Positions 1 through 64,000 of a stretch of DNA of 64,000 bases are shown piece by piece. Source of the DNA: a virus (taxonomy: Duplodnaviria > Caudoviricetes). Where the stretch lies: the IMG/VR virus record IMGVR_UViG_3300027974_001530; one strand, given 5' to 3'. Under the pieces are notes generated by a model. It saw only the letters and a list, made by a program, of their open reading frames with translations, had not been told where the DNA came from and searched no databases. Position 1 is the first letter of the stretch; every line of letters starts with the position of its first letter. The position numbers and the translations under genes are program-made.

Positions 1-1830
1 AAGGTATGTTTGACCATAATTAAATGGTAATAGAACAGTTTGGTAATTAGGGTTTTGACCAACAAATACTTGATTTGTCTCTACAACTTGTTCAGGCATG
101 TGATGATCAGGTGTTGATTCATACCAACCTCCTCCTATTTGGAAGAAATACCCTTCGCTTTCTTGTGCTGCGGTTGGGTAACCTAAACTATCCATTGGAT
201 AATCTAACCTTGTTGTTGTTACTCCACTAATAGTCGTTTGTAATGTAAAACCGCTATATAGGACTCCCATTATTGAAAATGTATCTGTAGGGTCTGAAAC
301 AGGAAGTTGTTGTACATACAGACCACCTGAAATATTTAAATATTGATTTTCAAACTGAGAAAGGTTTATTCTTTCATCTGCAATGTATATGTATTCATTA
401 AAATCAATTAAAGCCTCAGGTGCTCCAATCAATCTTAATAAAATTTCAATAGATCTTCTTGTTCCCTTTGATTTAAACAAATAGGCGGCATTTAAAATTA
501 AATTTTTATAGAATTGGTAATTAATTTCATCAGGAGTTAACGCTCTTGAGTATCCAGGAAAATTACTTTCTTGATTGGTACCAAAAATTGAATCTAAAAG
601 CGATTCATTACTTATTGGTGAAATGTTTGTTTTCCACCCTAATGTTTCTGCAAGATTTTTTAATAATTGTGATGGTATGTCATTACCTGTATTGTAATTA
701 ACGGATGTCATATTTGCCAATGACATAACAAATTTTCTCACCTCATCAAAACTTCTTCCGTATATCTGTAATACCTTTTCTAATTTTCTATCACCAGTAT
801 CAAATTCTTTTAATGCTCCTGTGGTTAAAAACCTTGATATTAAATTAGTATTATATGAGTCTAAGTTTTCACATAAGTCATTTAAAGTTGTTAAATATTT
901 ATCAAAATCGTTAGTTCTAATATCTAAATTCCACAATCCATCCAAAGGCCATGTAATGTTTTGACTTGTTGTTGTGTAAGTACCATCATTGTTTTCTTGT
1001 GGAACTTGGAAAGTTGCGGTATAAATTGGTTGTATTAATCTATTTAAAAGAAATTTTTCTACCTCATCAAAAAAATCATTAAACGATTTTTCCGTATAAG
1101 TAGTGTTGGGTCTTAATATGATATTATCTGTTGTTGCGGACATCCCTGAAAAAGGATTTCCATTTACATAAAGTTTTAAATAATTATCAGTTTCATCAGT
1201 AGGATCTAAAAATACTACGTTATATTCGGAATTATTAACAAATATTGAATAGTTCCTATATTGAACTGTTAAATTTCTTAAAGGTGATTGCTCAACCTCA
1301 CTTAATTCAAAGTTTCTTGTTGCGTTTGTTGTAAAATCAATATCAAATGGATTTCTTATCCAATTTAAAGGTATCTCTAAATATGTTTCATTTAAAATTT
1401 TGTTATATAAAATATTAACTGCCGTTAGTCCTGTTTGAAAATTAAGGTTATTCTTTAAACATTCTACGGATGCCGGAAAATAATTAATTATTCTTGTTAT
1501 AGACGTTGAAATTCTTTTTGTTAGTGATCCAAATAATGTAAAGTTGGTTATTTCACTTAAATCAAAATTTGGGTAAACTTGTAAATTTTTAGCAATTAAG
1601 ACTTTTGACTCTTCGATACTTTTTAAATCTAAATCAGATAAACTTATCGGATCTGAAAAAGCACCAATATTAAATGTTCTGTTTTGTTTTTCAGTAATTC
1701 CTGTTGTGAACTCAAAATTAGCGTTAGTTAATCCCCCACCGGCAACTAATTGAACCCCAACTAAATCGTCAGAAAATGTACTATCTCCTGTATCAGTTTG
1801 TGGAGGCCATTTATATTTTATTACTGCCAT
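1..1830 (-). CDS. Baseplate wedge-like structural protein, 3' end outside the window (610 codons visible)
   Basis: Absent from the ORF track because it runs off the window. ATG at 1830-1828 overlaps the upstream TAA (TAATG). Reads MAVIKYKWPPQTDTGDSTFSDDLVGVQLVAGGGL... and contains YLFKSKGTRRSIEILLRLIG, resembling the KGT motif of P2 gpI-type wedge proteins. Confidence 0.75.
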   Translation of the reverse strand, partial: MAVIKYKWPPQTDTGDSTFSDDLVGVQLVAGGGLTNANFEFTTGITEKQNRTFNIGAFSDPISLSDLDLKSIEESKVLIAKNLQVYPNFDLSEITNFTLFGSLTKRISTSITRIINYFPASVECLKNNLNFQTGLTAVNILYNKILNETYLEIPLNWIRNPFDIDFTTNATRNFELSEVEQSPLRNLTVQYRNYSIFVNNSEYNVVFLDPTDETDNYLKLYVNGNPFSGMSATTDNIILRPNTTYTEKSFNDFFDEVEKFLLNRLIQPIYTATFQVPQENNDGTYTTTSQNITWPLDGLWNLDIRTNDFDKYLTTLNDLCENLDSYNTNLISRFLTTGALKEFDTGDRKLEKVLQIYGRSFDEVRKFVMSLANMTSVNYNTGNDIPSQLLKNLAETLGWKTNISPISNESLLDSIFGTNQESNFPGYSRALTPDEINYQFYKNLILNAAYLFKSKGTRRSIEILLRLIGAPEALIDFNEYIYIADERINLSQFENQYLNISGGLYVQQLPVSDPTDTFSIMGVLYSGFTLQTTISGVTTTRLDYPMDSLGYPTAAQESEGYFFQIGGGWYESTPDHHMPEQVVETNQVFVGQNPNYQTVLLPFNYGQTYL

Positions 1831-2738
1831 TATTGTGTTATATTTGCAAAGTTTTTACTAAAATCTATGTTATCACCTCTATCTTGTTTTACTTCATATA
1901 AAAGTTCGTTATATTGATCTCTAATTTCAAATAAATTGTATTGTTTGTAAATGTTATTCTGAGTATCGTAAAGTGTATAAATTCCATCATTAAGAGACTT
2001 AGTCTGATTACCAAACAAAGAAATTGCCAATGTGGAAATGTCGTGTTCAACCATTTCAATCTCCATAGTAACAGGATTAAAGAATGTATTACTTATTATT
2101 ATTTCTTGATCTGGTTGACCAATAAATGGTGTTGCGTTTGGTTTGTTAGATGGTGATGAAGAAGGTGATAATGTACAAAATATTAAATTTGTAACCCCAT
2201 TCACATATTGATATCTAACAGTGCTTGTTGAGGTGTTTGTGGTATTTTGGACCACGGGTTCGCAGTAAAAAGATGAGGTAACTATTCTGAAAAAATTTGG
2301 TATTTTAGCCCCACTTGTCTGTAAGTATTCAACCCTATAACCAATTAAACCTTGATTAACAAATTTATCTCTGAATGAAACGGGAACGTTACTTATATCT
2401 ATTACTATCCCTTTTATGTTTGGTAGTGCTGCCAATATACCACAATCAGTTATTCTAGTTCTAATTTCTGCGGGTCTTATATATAATGTATAAATCCCTA
2501 ATTGATTAAAAATATTTGATGGTAGTCTTAAATTATATAGTCCACCTAAGATTTCTACACCTGAATTACCTCCAGTATTTGTGTTGTGAAAATAAGGGGT
2601 CAAAACCGCAGAAGAATTTAATTTTGTCAACTGAAAGTTGTTTGTAACGTCTCTTGACTCCGTATAATTTAATATAATATCAACGTCAGTTGGACTTACG
2701 TCCGCCGGTCTTATTGTTCCATATGTTCCTGTTGCCAT
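1830..2738 (-). CDS. Hypothetical virion/baseplate protein (302 aa)
   Basis: Translationally coupled to its neighbour; preceded by the TATTTATA motif (2759-2766); lies in the baseplate gene run. Confidence 0.6.
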   Translation of the reverse strand: MATGTYGTIRPADVSPTDVDIILNYTESRDVTNNFQLTKLNSSAVLTPYFHNTNTGGNSGVEILGGLYNLRLPSNIFNQLGIYTLYIRPAEIRTRITDCGILAALPNIKGIVIDISNVPVSFRDKFVNQGLIGYRVEYLQTSGAKIPNFFRIVTSSFYCEPVVQNTTNTSTSTVRYQYVNGVTNLIFCTLSPSSSPSNKPNATPFIGQPDQEIIISNTFFNPVTMEIEMVEHDISTLAISLFGNQTKSLNDGIYTLYDTQNNIYKQYNLFEIRDQYNELLYEVKQDRGDNIDFSKNFANITQ

Positions 2739-2773
2739 GTAATTTTACTTTGTTATTTTATAAATATTAATAA

Positions 2774-3916
2774 TTAAGTTTCCACGTTAAAAAAACCATA
2801 ACCATATTTGACTAAATCTCCTATGTTATCAACTTCTCCTAATCTTTCGATAGATTCTAACGCCGAATTTTTCCCCCTTTCAATAAATAAATCAGATCTT
2901 ATTTCAGGTTCATAAGCCACCCCAATTAATGCTTCTTCTTTTGTCATCGCAGATAAAACCAAATCATTTTGTGTTAATCCCGAAGATTGAACAAAATATA
3001 ATGTTGTACCTCCACTTAGGTCCCAATAATCCACACCATTTATTGTATACGCAGAATACGATCCATTTGGTACTGATCCGTAATAGATACCAACAACTCC
3101 TGTTTCTCCTGTTACTTGTATTCCTAATGGGTATGGTACTGGTCCATACTGTTCTAAGTCAGATAATGTAGAATTTGTCGTTCCTGTTACCAAAAATGGT
3201 ACTCCAACATAACTTGAACTTATATAATCTATAATATTTGGGTTCGAGTCTCCTGTAAATAAGAAATCATAACTTACGGGAATGTTTGCCCAATTACCCC
3301 CTTGTTGGTAAAATACTACCGTTCCATTTGGATTAATTGGTACTATATTTTGGTAAGGTACGTTTATGGTTTTTGTAACTTCAGTTATCCCCCAAGGTGT
3401 AGTTCCTTTAATTTTTATTGTATAAATACCATTAGATGCGGGGTACGTATGGTTTAATGATGAGGGTGAAAAAATATTAATAGGGACTATCGGCGATCCA
3501 TCCCCCCAATCTATTTCAAATACCGATTGAGTTACATTATTTGATGTATTAAAAACATAAAATGTATATGGATTAATAGTGTCAGATGAAAAAATAAAGT
3601 TATTTAAAGTTTCTTTTTGGTAAATTAAACCATCAAACACAGAATACCATCCCATATCGTATGTTGTCTGTGTTAACATGATTGGAATAGTTAACCCTGT
3701 TAAGGTTGAGTCTCCGTTTGTTCCCCCTGATAATAATTGGGTCATGGAAGAATAAACATATGTTGTCCCTGTTTCACAATTAACGTAAGTTACCCCTGTA
3801 GGACAACAAGGATCTTCCACATATATTTCTTCACAATCTCCTGTCCAATTAATAGGAAATATTTTATTCTTTATATCTTCAAGACCAATCTGTATATAAT
3901 ATCTTTGTTCTTCCAT
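2774..3916 (-). CDS. Virion protein with PKD/Ig-like domain (380 aa)
   Basis: FEIDWGDGSP...LNHTY...YTIKIKG matches the PKD-domain W-x-x-G-D-G signature; baseplate context. Confidence 0.6.
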   Translation of the reverse strand: MEEQRYYIQIGLEDIKNKIFPINWTGDCEEIYVEDPCCPTGVTYVNCETGTTYVYSSMTQLLSGGTNGDSTLTGLTIPIMLTQTTYDMGWYSVFDGLIYQKETLNNFIFSSDTINPYTFYVFNTSNNVTQSVFEIDWGDGSPIVPINIFSPSSLNHTYPASNGIYTIKIKGTTPWGITEVTKTINVPYQNIVPINPNGTVVFYQQGGNWANIPVSYDFLFTGDSNPNIIDYISSSYVGVPFLVTGTTNSTLSDLEQYGPVPYPLGIQVTGETGVVGIYYGSVPNGSYSAYTINGVDYWDLSGGTTLYFVQSSGLTQNDLVLSAMTKEEALIGVAYEPEIRSDLFIERGKNSALESIERLGEVDNIGDLVKYGYGFFNVET

Positions 3917-4698
3917 TATGGGTTCATATATTCATACCAGTTTATTGGTGTTGTTGTTCCAACTCTATTATTATTGTTGTCTTTAATAGTATATGTAAAA
4001 TCACTGTAATCTAAATTAACTTCATAATAAAAATACTCAGCGGGATCAAAATTATATTGTGTAGGTAAAATACTTGTTTGTGGAGTGTTTGTCATAATAA
4101 CATAACTTCCCGTTTTACCGTTAAAGAATTTGGCCCTCATATAAAAAGTATCTATATCAATAAAATCTCTACTTCTAACCCAATAAATAAAAAACCCTTC
4201 TTTATCTCCAACAAAGTCTAACTTAAATTCAGGTTTTTTTATGTTAACAGTAGGGATGGACGGACTTAAAACTAAACCGTTTTCTATTCCCCCTTGTTGT
4301 ACTGGTAAAATTATTGTTAAATAATTTCTTTGTGTTGCAGAATCTTTAGTATCATATAGGTCTAACTTGAAGAAACTTTTTGTGAATGGTTTTGTGTAAT
4401 AATAGACTTCATTAACGGAAAATCCTTCGGTTAAATAAGAAGAGTTCCATAAATTAAGAGATTGATCAAAAAATCCAAAATCGTAATTTATATCGGTCTT
4501 ATCAGTATTATCATGTTTTTTATGTGAGAATCTTGCAACCTCAAAATCATTTTCTTTACCAATAACCTCATCAATAGTTTTAAGAACAAATTCATCAATG
4601 GCGTCATCATTACCATCTATGTCCCACTTAACTTCAACAGGTATATTAATATAAACGTCTGTTGGTTTTTTCAATATTTTATAATTATTCACAATCAT
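3916..4698 (-). CDS. Hypothetical virion/baseplate protein (260 aa)
   Basis: Beta-rich, coupled by overlaps to both neighbours in the structural run. Confidence 0.55.
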   Translation of the reverse strand: MIVNNYKILKKPTDVYINIPVEVKWDIDGNDDAIDEFVLKTIDEVIGKENDFEVARFSHKKHDNTDKTDINYDFGFFDQSLNLWNSSYLTEGFSVNEVYYYTKPFTKSFFKLDLYDTKDSATQRNYLTIILPVQQGGIENGLVLSPSIPTVNIKKPEFKLDFVGDKEGFFIYWVRSRDFIDIDTFYMRAKFFNGKTGSYVIMTNTPQTSILPTQYNFDPAEYFYYEVNLDYSDFTYTIKDNNNNRVGTTTPINWYEYMNP

Positions 4699-6418
4699 CT
4701 ATAATAGGTTCTGCAATTACGTTTGGATTATTTATATTACTTCCGTCTCCAATTAATCTGAATATAATTTGATCGTAAGGGTAATGACTACCATTTAAAA
4801 ATGGGTAATCAACTCCGAATCCTTCACTATCTTTGTACCCATATGGGTAAATATCTCTCCATCTAAAAGTTTGACTTGTTATTGAGAAATATGAGTAGTC
4901 AGGAACTAAATCTATATTTTGATATCCTTCTTCATTTACAGATGTTGAGAAAACTTTAATTGTCATTGGGTGGTGTACTTTATAGTAATACCCTAATTGA
5001 TTTGATGGTGTTAACAAACTTGTTGATGTAAAGTAGTTAGGATTAAATGTGAATTTTTGATAGGTACTTGATATAACTCGTTCTTTTTGTTCATAAGGAT
5101 TAAATTCACAAAAGTCTCCATTTATGTTATCTCCAATATTTAAATTATCGACATAATAAAAAACATTACCATTAGATGTGTAATTGTTTGTTAAAAACCC
5201 TGTATCCGATTGTGTATTTGTTTGATCCCACCAAACACTAGGTTGGTTATTCTCTAAAGGTAAATTAAATTCGTAACCCTCTTTAAGATTTGTATTCGGA
5301 CCTAATGTCCACCCAAAATATCCTTTCCAAATAAAACTAAAAAATAACTCGCTTACAGGTCTGTTAAGGTTATCCCTTAAACCGTCAATATCAATGTTAT
5401 TATTAAACATTAAATTGTAACTGTCATTACCTTCTTTAATTGAAGATCTATCAACCCCATTTGGTGTTAAGACCGCTTTTTCAAATTTAACGGCTTTACT
5501 AAAAATATTTTTTTCAAATCCGGCATTAACTAAAACAGAATCTTCAATACTAGTTAATATTTTGTGAACCCTAACATAATAGTTTGAGGTTGTGTCTATT
5601 TCATTAGTTGCGTTTATAATTCTTTTAAATGTCCCTGTTGTGTTCACACTGAAAGTGGTACCTAAATACCCTATATTTTGTATGTTAAAAATGTAATCTT
5701 CAGAATCATAATTTTCATTACCCAAAGAAGTCACTTGAAAGGTGTCTGTTCCATTGTAATTAAAGTTAAGTTTAACTGATTCTCCAACAGATAATCCATG
5801 ATTCATAGGACATCTAAATGATATTACATCGTCACCATATAAAGTGTTGTTTTCAATAATAAACGGTATTCCATCAAAAGCCTGCCAAGACCATGTGTTT
5901 GTAGTATCTTGATCATCAGCATATAATTGTCGATCAACATTTAAATGTGGGTACGTTAAATAATACATCCAATTATATGTTGTTGCACTTTTATTAATAA
6001 AACTAACATGATTACCCACACCTGTTGTGTATCCATTTACATTATTATCTGTCCTAATAAGATCAAATTCATAATATTGTGGAAATCCATCCCAAGGTGC
6101 TGATGGATTACCTATTGATGTAACCGCATTTGATATAGCGTTTGTGTAATATAAATTATTTCTATATGGAACATAAGACGTTCCTCCACTGTATTGGTTT
6201 TTAAATAAAAATACTATCTTTGTTGTTGGTCTAAATATTGTAGATTCTCCTCTTTCTTTTTGAAACAACTCAGCCAAATTTATTTCTTCGGTTCTATCAT
6301 ATTCAACTTGTTGTTTAAACGTTTGATTTAGAGGAACTCTTACCGCTTCATCAACATTTGAGGATATTTTATTCTTTTTAGATCCTAATAATATTTGTAT
6401 AGTTTCATTATTACCCAT
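4685..6418 (-). CDS. Hypothetical virion/baseplate protein (577 aa)
   Basis: Long ORF overlapping both neighbours; aromatic/Asn/Thr-rich beta-type composition. Confidence 0.55.
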   Translation of the reverse strand: MGNNETIQILLGSKKNKISSNVDEAVRVPLNQTFKQQVEYDRTEEINLAELFQKERGESTIFRPTTKIVFLFKNQYSGGTSYVPYRNNLYYTNAISNAVTSIGNPSAPWDGFPQYYEFDLIRTDNNVNGYTTGVGNHVSFINKSATTYNWMYYLTYPHLNVDRQLYADDQDTTNTWSWQAFDGIPFIIENNTLYGDDVISFRCPMNHGLSVGESVKLNFNYNGTDTFQVTSLGNENYDSEDYIFNIQNIGYLGTTFSVNTTGTFKRIINATNEIDTTSNYYVRVHKILTSIEDSVLVNAGFEKNIFSKAVKFEKAVLTPNGVDRSSIKEGNDSYNLMFNNNIDIDGLRDNLNRPVSELFFSFIWKGYFGWTLGPNTNLKEGYEFNLPLENNQPSVWWDQTNTQSDTGFLTNNYTSNGNVFYYVDNLNIGDNINGDFCEFNPYEQKERVISSTYQKFTFNPNYFTSTSLLTPSNQLGYYYKVHHPMTIKVFSTSVNEEGYQNIDLVPDYSYFSITSQTFRWRDIYPYGYKDSEGFGVDYPFLNGSHYPYDQIIFRLIGDGSNINNPNVIAEPIIDDCE

Positions 6419-9400
6419 TTGTATCTGCGTTATTTACATAAAGTTTAATGAATCTATCAAGTGCGGTAAAACCGTTATTCAATCCAAAATAAAAATGGAA
6501 CGGTGCCCCAACAAGAATAGGGTCTAAACCAGGTGTGTTTGGTGCTCCATAAGTAACGTTAACTGTTGTTGGGTTAGGTCCTGGGGTAAAGTTTGCAATA
6601 TGACCTTCTTGTGTTGTTGTGGTTTTAAAATAATCTGAGGTTTGGAAATCTAAACTCTGGTATTTGTTTTTATAAAACCCTCCACTTGTTATAAATGGGG
6701 ATGTATACCAATTATTATTCTCCGTCCCAAAAATGTAATTTGATGGGGAAGTAATTTGCCATTTATAGAATGGAACTTCTTGTGTGGATGGATACCCATA
6801 ATTATAACCAACAAATGGTGAAATGTTATATGTTTGTATTCCAGGTGTTAATTTTTTTCTTGTTATTTTTTCCTCGTTATTGTCTTGAAAGAAAATACCA
6901 AAAATAGGTCTTGATGGTGATTGGGTGTCGTCTCCAATGAATAAGTAGTTATTTGGGTAGTTCTGTTCTAAATAAGGATTTACTTTAAATTCACTATTTG
7001 TTGAGATTGCTTGTGCAAAATCTCCGTCAATTCTATCACCACCTCTCGTACTATTAAAGAACTGAACAACACCTATACCTTCTCCTTGATTTCCGTTTGT
7101 AGATACCGGAAACATTTGTTGTATTATAGTTTGATTCAGTAATCTAGAAATGAATCCCATTTGCATAATATCAGAATCATCACTATATGAAGTTGATTTT
7201 AATTGGTTTGCAAAATAACCCTCTAAATTTTCATTATTACATATTTGATTAATGAATTCATCTCTTGGTCCTAAATCTACAATTGTTGTTGGACTTTGTA
7301 TTTGTTTGTCGTTATATCCTGGATTATTGATAAATAATGCCGCCAAGTTATTTGGTGGGGTTGGTGATGGTTTACCAATGAATTGGTTAACAAATCTATC
7401 CCAAGGAGATGATCTATAATAGAAAGTATTTTGTGCGTCATCAAAAACTACAGTATCTTTACAGTAATTGTATGTTGGGTCAGTAACTGAATTATTTGCA
7501 TATGTGGATGTCTTATTAAATGAAGGCATATATAAAAATCCATTTATCCAATTGTTTTGGAATACTCTTGCAAAGACCCCTCTACATGCCGCTAACATTA
7601 ACAAGTATCTAACTTTCCATTCTAAAAATAATTTCACATCTTCATCGTATTGTGAAATATATTTTTTATTTAAAAGGCAATAACATCCTTTAACAACTCT
7701 ATTACTTGGTACATCACAATTTGGGTTTACGGTAATTCCGGTACCTGAACCTGAGTAACATTGTAACGAAACCAAACCATCACAAGTTAATGTTGAGGTT
7801 AATCCCGTAACTAATCCTGTTGAGTCAGCATAATTACCTGTTGGTAGTGTTCCTGGACCACCAATACTAGGGTTTGACTGAACCCCACTACCCTTAAAGA
7901 AATAAAAGTTATTATTTTGATGTAGTCCATATCCTGTTTGAGAATCGTTACCATCTTGAGTTCTTGTTGATGTTGGTATTCTATCACTTCTCATCACAAG
8001 TTTAGTTTCATCCAAGAAGTTAACTGTCGTAGTTAAATATCTATAATATGCTCTTGAGTATAATCCATTATACCCATCGAATGGCGTACCATAATCATTA
8101 TTCGATCCAACTGAATCATAAAAATTATATATTACAGGGTTTAATGCTGGTCCTGCCTGTGAAAAAGAACCTATAAACGTACCACCAACAAAATAGTCTT
8201 GAACATATTTTGGTATAACCCAATTATATGGTGATGATGTAAACAAATTGTATGGTGATGATGATATTGTTGATAACGGAGGGAACGTTATGTCAGGTCT
8301 ATAAGAACCTGAGTTATCATCTGTTGATAAATAATAGTAAGGTAATGTTGACGTAAATCCTGTATATTGACCTGGTGTAAGATCAAATATTAATGATGGA
8401 AAATATAAATTGTTTGTTGTATTATCAACAGTATCGTGAGATAATGGTTTAATATTATTTGTTGATAATGGTTGTATAGGGTAATTTAAATAATAGTTAC
8501 CAGTAATTATAGGTCCAACCCCATATGAAGAATTACCAAATATTATTGATAAATCGTATTCTATTTCTTGTTTAGGGGTAAAAGGGTCCACCCCTCTTGT
8601 TAATATTATAACCTCTAAAGTATTTCTAACACTATTTTCAATTGCATCTATTGCGTTACCCGATGAATATAATGCTGGAGTTAATAACCCCACACTACAT
8701 TCATCACCATAAACAAATCCTATATCGTGTAATAAGTATTTCTTAGGGAATTTATTTAAATCGGCAATACTAAAGTTTGTATTACCTGTAAATGAATTAA
8801 CCGTATATCCAGTTATTACTTGAAAATACTCAATGTCGGTAGGGTATTCTAAATAATAGTCAGTTTGACCTGTATTAATTACGTATATTGTTGACTGCAG
8901 TAGTCCTGACCCATTTGATGCGGGGTCGGCATAATCTATTGTTCTAACTATTGGTGTTACAGAATCACCTGTAAATGTAGTACCTGTAATTGAGGTGTTA
9001 TTAAATTGATTTTGGGTTGCTCCTGTTAAATTAACCCAACCTCCCGACAATTTTGGGTCTTGGAAGGTTATTACTTCTCCCACACCTAATTGTTGGATCA
9101 TACCAGCTTTTGCAATAACAACTAATACCTGATCTTCAAAAGGGTCACTTGGTGTTCCAACTAAAGATGGATTTACCTTGGTTTTAACTTTATTAACACC
9201 TGAGTTTGCACCTCCTGAAGGAGAGTTTTTAAAATATTTATCTCTAGTATTAAACTCATTTAATTTTTGTGGGTATGTTTCTTTAGTGGGATACGCAAAC
9301 CATCTTTCATCACTACCGACACTTTTTTCGGCACCAAATAGAAATGGTTGTGGGGCATGTAATTTATAAAGATTTGTGGAATCTATTAGATCATAACCTG

Positions 9401-11879
9401 AAAATATTCTTTGATAATCCAATAATGCTTGTGTTAACACATCTCCTGTTATTTCCTCCTCAAAAACTCTATTAATAAGTGACTTATACTGAAGGGTACC
9501 TCCACAATAAAATTTACCTTTATTATTTTCATCAGTATTATCGTCAGGACTAGCTTGTGGGTAGTTAGGGTGTTCAGCTAAAGAATATGTACCAGGTGAA
9601 CTTAATGGAGCTAAGAACGTATTATCTGTTGTTGTTGTTGCGGGATTACCGGCTTCTGACTGCTGGTTATTATATTCATTATTTACTTGTTGGGTTACGG
9701 AACTAATATCAAAATCATCATCAATTTCCGCACTTCCACAGTCGCATGAACAGGCGTTACATTCAGGATAAGATAACATAGGTAATCCAATTCTAGGAAA
9801 ACCTTTTAATCTTACTATGAATACAATTACAAAAGCAAAGAAAACCAAATATAATGCTAATTTAAATACCGCCTGTAATATTTGCCAAGCGGTTCTAAGT
9901 ATTACCCCAATATTAAATACGGGACCTCCTGGAATTGCCGTTGCCGCACTTTCAAGTGCTGATTGTACCGCATCTATGGTTTCCCTAACTTGTATGTATA
10001 AAAAATACAAACATAATATAACTAAAACCCATTTTAAAACAGGCCAAGCCCAAGCTACAAAGTGAGCCACAAATAATAACACTAATATTGGGAATGTTAA
10101 TATGTTTAATAGTAACATCGCCAAGAAATATATAAAATCAAATTTTTGTACCGCATCATTAACAGGGAATGGATTATTTTTAGAAATACACTCTCTATCA
10201 TCAATCTCTTTAATCCCTAAATGTCTTGCTCTAGATATACCGTTCTTATAACGGTCTAAAAACATTGCGGTAGTATAAACCTTATTATAATTAAGTTCAA
10301 AAAATCTATCCTCACAATTGATTGCCTCTTGAATCATTGTGGAATCCCCATAATCGTCCCAATCTAAACTAAATGCGTATGACCTAAAAGAATCGTACGC
10401 AGCCTGATCGTAGAATGTGAATTCAAAGTCTTGTGTTTGAGTTGTGTCTACCGCATTTGAGTTTATTCCTATGTTGGCTCCAGGGGTGTTAATTGGTATA
10501 CTAGTTAAACTTCCTGTATATGGTACACCGTTTATTGTTATAGTAACGTCCTGAGAGTTAACATAAGATTGTAAAATTAATCCACCTGTTTGTGCAGGTA
10601 ATACTATTGCCGGGTTTAAACTTGTTGTGGTACCAGGAACTGAAACCGAATAATTTAAAGGAACACCTAATGTTGGATCCGCGTTTGGTGTTGTTGATGC
10701 CCAACCATACTCTTTAATATTTGGAACTAAGAAATTTGCTCTCAGTATTTCGTTTTGGATTCCTCCGTCATTTTGCCAACTAACTTTAAATCTGTATTTA
10801 CCTTTTGTTGGAATCCCTACTGTGGGGTCCAAAGAAATAATTTGATTACCAAACTCATCAGTAACAATATAATCTAAGTTCATAGGGACTTTTAATAAGT
10901 AAGTTCCGTCACCGTCAATTATTTTACCCCCTTGTTCTATTTCATATTCTTCAAGTGCTGGATACCCATTTCCATCAACATTTATTGTTTGTCTTATTGC
11001 CGATACTCTACCTTGTCCCGCCTTTAATGAACAGAATGTACCTGCCGCCAATGGAACTCTACAATTTGTTTTTAACGCTTGTTCGTCTTGGGTGGTTGCA
11101 ATTGACCCCATAAATGCCGCAGTTGGTTTTATGGTTAAATTTATCTCTTCAGACAAGTCAAAATCTTGTCTTGTAATTCCAATGAAACAAATATCAGGTT
11201 CTCCCCATAATGGTTCAACATTAACTTGTTTAACTAATGTTATAATTTGTGGTAACTCACTTAAATTGTTTGATGATTTAAACTTAGAACCGTTAAATTG
11301 ACTTTCAACCGCAAATCCACTATCTATTAAATCTTGTGGTGTTAACGAAAAACATCCTATGTTTGAAAGGTCAAGGTTCATGACAAGGGTTTGTTGTCCT
11401 GTAGGTACCCCAAAAATCATAAAGTCACCACTATCGTTTGTTGTTACTGTGTACTTATAATATTTGTCATAAACTTCTATTACCGATCTTTCAAGAATTG
11501 CTTCGTCTCTATCAAAGAAACTACCCGTTGGTACGTGACCTAAATACTCAGGAGATTTAGGTAATAAATTATATTTATACCCATCTTCATTTTTATTATT
11601 TAATGTTTTGTAAGGATATAATTCACTTATAATTGGGTTTAACTCATCCTCATTTGTTAACGGTATAAAAACAGATAATTTTGCGTTTGCAAGTCCAAAT
11701 CCTCCATTAACTGAAACTCTACCTGCAATAACACCATAATCGGCACATCTTCTTTCGTATATTTCTGCTTGTGTTAATTTAAGTGATAGTATTTCTATAA
11801 AGTCAAAATCTTGATCAAACTTTAAATTTACAGATTTATCTACACCTATATTAGTTCGTATTCTATATGAATGTGGCAT
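6411..11879 (-). CDS. Very large baseplate-associated protein (1822 aa) with an internal multi-helix hydrophobic segment
   Basis: Follows the baseplate J-like gene; beta-sandwich-like N-terminus (YTVTTNDSGDFMIFGVPTG); hydrophobic stretch at about aa 580-690. Confidence 0.65.
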   Translation of the reverse strand: MPHSYRIRTNIGVDKSVNLKFDQDFDFIEILSLKLTQAEIYERRCADYGVIAGRVSVNGGFGLANAKLSVFIPLTNEDELNPIISELYPYKTLNNKNEDGYKYNLLPKSPEYLGHVPTGSFFDRDEAILERSVIEVYDKYYKYTVTTNDSGDFMIFGVPTGQQTLVMNLDLSNIGCFSLTPQDLIDSGFAVESQFNGSKFKSSNNLSELPQIITLVKQVNVEPLWGEPDICFIGITRQDFDLSEEINLTIKPTAAFMGSIATTQDEQALKTNCRVPLAAGTFCSLKAGQGRVSAIRQTINVDGNGYPALEEYEIEQGGKIIDGDGTYLLKVPMNLDYIVTDEFGNQIISLDPTVGIPTKGKYRFKVSWQNDGGIQNEILRANFLVPNIKEYGWASTTPNADPTLGVPLNYSVSVPGTTTSLNPAIVLPAQTGGLILQSYVNSQDVTITINGVPYTGSLTSIPINTPGANIGINSNAVDTTQTQDFEFTFYDQAAYDSFRSYAFSLDWDDYGDSTMIQEAINCEDRFFELNYNKVYTTAMFLDRYKNGISRARHLGIKEIDDRECISKNNPFPVNDAVQKFDFIYFLAMLLLNILTFPILVLLFVAHFVAWAWPVLKWVLVILCLYFLYIQVRETIDAVQSALESAATAIPGGPVFNIGVILRTAWQILQAVFKLALYLVFFAFVIVFIVRLKGFPRIGLPMLSYPECNACSCDCGSAEIDDDFDISSVTQQVNNEYNNQQSEAGNPATTTTDNTFLAPLSSPGTYSLAEHPNYPQASPDDNTDENNKGKFYCGGTLQYKSLINRVFEEEITGDVLTQALLDYQRIFSGYDLIDSTNLYKLHAPQPFLFGAEKSVGSDERWFAYPTKETYPQKLNEFNTRDKYFKNSPSGGANSGVNKVKTKVNPSLVGTPSDPFEDQVLVVIAKAGMIQQLGVGEVITFQDPKLSGGWVNLTGATQNQFNNTSITGTTFTGDSVTPIVRTIDYADPASNGSGLLQSTIYVINTGQTDYYLEYPTDIEYFQVITGYTVNSFTGNTNFSIADLNKFPKKYLLHDIGFVYGDECSVGLLTPALYSSGNAIDAIENSVRNTLEVIILTRGVDPFTPKQEIEYDLSIIFGNSSYGVGPIITGNYYLNYPIQPLSTNNIKPLSHDTVDNTTNNLYFPSLIFDLTPGQYTGFTSTLPYYYLSTDDNSGSYRPDITFPPLSTISSSPYNLFTSSPYNWVIPKYVQDYFVGGTFIGSFSQAGPALNPVIYNFYDSVGSNNDYGTPFDGYNGLYSRAYYRYLTTTVNFLDETKLVMRSDRIPTSTRTQDGNDSQTGYGLHQNNNFYFFKGSGVQSNPSIGGPGTLPTGNYADSTGLVTGLTSTLTCDGLVSLQCYSGSGTGITVNPNCDVPSNRVVKGCYCLLNKKYISQYDEDVKLFLEWKVRYLLMLAACRGVFARVFQNNWINGFLYMPSFNKTSTYANNSVTDPTYNYCKDTVVFDDAQNTFYYRSSPWDRFVNQFIGKPSPTPPNNLAALFINNPGYNDKQIQSPTTIVDLGPRDEFINQICNNENLEGYFANQLKSTSYSDDSDIMQMGFISRLLNQTIIQQMFPVSTNGNQGEGIGVVQFFNSTRGGDRIDGDFAQAISTNSEFKVNPYLEQNYPNNYLFIGDDTQSPSRPIFGIFFQDNNEEKITRKKLTPGIQTYNISPFVGYNYGYPSTQEVPFYKWQITSPSNYIFGTENNNWYTSPFITSGGFYKNKYQSLDFQTSDYFKTTTTQEGHIANFTPGPNPTTVNVTYGAPNTPGLDPILVGAPFHFYFGLNNGFTALDRFIKLYVNNADTNG

Positions 11880-11951
11880 TAATTTCTTTTCTTGATAAAT
11901 AGTTTATTTCCTATTTTAAAAGGATAACCCTTTTATAAAAAAAGGAAATTA

Positions 11952-13793
11952 TCAAGAATATGTTACTGAAGATAAATTAACAACACTTACTCTAATATCT
12001 TTGTTTCCAAATCTAACTTGGTATATTTGCGTTGGGTCAGCAAAAATAGTGTCGGATATCAACTGAATTTCTTTTGTTGATTGATTAGAATATGGTTGTG
12101 ATGTTTGTGATGAAGAATACTGTCCCCCAACTTTGTTAAAGACCTGTATATCCGATATTGACAATACTCCGTTTTCCGCTTGTATTAGTCTTCTTAATTC
12201 AGAAATATTAACATTTTGACCTAATTGTCTTGACGTTGGTGACATATATGTAGATACAATATCTATGATTTTTGCAATTATAGATCCCTGACTTTGTGAA
12301 GAATCTAAAACCACCGCAATGTCAAACCCTAAGTCAATAACATTAGCACTTTCTACAGATATGTAATCATTTATCATTCTATAGTTTGATAAATAATTTG
12401 CAATATTAGTTTTTAATGCGTTTGGAACTACTGATGTAAGTGTCCCACTTGAGTCATAAGAAAGTAATTTTATTTTTATTTTGTTATTTTCCTCTACTAT
12501 CGACACTTTAGATGGTGCCCCAAATTGTGAAGGCATATTTCTTAATAATGAATCATAGTCATTAACCGTTACCGCTCTATTTTGTGATGAGAAGTTGAAA
12601 GAAACAAAATTTCTAATTTCCTCTAATGTTGGTGCTGCCGCTCCACCAACCGCAGCGATCGGGTTTGTACAACTTAATGAGTTTGACGTACTTGTATTAA
12701 GACTCTCAGAAGGACCGTTAACAAAGAAATTACTTTTCTGTACTTGAGTAATAACCCCAACACCGACATTACTTGATATTCCCCCACCAATTCTATACTG
12801 AATAAACAATGTTGAGTTTGATTTAAGTGTACTTCCTAAACCTAAATTATTAACGTATTTGTTTATGTTAATTGATTGTCCATTCCTTGCAAATTCCCTT
12901 AATTGTTCTTCCGCAGAATTATTACCACCACCAAAAGTTAATTTCATAAAACCTTGTGGGGTATATTCTGTAATAAATTTATCACTTGTTGTAATGTATC
13001 TACCGATTTTAATACCAGGAGCATCCGAAGGTTTTGTTGGGTCTTCAACAAAAACTCTGTCTTCAACTAAGGCCCTTACTTCATAAAATCTGTTATTAGG
13101 AGATAAAAAATCTTGATCTGAAGGTACGTTACTATATTGTGATCCGTCTTTTACAATGACACTAGTTACTCCCAACACATTTCTTTCAGGTAAAAATAAC
13201 TCAAAAAATGGTTTAACATCGTTAGGTGTTATAACTCTTTTAAAAACTTTAGTTAAACCATTAAGAACTACTTCTCTTTTGGTTACTGTGTAATTTTGTA
13301 TTGTACCATTTGAATCTATATTTGGTCTTACTATTCTTGAATTTGGTTGTCCTTCTCCATTATATTGAGATGAAAAATCTATATCATACACAGTTTCATA
13401 TGATTGACCTGCACCATTAACTTGAGTACCTCTTCTTAATATACCACAATATCTTATATCTTCCTTATCTCCAAACGCAGGTACAACAATAGAAAAATCA
13501 ACTAATGATATTGATGGTCTTTGTCCCGGTATTTTTAAACCGTATGTTCTTGCAATGTTAAATAATGAAGTCTTTTGTTGTGCGTATTGTAATACAGTCT
13601 CTTGTATACTTCTATCAATTTGAAAATTAAGGTTGTCGGCAACTGCGGCATTTAAATCCATTAAAACGGAAAATACCGAAGCATCATTAAAATTTTGTAT
13701 TAATTCAGGATAATAAGTTTTTACGTAATTAACTAATTCTGTTCTAACTCCTTGAAAATCCCTTGTTGTATATGATATTTTTTTATCTGCCAT
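11952..13793 (-). CDS. Baseplate wedge protein (T4 gp6 / P2 gpJ-like)
   Basis: N-terminal YTTRDFQGVRTELVNYVKTYYPE...DFNDAS-like motif and QNRAVTVNDY motif typical of gp6/J; directly downstream of gp25. Confidence 0.85.
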   Translation of the reverse strand: MADKKISYTTRDFQGVRTELVNYVKTYYPELIQNFNDASVFSVLMDLNAAVADNLNFQIDRSIQETVLQYAQQKTSLFNIARTYGLKIPGQRPSISLVDFSIVVPAFGDKEDIRYCGILRRGTQVNGAGQSYETVYDIDFSSQYNGEGQPNSRIVRPNIDSNGTIQNYTVTKREVVLNGLTKVFKRVITPNDVKPFFELFLPERNVLGVTSVIVKDGSQYSNVPSDQDFLSPNNRFYEVRALVEDRVFVEDPTKPSDAPGIKIGRYITTSDKFITEYTPQGFMKLTFGGGNNSAEEQLREFARNGQSININKYVNNLGLGSTLKSNSTLFIQYRIGGGISSNVGVGVITQVQKSNFFVNGPSESLNTSTSNSLSCTNPIAAVGGAAAPTLEEIRNFVSFNFSSQNRAVTVNDYDSLLRNMPSQFGAPSKVSIVEENNKIKIKLLSYDSSGTLTSVVPNALKTNIANYLSNYRMINDYISVESANVIDLGFDIAVVLDSSQSQGSIIAKIIDIVSTYMSPTSRQLGQNVNISELRRLIQAENGVLSISDIQVFNKVGGQYSSSQTSQPYSNQSTKEIQLISDTIFADPTQIYQVRFGNKDIRVSVVNLSSVTYS

Positions 13794-13797
13794 ACTA

Positions 13798-14256
13798 TTA
13801 AATATTTAAAATAATGAAATCACTACTGTTAAATGCGTCGGAAGTTATTTTATAATCAATCCTAACTCTTGCAGTATGTTCTTTTTGTGAAATGTTTGGT
13901 ACGGTAAACTCTCTTTGATCCTCACCGTTTATAAAAGTACCTTTGTCTTCATACTCTGTTGAGGCGTCTGTAATTAAAACATTAGTAATTAAAACCCCAG
14001 GCATAAATTCCTCAACGGAATCTCTAATTTCAGCCTCTATTTCGGCAAATGTTGGTCCGTCTAATGGTTCAAAAATATATTCATATAATCTTGATCCAAA
14101 ATCAGGTAAATAATATCTACTTCCTTTTCTTGTTAATAATAAATGTATAAGATTAGTTCTAACTTCTTCAGAAGCGTAATCTGTTAAATCTAAATATTTA
14201 CCGTTAAAGGAATCCCTAAAAGGGAAAGTAATCCCGTAAGTTATACCATTTGCCAT
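13798..14256 (-). CDS. Baseplate wedge / sheath initiator (gp25/gpW-like)
   Basis: VRTNLIHLLLTRKGSRYYLPDFGSRLYEYIFEP is the GPW_gp25 signature. Confidence 0.9.
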   Translation of the reverse strand: MANGITYGITFPFRDSFNGKYLDLTDYASEEVRTNLIHLLLTRKGSRYYLPDFGSRLYEYIFEPLDGPTFAEIEAEIRDSVEEFMPGVLITNVLITDASTEYEDKGTFINGEDQREFTVPNISQKEHTARVRIDYKITSDAFNSSDFIILNI

Positions 14257-14293
14257 ATCTAATAAATATAGTATTCGGATATTTTATATAAAT

Positions 14294-14320
14294 AAAAAAA
14301 TCACTGATTTCTCAGTGATT
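14294..14320 (-). terminator. Intrinsic terminator after the RNR-DUF5522 genes
   Basis: 9-bp stem AATCACTGA/TCAGTGATT with 4-nt loop, followed by a U-run on the minus strand; overlaps the TGA of the upstream gene. Confidence 0.7.
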
Positions 14321-14530
14321 CTTTAATCTTGTGTTTCCTCTTTCAGACATAGGTTCATAGGGACAATGTAAACATCCGTTTCCACAACATCTACCCCTTT
14401 TCATATGAAAAGATTCTGTCATTACTATATTACCGTTTTTATCCTTATAAAAGTCAGGTTCAGGAGATTTTTTTGTTATCTCCCGAACATATAACTGTTG
14501 TATCCAATCTTTAGATGCGCTTACTGTCAT
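14312..14530 (-). CDS. Small Cys-rich protein (DUF5522-like)
   Basis: FHMKRGRCCGNGCLHCPY matches the RGxCCGxGCxHCPY motif. Confidence 0.7.
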   Translation of the reverse strand: MTVSASKDWIQQLYVREITKKSPEPDFYKDKNGNIVMTESFHMKRGRCCGNGCLHCPYEPMSERGNTRLKNH

Positions 14531-14540
14531 TTTAATTTTA

Positions 14541-16400
14541 TTATACTATTTCACAAGCCCCACCAGCACAGGCGGCTTCCCCTCTAAGGTCGGTATTATC
14601 TTGTAACTCAATAACTTTTGTAAGATCCACATCTTTTAATGTGTTTAATAATCTATCAAAATCTTCTTTTGTACAATCTTCAAAAGGTGCTTGGGTATAA
14701 GTTCCTCCGTTATAAGGTAATACAGATAGTCCATTATAAAACTTACGGTTATCCCACATCCATTCACCAACTAATTCCCATTCGTCTTCTTTAATTGAAA
14801 CTGTTGCCGATACGTTATGAGTATTTTGTCCTGTTCTATGACCTGGTTTAATCCATTCTTGTGCAACTTTTTTAACTCTTTCCAACATTTGGAATACTGA
14901 TTCGTGTCTTATGATAGCACCTTCAGGGGCTTTTTGTGGTATACCAATTACTGCAGTATCGTGAGGACGGAAAAACTCATCTTCAATCAACTCAGGGTGA
15001 TTAATCGCCAAGTAATTATAGATTGATTCATTTTTACCTACACGGATTCTTCTTAGGTAATAATCGTTATGCCAAGCGTGGATTCCTGACGATGTGCCCA
15101 ATACCAATGATGAGGTTCCGGATGGTTTAACTGTCGTTGATCTTGCAGATTTGTTAATTCCAATAAGACCTGCAACCCTTTCATTTTCTTCTTTAACGGC
15201 TTGAGCCGCCGCTTTCATATCATATCCTAAAACAACACCCGAACCGATTCCTGTCATTCCAACACCAATAAGTGCGTCTTTTTCAGTTGTTCTTTTCCAA
15301 ACGTCTCTTAGGTAATGGAAGTCAGTATAACCTGCTTGTAATGTTCCAATGAATGCGGCCCCTTTAACTCTTTGTTCAAAATCTTCTTGTGATTCAATAT
15401 CAGACGCATTTACTTCACATAAGTTACAGAATTGGTTAGGACGAAGTGCAATCTCACAACAAGGATTAGTTCCCCAATCTTTATCGTTTGACAAATAGAT
15501 ACCAGGTTCTCCTGCTCCTGATAACTCAATACGTTTCCAAAGACCCATAAAGAATTCTTTTGTAATTTTGTGACGAAGAAGTACTGCCGAGTTATTTGCT
15601 CTACCTCTTTGTGCATTTTGTTCCCACCAATTACCTGACTTACAAGAAATCATTTCTTCATCATCAGCCGAGAATAATGAGATAAGTGCCGCTCTTCTAA
15701 TACCACCTGCAAGTACTGCGTCTGCAATATGACATATAATATCGTGAGTTTCAATTGATGTTAATTTTTCACCATCTTTTTTGTTATTTAAAACTTTTGT
15801 TATGTGGTGGATACAATCTTTTAACGGTTGAGGTCCTGGAGCTTTTCCTCCAGAAGTAACCAATAAGGCTCCTTTATGTCGGATATCCGAAAAATCAAAC
15901 ACAGGGGTTGACGCTTTTGTGCCCATATATGACTCAATAAGTACTTTAATTGCGTCTGCCCATCCTTCAATTGAATCTCCAATTAAGTACCTTCTTGTTC
16001 TTGTTGGATTTGGTTTTTTAATTTCTGGTAGTTTATCTACGTGGTGTCTTTGTACCGAGAACCCTACTCCTGTACCTCCTAAAAGTAAGAACATTGTCTC
16101 CGAAAATGCGTCCGTATGGTCAATAGGTAAATAAGCACAGTTATAAACTCTATTTGGTGAAATCTCAATTGGTTTACCTCCAAATTGTAATGATCTCATT
16201 GATGGAAGAATTTTTTTATCATATACCATTTTGTATACGTTTTCAATTTCTTCTTTAATTTGTGGGTATTTTTTTTGGTGCATTTCTTTGTTTCTTGTTA
16301 CCAATTCTTCCCACGATTCCCTTCTATTTAATTCAGGTACAAATTTAGCGTATTTCATATACACCGTAATATCACTCAATATTTTTTGTGAAATATCCAT
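14541..16400 (-). CDS. nrdJ: Class II (adenosylcobalamin-dependent) ribonucleotide reductase, monomeric RTPR type
   Basis: ILPSMRSLQ, NCAY, GGTGVG, TNPCCEI finger loop, FCNLCEVN, TTVKPSGT, C-terminal CAGGAC redox pair; no ATP-cone; no beta subunit nearby. Confidence 0.9.
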   Translation of the reverse strand: MDISQKILSDITVYMKYAKFVPELNRRESWEELVTRNKEMHQKKYPQIKEEIENVYKMVYDKKILPSMRSLQFGGKPIEISPNRVYNCAYLPIDHTDAFSETMFLLLGGTGVGFSVQRHHVDKLPEIKKPNPTRTRRYLIGDSIEGWADAIKVLIESYMGTKASTPVFDFSDIRHKGALLVTSGGKAPGPQPLKDCIHHITKVLNNKKDGEKLTSIETHDIICHIADAVLAGGIRRAALISLFSADDEEMISCKSGNWWEQNAQRGRANNSAVLLRHKITKEFFMGLWKRIELSGAGEPGIYLSNDKDWGTNPCCEIALRPNQFCNLCEVNASDIESQEDFEQRVKGAAFIGTLQAGYTDFHYLRDVWKRTTEKDALIGVGMTGIGSGVVLGYDMKAAAQAVKEENERVAGLIGINKSARSTTVKPSGTSSLVLGTSSGIHAWHNDYYLRRIRVGKNESIYNYLAINHPELIEDEFFRPHDTAVIGIPQKAPEGAIIRHESVFQMLERVKKVAQEWIKPGHRTGQNTHNVSATVSIKEDEWELVGEWMWDNRKFYNGLSVLPYNGGTYTQAPFEDCTKEDFDRLLNTLKDVDLTKVIELQDNTDLRGEAACAGGACEIV

Positions 16401-16426
16401 ATTATTTAAATTTAATTATTTTATTT

Positions 16427-17812
16427 TTATTCAGTTTTTTGATTCTCTCGTTCTTTTCTTTTTTCTAACAATTCTTTAACCCTTTGTCTTTGTCTTTCTT
16501 CTTTTTGTTCTTCAAGACCTAAGAATGTGGTTGTAGATTCGGTATCAATGTCAATCATAGCGTTATCAAATTTGCAATTTTCAAAAACCACACCGTCATC
16601 TCCGACACGAGACTTGGTAATTGCAATTGTGGCTAATTTCATTTCTTTTTGTTGTAACGTTTTTGCTACTGTAATAATAACGTGACCTACTTGAGCCTTT
16701 TTGATTGATCCTCCCATTTGATCGGTTGTAACAACTTGAGAAGATATAGATGCTCTATTACCTTGTGTTGCGGTCCAACCAACAAGATTTAATTCATGAC
16801 ACATAGACTCAAATCCTCTCATAACCGAACCTTCACTTTTCCATTCGTCACCCAAATTTTTATCAGGAACGATACAGTCAATATAATCCAAAACAATCAT
16901 GTCTATCTTAATTCCGTCCGCAATCATTTTTCTGATTTCGTTCTTTATTTGAGTCATTGTTTTAGTATCTGAAGGTAGTTTTTTCAAATCTAATGTGTTT
17001 GGCATTTTTTCTTTGATTTCTTTTACCTTATTCATCACCTCTTCTTTTTTTTCTGATAATTCATCAGGGTGAATCTTTGTCCAAAGGGTAAAATGTTTCC
17101 TTTGTATCACTTTTGGGTTGTCTTCAAAAAATATTTGAAGAACGTTAAATCCTAAGTTAAATGCGTGATTTGAAATCTTTGTGAGGATGGTAGACTTACC
17201 TACTCCTGTTGGCGCCAATATAACACCGATCTCACCTTTTGCTAATCCTCCTTTTAACAACCTATCAATTCCTGGAATTCCCATTGGGATAGGGTGTCTG
17301 TAATCCTCGTCCAAGACTTGGTCTAAATTTGAGAAGACATCCATTGTTGTAGTGTCTTTTGACCCAACAAGTAGGGCTTCTCTAACCAGTTCTTCTAGTG
17401 TGTCATAGTTTTCAAACTCACCACCGTCTATGATTTTTTGTGCCTTTTTCATTACTTTCTGTAACTCTTGTTGTTTACAGAATTTAAGTGCCTTTTCTTG
17501 TACGAAATCTACACCATCGATAGGTGCGTCCTTGATTTTTTTAATTGTGTCAAGAACTACTTTAACTGCGGTTTCTTGTTGTAATTCGGATTTTGCGACT
17601 TGTTCTAAGGTATCAAACGATGGTGTATGCTCGTATTTTGTATAATACTCTTTTACCATCTGAATGATAATCTTAAAGTACTTATTCTCAAAATAATTAT
17701 TTTCAATAACGTCAATAATTGAGTGAGAAAATTCTTTGTCTAAAATGATTTGATTAAGTAATTGTATCTGAAAATTGTTACCGAGATATTCAAAATTTTT
17801 ATTAGTCGCCAT
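16427..17812 (-). CDS. Replicative DNA helicase (DnaB / T4 gp41-like)
   Basis: Walker A APTGVGKS, Walker B IVLDYID, WTATQGNR, KSR motifs. Confidence 0.9.
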   Translation of the reverse strand: MATNKNFEYLGNNFQIQLLNQIILDKEFSHSIIDVIENNYFENKYFKIIIQMVKEYYTKYEHTPSFDTLEQVAKSELQQETAVKVVLDTIKKIKDAPIDGVDFVQEKALKFCKQQELQKVMKKAQKIIDGGEFENYDTLEELVREALLVGSKDTTTMDVFSNLDQVLDEDYRHPIPMGIPGIDRLLKGGLAKGEIGVILAPTGVGKSTILTKISNHAFNLGFNVLQIFFEDNPKVIQRKHFTLWTKIHPDELSEKKEEVMNKVKEIKEKMPNTLDLKKLPSDTKTMTQIKNEIRKMIADGIKIDMIVLDYIDCIVPDKNLGDEWKSEGSVMRGFESMCHELNLVGWTATQGNRASISSQVVTTDQMGGSIKKAQVGHVIITVAKTLQQKEMKLATIAITKSRVGDDGVVFENCKFDNAMIDIDTESTTTFLGLEEQKEERQRQRVKELLEKRKERENQKTE

Positions 17813-17845
17813 AGTTTTTCTTTCTGTTAGTAATGATAAATACTC

Positions 17846-18295
17846 TTACTTTTGAATAAATTGTGGATAGAAATAATTAAATTTTTTACCTGAAAAAATG
17901 TCAGTTAGGTCTGTAAGTACCTGTTTTAACTTTGGCCGTAGATCTACGGTATATCTTACCTTTGGTGGGTACACTTTAGCGTCAAATGATCTCTGACAAA
18001 TTATCATGTTATCAACTTTAACATAAAGGTTAAAGTTTTCAAGTCCTTCTGTAATTGAAGTGTTCAATACATCTGGATTTTCAGTAATCTCATATCTGTT
18101 TTCCAACATATAAACTACCGATCTCATTTTTAAATCATACTTAAGGTCATTACAAAATGTCCTTATATAATCATAAAACTCTTCCGATTTGTGGGCGTGT
18201 TTATTAAACCCTTTTACATTAAAAAATCTTTGTACTACGATGTTGTCATTACACATCAACAAAAATTCTAACTTAGTTACGTCTTGTTCTTTCAT
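17846..18295 (-). CDS. Hypothetical protein in the replication block (149 aa)
   Basis: Tightly packed between the exonuclease and helicase genes on the same strand. Confidence 0.65.
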   Translation of the reverse strand: MKEQDVTKLEFLLMCNDNIVVQRFFNVKGFNKHAHKSEEFYDYIRTFCNDLKYDLKMRSVVYMLENRYEITENPDVLNTSITEGLENFNLYVKVDNMIICQRSFDAKVYPPKVRYTVDLRPKLKQVLTDLTDIFSGKKFNYFYPQFIQK

Positions 18296-18297
18296 TT

Positions 18298-19314
18298 TTA
18301 CTTTTTTGTTCTGTTTCTAAAATTTGTTTTTTCTTTTCTTGATAGTTTTAAAAATGGCTTTAAAAAATTAACCCAAGCATCATCACCCTTTGGTAAATAT
18401 TTAAAGAATCCGTCATCCATCATCATTCTAATTAAGTTCCTGTGACCCCTTCCATCAGGATCCAATGACTCTGAGTAATACGACTGAACTAATTCTTTTC
18501 CTTCTTCGGAAATTAAAGGTTTTGATAAATCAATTAATTTTTCGTTTATTACAAAAAACTCATCTCCAAATATCCCTTCCTTTGTTTTTCCACTTAAAAG
18601 ATTTTTTAAAACCATATTATCTTTTTGTTCTTTAAGTAACTCTTCACCCTTTGTTAAAATATCGGTAAAACTAATTTCCTTTTCAAGTATTTCAGGAAAT
18701 AATTTTATAAAAGTTTTTTCACCAAGATAAAAGATACCATCAATATTATCCGAACTATCACCGGTTAATATCTTATAAGTTTTAACATTATAATGTGGGA
18801 TCTCTGTTTGATCAATTTTGATTGTATCCCCATTTTTAAAGTACTTCTTTGCTTGTGGCGAATAGATACTTACCTTTTCAGAAATAAGTTGTGTGAGGTC
18901 TCTATCTGACGAAAAAATTGTTTTATCCTCGTCTTCAGAAATCTGACAATAATAAGCAATTAGATCATCGGCTTCCGAATTCTCAACATCTAATTGTCTT
19001 ACAAACATTTCTTCAAGATATTGTTTAACCCTTTGTTTTTGGTTTGAGAAGGACTCTTCTCTAAATTCTTCGGGTTTAACGGATTTACGGTTTAATTTAT
19101 ATTTTGGGTATAACAATCTTCTTTGTGAAGAACTTGTTTCTCCGTCCCAAAATACAACCACTTTATTGTAGTTATTTTCTTCAAGGAAACGTCTTACGGT
19201 ATTTAGAAAGTGCCAAATACCGCCAACGTGTTCTCCTTTATTAAAGAAATCTTTTACTCCGTGAAATCCAATTTTTAATAGGTTGTTTCCGTCAACCAAT
19301 AACGTTTTTGTCAT
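18298..19314 (-). CDS. 5'-3' exonuclease / flap endonuclease (Pol I N-terminal, T4 RNase H-like)
   Basis: LLVDGNNL, VFWDG, EADDLIAY, SSDRDLTQL, GDSSDNIDGI acidic catalytic motifs. Confidence 0.9.
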   Translation of the reverse strand: MTKTLLVDGNNLLKIGFHGVKDFFNKGEHVGGIWHFLNTVRRFLEENNYNKVVVFWDGETSSSQRRLLYPKYKLNRKSVKPEEFREESFSNQKQRVKQYLEEMFVRQLDVENSEADDLIAYYCQISEDEDKTIFSSDRDLTQLISEKVSIYSPQAKKYFKNGDTIKIDQTEIPHYNVKTYKILTGDSSDNIDGIFYLGEKTFIKLFPEILEKEISFTDILTKGEELLKEQKDNMVLKNLLSGKTKEGIFGDEFFVINEKLIDLSKPLISEEGKELVQSYYSESLDPDGRGHRNLIRMMMDDGFFKYLPKGDDAWVNFLKPFLKLSRKEKTNFRNRTKK

Positions 19315-19337
19315 TTCTGTTAATTACAGGGTTCTTA

Positions 19338-20342
19338 CTATGATTCTTCTTTTTCTGTTTTCAAATCAAAATCACCATCAACTCCGATAATTTCTTTCCA
19401 ATACTCAGCGTATTCTTTTTTGTATTGTTCAATTGAAGCCTTCTCTTCAGAAGCCTCTTTTCCAGGTAAAAATCCATGTGGTGTTATAATTATTTTCCCG
19501 TCTTCAAACCCAAGTCCGTTGATGTGGTTTTTCATAACAGATACCTTTGTTCTCGATGCAAATTTAATTGTTCGTTTGTCTTTGGTTGCCGTGATTTTAG
19601 TTGTCCCAGCCCCTTTCTGATTTCCAAATAAGAATACCAACGATGAGTTTAACCAAATTGCTTCACCACCTTTTGCTTTAATTTTTGGTTGTCCAAAAGG
19701 ATTATCAGGTAATTCAACCCAAGGTTGGTTTACAATGATTAATGTATTTTCGAATTTAGAATCAGATTTACGTGATCCTGAAATACGTTGGTTAATCCCC
19801 ATACCAATTTTGTCGGCTAAAGTAGACGCATTATGTTGTTTACCTCCTTTACCTTCAAAAGTCATTTTACAAGGAACAGAACCAACTGAATCCCACATAA
19901 AACATAAACTATAATCTAATTCTCCTTTTTCTTGTGCATCTAATAAAGAATTTATGTAATCGGTAATTTGTTCTATATAACTAAAGTTATTATTGAATAT
20001 GTAAAACCCGTCCCAATCTAATTCTCCTGTCTCTTCATCAACAACTTCTTCACATTCAAATCCCATAAGTTTTGCGTGTTCAAAACTCCATTTTTGTTCT
20101 GTAATAATAAACACAGGAAGAATACCTTTCTTTTGTGCATCTACTGCGGTTTTAACTAAGGCAGTTGTCTTACCAGTATCAGAATGTCCCAAGAACATAT
20201 TAATATGCCCCATCGCCGGACCTGGTAATCCAACTGCGTCTAAAAATGACTCTCCAAGATCAAAAAATCTTTGTGGTTTATATTTTGCAGACGTGGAAAA
20301 TTTCTTCTTTAATAAACCGAAATCTGTTTTTTTAATTGCCAT
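19338..20342 (-). CDS. RecA/UvsX-like recombinase
   Basis: Walker A GHSDTGKT, WDSVGS Walker B, KAKGGEAI, KNHING. Confidence 0.85.
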   Translation of the reverse strand: MAIKKTDFGLLKKKFSTSAKYKPQRFFDLGESFLDAVGLPGPAMGHINMFLGHSDTGKTTALVKTAVDAQKKGILPVFIITEQKWSFEHAKLMGFECEEVVDEETGELDWDGFYIFNNNFSYIEQITDYINSLLDAQEKGELDYSLCFMWDSVGSVPCKMTFEGKGGKQHNASTLADKIGMGINQRISGSRKSDSKFENTLIIVNQPWVELPDNPFGQPKIKAKGGEAIWLNSSLVFLFGNQKGAGTTKITATKDKRTIKFASRTKVSVMKNHINGLGFEDGKIIITPHGFLPGKEASEEKASIEQYKKEYAEYWKEIIGVDGDFDLKTEKEES

Positions 20343-20622
20343 CTTTGTTTTGTTCTTTTAATACGTTTAACATTTCCTCAGTTATTTCAAACTTTTCTTC
20401 CCTTTTAATGTTGTACTTGTAAATAATTTCCAACATTTCAAGTTTACCTTTAGCATTTGACATTTTTTCTATCACTTTATCTATTTCTTCTAAATGTTGT
20501 GGGTGTTCTCCAATAGCAACGGGATTGTTGAAATAGATTAAAATAGTCGCTTCGGCTTCCGCCATTTCAGACCTATACTTTAAGCATAGTGCCTCATACA
20601 TTTTTTCAATTATTTTATTCAT
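20332..20622 (-). CDS. Conserved small phage protein (96 aa)
   Basis: YFNNPVAIGEHPQHLEEIDK resembles an NPVGIGEHP motif I recognise from small proteins of T4-like aquatic phages; function unknown. Confidence 0.6.
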   Translation of the reverse strand: MNKIIEKMYEALCLKYRSEMAEAEATILIYFNNPVAIGEHPQHLEEIDKVIEKMSNAKGKLEMLEIIYKYNIKREEKFEITEEMLNVLKEQNKDGN

Positions 20623-20645
20623 ATATTTTTGATTTTAAAAAGTAA

Positions 20646-20682
20646 GAACTTGGACACCTTGTCTAAGTAGATGTCCAAGTTC
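20646..20682 (-). terminator. Strong 3' hairpin directly after the SSB gene (terminator or stability element)
   Basis: 11-bp perfect stem GAACTTGGACA/TGTCCAAGTTC, extendable to 14 bp with one G-U pair on the minus strand; weak U-tract. Confidence 0.55.
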
Positions 20683-20688
20683 AATAAA

Positions 20689-21552
20689 TTAGAATGGTAA
20701 TTCTTCATCCACTTGGTCGTTAGACTGTGGATCCTTTACATCATTAATTGATTTTTTACCTCCACCCATTGTAACATTTGATACTTCGTTATTTGAGTAA
20801 GCGTATTTTCCCGCATCAGAATCCCATCTTGGTGTTTCTCCTCTTGCGATTGACTCAAGGTATTCGATAGGTTTTTTAGAATAAACATCCTCCCAAGTAA
20901 GTTTGTCAGAAACCCACTCATTCATAGTGTTTTCATCTTCATGAACAGATGTAGGATCATCATACATAACCGTTTGAATTACGGTATAGAATGCTCCTTT
21001 TGGAGTTTTTGCCTTTGTCAACTCAAGGATAAGGTCTCTTCCTTTTTCGGAATCAGCAACGTCTCCTTTTGCCTTATAGATAGGAATAATTTTATCAAAA
21101 ATACCTTCTTGTTTGTAGTTGTGCTTAAATCTCCAAAATTTAACTCCATCTTCTTCTCTGTCTCGGTCAATAACTTTAACAATATAAAACTTACGAGGTT
21201 TGTATTGTTTTGCAAGTTCTTTATCAGAATCCTTACCTGTTGACATTAGTTCGTCATAAACTTCACTTAATGGTGAACGCTCATTGTCATTCTTGGCAGG
21301 ATCATAAAACTTTTGCCATTTTCCGTCGATAAAAATTTCATGGAACCATACTTCTTTAAATGGTGAAGAACCATCTGGTGTAGGTAAGATACGGACTCTT
21401 TTTTGTCCTTGTTTTTCGTTATCCTTAAGGATTGCCGCGAAATACTTTTTCATTCTTTCTTCTTGTGTAAATTTTGAGGTGGAAGAAGAACCACCTTGTT
21501 TTGAGGTCTCGTATTGAGCCAAAACTGCATCTAAAACATTGTTTGTCGCCAT
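20689..21552 (-). CDS. Single-stranded DNA-binding protein (T4 gp32-like)
   Basis: KRVRILP, PFKEVWFH, FYIVKVIDRD, GRDL motifs; acidic C-terminus ending DEELPF. Confidence 0.8.
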   Translation of the reverse strand: MATNNVLDAVLAQYETSKQGGSSSTSKFTQEERMKKYFAAILKDNEKQGQKRVRILPTPDGSSPFKEVWFHEIFIDGKWQKFYDPAKNDNERSPLSEVYDELMSTGKDSDKELAKQYKPRKFYIVKVIDRDREEDGVKFWRFKHNYKQEGIFDKIIPIYKAKGDVADSEKGRDLILELTKAKTPKGAFYTVIQTVMYDDPTSVHEDENTMNEWVSDKLTWEDVYSKKPIEYLESIARGETPRWDSDAGKYAYSNNEVSNVTMGGGKKSINDVKDPQSNDQVDEELPF

Positions 21553-21584
21553 TGTGTATATATTTATTAAAGGTTTACGTAGAA

Positions 21585-21613
21585 AATATAGTTATAAAAA
21601 ATAGGGTAGTCAA
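21585..21613 (-). promoter_or_regulatory. Sigma70-like promoter TTGACT-N17-TATATT upstream of SSB
   Basis: -35 at 21613-21608 and -10 at 21590-21585; same hexamers and spacing as upstream of the DNA polymerase; sits right after a terminator. Confidence 0.6.
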
Positions 21614-21623
21614 TAAAGTATTT

Positions 21624-21660
21624 AAAAAAATTTGAGAGAGACACTGATGTCCCTCTCAAA
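21624..21660 (-). terminator. Intrinsic terminator ending the tail-hub transcript
   Basis: 13-bp stem TTTGAGAGGGACA/TGTCTCTCTCAAA (one G-U pair on the minus strand only), 4-nt loop, followed by a U-run. Confidence 0.8.
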
Positions 21661-21664
21661 AGTG

Positions 21665-22366
21665 TTACATCATATCATCTTCATCTTGACCGTACTGATT
21701 AAACGTGTCCTCGATTTGATTTGGTGAATATTGTTTTACTTCATCTGTAGTTAAAATATATTCATTTTTTCCTGATTGTTCCATTTCTTGTTGTTTATCA
21801 ACAAAGAAATCAGATAGTTTTTGTTTGAATGGTCCTGAATCTAAACTTCTTAATTCTAATTTTTCTTGTGGAGTTTTAGGTCTGTACTTTTCAATTTTAT
21901 CTTCAATAGATGTTAATCTATTTGTTAGTCCATCCATTTCTTTAAGTTTAGAGTCCATACCCTCTAATTGTTTAAACAAGTTTTGGAAATATTCTTCTTG
22001 TTTATCCTCAATATTTTTTTGTGCGGTAACTAAATCAGTAATATCTAATTCTTCTCCTTCTTCTTCTCCTTCTTTACCAACTTCTTCAACGTCAGGATCT
22101 GTCGCAACATCAATAGGTGCCGGTGCTCCTCCTGCGTCAGGTGCCGGTGCTCCTCCTGCGTCAGGTGCCGGTGCTCCTGCGTCAGGTGTGGGTAATCCTC
22201 CTGCGTCAGGTGCAGGTGCTCCACCTAAACCCGCCAAAGGATCTTCAGGTTCCGGTGCTCCACCTAAACCCGCCAAAGGATCTTCAGGTGCCCCTTGTTC
22301 TGTTATATAATTAGTGATAAAATTCACCCTTCTAATTTCTTCTAAAATTTTTCTGTCTATACTCAT
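21665..22366 (-). CDS. Acidic low-complexity/coiled-coil protein (233 aa), possible scaffold or internal head protein
   Basis: N-terminal KILEE...ITEQ; Pro/Ala/Gly/Asp repeats; acidic stretch; heptad-like C-terminal half. Confidence 0.6.
   Translation of the reverse strand: MSIDRKILEEIRRVNFITNYITEQGAPEDPLAGLGGAPEPEDPLAGLGGAPAPDAGGLPTPDAGAPAPDAGGAPAPDAGGAPAPIDVATDPDVEEVGKEGEEEGEELDITDLVTAQKNIEDKQEEYFQNLFKQLEGMDSKLKEMDGLTNRLTSIEDKIEKYRPKTPQEKLELRSLDSGPFKQKLSDFFVDKQQEMEQSGKNEYILTTDEVKQYSPNQIEDTFNQYGQDEDDMM
22116..22289. repeat. GC-rich in-frame tandem repeats
   Basis: Four 21-24 bp units ending CCTGCGTCA (22116-22208, PDAG(G)AP) and two identical 36-bp copies at 22215-22250 and 22254-22289 (PEDPLAGLGGAP). 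Confidence 0.9.
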
Positions 22367-22367
22367 T

Positions 22368-22592
22368 TTATCCGTTTAATAATGTTTTTATACCAGTTTT
22401 AGTTTCTACCTGGATTTTTTTAAATTTATTCATAGTATTGTCTACTCTTTCTATAAGACCATCTTTCATTCTTACAACATAACATTCGTTTGTCTCTAAA
22501 TCACAAACTTGTTTGGTTCCGTCACCCATATCTTTTTCAGAAATCTTGGTGTTTTTACCCAAATAATTGTCTAAAATTAATTTTGTATTCAT
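22368..22592 (-). CDS. Hypothetical protein (74 aa)
   Basis: ATG start 15 nt downstream of the TATTTATA motif; coupled to the next gene. Confidence 0.65.
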   Translation of the reverse strand: MNTKLILDNYLGKNTKISEKDMGDGTKQVCDLETNECYVVRMKDGLIERVDNTMNKFKKIQVETKTGIKTLLNG

Positions 22593-22639
22593 AGTTATTA
22601 TTTTATTATAAATATATCGTTAGGTGTAAATGTTTTAAA

Positions 22640-25600
22640 TTATGCACCTAATCCTAATCCATTAGCCCTATTAATCGCACTTATTATTTTATTGTTTAAT
22701 GATGTTTGATCAGATGGTTGTAATTGTAAGTACACATTATCATCAACAAGATTAGGCCATGTGGTAATATATAATTTACCAAACCCTTGGGCGATTGGTA
22801 ATAATGCTGGATTTGTGGTTAATTGGGCGGTAGTTAAATTAGAAAGGAAAGTATCTCCATTAGGATTTTTAGCCAAACTTAAAAATTTATTAACTAAAAC
22901 TGTAATTGGATTTGTTACCGAGCTAAACGCCGCGGTTGGTATTATTTGCCCATTACCACTACTTTGACAATAGTAACTATTTGTTACTCCTGATATATAT
23001 AAATCATTATCACCTAAATGTGATTGATTTAAAGGTATATTTCCAAAATTATTTGAGTTCACTTTAAATGTGGTTCCATCATAATTAGCAATATATCCGA
23101 TTATGAATATATAATATCTTAATGCAGTATTTTGGTTACCTAATGGTAATTTACTATTTACGGTTGTTTTAATTGTGTCAACAATACTTGCTTCAGAAAT
23201 TACTGTTTGGGTTGATGCGGAGTAGTTAAATACATCAAACGGAGAAACTAAGAATTGACCACATTGATTTGAACTTGGGGTATTAGGTCCGTTAACAGTA
23301 TTCATTTTACTATTTTGTTGTCCAATTATGTTTGTTGTTATATTTGCACTTGTTGTATTTTTAACTTTATTTAAAAGTGGTGTAACAAAATTCTTATATA
23401 TTGTTTGTAGATATGAATCTTGAGCCGATATCTCATAAACGGGTTGTCTTGTTCCTGAAAAAGATGTTGTAAAACTTCCAGGTCCAATAGAGTGTGAAAC
23501 ACTTTGTATTTGGTATGGTCCTGAGAACATGGGGACATTTCTTAGGTTAAAATACATTTTTGGTTGTATTAAAGCATTACCTAACATTGAGACATCACAA
23601 GTATATACTCTATATTTGTAAAAATTATACATTGATTGACTTTGTGGAGTAACATTAATACCTCCCGCCTGATTTGCGGTATATTCTAACATTCTTATTT
23701 CTTCTGCGGTTTTTTGACCTGAATTCATATTAATGTCAAAACTTGTAAAGATACCTTGATTAAATCTACCAACATCCATATTAAAAGCAACTAATTTATT
23801 AGACTGACCCCAATCTTGTTTTTTACTTTGATTTTCCAATAATGGGTTTTCAGATTGTCTATTAATTTGGAATACGTCGTTTCTAAAGTCACTATTAGGG
23901 ATATCTAAATTCTTACTTGATTCATTTGCAAAAGTACAAACCATTTTAGTTTTAGAATTTCTAAAATCAACATTTAAGAATGTACCAAAAATATCATTAG
24001 CAATTGACGTTGATCCTTGATTAGATGGGTTTGGTCTTACTGATATATCATTTACATCATAATAATTAACATATCCGGCGTAATCCAAAACGGTAAATCC
24101 ACTCGCCTCTATTAGTTCTCTTAATATTTGCCAAAGTGGTCTATCAGGAGTTTTTAAAATAGATTCTTCAAGTTTATCTTTCCAAGCAACTACATCACAA
24201 TAAACTTCACCTGCAATATTTCTTGATGCCCTATCTATAAATAAAAAGTCTTCAAAAAGAGAATTTTCTTTATAATCATTTCCCGCAATCCATTTATCGT
24301 TAAATGCCTTCATTTTTTCCCAAGTCTCAATTCTACCAATATTTCCAGTATAATTCGCCCTATTTGGTTGTGGGGTAATAACCTGTGAAGGTAAGTTTTT
24401 AAGGACTTCAGGCATTAATGTGTTTATAATATCATTCTTAAACAAATTACAACTTTCAAAATGACTATTTAATAATTCTCTAAATTTAAACTCATTAAAC
24501 GTATTATCATTTAATTTTTGTGTTGCATATATTTTAATTAATGGGGCAAAATCTCTAATGTTATCAACAGAAAATGATATATCAAGATCAATAAAGAAAT
24601 CGGTGATAAATGATCCTATATTTGTATATTCTAACTGAGGTATTGTTGAGAACCCAACATAGGTCTCTAAAGCTCTCCACTCATCAGGATAGGCATTCTG
24701 TGATTGGGCTAAAGTAGTCGTACCGTTTAATGACGGTAAAGAATATGGGGTATCTAAATTATAGGATTTAGGTACTATCTTGTCCACCAAAGGTAAACTA
24801 GTTAAACTATAAAATACTCTTTTATTGTAAAAAGAAGGATTACCATTATCAAACAATAGATCGTAATTTATAAATTTATTAAGTAAATCATAAACTAATT
24901 CTAATTGTTTATCTTTAATTGCGGTAATTGCGTTGTCACTTATATTTTCACTTATAAAAACCGATTCAGGTACTTTAAATAATTCAGTTGCTAATAATTG
25001 AAAGTTCCTATACTTTATTAAAACCGAATCTTCAGCTGATGGGGTTCCCTGTGGTGTTTTTATTATGTTGGTATAGTCATATTTTGATTTAGAAAAATTT
25101 AAAAAGTGTTCTTCGAATAAATCTAAAACTCTCTTTTCAAAAATAGAAAATATTTCGTCTATTTTTGTATATTTTGTAACGTCTCCGTCTATTAAAAAGT
25201 TTTGTTGTTTTGACTCATCAAGAATAATACTTTTTAGGTACTCATCTGGTGAATTAATTCCTAATCTATTATTATCAAAATACCCGTAATTTGGTAATGC
25301 CCAAAACATTCTAACAGATCCGTTAAAAACCGCAGGATTATTTTTTACCTCAACTTTTAATTTTTCTTGACCTTGTGGACCACTAAAACATTCATATTTT
25401 GTTTGATTAAAACTAGATCCAAATGATGGGGTAATAAAATAATTTGATCCTGAATCCTCCTTAATCATTGTTGATAACGTAGAAATCTTTAAAGCTCTAT
25501 TAGGGTCCGCATCATCAAACCCAAAATCATAATTCATTAATGAGTTATCGGATAAATTTAAATACAATTTTTTACTGTCAATATTTTCTTGTATTTCTAA

Positions 25601-28600
25601 ATCAGTATAGTTTTCAAATAGGGTTAACCCATTATAAAAAACATTCAAATCATTAATAAGTTTTGGGTAAAACCCTACATTCATTTGAGTTGCAGTTAAA
25701 AATCCTGATGTAATATCTCTTTGTAATGATACTTCGGTATTAGCACTTGTAACTGTGGTGTATCCAGATAAGTTATATATCTTTGATATGTTTTGAGTTA
25801 TTGGGTCAAAATTTGTTGTGTAGTCAAAATTATCCCAAGGGGTTGTCATAAAATCAAATCCATTATCAATCCAACTTTTATATCTGTGCCATATTGATCC
25901 GTACTTTAAAACCCAAGCGTATGGTAATCTATGTACTGACCCAAATTTTTTAAAAGTAGCAAACATATAATCCAAATCAGTTGTTGCGGTACCGTCAAGT
26001 TTTTTATATTTTTCCCTTAAAGTTGTTAGTGGTAATGAATTTAAAAACAAATAGGCGGCTTCTTTATAAGGATATAAATTACTATTTCTAAAATTTTCAA
26101 CCCCTTTTGAAATTGAGTTAACAAAATATGGGGTATTTAACATTGATGTTGTTTGGTTATATAACAATTCGTTATCGTACTCAACATAATTTACTGTTCC
26201 TTCCGTTAAAAATTGTTTTTCATATTTTTTACTTCTTTCTTCATAAAAATTATATAAACTTTGTTTTGTGGTTAAATTTATTGTTGGGTCTGTAACTCCA
26301 TTATTGTTAAAATATGTAAATGGTCTAACAAAATTAGAATCGCTATTATCTTTAAAGTTGGCAGTTTGGACTATTGTTGTATTATAAAAAATTGTATTAT
26401 TAGTATTAAATGCTAATTTAGTGTCTCCACTAACACTAAGTGAGTTTGCTAAATTTTTATTTACCCAATCAACGTTAACATACGGATAAATGTCTGTTCT
26501 ATCAAACTCATTATTTTTTGTTGAGTTTAGAAAGTTACCAACGTCTGTTGAATTTCCAAGAACAGGTTGTGATGGTGGTTCATATGAAGATAAATAGAAT
26601 GGGGTTTCAGTCACACTTTTAAGATAAGAAGTATTATAAATCCCTCTTCTAAAATTTTGCCAACTTTCCCCATTACCCTCATTTGAGATGTGTTTTAATA
26701 TTAATTCAAAGTTTCTTGCATTAAAATTATAGTTCTTTAAAAGTTCAATTAAAAATGGATTGTCTGTACCTAAAGAATTTTTTATATTCTCGGCTTCCAT
26801 ATCTATTATAACTTTATAGATACTATTTTCATTACTACCACCCCTATTTAATTTAGAATAAAAGGCGTAGGTTAAAACTCTTTCATATATTTCATATATA
26901 AATTTAACATCTTCAGTACTTGAGAATATTTCAAAAGTTATCGGATACTCAATAGAGTTTAAAGTTGTGTATGGTAAATTAACTTTTTGGTTCTGTGTTG
27001 TTATAAAATTAGTTTGAGCATTCCTTTGTGTGAACCCATAAAGGTACTCTTCCACAAATTCAACTTCGGGCCAAATATTATAATCGTTTGATCCTGTTTC
27101 TGCGGGATAGTCTCCGGGGTATTTTAATTGATAAGTTGTTTTACTCGGATTAGAATTGTCTTCCACGATAAATTGTGGCCAAGGAAAAACAGGGGAGTTA
27201 GATCTTGCAATCTTAGGTCTATCAACTGAAGTACTGTTAGATACACTATCTATTATCGCCCTTCTCCTTGTTGGGTCGTCTCTTTTGTTCCAAGCACTTT
27301 TATGGACCTCATCCAAAATTCTTAAAAACGCTTCTGAATTGGCTAACAAAACTCCGGCCATGTTTTTTATGGTCGGTTTAAACCCAAGATTTAATTCTAA
27401 AGTATCTTTAAGTGCGTTTGTTAATTCTTGTTCTATTTCAGTTTTTTTAGTTTTTAACTGTTTTTCTAAATCATTAATTTTTTCAATAAAACTTTTATCT
27501 CCCTCACTTATACCATCAAAAATAAAATAATTTTCTGTCGGTAATTGAGCCGCGATTTCTGTCTTATATTTAACAAAATTAGGATCGGTATCTCCTGTTG
27601 GTGAGGTATTATAGATAAATTGGTAGGATTGTTTATAATCTATAGGATCACTAGTTGTTAATATACTATCGTTTTTGTCATAATAAAAATCTTCTAATTT
27701 AATATTAAGTGGTATTGTCGATACTGTTGTTTTTCCCGCAATAGTATAATTTGCGGTAGCACTAGAACCAAAGGTGGGGTTATCTCCTAATTTTTTTAAA
27801 TTATCGGATATTATACTTTGTAATTTATTTAAAGTCGTGGCCGTTAATCCACCTGTCACTATTTCTTTTTTAAATTTATAATTTTTTACAAAAGTAACAG
27901 TGTTATTAGAAGTGTATGAACTTAATACTAATGGAGCTTGTATGTATAAATTTTGATTATACCAAGAATCTTTGTTATAATATATTTCATTTTTAAACTC
28001 TGTTAATTGGTTAAGATATAATTCAGAATTAGTTAAAGCACTTAAAGATTCTTGATTTTGATAGTTATTTAATATGTCCGTAATAAACGTTTTAAGTTTT
28101 TCTTTAAACTCATAAACAGTATATTCAGGCATATTTTCATCCATCAATTTTTTCTTTTTATACTCTTTGTAAACCTCCCTTATCTTTTGATATCCTCTTG
28201 TTAATTTTGCACTTGATGCAACACTATTTTGGGTAGCAACATTTGGTGTTGAGGTTACAGTTGCATTTGCCTCATACATGTGAGGTAATGCTAATGTATC
28301 GGAAAGTTTAATCTCATTTAATACTGTAAATTGATATGGTTGAAATTTTAGGTCTATGTTAAAACTTCCTGATTCGGCATCAAATCTACTTTTAAAATCG
28401 GATAACTGTAATTTATATCTAATTGCCTTTCCATACCACCCTTTTAAAGTTAAGGTAAATGGTGGGTATGGAAATTGGAAAAAGACTGCATAGGGCGAAT
28501 TATCCGCTAATTCAAATAATGCTCTTCCTCTAACATCAATTAGTGAAATTGACACTTCAGTTCTTAAACTTGTTTCAGTACTAACTTTAATACTTCTAAT

Positions 28601-29035
28601 CCCTAATAAACCAGTGTCTGTTGTTTGATTTTTACCTTCACTTAAAAAAGTTTGATTTAAATAAAACTCATTTGAGTTTTTGGGGTTTTTTACCGCAGTT
28701 TGATTTGCTTGGTTAACTCCTTGTCCTTGTAAAGCCCCTTTACCTGTAATTTGATCTGTATATGAATTATCTAAAAATTTTTTATTTCCAGGGTTTAAAA
28801 AATTAATAGTTGCTATTGATAAGTTTTGTAAGTCTGTTGTGTCAGGTGTTGTCCCAATAATTAATTTTGTTCTTGGTAATACCTTACACTCTAAATTTGC
28901 ATACATTACCAAATTTTCATGTTTAACTGCACGTTCTTTTACATTACCGTCGTTATCTATAATTTTATTGGGATCTATAATTATTATATTCTGGTAATCA
29001 AAGTCTACTAAAATATTTTCATTTTCAATCGCCAT
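22640..29035 (-). CDS. Baseplate hub protein (gp27/gpD-like fold) with large insertions (2131 aa)
   Basis: Follows LysM/gpX; N-terminal ISLIDVRGRALF and late VSMLGNALIQP...GPYQIQSVSHSIGPGSFTTSFSGTR resemble the gpD/gp27 hub ends. Confidence 0.65.
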   Translation of the reverse strand: MAIENENILVDFDYQNIIIIDPNKIIDNDGNVKERAVKHENLVMYANLECKVLPRTKLIIGTTPDTTDLQNLSIATINFLNPGNKKFLDNSYTDQITGKGALQGQGVNQANQTAVKNPKNSNEFYLNQTFLSEGKNQTTDTGLLGIRSIKVSTETSLRTEVSISLIDVRGRALFELADNSPYAVFFQFPYPPFTLTLKGWYGKAIRYKLQLSDFKSRFDAESGSFNIDLKFQPYQFTVLNEIKLSDTLALPHMYEANATVTSTPNVATQNSVASSAKLTRGYQKIREVYKEYKKKKLMDENMPEYTVYEFKEKLKTFITDILNNYQNQESLSALTNSELYLNQLTEFKNEIYYNKDSWYNQNLYIQAPLVLSSYTSNNTVTFVKNYKFKKEIVTGGLTATTLNKLQSIISDNLKKLGDNPTFGSSATANYTIAGKTTVSTIPLNIKLEDFYYDKNDSILTTSDPIDYKQSYQFIYNTSPTGDTDPNFVKYKTEIAAQLPTENYFIFDGISEGDKSFIEKINDLEKQLKTKKTEIEQELTNALKDTLELNLGFKPTIKNMAGVLLANSEAFLRILDEVHKSAWNKRDDPTRRRAIIDSVSNSTSVDRPKIARSNSPVFPWPQFIVEDNSNPSKTTYQLKYPGDYPAETGSNDYNIWPEVEFVEEYLYGFTQRNAQTNFITTQNQKVNLPYTTLNSIEYPITFEIFSSTEDVKFIYEIYERVLTYAFYSKLNRGGSNENSIYKVIIDMEAENIKNSLGTDNPFLIELLKNYNFNARNFELILKHISNEGNGESWQNFRRGIYNTSYLKSVTETPFYLSSYEPPSQPVLGNSTDVGNFLNSTKNNEFDRTDIYPYVNVDWVNKNLANSLSVSGDTKLAFNTNNTIFYNTTIVQTANFKDNSDSNFVRPFTYFNNNGVTDPTINLTTKQSLYNFYEERSKKYEKQFLTEGTVNYVEYDNELLYNQTTSMLNTPYFVNSISKGVENFRNSNLYPYKEAAYLFLNSLPLTTLREKYKKLDGTATTDLDYMFATFKKFGSVHRLPYAWVLKYGSIWHRYKSWIDNGFDFMTTPWDNFDYTTNFDPITQNISKIYNLSGYTTVTSANTEVSLQRDITSGFLTATQMNVGFYPKLINDLNVFYNGLTLFENYTDLEIQENIDSKKLYLNLSDNSLMNYDFGFDDADPNRALKISTLSTMIKEDSGSNYFITPSFGSSFNQTKYECFSGPQGQEKLKVEVKNNPAVFNGSVRMFWALPNYGYFDNNRLGINSPDEYLKSIILDESKQQNFLIDGDVTKYTKIDEIFSIFEKRVLDLFEEHFLNFSKSKYDYTNIIKTPQGTPSAEDSVLIKYRNFQLLATELFKVPESVFISENISDNAITAIKDKQLELVYDLLNKFINYDLLFDNGNPSFYNKRVFYSLTSLPLVDKIVPKSYNLDTPYSLPSLNGTTTLAQSQNAYPDEWRALETYVGFSTIPQLEYTNIGSFITDFFIDLDISFSVDNIRDFAPLIKIYATQKLNDNTFNEFKFRELLNSHFESCNLFKNDIINTLMPEVLKNLPSQVITPQPNRANYTGNIGRIETWEKMKAFNDKWIAGNDYKENSLFEDFLFIDRASRNIAGEVYCDVVAWKDKLEESILKTPDRPLWQILRELIEASGFTVLDYAGYVNYYDVNDISVRPNPSNQGSTSIANDIFGTFLNVDFRNSKTKMVCTFANESSKNLDIPNSDFRNDVFQINRQSENPLLENQSKKQDWGQSNKLVAFNMDVGRFNQGIFTSFDINMNSGQKTAEEIRMLEYTANQAGGINVTPQSQSMYNFYKYRVYTCDVSMLGNALIQPKMYFNLRNVPMFSGPYQIQSVSHSIGPGSFTTSFSGTRQPVYEISAQDSYLQTIYKNFVTPLLNKVKNTTSANITTNIIGQQNSKMNTVNGPNTPSSNQCGQFLVSPFDVFNYSASTQTVISEASIVDTIKTTVNSKLPLGNQNTALRYYIFIIGYIANYDGTTFKVNSNNFGNIPLNQSHLGDNDLYISGVTNSYYCQSSGNGQIIPTAAFSSVTNPITVLVNKFLSLAKNPNGDTFLSNLTTAQLTTNPALLPIAQGFGKLYITTWPNLVDDNVYLQLQPSDQTSLNNKIISAINRANGLGLGA

Positions 29036-29348
29036 AATAAAAGTAATAATTTTCTATCGTATTTTTATAATCTTGTAGTGAACCAACTAAAGGGAAAGGT
29101 ACACGTAAAATTGATCCGTCAGGAATATTCCATTCTTCACCCCCAAACTGAGGGTTTGCCGCTAATACCAACCAACCAAAAAATGGTGTTCCATAATATT
29201 GTTGTGATATCTTGTCAAGTCTAGATTGTCCGACTTTATAAATATAGTTCTTATCTGACGGTTTTGTATCTAATTTTACAAAAGGAACAATATTTTGTTC
29301 TCCATTAATTAAAAATTGGTTATACCTATTATAATATTGTAATCCCAT
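29025..29348 (-). CDS. LysM/gpX-like baseplate wedge protein
   Basis: YIYKVGQSRLDKISQQYYGTPFFGWLVLAANP...IPDGSILRVP; canonical position. Confidence 0.8.
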   Translation of the reverse strand: MGLQYYNRYNQFLINGEQNIVPFVKLDTKPSDKNYIYKVGQSRLDKISQQYYGTPFFGWLVLAANPQFGGEEWNIPDGSILRVPFPLVGSLQDYKNTIENYYFYYGD

Positions 29349-29349
29349 A

Positions 29350-32300
29350 TTAATTTAATTTAACTTTACCATCAAAGGTATTTTTTTTATTATCCCAATT
29401 TGTTTGACCGTATATTTGAGTGATTTGAGTTTTCTTATCTTTAGATAAACTATCATTACTATCTAATGGTTGTGTTTCATATTTTAATCTTCTATTCACA
29501 TTATCCTCAAATTTAAAAGTTTTTAATTCTTTAAGAATATTGTCATTAGAATCTTGTGTCATTTTTTCTTTATCCCTACCGTAAGCCTCCTCAAAATTCA
29601 CCCTTAAAGCATCATATTTTTTTGTTAGATCGGCCTTTGCTCCTGATATGGCTTCTATTTCGGGGGTTGAGACAAATTCTATAAACAATAGTTCATATTT
29701 ATCTTTATTTGTAAATGTTTGTGATAATAATGTGTATAAACGTTTATCTTCGTCTTTATCTAATTCAGAAAGGGAATAGTCTGTTATTTCAAAACAATTT
29801 TCATTATCATAAAATTTTTCATTAGGTAATGGTATTATTTTTAAATCACTTTTTTCAATCGCATAATCATTTAATTTTTTGGCGACTGTTAAATAATCAT
29901 CTATCATTTTCTCAAATACTGTAATATCTCCCGTTAAATTATAAATTTTTACATTACCATCTGATAATATCTTACCATCAATTCCTGTTAATGTTTGTAC
30001 GTTTCCTAATTTTTTTGTTGTGACAACATTAAGTTTGTTAAAAGTCTTTATTAGGTTTTGTTCATTATCGGTTATAGTATTTATTGGTTGAGCTAAATCT
30101 CTTATAATTTCTTTTTCAACACTTTCTACATAGGCCTTTAATTTCCTTTTAGTGTCTCTAATTATATTTTCTTGACCAGATAAAGATAAAATTTCTTTAA
30201 AACAACTTATTAACGAATTTGTTTCATTATCTATATCTTCTTTTATTTTAGAACTTAGTTTATTTATTCTTTTTTCAAACTCATTTGGTTTTCCATAAAG
30301 TTTTGTATCAATTTTACTTGCGGTATTAATTATTGTATTCCCTGAAGAATAATTCCTTTCAAAAGTTACTAACTGTAACATACTATAATTAAATTGATCT
30401 ACAATAGTATTATATTGGTTTGTACTAACATTAATATAATCTCTAGTTTGATCTGCCAATTGTGTGTAAATTTTTGTATAATCAATATCCCCACTTTCAG
30501 TATCCCCACTTTTAATTGTTGTTAATACCGAACCTATAGTATCTCCACCATCATTAGTTTGTTCATTATTAACTGTTGCATTTGCAATAGCCTTATCAAC
30601 CAACTCCACTAAAGCGTAGTTAAGTTCAGTTTCTTCCGCCCTTTCATCATACATTTCTGTATTTGCATAAAAATTAAACGACAATGCATTTTGTAAACTT
30701 TCTATTGGTCTTGCCAATCCGTGTCCTCCAATAAATTTAAGATCCAAACTAACCTTAACAACCATTGGTTGTATACCAATACCTTCAGGGTTTATATCAA
30801 AAAATGGTGCTTCATAAGTTATAGATAAAGTTCCGGGTATTGCCTTAGTATGGTAGAAATCTCCAACTCTAATTACTAAAACAGGTGGGGCCCCAAATGT
30901 TGTATTTAACGCATCATCATATTTTGGTCTACCATCACTTCCAATAACAGGAATTGTTTGACCAGGTCTAACACATTGATTTAAAAACGTAAGTCTTGAA
31001 TTTAATCCTTCAGGTGTCATTGAGTGAAATGCCGGATTGAAGAACTTTAATTTATCTTTTAGTGTTTCAAGAACCATCGGGTCACTTTCTTTCAATAATT
31101 CAAAATAATCACATTCAGTTAATAATCTTCTTATTAATTTTTTACCTATAGCCTGTTTAAGTTTATCTTGAATGTCTGTATTTGGTTGTGGTTTAACTGC
31201 TTGTGAATTAACTTGGTCAGGAGAACTTTGGTTTACATTGTTTTGGTTTGTGGGGTCAGTCGAAGTAACATCATCAACTATAGTTATTTTACTAACTATT
31301 GCCGCATTTACCGCCAAATTAGGATAACTATAAAGTATTTCTTTTTGAGTTAGGTTTATTGTAGAACTTAATGGGGCAACTATAGTTTGGTTTGTATTAA
31401 AGTCTTGTCCATTTTGTGGTTGATTAGAGTCAAAATAATTTTTTATAGTTATTTTTGATAGACCTCCGCTTGCCGATATTGTTAATTTTTTATTATCTAT
31501 TTCTGATTTAAGTTTTTCAGAAAGGAAAGTTTTTGCGGATTCCGCAAATTCAATTGTTTTACCTTCAATTTTTATGTCAACAATATTTTTATTTGAGACA
31601 ATACTTCTAATTCCGGAAATAAAGTCATTATTAATTGAATCGTAATTTGTTTGTACTATAGTTTTAATAAACGATTCAGTGTTAGATTTAAGGTATGTTG
31701 CGTTTGTGTTTCCTTGGATTAAACATTCAACTGGCGATAATGCGGTAATTGTATTAACATCTGAAATGTATTTTGTTACTTGTTGTTCAAAGTTAAAATT
31801 TGTAGTTTCCGGACCAAAATAAAACCCTAAACCTTCATAGTTTAAACTAAAGTTTTTTTCTTCTTCAGGAGTATTTCCTATTGTATTTGCGTTTTCGGGT
31901 GATGTATTTTCTGCCGGTATTTCATTTTGTATTTGATCTAATTCTTCAGGTGTTAGTCTTGGGTCGTTCAATAAGTTCTGATACATCTCAAGTTCCCTTA
32001 GTGGTAATGTGTTAAATTTGGCGGCCAACTCATATAGATCATATTTTGTACAACCCGCAATAAATGATTTAACAACATTATCAAACTTTTCTTTACCCAA
32101 TTTTTCTAATTGTTTATTCACCAATAAATTCATTATAGATGGGTGATCAACAACTATTTTAAACCCTAATTTTCCTGTTCTTGTTGTGTTCTTATACGTA
32201 TATATTGGTTCAGGTCTACCTAAGAAAGGTATCTCGTCAAAGTTTGCCGTACTACCATCACTAAACTCAACATCATATGGTGGAAACCACATAATACGAC

Positions 32301-34194
32301 CTCCGTTAGGTCCTCTTTCACATAATGGTAATTCATCAACAGTAAACCCCGGTCTATCGGATGTTCTCCAAGCCAAGTTCTCAATTGAGATCATATACTT
32401 TTTGGCCCCCTTAGATGTTACATTTGTTGATCCAATTCCTTTTATCGGTGCAATATTTAAATTATATGTTTTGTCAAGAACTGAATATGAAAATCTTCTA
32501 TTTTCAGTTGTTATACCTTCTGACTTTTGAAGATCATTAAATGTATAATATGGTGTATCTTTAGTAAAAATTCTACAGTATTCTATTCCCGCTTCTTCCC
32601 CTGTTGAATTATCAACATATGACATTACTTTAGAACCTTTAGTTATTTCTTTATACCCATCATGGAATACTTTACTAACTTGATTAATCGCATTACCTGC
32701 ATGTTTTAATCTTCTTTTACCAAGTAGATTATCTGCAGAATTAACTAATCTTTGTGTGTTATCTAATATTGAACCTTGTTTTAATCCAAAGTTTGTTGAT
32801 TCGTTAAATAAGTAAGAAGAGCTTATTTGATTAAAGTCCCCATCTTGGGACACTAAGTCCCCCCCTTTTTTAACTTTATATCCTGCGGCCTCTTTAAATC
32901 TTGGTGATGTCCAAACAAACCCACCATCAGGTTTTCCTCCGTTTTCAGATGCGATACTGTTAAGTCCAAATTTGGCCTCTTCCATTCCGTTACCTTCAAA
33001 TTGGTTACCCATTTCATCAGGACCAAAGACAATCGCATTTGTTAATTTACCATATGAATTAACGGGCACTGCATTTACAGGTGATGTTATATATTCAGGA
33101 TTATTAATGTCAGAACCTATATAATAACCTCCACTAACTGTGGCTCCAACCGCTCTTAATATTGAGTTTACGCCTGCAATTGCTACGTTTCCTAAACCTC
33201 CTATTTCATAAGATGGTCTATATAAATTTTTATTTAATAATGAATATAGTGTAGATATTTGTCCCGCTCCTGTTTGTTCTAATAATCTTTTAGATGGTTG
33301 TAAAAATCTACTTGACCCATCCGATAATAAATTAAATGATCCAGCGGCGGTATTTTGTAAAACGTTTGCAATTTGATTTCCTGTTGATGGATTTCTATTT
33401 GAGTCTTCGTCAATAAATAATGGACCAACTAATGGTGATCCAGGACTAAAGTCTCCTCTTAATCTATCTAAAAATGTTATTGTACTTGATGGTATTGTAA
33501 TTCTATAATCTCTACTTCCACCAAGACCACTTCCTGCTAAAGCGGAAGGTGATGTTAAATTTGTATTTGTTTCTCTAAATAATTGTCTTTGTTCTTCGGC
33601 CGCAACGTTAGCATTAAAATTTGTCTCTAATTTTGTTGCCGATAATCTCATCAAATATGAATCACTTGATAATGAACCGTCACTACCTATAGGATTACTT
33701 TGAGTATATAATAAATAAGGATCGTATTTTGATGGTGTAAAAAATATTGGGTCAAAGTACGGTTGATGAACCTGATTTGCTAATAGAAATTCAGTAACAT
33801 CAAACATCTCATTAAATCCTCCAATAGGTCCGTACTTGTTTTTACTATAGGCCGAGTCAATGAAAAATTCATTTATAATATCTAAATTTGTTTCAGATGG
33901 GTTATACTCCCCCGCATTTGTTGCGGGTATTATTGGGTCCTGTTGTAATCCAATAGTATTAACAAATCCACCATTTGGTCCGTATTTGTTTAACGTATAA
34001 AATTCATCAGCAACATTTGTTGATCCTATGTTCGGTAAATTTACATTCGAATAGTCAGATAATGTTTCCTCAAAGTTTTGTGGTCCTAACGGGGCACTAA
34101 ACGCACCACTAACATTATAGGGCGGTAAGGTTCTTGAAACTAATGAATTTCTAAAATCCGAACTATTATTAAAACTTAAACTACTTTCTGGCAT
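29350..34194 (-). CDS. Large tube-initiator-like baseplate protein (1614 aa)
   Basis: WFPPYDVEFSD...FLGRPEPIYTYKNTTR and FGAPPVLVIRVGDFYHTK...PMVVKVSLDLKFIG resemble tube-fold initiator segments; directly downstream of the tape measure. Confidence 0.6.
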   Translation of the reverse strand: MPESSLSFNNSSDFRNSLVSRTLPPYNVSGAFSAPLGPQNFEETLSDYSNVNLPNIGSTNVADEFYTLNKYGPNGGFVNTIGLQQDPIIPATNAGEYNPSETNLDIINEFFIDSAYSKNKYGPIGGFNEMFDVTEFLLANQVHQPYFDPIFFTPSKYDPYLLYTQSNPIGSDGSLSSDSYLMRLSATKLETNFNANVAAEEQRQLFRETNTNLTSPSALAGSGLGGSRDYRITIPSSTITFLDRLRGDFSPGSPLVGPLFIDEDSNRNPSTGNQIANVLQNTAAGSFNLLSDGSSRFLQPSKRLLEQTGAGQISTLYSLLNKNLYRPSYEIGGLGNVAIAGVNSILRAVGATVSGGYYIGSDINNPEYITSPVNAVPVNSYGKLTNAIVFGPDEMGNQFEGNGMEEAKFGLNSIASENGGKPDGGFVWTSPRFKEAAGYKVKKGGDLVSQDGDFNQISSSYLFNESTNFGLKQGSILDNTQRLVNSADNLLGKRRLKHAGNAINQVSKVFHDGYKEITKGSKVMSYVDNSTGEEAGIEYCRIFTKDTPYYTFNDLQKSEGITTENRRFSYSVLDKTYNLNIAPIKGIGSTNVTSKGAKKYMISIENLAWRTSDRPGFTVDELPLCERGPNGGRIMWFPPYDVEFSDGSTANFDEIPFLGRPEPIYTYKNTTRTGKLGFKIVVDHPSIMNLLVNKQLEKLGKEKFDNVVKSFIAGCTKYDLYELAAKFNTLPLRELEMYQNLLNDPRLTPEELDQIQNEIPAENTSPENANTIGNTPEEEKNFSLNYEGLGFYFGPETTNFNFEQQVTKYISDVNTITALSPVECLIQGNTNATYLKSNTESFIKTIVQTNYDSINNDFISGIRSIVSNKNIVDIKIEGKTIEFAESAKTFLSEKLKSEIDNKKLTISASGGLSKITIKNYFDSNQPQNGQDFNTNQTIVAPLSSTINLTQKEILYSYPNLAVNAAIVSKITIVDDVTSTDPTNQNNVNQSSPDQVNSQAVKPQPNTDIQDKLKQAIGKKLIRRLLTECDYFELLKESDPMVLETLKDKLKFFNPAFHSMTPEGLNSRLTFLNQCVRPGQTIPVIGSDGRPKYDDALNTTFGAPPVLVIRVGDFYHTKAIPGTLSITYEAPFFDINPEGIGIQPMVVKVSLDLKFIGGHGLARPIESLQNALSFNFYANTEMYDERAEETELNYALVELVDKAIANATVNNEQTNDGGDTIGSVLTTIKSGDTESGDIDYTKIYTQLADQTRDYINVSTNQYNTIVDQFNYSMLQLVTFERNYSSGNTIINTASKIDTKLYGKPNEFEKRINKLSSKIKEDIDNETNSLISCFKEILSLSGQENIIRDTKRKLKAYVESVEKEIIRDLAQPINTITDNEQNLIKTFNKLNVVTTKKLGNVQTLTGIDGKILSDGNVKIYNLTGDITVFEKMIDDYLTVAKKLNDYAIEKSDLKIIPLPNEKFYDNENCFEITDYSLSELDKDEDKRLYTLLSQTFTNKDKYELLFIEFVSTPEIEAISGAKADLTKKYDALRVNFEEAYGRDKEKMTQDSNDNILKELKTFKFEDNVNRRLKYETQPLDSNDSLSKDKKTQITQIYGQTNWDNKKNTFDGKVKLN

Positions 34195-34235
34195 TATCCA
34201 ATTTTATTTAATAAATAGAATTTAAGAATGTTTTT

Positions 34236-36245
34236 TTAATAAAAACTTGTTCCTTCGATTGATTTTGTTGCCGCCCTTACTTTATCTAAAAATTCGGGTT
34301 TAAGTATCATTGTCTCAAGAACGCCTTTTAATTCGTTTTGATTCATATTTGTTGGCACATTTTTTAAATCAATTGTCATATCCAATTTATGGTTAATATC
34401 GTTTGTCGACTTTATTTCTTTTGCCGTTGTTTCAACTTCTCTTTTGTCTATACCCATAGTCATCATAATATCCGTTAAAGATTTTTCTCTTTGTTTTTCT
34501 ATTGAGGACATTCCCATAGTCTCATTTGTTAAAATGGGTTTTGTTTCTATTGTTGCCGGAGTAACGGATCCTTGCGGATTTTTAATAAGGTCCATCATCA
34601 TCTTAACCTCATCTTCACTTTTTGGTCCATCTGTAGTTGATATAATAGTATCTTTATCATTTATTCTACCTATTGATCCTTCAGGTCCCATAATTAATCT
34701 ATCATTACCAGGTAAACTAATAAAGTCATCTAAATTAAATGTATTGGTTAAAAACGTAGTAACACTACCTATAGCATTTGTAAAACCATCCAAAGCGGTT
34801 GTCATTCCGGCCAACATAATACCTATACTTGATTCTACTGTATTTGCAATACCCTCTAATTTAGGCGTTATTTTAGTAACCGCATCTCCAATCAATTCAA
34901 TTTTTTTATCAATAATTTGTCCGGCTTCATCACTTAATTTATCAAGTTGGGTTAAGGATACGTTAGCCAACTTATCAGTGCTTTCCGCAATTTGGGCTAT
35001 CATTTTTTCTCCTGTTTTAGATCCGGCGATTTGAGATGGAATTACAGTTTCTAAAGCTTTTAATGTTTGATTAAATTTAGTGTTCACATCCATTTGGGAT
35101 TCCACAAGTTTTATTAAAGTTTTATCCTCACCAGGTTTTGCCTCAAATGTTTCTTTTATTTGTTTATTTTGGGACGATAAGAAATCTTGTAATTTTGTTT
35201 TTTCATAGGCATTCATGTCTTGAAGTGCCTTCGTAACTTGTTGTCCATCTTGTTCATACGTAACTTCAAATTTACCATCTTTACCTTTGGTAAGTAAGTT
35301 GGTAAGTTTCTCCATCTCTTTAGGGTCGGCAATTTGGAGTCCTGTTGTATTAATTAAATCTTGTTTATCTTGTAGTTGTGACATTGAGATACCCATTTTC
35401 GCTAACTCGTCAGCACTATAACCTGCCGCAGTTTCTATTTCTTTTAAAAAGTCCATACCGATTGCAGACATTTTACCTGTTTCGTCAACAAATTTTGATG
35501 ACATTTTTGCAATCTCTTCTTGTAGTTTTGCGGGTTCATTTCTTGCCAAGAACCTAACCCTTTCAACATTCATCAGTTCAGAAGAACCTGTTGCCCCCAA
35601 TCTTGATAGTGTGTTTACAAATTCTTGAGCCTTTTCAGGTTTATAAAGTAGTTCAGCCGAACTAACCGCCTTACCCATATCAACTCTTAAAACCGCAGAT
35701 TTGGCTGCCATGTCGGCAAGTCCCATAACCCCGTCTTTAAAATTAAATTTAGATAATGCGGACATGTTTGTACTAACCGCATTGGCAACTGCCTTAGCAT
35801 TAACACCAATAAGATTAGCACTCTCCATTATGTTTGCCATCTCAGAGTTCGCCTCATAAATTGATTTACCTAAATTTGCATAATTTTCAAATAAGACTTT
35901 TGATTCAATTCCTGTTGCCTGTGTTGTTGCAAATAATTCATCTGTTGCGTTTTTATTTAAAACTATTTGAGTTCCAAATGTTTCAAATAACGCCGATTGT
36001 TGTTTTACTATTGAGTCTACACTACCTCCTAATCTTGTAATTTCGGTAAGACCTTCTGTAAGAGTTTGTTTTAAAAGAAATGCCTGTTCCCTACCGGCCC
36101 CAATTGAGCTGGCCATTTTTGAAAACTCTTTATCGATGTTTTCAACCATCTCTTGGATTCCGGTTAAATTTTTCTTTAGAGCATCTGCAAAATCTTTTCC
36201 TGTCCCAGAATCAAAAGTAGTACCCGAAGCAAAAAACATCATCAT
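34236..36245 (-). CDS. Tail tape measure protein (669 aa)
   Basis: Helical, Ala/Lys/Leu-rich; position tube - chaperone - TMP - initiator. Confidence 0.75.
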   Translation of the reverse strand: MMMFFASGTTFDSGTGKDFADALKKNLTGIQEMVENIDKEFSKMASSIGAGREQAFLLKQTLTEGLTEITRLGGSVDSIVKQQSALFETFGTQIVLNKNATDELFATTQATGIESKVLFENYANLGKSIYEANSEMANIMESANLIGVNAKAVANAVSTNMSALSKFNFKDGVMGLADMAAKSAVLRVDMGKAVSSAELLYKPEKAQEFVNTLSRLGATGSSELMNVERVRFLARNEPAKLQEEIAKMSSKFVDETGKMSAIGMDFLKEIETAAGYSADELAKMGISMSQLQDKQDLINTTGLQIADPKEMEKLTNLLTKGKDGKFEVTYEQDGQQVTKALQDMNAYEKTKLQDFLSSQNKQIKETFEAKPGEDKTLIKLVESQMDVNTKFNQTLKALETVIPSQIAGSKTGEKMIAQIAESTDKLANVSLTQLDKLSDEAGQIIDKKIELIGDAVTKITPKLEGIANTVESSIGIMLAGMTTALDGFTNAIGSVTTFLTNTFNLDDFISLPGNDRLIMGPEGSIGRINDKDTIISTTDGPKSEDEVKMMMDLIKNPQGSVTPATIETKPILTNETMGMSSIEKQREKSLTDIMMTMGIDKREVETTAKEIKSTNDINHKLDMTIDLKNVPTNMNQNELKGVLETMILKPEFLDKVRAATKSIEGTSFY

Positions 36246-36272
36246 ATTCTTTTTATTTTATAAATACCTATT

Positions 36273-36431
36273 TTATTGTTTTGGGTTATTCATTTCAATA
36301 ACCTTATCTATCATATAATTTCTTTGATATGTTGGTACTTTAAGAAAATCAGAATATGACATTCTAAGAAATTTCGCTAAAAATATATATTGATCTAATA
36401 GATATTGTTTATATGTCAAAGAAAGGCCGAA
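36273..36431 (-). CDS. Second frame of the tail assembly chaperone (gpT / T4 gp51-like), probably translated by frameshift
   Basis: Not in the ORF track. Open +1 frame FGLSLTYKQYLLDQYIFLAKFLRMSYSDFLKVPTYQRNYMIDKVIEMNNPKQ*, overlapping the chaperone 3' end at TTT TTT CGG; fills the gap before the tape measure. Confidence 0.7.
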   Translation of the reverse strand, partial: FGLSLTYKQYLLDQYIFLAKFLRMSYSDFLKVPTYQRNYMIDKVIEMNNPKQ

Positions 36432-37164
36432 AAAAGTCAACCCCAAACGTTATCGAGGTCGATACGTTTTCTCCAGACGGGGCTATTACTTCTAAGGTTA
36501 AATCTAACCCTGGCTCATTTTGTGAAATGAATCTTTTTATATATTTTGAATCCATAATTGGCATGTTCTGAACAAACTCAATTATTTTACCTCTATCTGA
36601 TTCACCATTTAATTCAACAATTTGTTCTTGTAGTGTCCATATTGTTAATGGAGCAACTCTACCTTTAGGATATTTGGTTTCCATATCAGTAATTTTAGTC
36701 TTATCTCCCAAAGTTAAAAGTCTTAATTTAACTGTCGCTCCAGTTCTTGGTAAAGTCGTTGTAAAAGTACCGTCTTCGTTTGGTGTTGTGTTTGGTTTTT
36801 TAAAATTAATCTCATCAATAATAAAAGTGTGTTGGAACATCTTTCCTGTTGCGGGATCCATTAAATTTATTGTGTACTCAGGACCGAATGACGTATTTCT
36901 TAAGAAGATTAAAATTGCTTCAATGTCTCCATCCAAAAGATCTTCAGGTTTTATTTCAGGTTCATATAATTTATTTCTTAACAAAGTTATTAATAAATTA
37001 TTATTTTTTACTCCCGAACTTAAAACGTCCTCATCTGTTGCGTTTAAGTAACCAATTTTTACCCCAGATTTTTTATTTTTATAATATAAACCTCTAGACG
37101 GTAACTCAACAACATCGTGAGGTAAATTAAAATTAGTCTGTCCATATAAAATTTCATTTTCCAT
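36409..37164 (-). CDS. Tail assembly chaperone / hub assembly protein (T4 gp26-like)
   Basis: VVELPSRGLYY, LLDGDIEAILIFLRNTSFGPEY, TTTLPRTG, ends FGVDFF; located between tube and tape measure. Confidence 0.75.
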   Translation of the reverse strand: MENEILYGQTNFNLPHDVVELPSRGLYYKNKKSGVKIGYLNATDEDVLSSGVKNNNLLITLLRNKLYEPEIKPEDLLDGDIEAILIFLRNTSFGPEYTINLMDPATGKMFQHTFIIDEINFKKPNTTPNEDGTFTTTLPRTGATVKLRLLTLGDKTKITDMETKYPKGRVAPLTIWTLQEQIVELNGESDRGKIIEFVQNMPIMDSKYIKRFISQNEPGLDLTLEVIAPSGENVSTSITFGVDFFRPFFDI

Positions 37165-37208
37165 ATACTTTTTTATTATAAAAATAATTACATTTGTTTT
37201 ATAGTAAA

Positions 37209-37241
37209 TAAAAATCCATACCGTTCAAGACAATATGGATT
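37209..37241 (-). terminator. Intrinsic terminator after the tail tube gene
   Basis: Stem AATCCATATTG/CGGTATGGATT (two G-U pairs) followed by UUUUAUUU on the minus strand. Confidence 0.65.
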
Positions 37242-37267
37242 AAATATTTTATATGTAAAAAGATTTT

Positions 37268-37756
37268 TTAGTAAACAAGAATTGCTCTATCCATCTTTAA
37301 GGTCATTGAAACTTCAACAGGACCGTCAGTACCATAACCAACTGAACCAAAATCGGCACTTGTTGGGAAAGCGTTAACTAGAATCCATCTTTCAATTACA
37401 ACCCCTGTAGGATCTAACATTTCTAAATCTACATTTCTTTTATATCCTGCAGCGTATCCCATACGACCAGTTACTGATTCCGCAACCAATCTTACCCATT
37501 CCATAACCGCTTGGGTTGATGAAGGTCCAATTGGGTCCAACATCTTAACAGTAATATCACCCCAACTAAATGAACCTGCAACATATGTTTCAGTGTTAAG
37601 GAATTTTATTGTATTTGGTGTTATGGTAATTTTTGGTCTTGATGCAGTTTGAACGAACCATTCATTGATACCCAAATCAGTAGGGAACCTCAATATAAAT
37701 CGGTTCTGTTTTTTTGGTTCATACGGTATCGGCATTTTCATTAAAAGATCAGCCAT
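37268..37756 (-). CDS. Tail tube protein (T4 gp19-like)
   Basis: YEPKKQNRFILRF, ASRPKI, YVAGSFSWGDITV, MEWVRL, W-x-L-x-x-AFP; 162 aa; downstream of sheath. Confidence 0.9.
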   Translation of the reverse strand: MADLLMKMPIPYEPKKQNRFILRFPTDLGINEWFVQTASRPKITITPNTIKFLNTETYVAGSFSWGDITVKMLDPIGPSSTQAVMEWVRLVAESVTGRMGYAAGYKRNVDLEMLDPTGVVIERWILVNAFPTSADFGSVGYGTDGPVEVSMTLKMDRAILVY

Positions 37757-37842
37757 GTTTTCAATTTTTTAATTTAAGTTTATTTTTATTTTTATTATAA
37801 ATATACGGTAGAAAAAATTTTTCTATTTACTTCAAGTTTTTT

Positions 37843-38745
37843 TTAAAATATTCTTCTACTAGACCGGTGCTCATATAATCTTTTTTCACCTCCTTTAGTT
37901 AAATATATATTTAAATCTTTATTACCTATATCTGAAAATCTTTTCTTTACTGATTGTACATTTCTTTCATCATCATCTGAAAAACCAAATGAAGGTTTAT
38001 TGAATTTAAATAGACCTCCTCCAATAGACTCTTTACCTGTGTTAACGTGATTTACAAATTGAGCCTTTTGGAATTTTTTGGACGACCTCATCATTTTATT
38101 GTAGTATTTTAATAATTCATTAAATTTGGCCTCTTCTGGGTTTGACGCAGATCCACTACCGTAAGACACGGGAGAGAATTGACATCTGTCCAAGTAATCA
38201 GTTATTAACCAACTTTCATTTTCAATTTGTTTTAATCCCGAAAGTCTCCTGTATTCCTTTAAATGTCTAACCAACTCACTTTTTTCAATACCGTACATAT
38301 TATTTTCTATAATATATTTAACGGCCTTTTTAAGTGTTGCCGGTGAATGTCCTCTAGCGGTTACAATTGCAATCACAGAACCATTGTTAATAGCCTCTTT
38401 AAAGTCATTCCATACTTCCTTAGACGCTATTGGTGCTTGTTTGATATCTTCTAAAAACTTTCTATCTCCCGTAACACTAAAGTCTCTAAATGGGTCTGTA
38501 TCATAACCAACTATAGTTTGTCCTTCATACTCAAAAGGATTTCCTATTAAAGTTCGATACTCAGCAAAATCCTCCGTATTCATTCCTATAACATTACCGT
38601 CCTCATCTTTAAAATAAATTTTAGTTGGCATTTTCATGAGGTTATCATCCCAATCAAAAGCGTAATATTTAGAAGCATAATTTGTTGATTTTTGATCAAC
38701 CACTTCTTTTAATATTTTTTTTGCTAAAAATTTGTAATAATTCAT
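37843..38745 (-). CDS. HAD-superfamily phosphatase-like protein (start revised to ATG 38745)
   Basis: Motif I FDWDD, motif II IVTARGH, motif IV GFSDDD. The TATTTATA motif at 38750-38757 lies downstream of the track start 38763, which favours MNYYKF... as the start. Confidence 0.65.
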   Translation of the reverse strand: MNYYKFLAKKILKEVVDQKSTNYASKYYAFDWDDNLMKMPTKIYFKDEDGNVIGMNTEDFAEYRTLIGNPFEYEGQTIVGYDTDPFRDFSVTGDRKFLEDIKQAPIASKEVWNDFKEAINNGSVIAIVTARGHSPATLKKAVKYIIENNMYGIEKSELVRHLKEYRRLSGLKQIENESWLITDYLDRCQFSPVSYGSGSASNPEEAKFNELLKYYNKMMRSSKKFQKAQFVNHVNTGKESIGGGLFKFNKPSFGFSDDDERNVQSVKKRFSDIGNKDLNIYLTKGGEKRLYEHRSSRRIF

Positions 38746-38769
38746 ATCATATAAATATGTCATATGTAT

Positions 38770-38798
38770 AAAAAAAAAGAGGGAATTACCCCTCTTTT
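38770..38798 (-). terminator. Intrinsic terminator after the sheath gene
   Basis: Stem AAAAGAGGG/CCCTCTTTT with a long U-run on the minus strand. Confidence 0.7.
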
Positions 38799-38818
38799 AA
38801 ATTTAGATTTTTTATTTA

Positions 38819-41800
38819 TCAAACATCTTCGAAAGAAGCTCCCGTTGGTGTTATAAAGAATGTAATATCTATGAACTCTAACGATCTTGTTGGTTTGATG
38901 TAAATTTTACCTGTCATTTGATTTCTATCTAAATCAGCAGTGTCACTTGAAACCGTTACTCTAAAGTCGTAAAGACCTCTGTCTCTTCTGATTCCGTCTA
39001 AAATAGGGTTAACCGCATTTAAGAAATCTTGTCTTACTTTTTCATCGTTTTGATCGAAAAGTAATCTAACTGAAACCGCAGATATTAATTTACGTGCTTG
39101 TAATAACAATCTTCTAACGTTGATTCTATCAAGGGCTGATTGTCTAACTTGTAAAGTTTTGTTACCCCATATTACCGTACCTACATCTGAGAAAGTTGCA
39201 ATTGGGTTAATTCTTCCAAGATATAAAACATCTCTATCTTCTTGAGTCAACTTCTTACGTGCTTTAATTGAGTTAACAATACCACGAGTGTAACCCGCCG
39301 CTGCGAACCAAGGGAACGCGATGTTATCAGTTAACGCCAAGTTTCTTGTTACTTCAGCGGTTGGTGGTAAATAAATTTGAGTATTATTTACACTATCACG
39401 AGTTAATACCCAAGGGTAATAAGTGGCCGTGTAGTTAGAGTCGATTCCCGTACCGTCAAGATTATCTACTGCCTCTTGTGGGTAAATTAATCCGTCAATA
39501 CCTGTTGTTGTTGGTAATAACAAATTGTAATCAGGTGTTGTTGTAATGTACAATGAATCCGCTCTATCATTCTCAACCATATCAATAGTGTCTTCAACAA
39601 GGTCACTATTATTTACATAATCAATACCAGGAGTTACGAATACGTTAATGTTAACCGCTTCAGGGTTAGCAAATGTTCTAATTCCTAACAAATATGCGTA
39701 ATAATCGGTATTTGCGTATTCTCTTGTTCCATCACCAACAGTGATTTGTTTGAACGCTCCCCAACCAATTGCGTTTGGATATCTTGTTGTAGCACAAGCT
39801 CCGTTAAGGTAACCTGTTCTACCTAATTGGTATTTGTCGGCGTTTGTTCTTCTTTCTCTGTAAATGTCCCAACCGTCAAATCCACCTTGTACTAATACTG
39901 TAAATTTACGAGCGAATAATCTATAGTATGGGTTTGTCTCAACTGTAGGTTCACTACTAAAGTCTGCCGCTCCTGCGTAGAACCTAGGAGTTCCACTTGT
40001 TGCAAATACATTTGCAATTGTGATACCACTTGCGTTTTTATCCATGTGGAAACCTCTTGTTCTATATAACCAAGGAGAAGATTCAGTGGCGAAACATATG
40101 TTGGACGGGTTTCTTTTTCCTTTGTATTCAAAGAAACTAGGATCGTATCCATAATCTGCACTTGTAGAAAATCCTAAGTAAGTTTTTCTAATATTATCTC
40201 CCGAAGAAAGTCCTGCATCATCAGTTCCTGATGGAGTACCAAACGGAGGATTAAATACTAATTCACCAGGGAAATCATATTTTGTTTTAATAATAGGGAA
40301 TGGAGATCTTGCTCCTGAATACTCTCTAAAATTGTATCCCTCAAAACCACAAGGTAAAGAATCAATAGGAGCATCCTCATTCATTTCTACCATTACGTAT
40401 CTTGACTTTAATTCGTATTCACCGTCTAACGTACCTATTTTTTTAGCTATAAAGTTATTTTCACTTGGGTTCATAGAACAGTTAGTAAATTTCTCAACAA
40501 CAACAGGGTTAGAATCTGTATCATAATAATCACGAACTAAAACCGTAAATGTTTCATTTGCAAATGAGATATCAGATATTGATACTTTAACTTCTGTATT
40601 TGCACTATTACCATCAGAAATTGTATAGAATTTAAATAGATTATAAACTTTAGAACCTCTTAATTCAGAAACAACCCATGGACTTTCAGGTGATTGATAT
40701 TTTTCTAAATACCATCCAATTGATGTTGGGTCTTCACTTTGTGCTTCAGGTAAAGATATTAAATCACATTTTAAACCTCTAATATAACCTTTATTGTATG
40801 CCCATCTTAATAATGATTGGAATCTTTCCTCAACAAATAAAGGAACTACGTTTCTTGGTTTACCAAAATTACTACCTCCAAACACTTTAGAAATATATTC
40901 GGAATCTGAATTAGAGAAAGAAGTTACAAAACTAAAATTATTACCAAGGTAATTTGTTGCGTTTATTACGAATTTTGCAAAAGGATTTTTAAGTACGTCA
41001 TCATATTGTCCTGTACAATCAATGTTAACATCTGTTAAACCTGTTATTTCAAATCTTGGATTAACATCATCACTATAGTCGGCAATACCTCTTGATCTTA
41101 AAGTTGCAACAACCATATCATCATACTCTGTATATGAATTACCACTATAAACATAAATCATACCCACAACGGTACCTGAATAACAATCTAAAACAGTTGT
41201 TGTAGTTGTAGTTGTTGGTACAACAGGTGTAGGGGTAACACAAGGATTTGGAGTTGGTGTTGGTATTGGTAATGTTGAAGTTGTTGTTGTAATAGGATTA
41301 ATTAAAGTTAAACCTGTAACTACATTCCAAAAAGAATAACCTGTATATAAACCATTTCCTGTATTTTCAAATAACGCATAATACCAAGGATCATTAAATG
41401 GTGATGTAAAATCAGTTAATGAACTTGATGGTGATGGAACATTAAACACGTTTGTAGATGCGGTATATCCTGTTGATAACACATCATAATCATCTCCGTC
41501 AATTGTACCAAAATATGCAATAGACGTATTTTCTGAAGGTGGGTTTAATATTCTTTGGTATGTGAAGAATTGTAAATCGTTTAACAATGTTGAGGTACTA
41601 CCATTAAATTGTTCATATTGATTAGTTAAAATATCTTCGATCTCATCAGGGAATAAACCAAATTCAACTGATGATGCACTGTTTGAACATCCCGTAAACG
41701 TTACTGTGAAAGGAATTGTTTTAGCCAATACACAAACAGGTTCACAAGAACCAGAAGGGGTAACTGCACTTAAACAATATGGTGTTAATGTTGCTGGATC

Positions 41801-42148
41801 TAAATTTGCACTTGTAATTATAGACCAAGATGGTCCTGCATCATATCCTGATAAACCTAATACTCTTGTAACAAACAATTGATTTGATTGTTGTAAGTAG
41901 GATTTAGCGATATAAGCCGCCTCATATTTTGGAATTTGTGTATTAACAAATTTTTCAGGTGTTGTACCACCAAAGTAGGATTGGAATTCGTCAAAGTTTT
42001 TTATAAAGATTGGTTCAAATGCTGGACCTTTTAAAGTTTCTCCGACAATCCCTAAAGTTGTAACACCAACACTCTGTGCCACAAAACTTAAATCTACTTC
42101 TGAAGTATAGACACCAGGTGAAACGAAAATTTTACTGTTAGTTGCCAT
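38819..42148 (-). CDS. Tail sheath protein (1109 aa)
   Basis: FVSPGVYTSEVDLS, GETLKGPAFEP, YPWV, NIAFPWFAAAGYTRG, RINPI, WGNKTLQ, DRINVRRLL, IYIKPTRSLEFI. Confidence 0.95.
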   Translation of the reverse strand: MATNSKIFVSPGVYTSEVDLSFVAQSVGVTTLGIVGETLKGPAFEPIFIKNFDEFQSYFGGTTPEKFVNTQIPKYEAAYIAKSYLQQSNQLFVTRVLGLSGYDAGPSWSIITSANLDPATLTPYCLSAVTPSGSCEPVCVLAKTIPFTVTFTGCSNSASSVEFGLFPDEIEDILTNQYEQFNGSTSTLLNDLQFFTYQRILNPPSENTSIAYFGTIDGDDYDVLSTGYTASTNVFNVPSPSSSLTDFTSPFNDPWYYALFENTGNGLYTGYSFWNVVTGLTLINPITTTTSTLPIPTPTPNPCVTPTPVVPTTTTTTTVLDCYSGTVVGMIYVYSGNSYTEYDDMVVATLRSRGIADYSDDVNPRFEITGLTDVNIDCTGQYDDVLKNPFAKFVINATNYLGNNFSFVTSFSNSDSEYISKVFGGSNFGKPRNVVPLFVEERFQSLLRWAYNKGYIRGLKCDLISLPEAQSEDPTSIGWYLEKYQSPESPWVVSELRGSKVYNLFKFYTISDGNSANTEVKVSISDISFANETFTVLVRDYYDTDSNPVVVEKFTNCSMNPSENNFIAKKIGTLDGEYELKSRYVMVEMNEDAPIDSLPCGFEGYNFREYSGARSPFPIIKTKYDFPGELVFNPPFGTPSGTDDAGLSSGDNIRKTYLGFSTSADYGYDPSFFEYKGKRNPSNICFATESSPWLYRTRGFHMDKNASGITIANVFATSGTPRFYAGAADFSSEPTVETNPYYRLFARKFTVLVQGGFDGWDIYRERRTNADKYQLGRTGYLNGACATTRYPNAIGWGAFKQITVGDGTREYANTDYYAYLLGIRTFANPEAVNINVFVTPGIDYVNNSDLVEDTIDMVENDRADSLYITTTPDYNLLLPTTTGIDGLIYPQEAVDNLDGTGIDSNYTATYYPWVLTRDSVNNTQIYLPPTAEVTRNLALTDNIAFPWFAAAGYTRGIVNSIKARKKLTQEDRDVLYLGRINPIATFSDVGTVIWGNKTLQVRQSALDRINVRRLLLQARKLISAVSVRLLFDQNDEKVRQDFLNAVNPILDGIRRDRGLYDFRVTVSSDTADLDRNQMTGKIYIKPTRSLEFIDITFFITPTGASFEDV

Positions 42149-42273
42149 ATTTTTTTAATATTAATTTATTATAATTTATTTTTATATATAAATACCGGTG
42201 TTTTCCGCAAAAACTTTACTTATATCAAACTATTTATATCTTGGTAAGATTTTTTTCTGCCTTTTTTCTACCT

Positions 42274-42435
42274 ATGGATAAAGAACCAAAAAAAATAAAA
42301 AATTTAAAAATTGATAAGGATGCTCACGAAATTTTAAAAAAATATTGTGACAAAAGAGGTATTAAAATGTATAGGTTTTTAGAGAATCTAATTATAGAAA
42401 AATGTAAGGAAAAGAAAGACGTTTACGGAGAATAA
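42274..42435 (+). CDS. Ribbon-helix-helix DNA-binding protein (53 aa), divergent from sheath
   Basis: KNLKIDKDAHEILKKYCDKRGIKMYRFLENLI fits the beta-alpha-alpha RHH pattern; ATG at 42274 preferred to the TTG at 42241. Confidence 0.7.
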   Translation: MDKEPKKIKNLKIDKDAHEILKKYCDKRGIKMYRFLENLIIEKCKEKKDVYGE

Positions 42436-43467
42436 TTATATTAACTTTTGTTGTAAAATTAAATTAGAATCCTTTGTTATATCGTCTTTAACAATATCAA
42501 TTTTAATTATGTCACCTGTATTGATTTGTATCTCACTAATATTATTACCATAAAAATCACCATTAATAAAAATACTATACGAATCAACGTTATCTGTGTT
42601 AGAAACTTTCATATCCGTTGTAAAAAATATTTTATCCGTAAATGATTCAGATCCCACTTTATAGTTAAAGGTTAAATCAAGTGGTAATAAATCATTTTTC
42701 TTAGGTTTACGTTTTTTAATTGATGTGTCGGTTTCATAAACTTGCATTGTTCTTACAATTGCAGGTTCTACAACAAAATCGTTCTCATCTAAAAGAAACC
42801 CCTGTAACGTCATTGGGTATTTTTGAATATAGTATTTTCTTTTCTCCAAATCCAAAACCGACTCATCGGCAATATCTCCCATAATTATAGGAATATAGTG
42901 TCCTTTTATTTTTTGATATGCCTGTCTTGAGGCAAAGACTTGCATGACCACTTTATTAAATTCATTAATCTCCCTCATTCTGTTACATATTATTATAACA
43001 GTATAATTTATTTGTACGGGAATTGGTTGTGGTATTTTATAAACATCCATACCATGTCTTTGTCCGTCCCATGTTGGTACTTGAGCATAATGATAAAGTC
43101 TTCTATTAGGAATGTTATATTTTATTTGAGGGTCCCCAAACTTTACTTCAGGTTGTCTTACTACAGTTACAAATGGAGGTTCGGCATTTTTATCTATGTT
43201 TTGAAAATTCCAAGTTTCAGTAAACTGAGACCAATTTTGGGTTGTTATTAAAATATCAATCATAGATATTTTTTTACCGTCTATTGTTATTGAAAAGTTT
43301 TCTTTAACAAATTCTAAAAATCCTTTATCTAAATCCGCATGTAAAAGACCTTTAGGTAAAAAAGTACCATGTTCCCCAATCATATCAGCAAGTTGTTGTC
43401 TCCTTTCTAAAGGACTAACCCCAAATTCTAATGGTATGTGTTTTTTTATTTTCTTTGGTAATCCCAT
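42436..43467 (-). CDS. Tail terminator / head-tail connector-like protein (343 aa)
   Basis: PIPVQINYTVIIICNRMREINEF resembles T4 gp15/tail-completion folds; position upstream of sheath. Confidence 0.55.
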   Translation of the reverse strand: MGLPKKIKKHIPLEFGVSPLERRQQLADMIGEHGTFLPKGLLHADLDKGFLEFVKENFSITIDGKKISMIDILITTQNWSQFTETWNFQNIDKNAEPPFVTVVRQPEVKFGDPQIKYNIPNRRLYHYAQVPTWDGQRHGMDVYKIPQPIPVQINYTVIIICNRMREINEFNKVVMQVFASRQAYQKIKGHYIPIIMGDIADESVLDLEKRKYYIQKYPMTLQGFLLDENDFVVEPAIVRTMQVYETDTSIKKRKPKKNDLLPLDLTFNYKVGSESFTDKIFFTTDMKVSNTDNVDSYSIFINGDFYGNNISEIQINTGDIIKIDIVKDDITKDSNLILQQKLI

Positions 43468-43476
43468 AATTCTTTA

Positions 43477-43989
43477 TTATAATCCTCTAAATTCATTAGA
43501 CGTTACTGGTGACGCAATTATTGTCCTATAAAAAGGTTTAAATCCTTTATATGTGTGTTTTATGTCGGAAATTACACGTCCATCATTAGCGACTGTATAA
43601 TATCTCACAAAATTCTCAGTATCGTAATACCCAATATAATCACCAAAACTAATATCAATATTTAATTCTTCTAAAGTTTTTAAATAAACAGATATTGTAA
43701 TATTACCTGGCTCAAACTGATCAATTTTAGTTGACCCCATAAGTTTGTTTTCAGGAGCTGCGATTCCAACATAAGCATTAAACTCAACAGGAGGTAAAAA
43801 ATTAATACTGTCCGAAGTAGTTTCACCGTAAACATCATCAATTTTTGTTTTGATTCTATCAACACGATATAAAACACAAGTATAGTTCATATCTCCGTAT
43901 AACCATTCTTGTCCCATAGAAATTTCAAGAGAAAAATCCTTTTCCCCAAAAAATTTACCTAACCTTGTTATTGGAATTTTATTATCCAT
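43477..43989 (-). CDS. Head completion / neck protein (gp14-like)
   Basis: VLYRVDRIKTKIDDVYGE...PPVEF...DISFGDYI pattern; adjacent to the tail-completion gene. Confidence 0.55.
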   Translation of the reverse strand: MDNKIPITRLGKFFGEKDFSLEISMGQEWLYGDMNYTCVLYRVDRIKTKIDDVYGETTSDSINFLPPVEFNAYVGIAAPENKLMGSTKIDQFEPGNITISVYLKTLEELNIDISFGDYIGYYDTENFVRYYTVANDGRVISDIKHTYKGFKPFYRTIIASPVTSNEFRGL

Positions 43990-44044
43990 TTAAATCTTTT
44001 ATTGATAAATATCTTTTTTTTGTTTATTTTTTATAAAAAAAGTT

Positions 44045-45808
44045 TTGTCTAATATTAAACAAATTATTGAGCACCAAGCTTTGGACATTTTGGACACATA
44101 TAGTGGGTCCAATAACCATATTTTGTATCTTAAAACAAAAAAAGAAACTAATAAAAAATTCTACCCAACGAGGTCTCAATCGGATTACATAATTAATTAT
44201 GAAAATGTAAAACCAAAGGTGGCAAGGAAATGGGTCGATTTAGATACTTACTTTGCAAAAAAGTTTTCAGAAGAACGATACCTATTAAATGTTCCTGAAA
44301 AAATATATGTTGAGAAGTTATTGGTTGAGAAAGAAAAATCTTACCATATATGGGGTAAGTTTTTTGAGACCGATTCTTTATCTGAATTTTGGGTTCCTAA
44401 ATCGGCGTTAATTAAAACTCACATTATTGAGGAGGTATCAATAGATTATTCAAAGTACGACCACAGACCTCCATTAACTCATCAAAAAGAGGCTATTGAA
44501 AAATTAACAGGATCAAGAAGGTTTATATTAGCGGATGATATGGGACTTGGTAAAACAACCTCGACTATTATCGCAGCATTAGAAACGGGAGCAAAAAAGA
44601 TTTTAATTATTTGTCCCGCATCACTTAAGATAAATTGGGAAAGAGAAATTGCAAATTATACAGACAGGTCCGTTTATATTGCGGAAGGAAAAAAGTTTTC
44701 AACTGAATCTGATTTTGTAATTGTAAACTATGATATATTAAAAAATTTCCACGATCCAAAGGAGAAGGACAATTCTTTGTTATTTAAATCTGAATTTGAG
44801 TTGGTTATTTTAGATGAGGCACATATGGTTTCTAACGCTCAAGCACAAAGAACTAAAATTATTAATAGTTACGTTAAAACTATAAAAAGAGTTTGGTTGT
44901 TAACTGGAACCCCGATGACATCAAGACCTATGAATTACTATAACCTTTTAAATATAATTGAAAGTCCCGTCGCACAAAATTGGATGGCTTATGCTATTCG
45001 TTATTGTCAAGGATACCAATTTACTGCGGGAAAAAGAAAAGTTTGGAACGTAACGGGAGCATCCAATTTGGAGGAATTAAGGGATAGAACCTCAAAACAA
45101 ATTTTAAGAAGACTAAAGGAAGAAGTGTTAGACTTACCTGATAAAATTATTACTCCTGTTTATTTAAGATTAAAATCAAAAGAATATGAAGATTTAATGG
45201 GGGAATATTATGAATGGTTTGATAAAAACTCAAATGAGTCTTCTTCATTAACTGTTCAGTTTTCTAAATTAATGAAAGTCAGAAAAGTGATCTCAAACGA
45301 AAAGGTAAAACAAACTATAGAATTTGTAGAAAACATTATTGAACAGGGAAAAAAAGTTATTATATTCACAAACTTTACCGATACTCTACAAACAATATAT
45401 CAACATTTTGGTAAACAAGCGGTTTATCTTGATGGTAGTTGTAACAAAGTCCAAAGACAATTTGCGGTTGACCAATTTCAAGACAATGAAAAAATAACCG
45501 TATTTGTTGGGAACTTAAAGGCAGCAGGGGTTGGGTTAACTTTGACTTCAGCCGAGGCGGTAATAATGAATGACTTATCTTTTGTACCTGCGGAACACGC
45601 TCAAGCGGAAGATAGAGCATATAGATACGGTCAAAAAAATAATGTATTAGTCTACTACCCGTTATTTGAAAATACGATAGAAGGTGCGGTTTATGACATT
45701 TTAAATCATAAGAAAAAAATCATTAGTACTGTGATGGGAGATGAGATATCGGAAAACGTAGGGGATGTTGTGGAAGAAATTTTATCTTTAATAAACAAAC
45801 ATCGTTAA
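44045..45808 (+). CDS. SNF2-family (SMARCAL1/HARP-like) helicase/ATPase
   Basis: LADDMGLGKT, ICPASLKINW, DEAH, LTGTP, GVGLTLT, QAEDRAYRYGQ. Confidence 0.9.
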   Translation: MSNIKQIIEHQALDILDTYSGSNNHILYLKTKKETNKKFYPTRSQSDYIINYENVKPKVARKWVDLDTYFAKKFSEERYLLNVPEKIYVEKLLVEKEKSYHIWGKFFETDSLSEFWVPKSALIKTHIIEEVSIDYSKYDHRPPLTHQKEAIEKLTGSRRFILADDMGLGKTTSTIIAALETGAKKILIICPASLKINWEREIANYTDRSVYIAEGKKFSTESDFVIVNYDILKNFHDPKEKDNSLLFKSEFELVILDEAHMVSNAQAQRTKIINSYVKTIKRVWLLTGTPMTSRPMNYYNLLNIIESPVAQNWMAYAIRYCQGYQFTAGKRKVWNVTGASNLEELRDRTSKQILRRLKEEVLDLPDKIITPVYLRLKSKEYEDLMGEYYEWFDKNSNESSSLTVQFSKLMKVRKVISNEKVKQTIEFVENIIEQGKKVIIFTNFTDTLQTIYQHFGKQAVYLDGSCNKVQRQFAVDQFQDNEKITVFVGNLKAAGVGLTLTSAEAVIMNDLSFVPAEHAQAEDRAYRYGQKNNVLVYYPLFENTIEGAVYDILNHKKKIISTVMGDEISENVGDVVEEILSLINKHR

Positions 45809-45848
45809 TATTTTAAATGTATGTGATATTTATAATAAAAAATTAATT

Positions 45849-46154
45849 ATGGATAGATATAGTACAAAAAAAATAGAGAATATCTTAAGAAGAATTTTAA
45901 GAGAAGAGGAAGAAGAAAGTGAACTAACCTCAATCTTTAAAGAAAAAGGATATTCAAATATTCCTGAAGCGTGTAAACCAAGTACAGACACCTCAACAGG
46001 AGAAATTTCATCTAATATTAAATCGTGTTTTGATGAATTTCAAAAGGCAAATCAACAAGTAATGGATATTGCAAACGCATTAAAAGGTCTTATGGACGAA
46101 AAAGGAATACAAGCAGAATCAAGAAGAAGATCTTTAAATAGAAGAAGATACTAA
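45849..46154 (+). CDS. Hypothetical protein (101 aa), possible internal head protein
   Basis: TATTTATA upstream; N-terminal RRILREEEEE; Arg-rich C-terminus ESRRRSLNRRRY. Confidence 0.6.
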   Translation: MDRYSTKKIENILRRILREEEEESELTSIFKEKGYSNIPEACKPSTDTSTGEISSNIKSCFDEFQKANQQVMDIANALKGLMDEKGIQAESRRRSLNRRRY

Positions 46155-46178
46155 ATAAAATAAAAAATATTTATTATT

Positions 46179-46204
46179 CCCCATCTTAACAGGTGGGGTT
46201 TTTT
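46179..46204 (+). terminator. Intrinsic terminator
   Basis: CCCCATC-TTAACA-GGTGGGG followed by T6. Confidence 0.75.
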
Positions 46205-46237
46205 GTTTATTAAAATAATTAATATGTTATCTTATTA

Positions 46238-46669
46238 ATAAGATGAGAATTAATAAACATTAAAAAAAAAAGAAATTATGGAAACAGTTATTTTACTATC
46301 AGTTTTATCTACTTTGGGTGTAGTTGCGGTTGTTACTTCAGTTGTGGTTATGTTTTTAAAGTTAAAAGGTAAGGTTGGTAAAGACACATTTTTTACAGAG
46401 GTTAAATCATTTCATGATTATATTGACCACATTGAAAGGGAAAGAATAAACTCTATCTCTGAATTAAACAATCATGTTGAAAGATTGTATAAAGAATTAT
46501 CAACAAATTTAAATGCTTACGGTGATGAGTCACACCGCAGATTGATGGAAACCGAAAGAGTACTTCAAAATGAATTATCACTATTACAAAGGAATTTAGA
46601 TTCTCGTTGTGATAAATTAGATTCAAAAATTAAAGAAAAAAAACAATAAAAAATATATTCTCATCTTAT
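46238..46669. repeat. 13-bp perfect inverted repeat flanking the 46278-46649 gene
   Basis: ATAAGATGAGAAT (46238-46250) is the exact reverse complement of ATTCTCATCTTAT (46657-46669). Confidence 0.8.
46278..46649 (+). CDS. N-terminally membrane-anchored coiled-coil protein (123 aa)
   Basis: VILLSVLSTLGVVAVVTSVVVMFL hydrophobic helix followed by KLKGK and heptad-like helices. Confidence 0.7.
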   Translation: METVILLSVLSTLGVVAVVTSVVVMFLKLKGKVGKDTFFTEVKSFHDYIDHIERERINSISELNNHVERLYKELSTNLNAYGDESHRRLMETERVLQNELSLLQRNLDSRCDKLDSKIKEKKQ

Positions 46670-46670
46670 A

Positions 46671-46696
46671 ACCCTACCATAACGGTGGGGTTTTTT
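46671..46696 (+). terminator. Intrinsic terminator
   Basis: ACCCTACC-ATAAC-GGTGGGGT followed by a T-run. Confidence 0.75.
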
Positions 46697-46719
46697 ATTT
46701 CTTTTGATATTTATTTTTA

Positions 46720-48846
46720 ATGAAAGTTACTTTTAAAAACATAGGGGCAAATATAGATGATAAGAAAAACGATCTATTAAAGAAGTTTTGTAAATTTTTA
46801 CAAAAAAATCACAAATTAAAAGAGGATATTACTATCCATCTTATGGGTGAAAAAATTGGCAGAATGACAACAGGTAGTCAACATAAAGAAAAGGGTATTA
46901 AGGTATTAATAAATAATAGAATGAATAGGGATATCTTAAGAACTTTGGCTCACGAATGGGTTCATTCATATCAAAGAAATGTTATTGGCAGAGATAGGGG
47001 ACCAGATATTGGAGGTCAAAATGAAGATGAAGCAAATTCATTGTCAGGATCTTTAGTTAAATCTTTTGAAAAAGAAAATCCTGATTTAGATAATATAATA
47101 TATGAAGGGTACGGTACAATCTATAAAAGAATTGATTTATTAAAAGAGGAAATTATTATCTACGATAAAGTTAATATAAAAAATAACTTTATTATGGAAA
47201 TGAAAAAGATTGGTATCGATAAATTACCTTATTCATATTCGGCAATAAAACAATTTGTTGATCCAAAAACTATGGATATCCACTATAATAAACATTATAA
47301 AGGATATGTAAAAAAACTTAATGATGCTTTATCTAAAAAAAAATATGGTGATTTAGAGTTAGAAGATATTATTAAATCAATTGGTAAATATGATGACACC
47401 ATAAGAAATAATGCCGGAGGTGCATTTAATCACGCATTATTTTGGAAAATGTTGTCTCCAAAGAAACAGGTCCCTAAAGGTGAGGTATTTGAAAAGATCA
47501 ACAAACAATACGGTAACATTAAAAAAATGAAAGATGAGTTTAATGATGTTGCAAAGAAAAGGTTTGGTTCTGGTTGGGTTTGGTTATTCTTAACAAAGAC
47601 AAATAGATTAAAAATTATGTCTACACCAAATCAAGATAATCCATTAATGAACGTTATAAAAGACGGTGGTTATCCACTACTTGGTCTTGATCTTTGGGAG
47701 CATTCGTATTATTTAAAATATCAAAATAAAAGGGATGAATACATTAAAAATTTTTGGAATAGTGTTAATTGGGAATTTGTTAATGAATTGTACTTAAGTA
47801 GGACAAAAAACATAAATGAGTCATTAACTGAGGATTCTATTTTATCTGAAGCTAAAGAGGTCTTCCCATTAACCTCAAAATCTTTTAGAGGTTTAATAAA
47901 CGATGCTTACCCTAAATGTGATGGTTTAAAACACACAAACGGTTGTTTAGGAAAAATTGAGACAGAACAATGTAAAACTGATGAAGGGATCATTGGTGGT
48001 AAATATACTGAGCAAAATTATGGAGGTATTGGTAATTGGTCTATTATAAATAGATTTGATACGAATAGTTCCGTACATAAAGAGATTCAAAAAATTTGGT
48101 CAGAGGAAACTAATTCCGTAGAAAATTTTAGAACATGGATTACAAATAACATGGGAGAACTGGTTGGGGATGAAGGAAGATTTACTGAAAGATTGGTGAA
48201 TCTAAACGTAAAAACAATAGTTGACGGTAGAGCAAATGAGAATTATGCAAAGTCAGTTTTAGTTACTTCATTTAAGTTAAATCCTGAAGAGGAAGGTCTT
48301 ACTTGGAATATTATAGAGAGGTGTGCTGGGGATGTTAGGGATAGAAAATTAGGTCAAGACTTTGATGTTGTTATTGATAATGTCTCATATTACATTCAGG
48401 TAAAGCCAATTGATTATAAAAAAATTGAAAAGATTGGGTCAGAGAGGGGATACTATTATAAGGTACCTTCTTGGCATTACCATTCTAAATATACTGAAAG
48501 TAACGTTGATGTTATTTTGTATGTTGATAGACCAAAAGAAAAATTTGTTATGTTTAGAAATGATTTTGCGAGAATTCAAACGGTTGCGAACCCAACAACA
48601 TTCCCTAAATTTTTTGTAATATATTACGAGAATCCTTTAAAAACAAATATGGATTTTGAGGTTATAGTCGAGCCTGATAAGGTAGAATCAAAACTTAAAC
48701 TTACAAGAGACACCCAAACAGAAATTGAGTACTATAGAGAAAGGATACAATATTATAAAGATAAATTACGTGAACTTGGCGATTCTGAAAATATAACTGA
48801 AATGATCAAGTATTACAATGAAGAGTTATATCAACTTATTAATTAA
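46720..48846 (+). CDS. Multidomain protein: HExxH metallopeptidase-like + Fe/Mn superoxide dismutase + PD-(D/E)xK nuclease-like (708 aa)
   Basis: LAHEWVH; SOD at about aa 159-360 with LPYSY, IHYNKH, GGAFNHALFW, FGSGWVWL, NQDNP, DLWEHSYY; C-terminal DFDVVID...YIQVKP. Confidence 0.8.
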   Translation: MKVTFKNIGANIDDKKNDLLKKFCKFLQKNHKLKEDITIHLMGEKIGRMTTGSQHKEKGIKVLINNRMNRDILRTLAHEWVHSYQRNVIGRDRGPDIGGQNEDEANSLSGSLVKSFEKENPDLDNIIYEGYGTIYKRIDLLKEEIIIYDKVNIKNNFIMEMKKIGIDKLPYSYSAIKQFVDPKTMDIHYNKHYKGYVKKLNDALSKKKYGDLELEDIIKSIGKYDDTIRNNAGGAFNHALFWKMLSPKKQVPKGEVFEKINKQYGNIKKMKDEFNDVAKKRFGSGWVWLFLTKTNRLKIMSTPNQDNPLMNVIKDGGYPLLGLDLWEHSYYLKYQNKRDEYIKNFWNSVNWEFVNELYLSRTKNINESLTEDSILSEAKEVFPLTSKSFRGLINDAYPKCDGLKHTNGCLGKIETEQCKTDEGIIGGKYTEQNYGGIGNWSIINRFDTNSSVHKEIQKIWSEETNSVENFRTWITNNMGELVGDEGRFTERLVNLNVKTIVDGRANENYAKSVLVTSFKLNPEEEGLTWNIIERCAGDVRDRKLGQDFDVVIDNVSYYIQVKPIDYKKIEKIGSERGYYYKVPSWHYHSKYTESNVDVILYVDRPKEKFVMFRNDFARIQTVANPTTFPKFFVIYYENPLKTNMDFEVIVEPDKVESKLKLTRDTQTEIEYYRERIQYYKDKLRELGDSENITEMIKYYNEELYQLIN

Positions 48847-48876
48847 TATAAAGATATTTATATAAAAACAACCATT

Positions 48877-50004
48877 ATGTCGATAATAAGTAATGAAGAA
48901 AGAGAAAGACTATATACGAGAGTACGACATGTCTTGGGAGCACCTTTAAGATCTGTTGAACTTGAGGATGAACAGTTAGACACTTTATTAGAGTTCTCTA
49001 TTGAGGACTACTCTCAGTACATCCAAGATTGGTTAATTGAGAGTCAGTGGACAAGTCTTTGGGGTCTTAATGTTGAAACCCAATCATTGGCTAACGCATT
49101 TATGACAAAAAGTTTAGATTATGAAACAAGGTACACTTACGCATATTCTAAAATTGTAGGACTACAGGCAGGAGGAGATTCTGTAATGAAAAAAGATTAC
49201 ATCCAATTAGTTCCTAATCAACAAATATATGAAATACCTGCAGGTAGAGAAATTAATGAACTTTTATGGTTCAGTCCTGCAACCTTAAACAATACAATGT
49301 TTGATCCATGGTCTTTTGGTTCTTTAGGTGTTGGTGGTGGACTTGGAGGAGGTGGAGGTCTTGCTCAAATGGGTAATATGGCAGGTAGTTACTTTATGAT
49401 GCCGGCTTTTGATATGTTATTAAGAATGCAAGAAATTAATATACAAAGAAGAATTATTGTTGGGGATTTAACATATAGGATTACCGCATTACCTGGAGGT
49501 AAAAAGGCGATTCACTTAATGAATACTCCCGGTAGTAAATTTGATTTTGGTAACTCAACATTAGCAAAAGGTAAGGTTTGGTATTGGTATTATCCAACAG
49601 ATGAAAACGATAGAGACAGATGTTTAAAAGAGAATCCAGATATAATTAAAATGCCTTCTGATGTTCCCTTTGAAAGAGTAAGTTGGACCGAACTAAATAA
49701 CCCGTCACAAATTTGGGTTAGAAGGTGGTTTGTGGCATCAGCGAAAGAATTATTATCAAAAGTAAGAGGTAAGTTTAGTGGTAATTTAAAGGCTCCTGAT
49801 GGTGATCTTACTATGGATTATCAGTCATTGGCTACGGAAGGTAAAGATGAAAAAACTAAATTACTTGACGAATTGATTGGTACTGAAGGTAGACTCACAA
49901 GATTAAAACCGGAAAAGGTAATGGAAAGAGAAGCGTTAATTGCGGAAAACTTAAACAAGACTCTTAAATTTAGAGCCATGCCAAGACAAATTTATGTAAT
50001 ATGA
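48877..50004 (+). CDS. Neck / head-tail adaptor protein (gp13-like)
   Basis: LGAPLRSVELEDEQLD at the N-terminus; WVRRWFVASAKELLSKVRGKFSG...PDGDLTMDY at the C-terminus. Confidence 0.7.
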   Translation: MSIISNEERERLYTRVRHVLGAPLRSVELEDEQLDTLLEFSIEDYSQYIQDWLIESQWTSLWGLNVETQSLANAFMTKSLDYETRYTYAYSKIVGLQAGGDSVMKKDYIQLVPNQQIYEIPAGREINELLWFSPATLNNTMFDPWSFGSLGVGGGLGGGGGLAQMGNMAGSYFMMPAFDMLLRMQEINIQRRIIVGDLTYRITALPGGKKAIHLMNTPGSKFDFGNSTLAKGKVWYWYYPTDENDRDRCLKENPDIIKMPSDVPFERVSWTELNNPSQIWVRRWFVASAKELLSKVRGKFSGNLKAPDGDLTMDYQSLATEGKDEKTKLLDELIGTEGRLTRLKPEKVMEREALIAENLNKTLKFRAMPRQIYVI

Positions 50005-50345
50005 CAAATACACCACAAAGAAAAAATGTTATTAAATATCAAACGTCTATTGATCCACCAAAAGAACAAGACAAGTCGTTAATCATTTCTAAAGATAAGT
50101 ACACCACAAACGATGAAACCCTCTTAATAGTAAGAGGAGTTCCAAATTCTGAGGTAACTTTAAATTCTACGGTTACAAAAAGAATTGTTGTTAAATCATT
50201 AACTTCAGTTTTAGTAAAACCTGATATGGGTATGATAGATGAAGAGTGGGATGAATTACTTTTAGAAAAAGGATCTTGCGTCCAATTCCAATTTGTTCAA
50301 GGTAATTGGTATATCTTATCTTCAGATGGTTTAAAAATATCTTAA
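50001..50345 (+). CDS. Small beta-rich protein (114 aa), probably structural
   Basis: Coupled to the neck gene (ATGA overlap); ends GSCVQFQFVQGNWYILSSDG. Confidence 0.6.
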   Translation: MTNTPQRKNVIKYQTSIDPPKEQDKSLIISKDKYTTNDETLLIVRGVPNSEVTLNSTVTKRIVVKSLTSVLVKPDMGMIDEEWDELLLEKGSCVQFQFVQGNWYILSSDGLKIS

Positions 50346-53275
50346 ACCAATTCTTCCCATCCAGGTTCTGCCAATTCATACATATAGTTAGGGTCAATAC
50401 CAACCTTTTCCCAAAACTCTATTTCACCATCTTCCAGTTTAATTAAATGTTCTTCAATATCATCTTGGTCCTTTTCTTCAAACGGAACACCATTAATTAA
50501 CTCACATTGTGTTTTTGTAAAGAACCCTCTTTCTTCAGGATTCTTAACTAATAATCCATCTCTCACTTCTTCTTTAAAAACTATTAATAAAGGTTCGACC
50601 CTTTTATTAAATGTTGCAATCGCCCTTTGGATATTGTATTCCCCTAACATATCAGGATTATTTTCAATGTCTGATGGGTTTAACATGTATGAGTTTAACT
50701 GGACAACAGAATCTGTTGTAGCAAGTTTATATGCCATATCTGTTGGTATTCCGGTATTTGCTTCTTTATTTTTAGAATTACTACGTACCCAATTATCTTC
50801 AGACCAAGATTTTTCCCAACCATTATTAAGTAGTAAAGTTTCCTTTTCTTTATAAGATACTTTAGATTTTGTAGAATCAGAGTAAAATAAATTTATCTGA
50901 TCATCATTCCAACCGGCCTTTGGTTTATTAACTTTCTGAACATCTCCGTGTGAGGCCTTAGTTCCGTTATTTACGTAGTAGATTATATCTCCCAAATTTA
51001 CATTAAGATTGTCACGTATTGCAAGTTCCATATGAGCCTGTCTTGACATAAGTGATCCGGCTTTAGTTGTTTGTTTACTTCGTTTAATGTAATCATCAAT
51101 TGATTGTTTTATTCTTGATTTAGACGCAATTTGCATTAATGGAATTTTTTGATCGAATATCTTTTGTACGTATTCATAATAGTATTCCACAAAAGATTGA
51201 CCATCCCCCTCTAAAAGTTGTCTTATCCCCTTATCTAAGAAAACCTCAATATATTTTGGCATTTTTTTAGATTTGATTGAATTACCCGTTAATTTAATTT
51301 TACCATTATGTTCCATAGTTGCGTAGTTCTTACGTGCTAAGTTTATACAAGAGTCCCACGTACCATCACAATCAAGACCCATTTCACCTTTCATGAATGT
51401 ATCATTAAATTCTGCAACATCAGCATTATAACCTCTATATTCTTCACCTACTTTAACCAACCAATTTAATCCTTTACCGATATAAACTTTATGATCCACA
51501 CCACCTTTAGGTAATGAAAAGTTCATACCGTCCGTATCGCATACAAGTGGGGTATATCCTCTTTTAACAAAGAACTTTAACATCTGACGAAGATATTGTC
51601 TTCCTGTACAAGTGATCTGTTCGCCCATATTTATATCCCCCCACGGGAATACTTGAGGTGCCGATAAGGAACCAAAGAATGCATTAATAAAAATCTTAAT
51701 TGGTAATTGTTTTCTATCGAATGACAATGATTTCTTTTTATCAATACCCTTATATTCCGAAGCCAAATTCTTATACATAATACGAGAATTACGGAAAAAT
51801 GTTAATAAACCTTTCATCGCCCCCGTAATATCACATTCAGGGAATACATCGTGTACCAACTGAATAGACGGATATAGTGATGAGTAGTCAAGTTTTAACA
51901 CGTCTTTTGAATAACCCACTTTAAGTAATCGTGATAACCCACCGACAAATCTTCTTTGTTCTTCTTTTTTAGGAATTGCCAAACCAAACTTATATGACCA
52001 AGCAAGCATTATCATTTTCCATAATGTTGCGGTTCCCATTGTTGAGACCCTTTCATATGTTGTTGGGACTAAAGACGCAAGTAGGAAAGTTCCTTGATTG
52101 AACTCGTCATCCACTATCAAGGTTTCCTCAAGGTCATCGTCAAGATAACGCTCAACTATATCGTCCCCAGTTGTTTTTATATAAATGTCTCCTCGTCTAA
52201 AACAAACCTCATCAATTTTAGAATCAACACCAACTTTCTTATATTTACCATTTTCAGTGTTTAACCAATACTCGTCTTTTTCAGCGTACATAGGACCAAT
52301 CTTTGTGTGGTCAATATATATACGATCTTTAGCCTCACCATCTATAAATTTGGTAATGTACTTCAATCCCGCCTCTTTAATATTTGAATTGATTGCTTGA
52401 GCTCTACGAACAGAGTGGATAATATCAATCACATTATATCCCCACAACTGAACCTGATTAAATTTCTCAACCTCATTTGCCAATTTTAACATTGATTCCT
52501 TTTGGGATATTGTTCTTTTTGGGTTAAGGGACTTTGCTATTTTTTTAATATCAAGATTTAAAGCCTTACATCTTTCGAATATCCAAAACCAGTCAAAATT
52601 TGCTGAATTGTATCCTGAAATAATTGATGGTTTAAGTTCGTCTATTGTTCTGAAGAACTCAACAAGACCACTTCTTTCATCATCTTCATCTTTACATTCA
52701 ATAACTTTTAGGAATCCTTTATTGGTTTTCATTCCAATCATAAAGATACGACCGTCTTTTGGTTCTAATGCGGTTGTCTCAAGGTCAAATCCAAATCTAG
52801 TGATATCATTATATTCCTCAAATCCTTTGAACAATCTTTTTTCTTTTGAGATGAGGTACTGTTCGACAGGGGGTAACATTAAAAATTTATTTTTTGTATT
52901 TTCACCCCAAGGATCAATACCTCCATCACGAAAAAATTGTGTTAGAGATCGATAACCTTTCATTGACTTAACCATAAATGTTAGACCATTTTCTAATCTT
53001 TCATTTCCATCAGTTCTTAATTTGTCTATTACAATTCCGTACTTAGACATCGCCTCTTTTTGTAGTGCTTTAGATCCTTGATAAAAGTTTAATCCTTTTA
53101 GGTCTCCTACCCAAGCAAATGCAATTAAACTATCTCTTACAATAGATTTTCCTTTTCCCGGTATTTCTTTGATTTTATAAATATGGTCCGACACGTAGTC
53201 AAACTCAATTGCAACGATGTGCTCTTCCGAATCATTTCCTTCTAGAAATGACTTAATTTCTTCTTGTGATATCAT
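50342..53275 (-). CDS. Family B DNA polymerase with 3'-5' exonuclease
   Basis: ExoI DLETT, ExoII GYNSANFD, ExoIII YLDDD, motif A DYSSLYPS, motif B KIFINAFFG, motif C CDTDG. Confidence 0.95.
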   Translation of the reverse strand: MISQEEIKSFLEGNDSEEHIVAIEFDYVSDHIYKIKEIPGKGKSIVRDSLIAFAWVGDLKGLNFYQGSKALQKEAMSKYGIVIDKLRTDGNERLENGLTFMVKSMKGYRSLTQFFRDGGIDPWGENTKNKFLMLPPVEQYLISKEKRLFKGFEEYNDITRFGFDLETTALEPKDGRIFMIGMKTNKGFLKVIECKDEDDERSGLVEFFRTIDELKPSIISGYNSANFDWFWIFERCKALNLDIKKIAKSLNPKRTISQKESMLKLANEVEKFNQVQLWGYNVIDIIHSVRRAQAINSNIKEAGLKYITKFIDGEAKDRIYIDHTKIGPMYAEKDEYWLNTENGKYKKVGVDSKIDEVCFRRGDIYIKTTGDDIVERYLDDDLEETLIVDDEFNQGTFLLASLVPTTYERVSTMGTATLWKMIMLAWSYKFGLAIPKKEEQRRFVGGLSRLLKVGYSKDVLKLDYSSLYPSIQLVHDVFPECDITGAMKGLLTFFRNSRIMYKNLASEYKGIDKKKSLSFDRKQLPIKIFINAFFGSLSAPQVFPWGDINMGEQITCTGRQYLRQMLKFFVKRGYTPLVCDTDGMNFSLPKGGVDHKVYIGKGLNWLVKVGEEYRGYNADVAEFNDTFMKGEMGLDCDGTWDSCINLARKNYATMEHNGKIKLTGNSIKSKKMPKYIEVFLDKGIRQLLEGDGQSFVEYYYEYVQKIFDQKIPLMQIASKSRIKQSIDDYIKRSKQTTKAGSLMSRQAHMELAIRDNLNVNLGDIIYYVNNGTKASHGDVQKVNKPKAGWNDDQINLFYSDSTKSKVSYKEKETLLLNNGWEKSWSEDNWVRSNSKNKEANTGIPTDMAYKLATTDSVVQLNSYMLNPSDIENNPDMLGEYNIQRAIATFNKRVEPLLIVFKEEVRDGLLVKNPEERGFFTKTQCELINGVPFEEKDQDDIEEHLIKLEDGEIEFWEKVGIDPNYMYELAEPGWEELV

Positions 53276-53339
53276 ATATTTTTTTTAAAGTTTGGTTTAT
53301 TATCTATCATACAAAGATGACATTTACCTTACATTAATA

Positions 53340-53368
53340 AATATATGTTTTTTATCCGTCTAAGTCAA
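53340..53368 (-). promoter_or_regulatory. Sigma70-like promoter TTGACT-N17-TATATT upstream of the DNA polymerase
   Basis: -35 at 53368-53363 and -10 at 53345-53340; same as the SSB promoter. Confidence 0.6.
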
Positions 53369-53375
53369 TTAATTT

Positions 53376-53951
53376 TTAACCACGAGGAACCACTGGACCA
53401 ACCACCTCCGAATCATTTTGTAATGTATCAAAATAATTTAAATTTCTTTTAGAATACGTATTTCTTATATCGTTATTTCTAAATTTTGAATTTAACATTT
53501 TTTGAACGTAAATTTCCGCGGCGCGAGGAGTAACTTTATTTAAATCTTTTCCAACATAACCCTCAAGTTGTAGGTTATCTCTTATAGCATTTTCGGGATT
53601 TTTAACTTCAGTGTTTTTTAACGATGCAATTATTTCTCTTGTAACCTTACCACCCTTAAGACTTTCCTCATAATTTTTAACATCAGAATTTTTTTTCTCT
53701 ATATTTTCTTCTAACTCTTTTTTTCTGTTTAAACTTGTTTCATCGTTTTTTTCTTTTAAACCATTTAATTCTTTTTGATCGGAATTAATAGATTTAATTT
53801 GTGTGTTATACTTTCTCACCTCTTCTTTTACTAAATCATCGATTGTTTTTAACACAATTAAATCAATCCCTGTAGTGGTTAAACTAGGGTGAGTTCTTCT
53901 TGCTAATTCAGCATCTGTAATATCTTTTATATTTGTTCTTGTAGTTGTCAT
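53376..53951 (-). CDS. Hypothetical helical/coiled-coil protein (191 aa)
   Basis: Charged heptad-rich ORF following the fibre gene; no family recognised. Confidence 0.55.
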   Translation of the reverse strand: MTTTRTNIKDITDAELARRTHPSLTTTGIDLIVLKTIDDLVKEEVRKYNTQIKSINSDQKELNGLKEKNDETSLNRKKELEENIEKKNSDVKNYEESLKGGKVTREIIASLKNTEVKNPENAIRDNLQLEGYVGKDLNKVTPRAAEIYVQKMLNSKFRNNDIRNTYSKRNLNYFDTLQNDSEVVGPVVPRG

Positions 53952-53970
53952 ATTATTTATATTTTATTTA

Positions 53971-56900
53971 TTATGAAGTAGGACTTACCGCAACTAATGC
54001 AGGTGTTCCATCTAAGTAAATTAATTTTAATGTTGATGTTGAGTCATTTAATAATGTGCAAGTATAATTGTTATAAACGTGGGTTGCCAAAGTAAAATCC
54101 TCACTAACATCATATTGTATTACATTATATTGGAAATCATCACCAACGGTATTACCAACAAAATTGTTAAATATATTATTATTATTAAAATTAGATCCAA
54201 CCTCATTACCGTAAGTGTGATCACCAAACTTATTATCGTATACATTATCACCCCAAATATTTCCAGCAACAAAAAACTGACCAAAATAATTACCAATTGT
54301 ATTATGAACAAAGTCAACACCTATAGTATTACCAAAGAAACTAACTCCAGCAATATTTGATTCAAAACCGGTACTTATTTGATTAAACCAAGAGACTTCA
54401 CCAATTTTATTATATGCTGCATTATCATTGATTTGGTTTAAATTGAAAAAGTACCCAATATCATTACCAGTAAAATACACTCCTAATATATTTTCTTGAA
54501 ATAAATCACCAATTCTATTATAATTAAATCCGTCGCCTATTGTATTTGTATTACAACCCCAACCTATTTGATTATTATTGTATCCTCCACCCGAAGTATC
54601 GTATGTTACATTGTAAATAAAACTATCCCCAACTGTATTTTGAATAAAATTATTTCTAATTATATTTCCACCATCTCCAAGATTAGGAGCTTCATTATCA
54701 ATACCAAAATAGTTACCTATTATATTTGAATTAAAATCATTTAAAATGTAGTTTGAAATTCCTGTATCGTTTAAACTACCAAAATAATTACCTATTTGGT
54801 TATTAGTAAAACCAGATCCTATGTTATTATTTATAAAATGATTACCTATGTGGTTATCCTCAAAAAAGGCATCACCTAACGTTACCCCAACGGAAGTAAC
54901 TCCGGCTAACGTATCAACCCCATTATCAATAGTGTCTCCATTACTAAACCCACCAATATATAAATTAACCGTCATTGCACTAAAACCATCATCAGTAACA
55001 ACTTCTGCGGTACCACCTACGCCATTATCAACAACATCCCCAACTTGGAAACTTGTAATTCCCGTAACATTAAATGTTGCATCATTTCCTCCTGTGGTTA
55101 TTGTTATACTATCGTTTATTTGGTAATATGTTCCGGGAGTATTAATTGTAACTCCTGTTATAACACCTAAACCATCGGTTAATATATCCACAGTTAAAGA
55201 ACTTCCAAGTCCTCCTGTTGTTGGGACATTTGTAGAGTCGGAGTACCCCGTACCTCCACTTGTTAATGTTATCCCTGAAACTGGACCTTGTAACTTTTCA
55301 TAATAAACAGTAGTCACTATACCAATTTTATTACCTCCAGTTCCGTTAGAGTCCAAACCAAAATTATTACCAATTACGTTATTAAGAAAATAATTACCAA
55401 TTATATTTTTATTAGCTTTATCAAAACAACCAAAGTAGTCCCCAACTACGTTACCCTCAAAACTATTCCCAATCTCGTTGTTAGAAAAATAATTTTTTAT
55501 GTTATTATTTTCAAAATTATCACCAATAGTATTGTCGGTAAAATAATTCCCAATAACATTATTATACAGATATTTCCCAATCAAATTTCTCTGAAAAGAA
55601 TCATTTATTACATTACCCTGATTTTGTGAACCACCATAACCAAAATCATTATCAAATTTATTTTCTAAGAAAAAATCACCTATTTTATTACTTGAAAATC
55701 TGACACCGCTATTAGGTTCGGTATATACTGAATTCCATTCAGTGTCTTGTGGACTTACAGAACTATTCCACGATCCTTCCGTTGCAATATTATAAATCGC
55801 CCCACTACTATCTCTAGCGATTTCCAAGACTCCTGGTATAATAATATCAATATCATTAACACCATTTCTTTTTGTAAATGTAACTGTAGGTCCTATGTTA
55901 TTACCAAGTGAATCCATTTCAGTTCTTTCATATTGGAAACCTCCTCCGTTACCATCTAATGTCCATTGATTAAATTTAATTTTAAAATACTGAGATGTGG
56001 ATGTGACTTTCATTACCAACTCTTTACCTAAGATTCTATAATCAATAGAGCCACCTAAAGAATCATTAAAAATATTATAAGCTCTACCCGTGATATTAGA
56101 TAAATCGCCCCAACCAAAAAGAGTATTAATTGGTAAATTTTTTTGGAAGTACTGACCTATTTTATTGTTGAAAAATTGATTAGGGATTATATTCCCATTA
56201 AAATAATATTTAGTTTCATTATTATAAAAACTATCATTAATTATATTATTATTAAAACCATTACCAATAAGATTAAGATTAAAATCAGATCCAATTTGAT
56301 TTTTATTAAACCCATTAAGTATTGTGTTACCTTGAGATGATCCATTAATAGTATTCACTAGGTAGTTTGTACCAATTTGATTGTTTTGGAAATTTTGTCT
56401 TACTGTATTTCTGTAAAATCCGTTACGAATATAATTTCTATAAAATTCAAAATTATCTAAGTTACCAAAGTCACCAATTAAATTATCTTGAAAGTTATCT
56501 AATATTTCATTTTTATAAAACGCAGAATAAATAAGATTGTTACTAAAACCATTTCCAATAATGTTGTCTTCAAAATCAACACCATTCTCATTCAATAATT
56601 GGTTATTACTAAAATCATTACCAATATGGTTAGAGGTTAAATTTGCATTTATTAAGTTACGATTAAAATAATGTCCTATGATGTTATCGTCTATATCGTT
56701 TACTGATACATTTTCATAACAATAATCACCCCAAACGTTATTTTGATTGTCAGTTCCAAAAGTATTATTGTAACAGTAATCACCAAATTTATTACTTTCG
56801 TATTGTCCTTCTAAAAATACATTGTTTGGTAGTAAGAATGTTCCACTACTAACATTTGTATAGTTATTTGTGTAATTACCTATATAGTTATTTTTTGCGT

Positions 56901-57765
56901 AATCATTTAATATCGCATCCCCAAATGTACTGTACTGTTCGTAATCGTTTGATCTAACGTTTGTTCTTTTATAACTAAAGTAACCATTACCGTTTGTTTC
57001 TTCTATTGTAAGATAAAAACTTTGACCCACACCAACCGCCGTTATTGTATCACCTGACACGTTCATAATTACATTGTCGGTAATTCCTGTTATTTCATAA
57101 TAACTCGGACTACTATTAGGTATATAAATAATATCACCTACCGACAGAGAAGTGAAAGAAGTATCAACACCATTAACTGTACCATTACTTAATAACTCAA
57201 TTGTACCATTTAATCTTAACTCGTCTCTATATGTGAATAATTTATATCTTTTAAATAAAATATTTCTATGATCATAATCAGTCCTATTATTAAACTCATC
57301 AATTCTTTCAGTAATCCTACCAAAGGCAACACCATTAGTAACTTCAGTTGTATTATACATTATATCATAACGTATAAAGTCGTTAGGGTGTATTGGTTGA
57401 TAAGCAACAGGACTAATTGTATTAATACTTGTGGCCAATACTACAATTGGCTCAACAGGACCTTGTTTATAATTTTCAGAAGTAATTGGGGTTCCATTAT
57501 AATCAAAATCAGGTTGATCATAACATGTTTTAAAATCTTCTATTATATAATAAGAACCTTGAGTTAAGTTACTAGTCGACATTAAAGTAAATAAAGCTGA
57601 GTAACTTACAGGTGTTGCACTTAAAATGTAACTTGCAAAATCTACAATAGGTGTGTGTTTGGTTGTTCCTGTGGGTACATCATAATTTACAATAGGTATT
57701 ATGTCTATTGAGGTGTACCCCGTATTACCAACGTAAGGTAAGTCTGATATTTTTTTATTTGCCAT
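53971..57765 (-). CDS. Large fibre/spike-like protein with Asn-rich beta-solenoid repeats (1264 aa)
   Basis: MANKKISDLP start; GRITERIDEFNNRTDYD domain; about 11-residue N-x-I-G-N-x-F repeats interrupted by inserted domains. Confidence 0.7.
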   Translation of the reverse strand: MANKKISDLPYVGNTGYTSIDIIPIVNYDVPTGTTKHTPIVDFASYILSATPVSYSALFTLMSTSNLTQGSYYIIEDFKTCYDQPDFDYNGTPITSENYKQGPVEPIVVLATSINTISPVAYQPIHPNDFIRYDIMYNTTEVTNGVAFGRITERIDEFNNRTDYDHRNILFKRYKLFTYRDELRLNGTIELLSNGTVNGVDTSFTSLSVGDIIYIPNSSPSYYEITGITDNVIMNVSGDTITAVGVGQSFYLTIEETNGNGYFSYKRTNVRSNDYEQYSTFGDAILNDYAKNNYIGNYTNNYTNVSSGTFLLPNNVFLEGQYESNKFGDYCYNNTFGTDNQNNVWGDYCYENVSVNDIDDNIIGHYFNRNLINANLTSNHIGNDFSNNQLLNENGVDFEDNIIGNGFSNNLIYSAFYKNEILDNFQDNLIGDFGNLDNFEFYRNYIRNGFYRNTVRQNFQNNQIGTNYLVNTINGSSQGNTILNGFNKNQIGSDFNLNLIGNGFNNNIINDSFYNNETKYYFNGNIIPNQFFNNKIGQYFQKNLPINTLFGWGDLSNITGRAYNIFNDSLGGSIDYRILGKELVMKVTSTSQYFKIKFNQWTLDGNGGGFQYERTEMDSLGNNIGPTVTFTKRNGVNDIDIIIPGVLEIARDSSGAIYNIATEGSWNSSVSPQDTEWNSVYTEPNSGVRFSSNKIGDFFLENKFDNDFGYGGSQNQGNVINDSFQRNLIGKYLYNNVIGNYFTDNTIGDNFENNNIKNYFSNNEIGNSFEGNVVGDYFGCFDKANKNIIGNYFLNNVIGNNFGLDSNGTGGNKIGIVTTVYYEKLQGPVSGITLTSGGTGYSDSTNVPTTGGLGSSLTVDILTDGLGVITGVTINTPGTYYQINDSITITTGGNDATFNVTGITSFQVGDVVDNGVGGTAEVVTDDGFSAMTVNLYIGGFSNGDTIDNGVDTLAGVTSVGVTLGDAFFEDNHIGNHFINNNIGSGFTNNQIGNYFGSLNDTGISNYILNDFNSNIIGNYFGIDNEAPNLGDGGNIIRNNFIQNTVGDSFIYNVTYDTSGGGYNNNQIGWGCNTNTIGDGFNYNRIGDLFQENILGVYFTGNDIGYFFNLNQINDNAAYNKIGEVSWFNQISTGFESNIAGVSFFGNTIGVDFVHNTIGNYFGQFFVAGNIWGDNVYDNKFGDHTYGNEVGSNFNNNNIFNNFVGNTVGDDFQYNVIQYDVSEDFTLATHVYNNYTCTLLNDSTSTLKLIYLDGTPALVAVSPTS

Positions 57766-57784
57766 TTTTTATTTTATAAATATT

Positions 57785-58411
57785 TTACTTTTGAAAATAT
57801 TTTGATATACGTTGACTTAATCTTACTCTTGGATCATTTTTATCTCTATTTAAAATTTCATAAGGTAATAAGAATCCAAAACTTAAAAACACTCTTCTTG
57901 AGTTAAACTCTTCGGTCCAATGTTTATATAAAGAAGCCTCAAAACAGTATAGGTCTTTTTGTTCTATGACAGGTGAAGAATCGCCTATAAAAATTTTGTA
58001 ATCTTCTGATAACACACTAATGTTACACTTATAGTTTATGTAACCATCAAGTGACGCATCATAGTGGGGTTGTACTCTACCACCTTTTTTCATATCAACC
58101 GCCTGAATAAAGATATTATCAAGTGGTAGGTTATTCTTTTCAGATATCCTTTTAAAAATAGTTTTGATAATTTGGGGAACTTCTTGTTGTAAAACTTTAG
58201 AAACTGATTGAAAATTTGTAATGTAGTTTGTAAGTTCGGTATTTGAGATGTCTATAATACAAGATTTTCCCTTCAGTGTTTTTGAGATTTCACTTAAGTG
58301 GTAATTCGGATCTCCATCTTCAGGATTTAACGAATCAACCCAATCAACAATTAGATTAACCTCATCATCACTGATGAAATTTTTTATTATTTTATGATTT
58401 TCAGATTCCAT
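57785..58411 (-). CDS. 2OG-Fe(II) oxygenase-like protein
   Basis: HYD...KHW...RRVFLS gives the HxD...H triad plus the 2OG-binding Arg of the double-stranded beta-helix fold. Confidence 0.7.
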   Translation of the reverse strand: MESENHKIIKNFISDDEVNLIVDWVDSLNPEDGDPNYHLSEISKTLKGKSCIIDISNTELTNYITNFQSVSKVLQQEVPQIIKTIFKRISEKNNLPLDNIFIQAVDMKKGGRVQPHYDASLDGYINYKCNISVLSEDYKIFIGDSSPVIEQKDLYCFEASLYKHWTEEFNSRRVFLSFGFLLPYEILNRDKNDPRVRLSQRISKYFQK

Positions 58412-58635
58412 TTATTAAGAAATTCTTTTGGACCAATTTCTAATTCCATAATAGATAAGTTTTTCTTATCGTAAATAGAGTTCATTTTTTCCTCAGATCC
58501 CGCCATTGTACAAAACCAATGTGTTGCAGGTTCTTCTCCTGTTGATGAACAAGGTATTTTCATCACATTTTTATTTACCCAAGCTTCTCTTACTTGTTCT
58601 ACCTTATCGTTTTCTGTTAAAATATTTATTCTCAT
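58387..58635 (-). CDS. Hypothetical protein (82 aa)
   Basis: ATG ORF overlapping the oxygenase start by 25 nt. Confidence 0.55.
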   Translation of the reverse strand: MRINILTENDKVEQVREAWVNKNVMKIPCSSTGEEPATHWFCTMAGSEEKMNSIYDKKNLSIMELEIGPKEFLNKWNLKIIK

Positions 58636-58640
58636 ATTAT

Positions 58641-58880
58641 TTATTTTTTTAGTAAATCTAATAATTCTTGTTTTTCTTCTTTAGTGATTGATTTGTATTT
58701 TCTCATATCAACAATTACTTTTAATTGTTCAGGAAGAAAAACACCATTTAATGCGGTTTTAGCCACCTCACATTCTCTATGAGTCATTTCAAACGCCTCT
58801 TTAACGTTATCCACCCAAGTTTCAGTTTCAACTGATTTAAGGTATTTGTTATCTGTTGTTCTTTGTATTAACTTTATCAT
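58641..58880 (-). CDS. Hypothetical protein (79 aa)
   Basis: ATG ORF with A-rich leader, packed with its neighbours. Confidence 0.55.
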   Translation of the reverse strand: MIKLIQRTTDNKYLKSVETETWVDNVKEAFEMTHRECEVAKTALNGVFLPEQLKVIVDMRKYKSITKEEKQELLDLLKK

Positions 58881-58924
58881 AATATTATTTTTTTTATATA
58901 ATGTATTTTTAAGGGTTACGATTC

Positions 58925-60286
58925 TTAATTAAAAAAATTGAACACTAATCCTTGCCAATTGTGATAGGTTTGGTCAGAGCCTGGGTCTGAAGTTACTCTA
59001 ATACCACCTACTGAGGTAATGTTTTCAAATGTCACATCAATATTACCAGGGAAGTATAAATCTGCACTATCATTAGCATCGTAATTTTGATTATATAACG
59101 TATATGACCATACTGTAACCCAATCTTCAATTGAGTTGTCATATAAATCTATTGTGAGGTCTGAGGATTCGTACTCCTCGTGAACGTGTGCGGTCGCAAT
59201 ACCACATTTACTTGTTGTAAGCCTAATTACATTTAGAATTGGTGGAAATTCAATATTGTAATCGTTAAAATCGGTATCTCCACCATACGTTGACCAATTA
59301 ATTGAAATTAATGGTGTATCTTCCTGAGTAATAATAGAATTAAGTTTAATTTCAATAGGTGTATAGTATAAGGAATCACCTACAAAATCTTCATTTGCAA
59401 AGTCATATACTGTTAAAAATACACTATCCTCTGTTGGCCCCAAAAAGGAACCAATTCCTGATGATACAATTAAGTTAAATTGTGGTGGTTCATAAAAATA
59501 ATTAAAAGGAGTGATAAATGATGGTGTAGTTATTTGAGTTTTATTTCTTTGGAAACTATTACATAGATTATAATTTCCGTTGATAACGTCACTAAAAACT
59601 GCAAAATACAAACCTTGTTGAAAAAACTCTCCTCCATAAACCCATACTAACTCATCACCAAGAGTATTTTCTAAAACATCAACAACTAAACCACCATTGG
59701 ATGTTAATTCAGAGTTACCCCAAATTATTGGAGTGTCTCCTGTAGCAATAAAAACACAACCTGTTACGTTAGGATTATTAACCTCAGTAACTGTGATTAT
59801 TATATCGTTTGCGGGGGTACTACCACTAACAAAATCAGTTCCTAATATTGTTATTGTATCTCCTACTACGTAACCATCCCCACTCGTTGCAATAGTAATG
59901 TTATTAAGTGTTGTCCCACACCAATAACCATCAAAAGATACCCCAACACCCAAACCACTTGTTGTTCCTGTAACACCATTAAATGTTTCGTAACCCTCTG
60001 GTGAAGTCCAAACATAATCAAAATTAAAAGACCCTCCACTAATTATATTTGCAACATTACTAAAATCATCGTAATCTTGGTAATCTGTGATTTCGTACGT
60101 TTCTCCAATTATTAAACGATAATTAAAGTCACCGATATTACCACTAATAGAACCTGTTTGAGTTAATAATGCTCTATATGTTCCACTATTATTTGATGAC
60201 CCCGTAACGCTTAAATTCCCATTAATTGTTATATCACCATTTATGGTTTGTCCCGATAAGTTATCTACTATGTATTTTGTTGCCAT
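58925..60286 (-). CDS. Modular fibre/decoration protein (453 aa)
   Basis: MATKYIVDNL start; YRALLTQ...VLENTLG domain with nested insertions; extra C-terminal beta domain. Confidence 0.6.
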   Translation of the reverse strand: MATKYIVDNLSGQTINGDITINGNLSVTGSSNNSGTYRALLTQTGSISGNIGDFNYRLIIGETYEITDYQDYDDFSNVANIISGGSFNFDYVWTSPEGYETFNGVTGTTSGLGVGVSFDGYWCGTTLNNITIATSGDGYVVGDTITILGTDFVSGSTPANDIIITVTEVNNPNVTGCVFIATGDTPIIWGNSELTSNGGLVVDVLENTLGDELVWVYGGEFFQQGLYFAVFSDVINGNYNLCNSFQRNKTQITTPSFITPFNYFYEPPQFNLIVSSGIGSFLGPTEDSVFLTVYDFANEDFVGDSLYYTPIEIKLNSIITQEDTPLISINWSTYGGDTDFNDYNIEFPPILNVIRLTTSKCGIATAHVHEEYESSDLTIDLYDNSIEDWVTVWSYTLYNQNYDANDSADLYFPGNIDVTFENITSVGGIRVTSDPGSDQTYHNWQGLVFNFFN

Positions 60287-60872
60287 TTTATTCTTATTAA
60301 TTATATACTCTTATTTCTAGTGATGTGGATTGTAAATTATTATAATAACTACCAGTAGCATCAAATTGAAATAAATATATTTCTTCAGAATTACCAATTT
60401 GAGTTGTTATCCAATATGGGTCTGATGGCCTAGAAGAGGTTGTGGTAAAAGTTATAGTTTTGCCTATAAGAAATAAACTATCACTATATATATTGTAAGT
60501 GCCAGCATTATTATAAGTAAACCAAATATTACCAATAGTGTTTTCTAATACAGTTGCTACTGGAGCTCCTGTGTTGTAGTTTAAACCCTCAACACCTACC
60601 CAACTGTTAGGTTCTTCACTTGCAGTTGCAACAAATGTATATGTATCAGGATAAACTGGTCCCCCTACATTACTAAAGTCCCAACTTCCAGTAGGTAAAT
60701 ATCCACCAAGTTGGTATGTCACACCAACAGTTACCGAACCACTTGACATAGTTTGTGGATCATTCCCACCACTCTGTGTTAATAGTGCAGTATATACTTT
60801 ATATGGTTGTAATTGTTGATCATTTATAGTTTGACCCGGTAAGTTATCTACTATGTATTTTGTTGCCATTTT
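60257..60872. repeat. 33-bp identical direct repeat at the 5' ends of two adjacent paralogues
   Basis: TAAGTTATCTACTATGTATTTTGTTGCCATTTT at 60257-60289 and 60840-60872. Confidence 0.85.
60297..60869 (-). CDS. Modular fibre/decoration protein (190 aa), paralogue of 58925-60286
   Basis: MATKYIVDNLPGQTIN; KVYTALLTQSG...APVATVLENTIGNIWFTY. Confidence 0.6.
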   Translation of the reverse strand: MATKYIVDNLPGQTINDQQLQPYKVYTALLTQSGGNDPQTMSSGSVTVGVTYQLGGYLPTGSWDFSNVGGPVYPDTYTFVATASEEPNSWVGVEGLNYNTGAPVATVLENTIGNIWFTYNNAGTYNIYSDSLFLIGKTITFTTTSSRPSDPYWITTQIGNSEEIYLFQFDATGSYYNNLQSTSLEIRVYN

Positions 60873-60889
60873 TTTATTTTTTAATTTAT

Positions 60890-61966
60890 TTAGTCAATAG
60901 GTAATCCAGCCATATAATCAACCGTTATATTACTCCACCCAATACCAAATTCATATTTCATAACTTTATCAACAACAACATATGATTCAAATTGTGTTGT
61001 ACCGGAACTAACATCAGAATTAATAAAAATACCACTTAAAAAATATACATCATTTGTGGTATTAGCGGTTGTTGCTGCTGGTAAATTTGCAATAATATAA
61101 TCATAAGCAGAATCCCTGATAGTTTCTGTGGCAAATATCATTTGTTTATTATAAACCTCTTCAGTAGTTCCTGTGAATCCACTTAAAGTAGATTTAAATG
61201 GCCATAAAATATCCGTCAATTTCCAAAAAGAATAATTTTCATTATTAAAAGGTGCGTTATTTTGATCTGGTGCTGAACTTAGTTGATTTACAACTTGGTC
61301 AATTGCACCCGCAACAGCACCACAGGTATTATCAGTTAAACTATTTGCTTTACCTCTTCTTAACATTCTACCTGAACGCCCATCTTCAGTAACACCAATG
61401 TGTGGCATACTTGTTACAAACAAGGTTCCACCAAGATCAGTTGCTACGTGACTTGCAAATGCCCCAAAACCAACACTACCAACAAACGGATAACCTGCTA
61501 GTCCTCCTGATTGAAATGGACCTAAGAAAGAATTAATACTTGTTGGCCATCCACCGATATTTCCGGGTAAATATGCCGCATCAACGTCATCAGAACAAAT
61601 ACCTTCAGCTAAAACAATATCAGTTGATGGTATTCCTTCATTTGTAACATATTCTGTTGTATATGTTCCCCATACTTCAGATAATACGGCTCCTGAAAAT
61701 GGTTGGTATCCTCCGTCAACGGTAACAGTTCTTACTGTTTCAGTATATGCGCTCTGACCTGTTAATGGTGCTGGTACAATTATTTCATATATTCTATCAT
61801 ATAATGGAACGTCTAATTCGTATGTTCCATAAGGATAATCCGAAATATTGTTAAATGGTATTACTTCAGGACCTAAATCAACTGTTCCACCAGTTGTGGG
61901 TAAAAAAGTAACGTTTGCCGTTAGTCCTGATAAATTTGTGCTTGTTATTCTAATTCCTTGTATCAT
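60890..61966 (-). CDS. Theta-class (LCIB/LCIC-type) carbonic anhydrase fused to an N-terminal beta-rich domain (358 aa)
   Basis: ICSDD (C124), GGLAGYPFVGSVGFGAFASHV, PHIGV (H189), GRMLRRG, TCGAVAGA (C215), FLSGIFIN match the LCIB/theta-CA motif order and the Cys-His-Cys Zn ligands. Confidence 0.8.
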   Translation of the reverse strand: MIQGIRITSTNLSGLTANVTFLPTTGGTVDLGPEVIPFNNISDYPYGTYELDVPLYDRIYEIIVPAPLTGQSAYTETVRTVTVDGGYQPFSGAVLSEVWGTYTTEYVTNEGIPSTDIVLAEGICSDDVDAAYLPGNIGGWPTSINSFLGPFQSGGLAGYPFVGSVGFGAFASHVATDLGGTLFVTSMPHIGVTEDGRSGRMLRRGKANSLTDNTCGAVAGAIDQVVNQLSSAPDQNNAPFNNENYSFWKLTDILWPFKSTLSGFTGTTEEVYNKQMIFATETIRDSAYDYIIANLPAATTANTTNDVYFLSGIFINSDVSSGTTQFESYVVVDKVMKYEFGIGWSNITVDYMAGLPID

Positions 61967-61994
61967 TTTTTTGTTTTTTTTATTTTTTATTTAT

Positions 61995-64000
61995 TTATAA
62001 TATTAATCCGAAATTCAAATCATTTTCTGGTATGTCTAATGCGTTTAACCCACCTAGACAAGGAGCCTCAGTTAATGTTTCTATTGTTAAAACATCTAAT
62101 TCATCGTAATATGATAATCTGTTATCACCATTTTTATTTTTAAATACATTAACTGTTGTGATATCATATAACATACCTGTACTTAAACAAACATTATTAA
62201 CTTCAGTATTAACAATATTCCATTGGAATGAATCGCCAATTGTGTTATTGTAAAAGTTATCAGGAATAATATTATTGTAAAAATATTCACCGATGGTATT
62301 ATCTATAAAATTATTTCCAATTCTATTTCCTTGAGCGTTTGATCCCCCAAAACCAAATCCATCTTGTACCTCATTAGAATTGAAATAAGTTCCTATTGTG
62401 TTGTATGAGAATGAACCATAACAAATATTAAATGAAAAATTATCACCAATATTGTTATGTATTGTGATACCACTAAAAATATTAGGTGAACACCCAAATC
62501 CTATATTATTATATCCAAACTCACCTAATATCTCATTAGCTTTAAAATCTGTTTTAAGTTGATTACTCCAAAAATTACCTTGAATGTCATTACCCTTAAA
62601 ATTATTCATAATTTGGTTGTTCTCAAAAGTAAGACCTAAATTATCAACATCCCCAATTGTGTTTGTGTTAAAACCATTTAATATTGAATTTTTTATAAAA
62701 ACACAATATATGTCATTATTGTAAAAATCGTTTAAAATATTGTTACTTAAAAAATTAAATTTAATTGTATTACTTTCAAAATAGGTCCCAATTATATTAC
62801 CCCTAAAATCAGTACCCCCAATATTTAAATTGTTTCCAATAGTATTATTATAAAAATTGAATCCAATATTATTTTCGTAGAACTCTGAATATACCGTATT
62901 ACCATTATATCCATTATCAATTAAATTACGACGAAATTCGGAATAACTTTGATTACCATTATATCCATTACCAATATCATTATTATAGAAATAATTATAA
63001 ATTTTATTGTTTTGAAACTGATTTCCTATTTCATTATTTTGAAAATCATTGTCAGTCCAAACATTATTATTAAAATCATTTCCAATATTGTTTCTATAAA
63101 AAGACCCACCTAGTAAAGTGTTACTATAAAAATCACTACCAATTCTATTATTATAGAAATTAGATGTGATGTAATTGTTATTAAACCCTTCTCCAATTAT
63201 ATTCCCATCAAAGTCGTCATTCGTTGAGTTGTTATAAAAACTGTCACCTATTTGATTATTATCGCAATCATCATTAAATGTGTTATTATATGAATTATCA
63301 CCAATTGTGTTATTTATGTATGACCCTGAAATAAATACATTGTTTGCCAAAATAAATGGGTTGTCCTCATACCACGTATATACATTTGAGTAGTTACCAA
63401 CATAGTTGTTAATAGAAAACTGATAATTATCAATGGGATCACCAAATGTTGTGTATTCGTAAACTTGGTCTTGTTTTATGTTAGGTTGATAATAACTCAT
63501 AATACCATCGTCAGATGCTGAATAATAAAGTGAACTATTAGTTTGACTTATTGTTACACCTGATATAATTGCTAAAGAATTACTTACAACAGATATAACT
63601 TCAAAAAATGAAGGATTTAAATTTTGTATTGAAACAATTGACCCAGTTGAGAAATTTGAGGTAAATGTTGTACCTGTGTTACCATATAACACGGCAGTTG
63701 TTCCTGTTAAACCGCTTATCCCAACAAGACCACTTAATGGTTGATTTTCGTAATATGAATAACCACGATATCTTTTAAATAAAATACTTCTGTTATCATA
63801 ATCAGTTCTATTATTAAAGTTATCAATTCTTTCAGTGATTCTACCTTTTGCAGGACTACTCGTGATTTCAGTGGTATTCCAAGTTATGTCGTATGTTATT
63901 TTGTCTTGAGGGTATAATGTAGAATATACGGTAGGTGAAAACCCTGTTGTAGATATCGCCAATAATAAAATTGGTTCTGTTGTTCCTGTTTTATAGTTAC
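61995..64000 (-). CDS. Fibre/spike-like protein with Asn-rich repeats, 5' end outside the window; paralogue of 53971-57765
   Basis: The frame stays open past the TTG at 63962 to the window edge (NYKTGTTEPILLLAIS...), aligning with ENYKQGPVEPIVVLATS of the paralogue; shares GRITERIDxFNNRTDYD. Confidence 0.75.
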   Translation of the reverse strand, partial: NYKTGTTEPILLLAISTTGFSPTVYSTLYPQDKITYDITWNTTEITSSPAKGRITERIDNFNNRTDYDNRSILFKRYRGYSYYENQPLSGLVGISGLTGTTAVLYGNTGTTFTSNFSTGSIVSIQNLNPSFFEVISVVSNSLAIISGVTISQTNSSLYYSASDDGIMSYYQPNIKQDQVYEYTTFGDPIDNYQFSINNYVGNYSNVYTWYEDNPFILANNVFISGSYINNTIGDNSYNNTFNDDCDNNQIGDSFYNNSTNDDFDGNIIGEGFNNNYITSNFYNNRIGSDFYSNTLLGGSFYRNNIGNDFNNNVWTDNDFQNNEIGNQFQNNKIYNYFYNNDIGNGYNGNQSYSEFRRNLIDNGYNGNTVYSEFYENNIGFNFYNNTIGNNLNIGGTDFRGNIIGTYFESNTIKFNFLSNNILNDFYNNDIYCVFIKNSILNGFNTNTIGDVDNLGLTFENNQIMNNFKGNDIQGNFWSNQLKTDFKANEILGEFGYNNIGFGCSPNIFSGITIHNNIGDNFSFNICYGSFSYNTIGTYFNSNEVQDGFGFGGSNAQGNRIGNNFIDNTIGEYFYNNIIPDNFYNNTIGDSFQWNIVNTEVNNVCLSTGMLYDITTVNVFKNKNGDNRLSYYDELDVLTIETLTEAPCLGGLNALDIPENDLNFGLIL

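Follow-up and report, generated by a model that had tools for sequence, protein, structure and literature searches.

The analyzed window, a stretch of 64,000 nt whose IMG/VR virus record is estimated to be 31% complete, comes from an uncultured freshwater jumbo phage, and genes for a tail sheath, a baseplate wedge, a DNA polymerase and a DnaB-like protein within it mark the record clearly as a phage. A ribonucleotide reductase gene also lies within the window (relatives encode, in addition, a dUTPase/dCTP deaminase), and no tRNA genes were detected in the 64 kb. At 60890..61966 on the minus strand, the ORF list and its translation revealed a complete gene of 358 codons plus stop, which the preliminary description had reported without its strand and which is intact over all 358 residues. 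The GC content of this gene (35.3%) is similar to that of the other conserved genes of the phage. Its product appears from the sequence to combine an N-terminal adaptor module (residues 1–66; 61769..61966, minus strand), a six-stranded β-sandwich common to other phage proteins, with an apparently active carbonic anhydrase (CA) domain of the LCIB/theta type (residues 67–358; 60893..61768, minus strand), assigned by Pfam and by structure match.

The genes surrounding the enzyme gene are encoded on the same strand. Immediately upstream, a neighbor of at least 667 aa runs off the window (61995..64000, minus strand); it contains 18% Asn and an 18-residue repeat (9 of 16 motif spacings equal 18 residues), and a solenoid or fibre-like protein is the probable reading. 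Its homologs in relatives measure 467–857 aa, share 39–94% identity and are likewise located directly upstream of the enzyme gene. Two paralogs lie downstream (58925..60869, minus strand), one of 190 aa at 60297–60869 and one of 453 aa at 58925–60286, which have the N-terminus MATKYIVDNL.GQTIN in common (BLASTP E 6e-8) and behave as variable cassette genes, present or absent among close relatives. The 453-aa neighbor produced no tblastn match in GenBank phages. Since none of these three neighbors (upstream, 190 aa and 453 aa) matched a Pfam or PHROG family, they can be called fibre or decoration proteins only tentatively. Further downstream, two conserved companions of 82 aa (58387–58635) and 208 aa (57785–58411), together covering 57785..58635 on the minus strand, come after the enzyme gene in the majority of close relatives, as seen by synteny. 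In the simplest arrangement among relatives, the enzyme gene is flanked by a glycosyltransferase block on one side and the DNA polymerase gene on the other, so that its placement "inside the fibre cluster" in the preliminary description stands only in part, the neighbors being unannotated and highly mosaic.

The region at 61967..61999 (minus strand) takes in an A-rich intergenic leader of 28 nt lacking a Shine–Dalgarno and holds TATTATAAATA, which is the motif TATTTAT(A/T)AA one base shorter. The full motif was observed upstream of the tail sheath gene and of many other genes, and it precedes the orthologous enzyme gene in 15 of 32 related loci. Because it stands upstream of both structural and non-structural genes, and because the window copy is one base shorter, its reading as a promoter is indecisive: its presence ahead of both the tail sheath and the enzyme gene was counted in favor of a virion role, and its spread beyond structural genes was counted against one.

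The assignment of the catalytic domain, already made in the preliminary description, was borne out by profile, sequence and structure comparisons together with a full set of zinc-binding and catalytic residues. The Pfam profile LCIB_C_CA (PF18599) matched residues 103–333 with an E-value of 3.4e-29 and 102.1 bits, against a gathering cut-off of 25, spanning positions 11–217 of the 223 in the profile, and the search repeated on the genome record gave 103 bits. When the protein was compared with PDB sequences by phmmer, the best-scoring entries were 6kfs (E 9.7e-14) and PtLCIB4 of Phaeodactylum tricornutum (5b5y; E 8.6e-11), and the Chlamydomonas LCIB/LCIC proteins followed at E 0.11; PHROGs produced no match for the enzyme. 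A single-sequence AlphaFold run was unusable (pLDDT 29), and the model used instead was built on a 74-row alignment and reached a pLDDT of 90.9 and a pTM of 0.84. Superposed with VIA-align, this model matched PtLCIB4 (5b5y_A) with Z 26.3 and an rmsd of 2.2 Å over 233 of 237 residues (model residues 74–349), Chlamydomonas LCIB with Z 20.6, and ordinary (classical) beta-CAs with Z 10–12.6. Foldseek returned LCIB-family structures at E 3e-15 with TM-scores of 0.78–0.83 normalized to the target, and a COS hydrolase (3vrk) and a CS2 hydrolase (3ten) were also among the structural neighbors of the model (Z 7.1–7.5). The LCIB family is here equated with the theta-CAs, which are structurally a subgroup of the beta-CAs (PtLCIB4, PDB 5b5y).

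The three predicted zinc ligands, as proposed from the sequence at the outset, all align to those of PtLCIB4, as does the Asp in the motif of the first Cys. In the numbering of the PtLCIB4 paper, which is the chain index minus 15, Cys124 (codon 61595..61597; motif C-S-D-D-V, with Asp126) corresponds to Cys46, His189 (61400..61402; P-H-I-G-V) to His102 and Cys215 (61322..61324; T-C-G-A) to Cys126, all three codons being on the minus strand. Cys124 was conserved in 58 of the 58 distinct viral copies covering the position, and His189 and Cys215 in 62 of 62 each. The phmmer alignment also equates Ser125 with Ser47, Asp126 with Asp48 and His173 with His88, and D126, H173 and R203 align with the other catalytic residues of PtLCIB4. 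Together with the ligands, these residues (C124, D126, H173, H189, R203 and C215) are invariant across 22 orthologs and 34 diverse homologs and occur in every distinct viral copy covering them, out of 62 examined. Position 125 is occupied by Ser (54/58) or Ala (4/58) in the distinct viral copies, with no occluding Arg; Arg at this position is the inactive Chlamydomonas form. A structure of the S47R mutant of PtLCIB4 is among those solved. The ratio dN/dS was about 0.2 in both domains, the module as well as the enzyme, which indicates that the gene is under purifying selection.

A homodimer was predicted with a score of 0.47, against 0.00 for the best control, a mark that 21 of 30 solved homo-pairs attained and none of 23 single chains did. 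The prediction runs had at least 18% of contacts in common, with a partner pLDDT of at least 67. Contacts across the predicted interface include the pairs 126–173 and 203–173, and D126 lies opposite the H173 and R203 contributed by the partner chain. This outcome may reflect memory of, or likeness to, the solved LCIB dimers.

The enzyme belongs to a populous group of viral sequences. A total of 232 metagenomic homologs was found, the best 120 of these 232 exhibiting 77–95% identity, and LCIB relatives are carried on at least 139 IMG/VR contigs. The preliminary description did not know these enzymes as phage genes; this holds for the literature searched, which yielded no report of LCIB-type enzymes from phages, but not for the IMG/VR contigs just mentioned. 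Among 50,697 records of GenBank phages there was no tblastn match for the enzyme, and no viral structure in BFVD resembled LCIB at E < 1e-3, the matches there being beta-CAs of the giant viruses Harvfovirus and Pandoravirus. Other viral LCIB genes lack the N-terminal module, most of them carrying some N-terminal extension, and some such module-less genes (as at locus L007) lie beside genes for a dCMP deaminase, an HNH protein and an RNA ligase. In the phylogenetic tree, the 22 viral representatives formed one group apart from the sampled Bacteroidota copies, and viral and cellular copies were split by a branch of length 0.83 with 100/100 support. The nearest cellular sequences found were stand-alone proteins of about 230 aa from Bacteroidota and Balneolaceae with 24–37% identity. 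The cellular genomes were scanned with a single peptide pattern biased toward the GYP-type, the cyanobacterial and algal members falling outside this sample, and for this reason the scan cannot name a donor. Under this limited, pattern-based sampling, no close cellular homolog of the kind that would mark a recently host-derived metabolic gene was found.

The N-terminal part had been described as β-rich and unrelated to the enzyme, and the same model (pLDDT 90.9) agrees with this, showing a separate six-stranded domain with strands at residues 3–7, 16–23, 29–35, 38–42, 47–53 and 58–64. Its closest structural neighbors were C-terminal domains of the type 9 secretion system (T9SS), FN3 and Ig-like domains (Z 5.4–6.3), and the predicted fold is thus a generic β-sandwich (Z about 6). 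A T9SS C-terminal sorting domain was considered as a functional clue on the grounds of this likeness (Z about 6) and dropped, given how common the fold is and that the module occupies the opposite terminus. No PHROG or Pfam match was obtained for the module, its profile returned nothing below E 0.46 from PDB sequences, and residues 1–70 gave no usable match in the ESM-Atlas. A word-indexed search with residues 1–90 recovered orthologs only, and it was an exhaustive phmmer search that found the module on other proteins: residues 2–75 recur as the very first segment of many other proteins, which measure 83–829 aa. The module shares 49–64% identity with the N-termini of 29 proteins bearing other cargoes and 38% with that of P0128, a distant enzyme fusion. 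In most carriers the module is followed by a Pro/Thr linker, and a DUF5122 propeller is present in one; all PHROGs matches of ten carriers were to families of unknown function.

The first residues of the enzyme thus head a multigene family of Pro/Thr-stalked proteins, whose gene positions are informative. Six module-headed genes were found in a relative of 272 kb that is 91% complete (G002); the large terminase gene and the portal gene of this relative flank four consecutive members of the set, which encode 803, 744, 69 and 1040 aa. Where L002/L003 have the enzyme, the relatives L004/L005 and L162 have, at the syntenic position, a module-headed protein of 691 or 829 aa, and at eight loci other module genes adjoin the enzyme gene. 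The fusion of module and enzyme is retained across identity tiers of 78–95%, about 52% and 45–48%. No module paralog was present in the 92 kb of this phage, the paralogs being seen only in relatives.

Compared with known systems, the phage enzyme most resembles the diatom proteins PtLCIB4 and PtLCIB3 and the LCIB_C_CA protein 6kfs, with which it shares the Pfam family, the fold and the Cys–His–Cys ligands, as well as the Asp, the His88 equivalent, the Arg and the Ser after the first Cys; in the predicted homodimer, the active site would be completed across the interface as in PtLCIB4. Nevertheless, it is only 22–23% identical to PtLCIB4/6kfs and falls into the separate viral group of the tree, it has no known link to a CO2-concentrating mechanism, unlike the diatom enzymes, and its 66-residue β-sandwich is absent from the algal, diatom and bacterial members. 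Chlamydomonas LCIB/LCIC (5k5w, 5b5x) belong to the same family and fold, at a greater distance than PtLCIB4, and the phage enzyme carries Ser125 at the PtLCIB4 Ser47 position, where the Chlamydomonas proteins have Arg. The LCIB proteins of Bacteroidota (Prolixibacteraceae, Bacteroidales and Chitinophagaceae) and Balneolaceae share the domain and the motif variant GGL(A/G)GYP(F/H)(V/T)G with the phage enzyme, but not its N-terminal module. Viral contigs recovered from a freshwater sponge have been reported to carry alpha-, beta- and gamma-CAs, which were read as auxiliary genes (10.64898/2026.01.21.700432); the phage enzyme differs from the reported viral CAs in its LCIB/theta class, and an adaptor fusion is described in none of those reports.

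For the module, the nearest parallel is Hoc of phage T4, which is described as a conserved capsid-binding domain joined to variable Ig-like domains (PMC10385173). The module family likewise pairs a small conserved domain, here an Ig/FN3-like β-sandwich, with variable distal parts, and in G002 its genes lie in the head-gene region. No sequence or specific structural homology between the module and Hoc was found, the anchor of Hoc is C-terminal whereas the module is N-terminal and may serve as anchor or, alternatively, as the part on display, and the cargo in the fusion is an enzyme, unlike in Hoc.

These features led us to favor a reading whose chances we put at about half, namely that the gene encodes an active dimeric CA tethered to the virion. 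The enzyme would be a catalytically competent, zinc-dependent LCIB (theta, beta-like) CA working as a homodimer, and the 66-residue β-sandwich would be the same adaptor module that is found on the long Pro/Thr-stalked, fibre-like proteins. Most likely, the module would dock its cargo onto a conserved site of the virion, probably on the head, and if so the enzyme would ride on the particles beside the Pro/Thr-stalked fibres, in a decoration resembling that by Hoc but displaying an enzyme. Its exchange of CO2 and bicarbonate would then take place at or inside the host cell, as the particle makes contact or enters. It is from the N-terminal domain shared with the long fibre-like, putative virion proteins of this phage group that we infer attachment to the particle, the point of action and the benefit being proposals as well. 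Counting against this reading, the module has no sequence link to a known capsid- or tail-binding domain, the enzyme lacks the Pro/Thr stalk that separates module and cargo in most carriers, and its gene lies outside any recognized structural block. In addition, the chemistry of the bulk water would hardly respond to an enzyme that a free particle carries in a few dozen copies. A broader form of the proposal, which we advance only tentatively, is a natural "phage display" in which one 66-residue module docks interchangeable cargoes onto the same virion site, with long glycosylated Pro/Thr stalks, β-propellers and an active CA swapped as gene cassettes. Should it hold, no enzyme of inorganic-carbon metabolism would have been shown in a virion before this CA, which would act on the CO2/bicarbonate pool of the host at the moment of infection.

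The main rival to a virion-tethered enzyme is a soluble auxiliary enzyme in the infected cytoplasm, a possible explanation to which we give distinctly less than even weight. It would speed CO2/bicarbonate exchange while a genome of about 290 kb is replicated, supplying bicarbonate to carbamoyl-phosphate synthetase, purine carboxylation, acetyl-CoA carboxylase and anaplerosis or, if the host were a cyanobacterium, could instead dissipate the host bicarbonate pool; the N-terminal module would be a general protein–protein interaction domain and no virion anchor. An intact active site under purifying selection is in keeping with such a role, as is the investment of the phage and its relatives in nucleotide metabolism, and the gene abuts the DNA polymerase gene in many relatives. 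The module-less viral LCIB genes, some of them located among nucleotide-metabolism genes, also fit an intracellular role for the enzyme family, even though most of the other viral LCIB proteins have an N-terminal extension of some kind. Contigs of lake metatranscriptome libraries span the enzyme gene and its neighbors, which would agree with expression in the cell, but DNA carry-over is possible, so that transcription, its timing and co-transcription are not thereby proven, and stretches lacking coverage carry no information. What a soluble enzyme leaves unexplained is the fusion, kept down to 45% identity, to a module of the Pro/Thr proteins from the terminase–portal cluster, as well as the replacement of the gene by fibre-like module carriers at the same slot.

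Two other explanations were weighed. It is quite unlikely, in our judgment, that the CA fold was co-opted without CO2 catalysis, as an adhesin or scaffold or as an enzyme for small substrates of the COS/CS2 type, like other hydrolases with the beta-CA fold. There is precedent for such a fate, since the vaccinia envelope protein D8 binds chondroitin sulfate through an alpha-CA-like fold, and the COS and CS2 hydrolases are structural neighbors of the model. Chlamydomonas LCIB and LCIC, moreover, were inactive in vitro despite their fold and zinc site (reviewed in PMC5876011). However, the invariance of D126, H173 and R203, catalytic residues that are not ligands, across the viral clade and the dN/dS of about 0.2 disfavor the structural scaffold offered as an alternative in the preliminary description; furthermore, S125 corresponds to Ser47 of PtLCIB4, and the structural match to an active diatom enzyme exceeds all others by far. 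We consider it very unlikely that the enzyme is an effector packaged in or on the particle and delivered with the DNA to the periplasm or cytoplasm, where a few molecules could re-equilibrate the inorganic-carbon pool of the cell within seconds to minutes of infection. The turnover of CAs is high, so that few delivered molecules would suffice, and the module family and the terminase–portal gene positions in G002 speak for virion association in this case as well. Yet the Pro/Thr-stalked relatives of the module resemble external fibres and not internal cargo, no protease-site or ejection-protein features were found, and we know of no precedent for an ejected CA.

LCIB/theta CAs are parts of the CO2-concentrating mechanisms of algae and diatoms and also occur in a few bacteria. 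The present data indicate a large viral branch of this family, distributed over several unrelated phage types and lakes worldwide, with the active site conserved throughout, and this conservation and spread suggest that selection has long maintained in phages some use for rapid interconversion of CO2 and bicarbonate. The fusion to an adaptor module of fibre-like proteins adds the concrete idea that the enzyme may travel on the particle. The activities of virions described so far are mostly depolymerases and lysins; if the enzyme is indeed located there, they would extend to central inorganic-carbon chemistry, and a modular docking system of possible use in phage display would be at hand. If it is instead a cytoplasmic auxiliary gene, a new enzyme class would take part in the viral manipulation of lake carbon flow.

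The DNA polymerase of the phage shares only 23–24% identity with those of Salinibacter and Nostocales phages, and the overall GC content of 31%, the leaders lacking a Shine–Dalgarno and the Bacteroidota as nearest cellular source of LCIB sequences provide weak hints only to the host. Regarding the two conserved companions of the enzyme gene, neither produced a Pfam match over threshold. For the 208-aa companion, ESM-Atlas feature matches (0.93–0.95) fell on the 2OG-FeII_Oxy and Asp/Arg hydroxylase clusters, and we regard the resemblance to a 2OG-Fe(II) oxygenase or hydroxylase that they suggest as a lead only.

The enzyme gene is an intact ORF of 358 codons on the minus strand (window 60890-61966), and its product was found to carry the LCIB/theta-carbonic anhydrase domain proposed in the preliminary description. 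Residues 103-333 matched the Pfam LCIB_C_CA profile with 102 bits (cut-off 25), and phmmer against PDB sequences retrieved 6kfs, another structure of this family (9.7e-14), and PtLCIB4, the active enzyme of Phaeodactylum tricornutum (8.6e-11). A structure model built from a 74-row alignment (pLDDT 90.9, pTM 0.84) superposed on PtLCIB4 with a Z of 26.3 and an rmsd of 2.2 Å over 233 of 237 residues, compared with a Z of 20.6 for Chlamydomonas LCIB and of 10-12.6 for ordinary beta-class carbonic anhydrases; the Foldseek result agreed with this LCIB-family fold. We consider the identity of the phage protein as an LCIB-type carbonic anhydrase secure.

The three zinc ligands predicted earlier, C124, H189, and C215, fell on the ligands Cys46, His102, and Cys126 of PtLCIB4 in the HMMER alignment, which also paired D126 with Asp48, H173 with His88, and S125 with Ser47. 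The residues C124, D126, H173, H189, R203, and C215 were invariant across 22 orthologues and 34 diverse homologues, and were kept in every viral copy covering them (62 distinct copies). Pairwise dN/dS among the 22 orthologous genes was about 0.2, in the N-terminal module and the enzyme domain alike. The predicted homodimer scored 0.47 (best control 0.00), passing a mark that 21 of 30 solved homo-pairs and none of 23 single chains reached, with at least 18% of contacts common to the runs and a pLDDT of at least 67; in it, D126 is placed next to H173 and R203 of the partner chain. Because solved LCIB dimers exist, this pass may merely mirror a likeness to them. Together, the profile, fold, active-site, dN/dS, and dimer results argue for a functional zinc carbonic anhydrase, and the protein is likely to be catalytically competent.

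The N-terminal part was also confirmed as beta-rich and separate from the enzyme domain, with six strands modeled in residues 1-66. Its fold is a generic beta-sandwich, scoring a Z of 5.4-6.3 to T9SS C-terminal domains, FN3, and Ig-like domains. No relatives of this module were found in Pfam, PHROG, Atlas, or PDB sequences, and a word-indexed search detected it in orthologues only. Whether it heads other proteins had been raised in the preliminary description, and an exhaustive phmmer search answered affirmatively, placing it on many proteins of 83 to 829 aa, always from residue 2-5 onward. Over 72 residues, 29 proteins with other cargo were 49-64% identical to the module, and a distant enzyme fusion (P0128) 38%. 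In most carriers the module is followed by Pro/Thr-rich linkers and Cys-containing domains, and in one by a DUF5122 propeller, all of which are marks of exposed, fibre-like proteins. The adaptor-module family is real.

No second module copy was found in 92 kb of this phage. A 91%-complete relative of 272 kb (G002) carries six, heading the enzyme, a 356-aa protein, and a row of four proteins (803, 744, 69, and 1040 aa) whose genes are flanked by the large terminase and portal genes; this placement is the strongest link of the module to the virion, and an indirect one. Two related loci (L002/L003) show the order 1351 aa, 802 aa, enzyme, 88 aa, 206 aa, an 87-aa stand-alone module, 279 aa, and a module with a Pro/Thr stalk. 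Behind the same conserved block, L004/L005 and L162 have a module-headed protein of 691 or 829 aa in the enzyme's slot instead of the enzyme, and in eight IMG/VR loci further module genes adjoin the enzyme gene. We give about even chances to the module docking the enzyme on the virion. A soluble auxiliary enzyme acting in the cytoplasm would be a possible but less probable reading of the same fusion, and what probability remains is shared by an ejected effector and a non-CO2 or non-catalytic role; some LCIB-family members lack activity in vitro (PMC5876011).

The surroundings of the gene had been described as a fibre cluster, a view that held in part: the two downstream genes are paralogues of each other and the upstream gene encodes an Asn-rich protein with an 18-residue repeat, but none of the three has a family match in Pfam or PHROG, and the region is mosaic. 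Among relatives, the upstream repeat protein varies in length (467-857 aa) and in identity (39-94%), the downstream paralogues are present in some and absent in others, and the simplest arrangement consists of a glycosyltransferase block, the enzyme gene, and the DNA polymerase gene. This block, just upstream (L037:1999-7023), encodes a PF11397 GlcNAc-transferase, a GT2, and an HtrL_YibB protein. Both in the window (61995-62055) and at orthologous loci, the upstream gene keeps its final ~19 codons (ending ...DIPENDLNFGLIL), and the leader is likewise conserved, even where the remaining upstream gene is unrelated, as in L024, where it encodes a 203-aa protein rich in Pro/Thr and Cys. The pattern has the look of a fixed junction at which cassettes are exchanged by recombination. 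A 208-aa protein encoded after the enzyme gene in most relatives (window 57785-58411, minus strand) resembles 2OG-Fe(II) oxygenases and Asp/Arg hydroxylases in language-model features (0.93-0.95). With the glycosyltransferases and the Pro/Thr-stalked proteins, it suggests a phage-encoded hydroxylation/O-glycosylation system for virion fibres.

In the literature searched, no paper linking LCIB or theta-carbonic anhydrases to phages was found, nor was any match among GenBank phages or any LCIB-like protein in BFVD, which does include beta-class carbonic anhydrases of giant viruses. A word search recovered 232 metagenomic homologues on contigs of up to 320 kb; the best 120 share 77-95% identity. 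At least 139 viral contigs in IMG/VR carry LCIB relatives. The module-enzyme fusion is retained at identity tiers of 78-95%, about 52%, and 45-48%. LCIB genes are spread over unrelated phage types; one follows a crAss-type major capsid gene 2.5 kb downstream (L008), and another is on a contig that also encodes dCMP deaminase, RNA ligase, and lysozyme. Other architectures comprise 308, 315, 374, and 399 aa, a 776-aa form extended by ~390 aa at its C-terminus (L049/L051), and two adjacent genes in tandem, of 401 and 285 aa (L007/L087); most have an N-terminal extension of their own, and three share a KPY...PGSL motif. In a maximum-likelihood tree, 22 viral representatives grouped with the metagenomic sequences closest to them, and a 100/100 branch (length 0.83) separated this single group from 64 cellular sequences, mostly of Bacteroidota and 24-37% identical, that had been drawn with a single peptide pattern. 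A 1571-bp contig labelled as a bacterial MAG (L090, JBAXKR010000165.1) holds an LCIB gene that falls within the viral group, beside the 315-319-aa phage forms, and probably represents a piece of phage DNA that was binned with that MAG. The enzyme gene was detected in runs of 20 studies, nearly all labelled freshwater or lake water, and is covered by contigs from six metatranscriptome libraries, where DNA carry-over is possible.

Gene content identifies the window as phage, including a baseplate wedge protein (11952-13793), a tail sheath (38819-42148, minus strand; 1109 aa, with a sheath-family match only in the last ~280 residues), a family-B DNA polymerase (50342-53275), a DnaB-like helicase, ribonucleotide reductase, a UvsX-like recombinase, and SSB. 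The IMG/VR record of 91 kb to which it belongs is estimated by CheckV as 31% complete, which implies a genome of jumbo size; the final 1191 window bases (62810-64000) extend past the end of the record covering the remainder, so the window was taken from a longer assembly. GC content is 31.4%; that of the enzyme gene is 35.3%, as in the phage's other conserved genes. The motif TATTTAT(A/T)AA, a candidate phage promoter, lies ~12-50 nt before the starts of the tail sheath and many other window genes (e.g., 42194, 57782, 36266, 34217, 11901, and 48855), structural and otherwise, and so lacks structural-gene specificity. Of 32 relatives, 15 have it before the enzyme gene, where the window carries a form one base shorter; the reverse complement of the motif includes the T4-late-like TATAAATA. 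Leaders in the window are A-rich and devoid of a Shine-Dalgarno sequence; with the motif, they weakly hint at a host that does not use Shine-Dalgarno sequences, such as Bacteroidota or cyanobacteria. The nearest relatives of the sheath protein, at 32-35% identity, belong to a 484-kb uncultured phage and Microcystis phage Mel-JY01, and it carries large N-terminal and central insertions. Finally, a 708-aa protein (46720-48846, plus strand) contains a complete Fe/Mn superoxide dismutase (PF00081 and PF02777) at residues 166-356, flanked by N- and C-terminal parts of 165 and 350 aa, and is a second metalloenzyme with extra domains in this phage.
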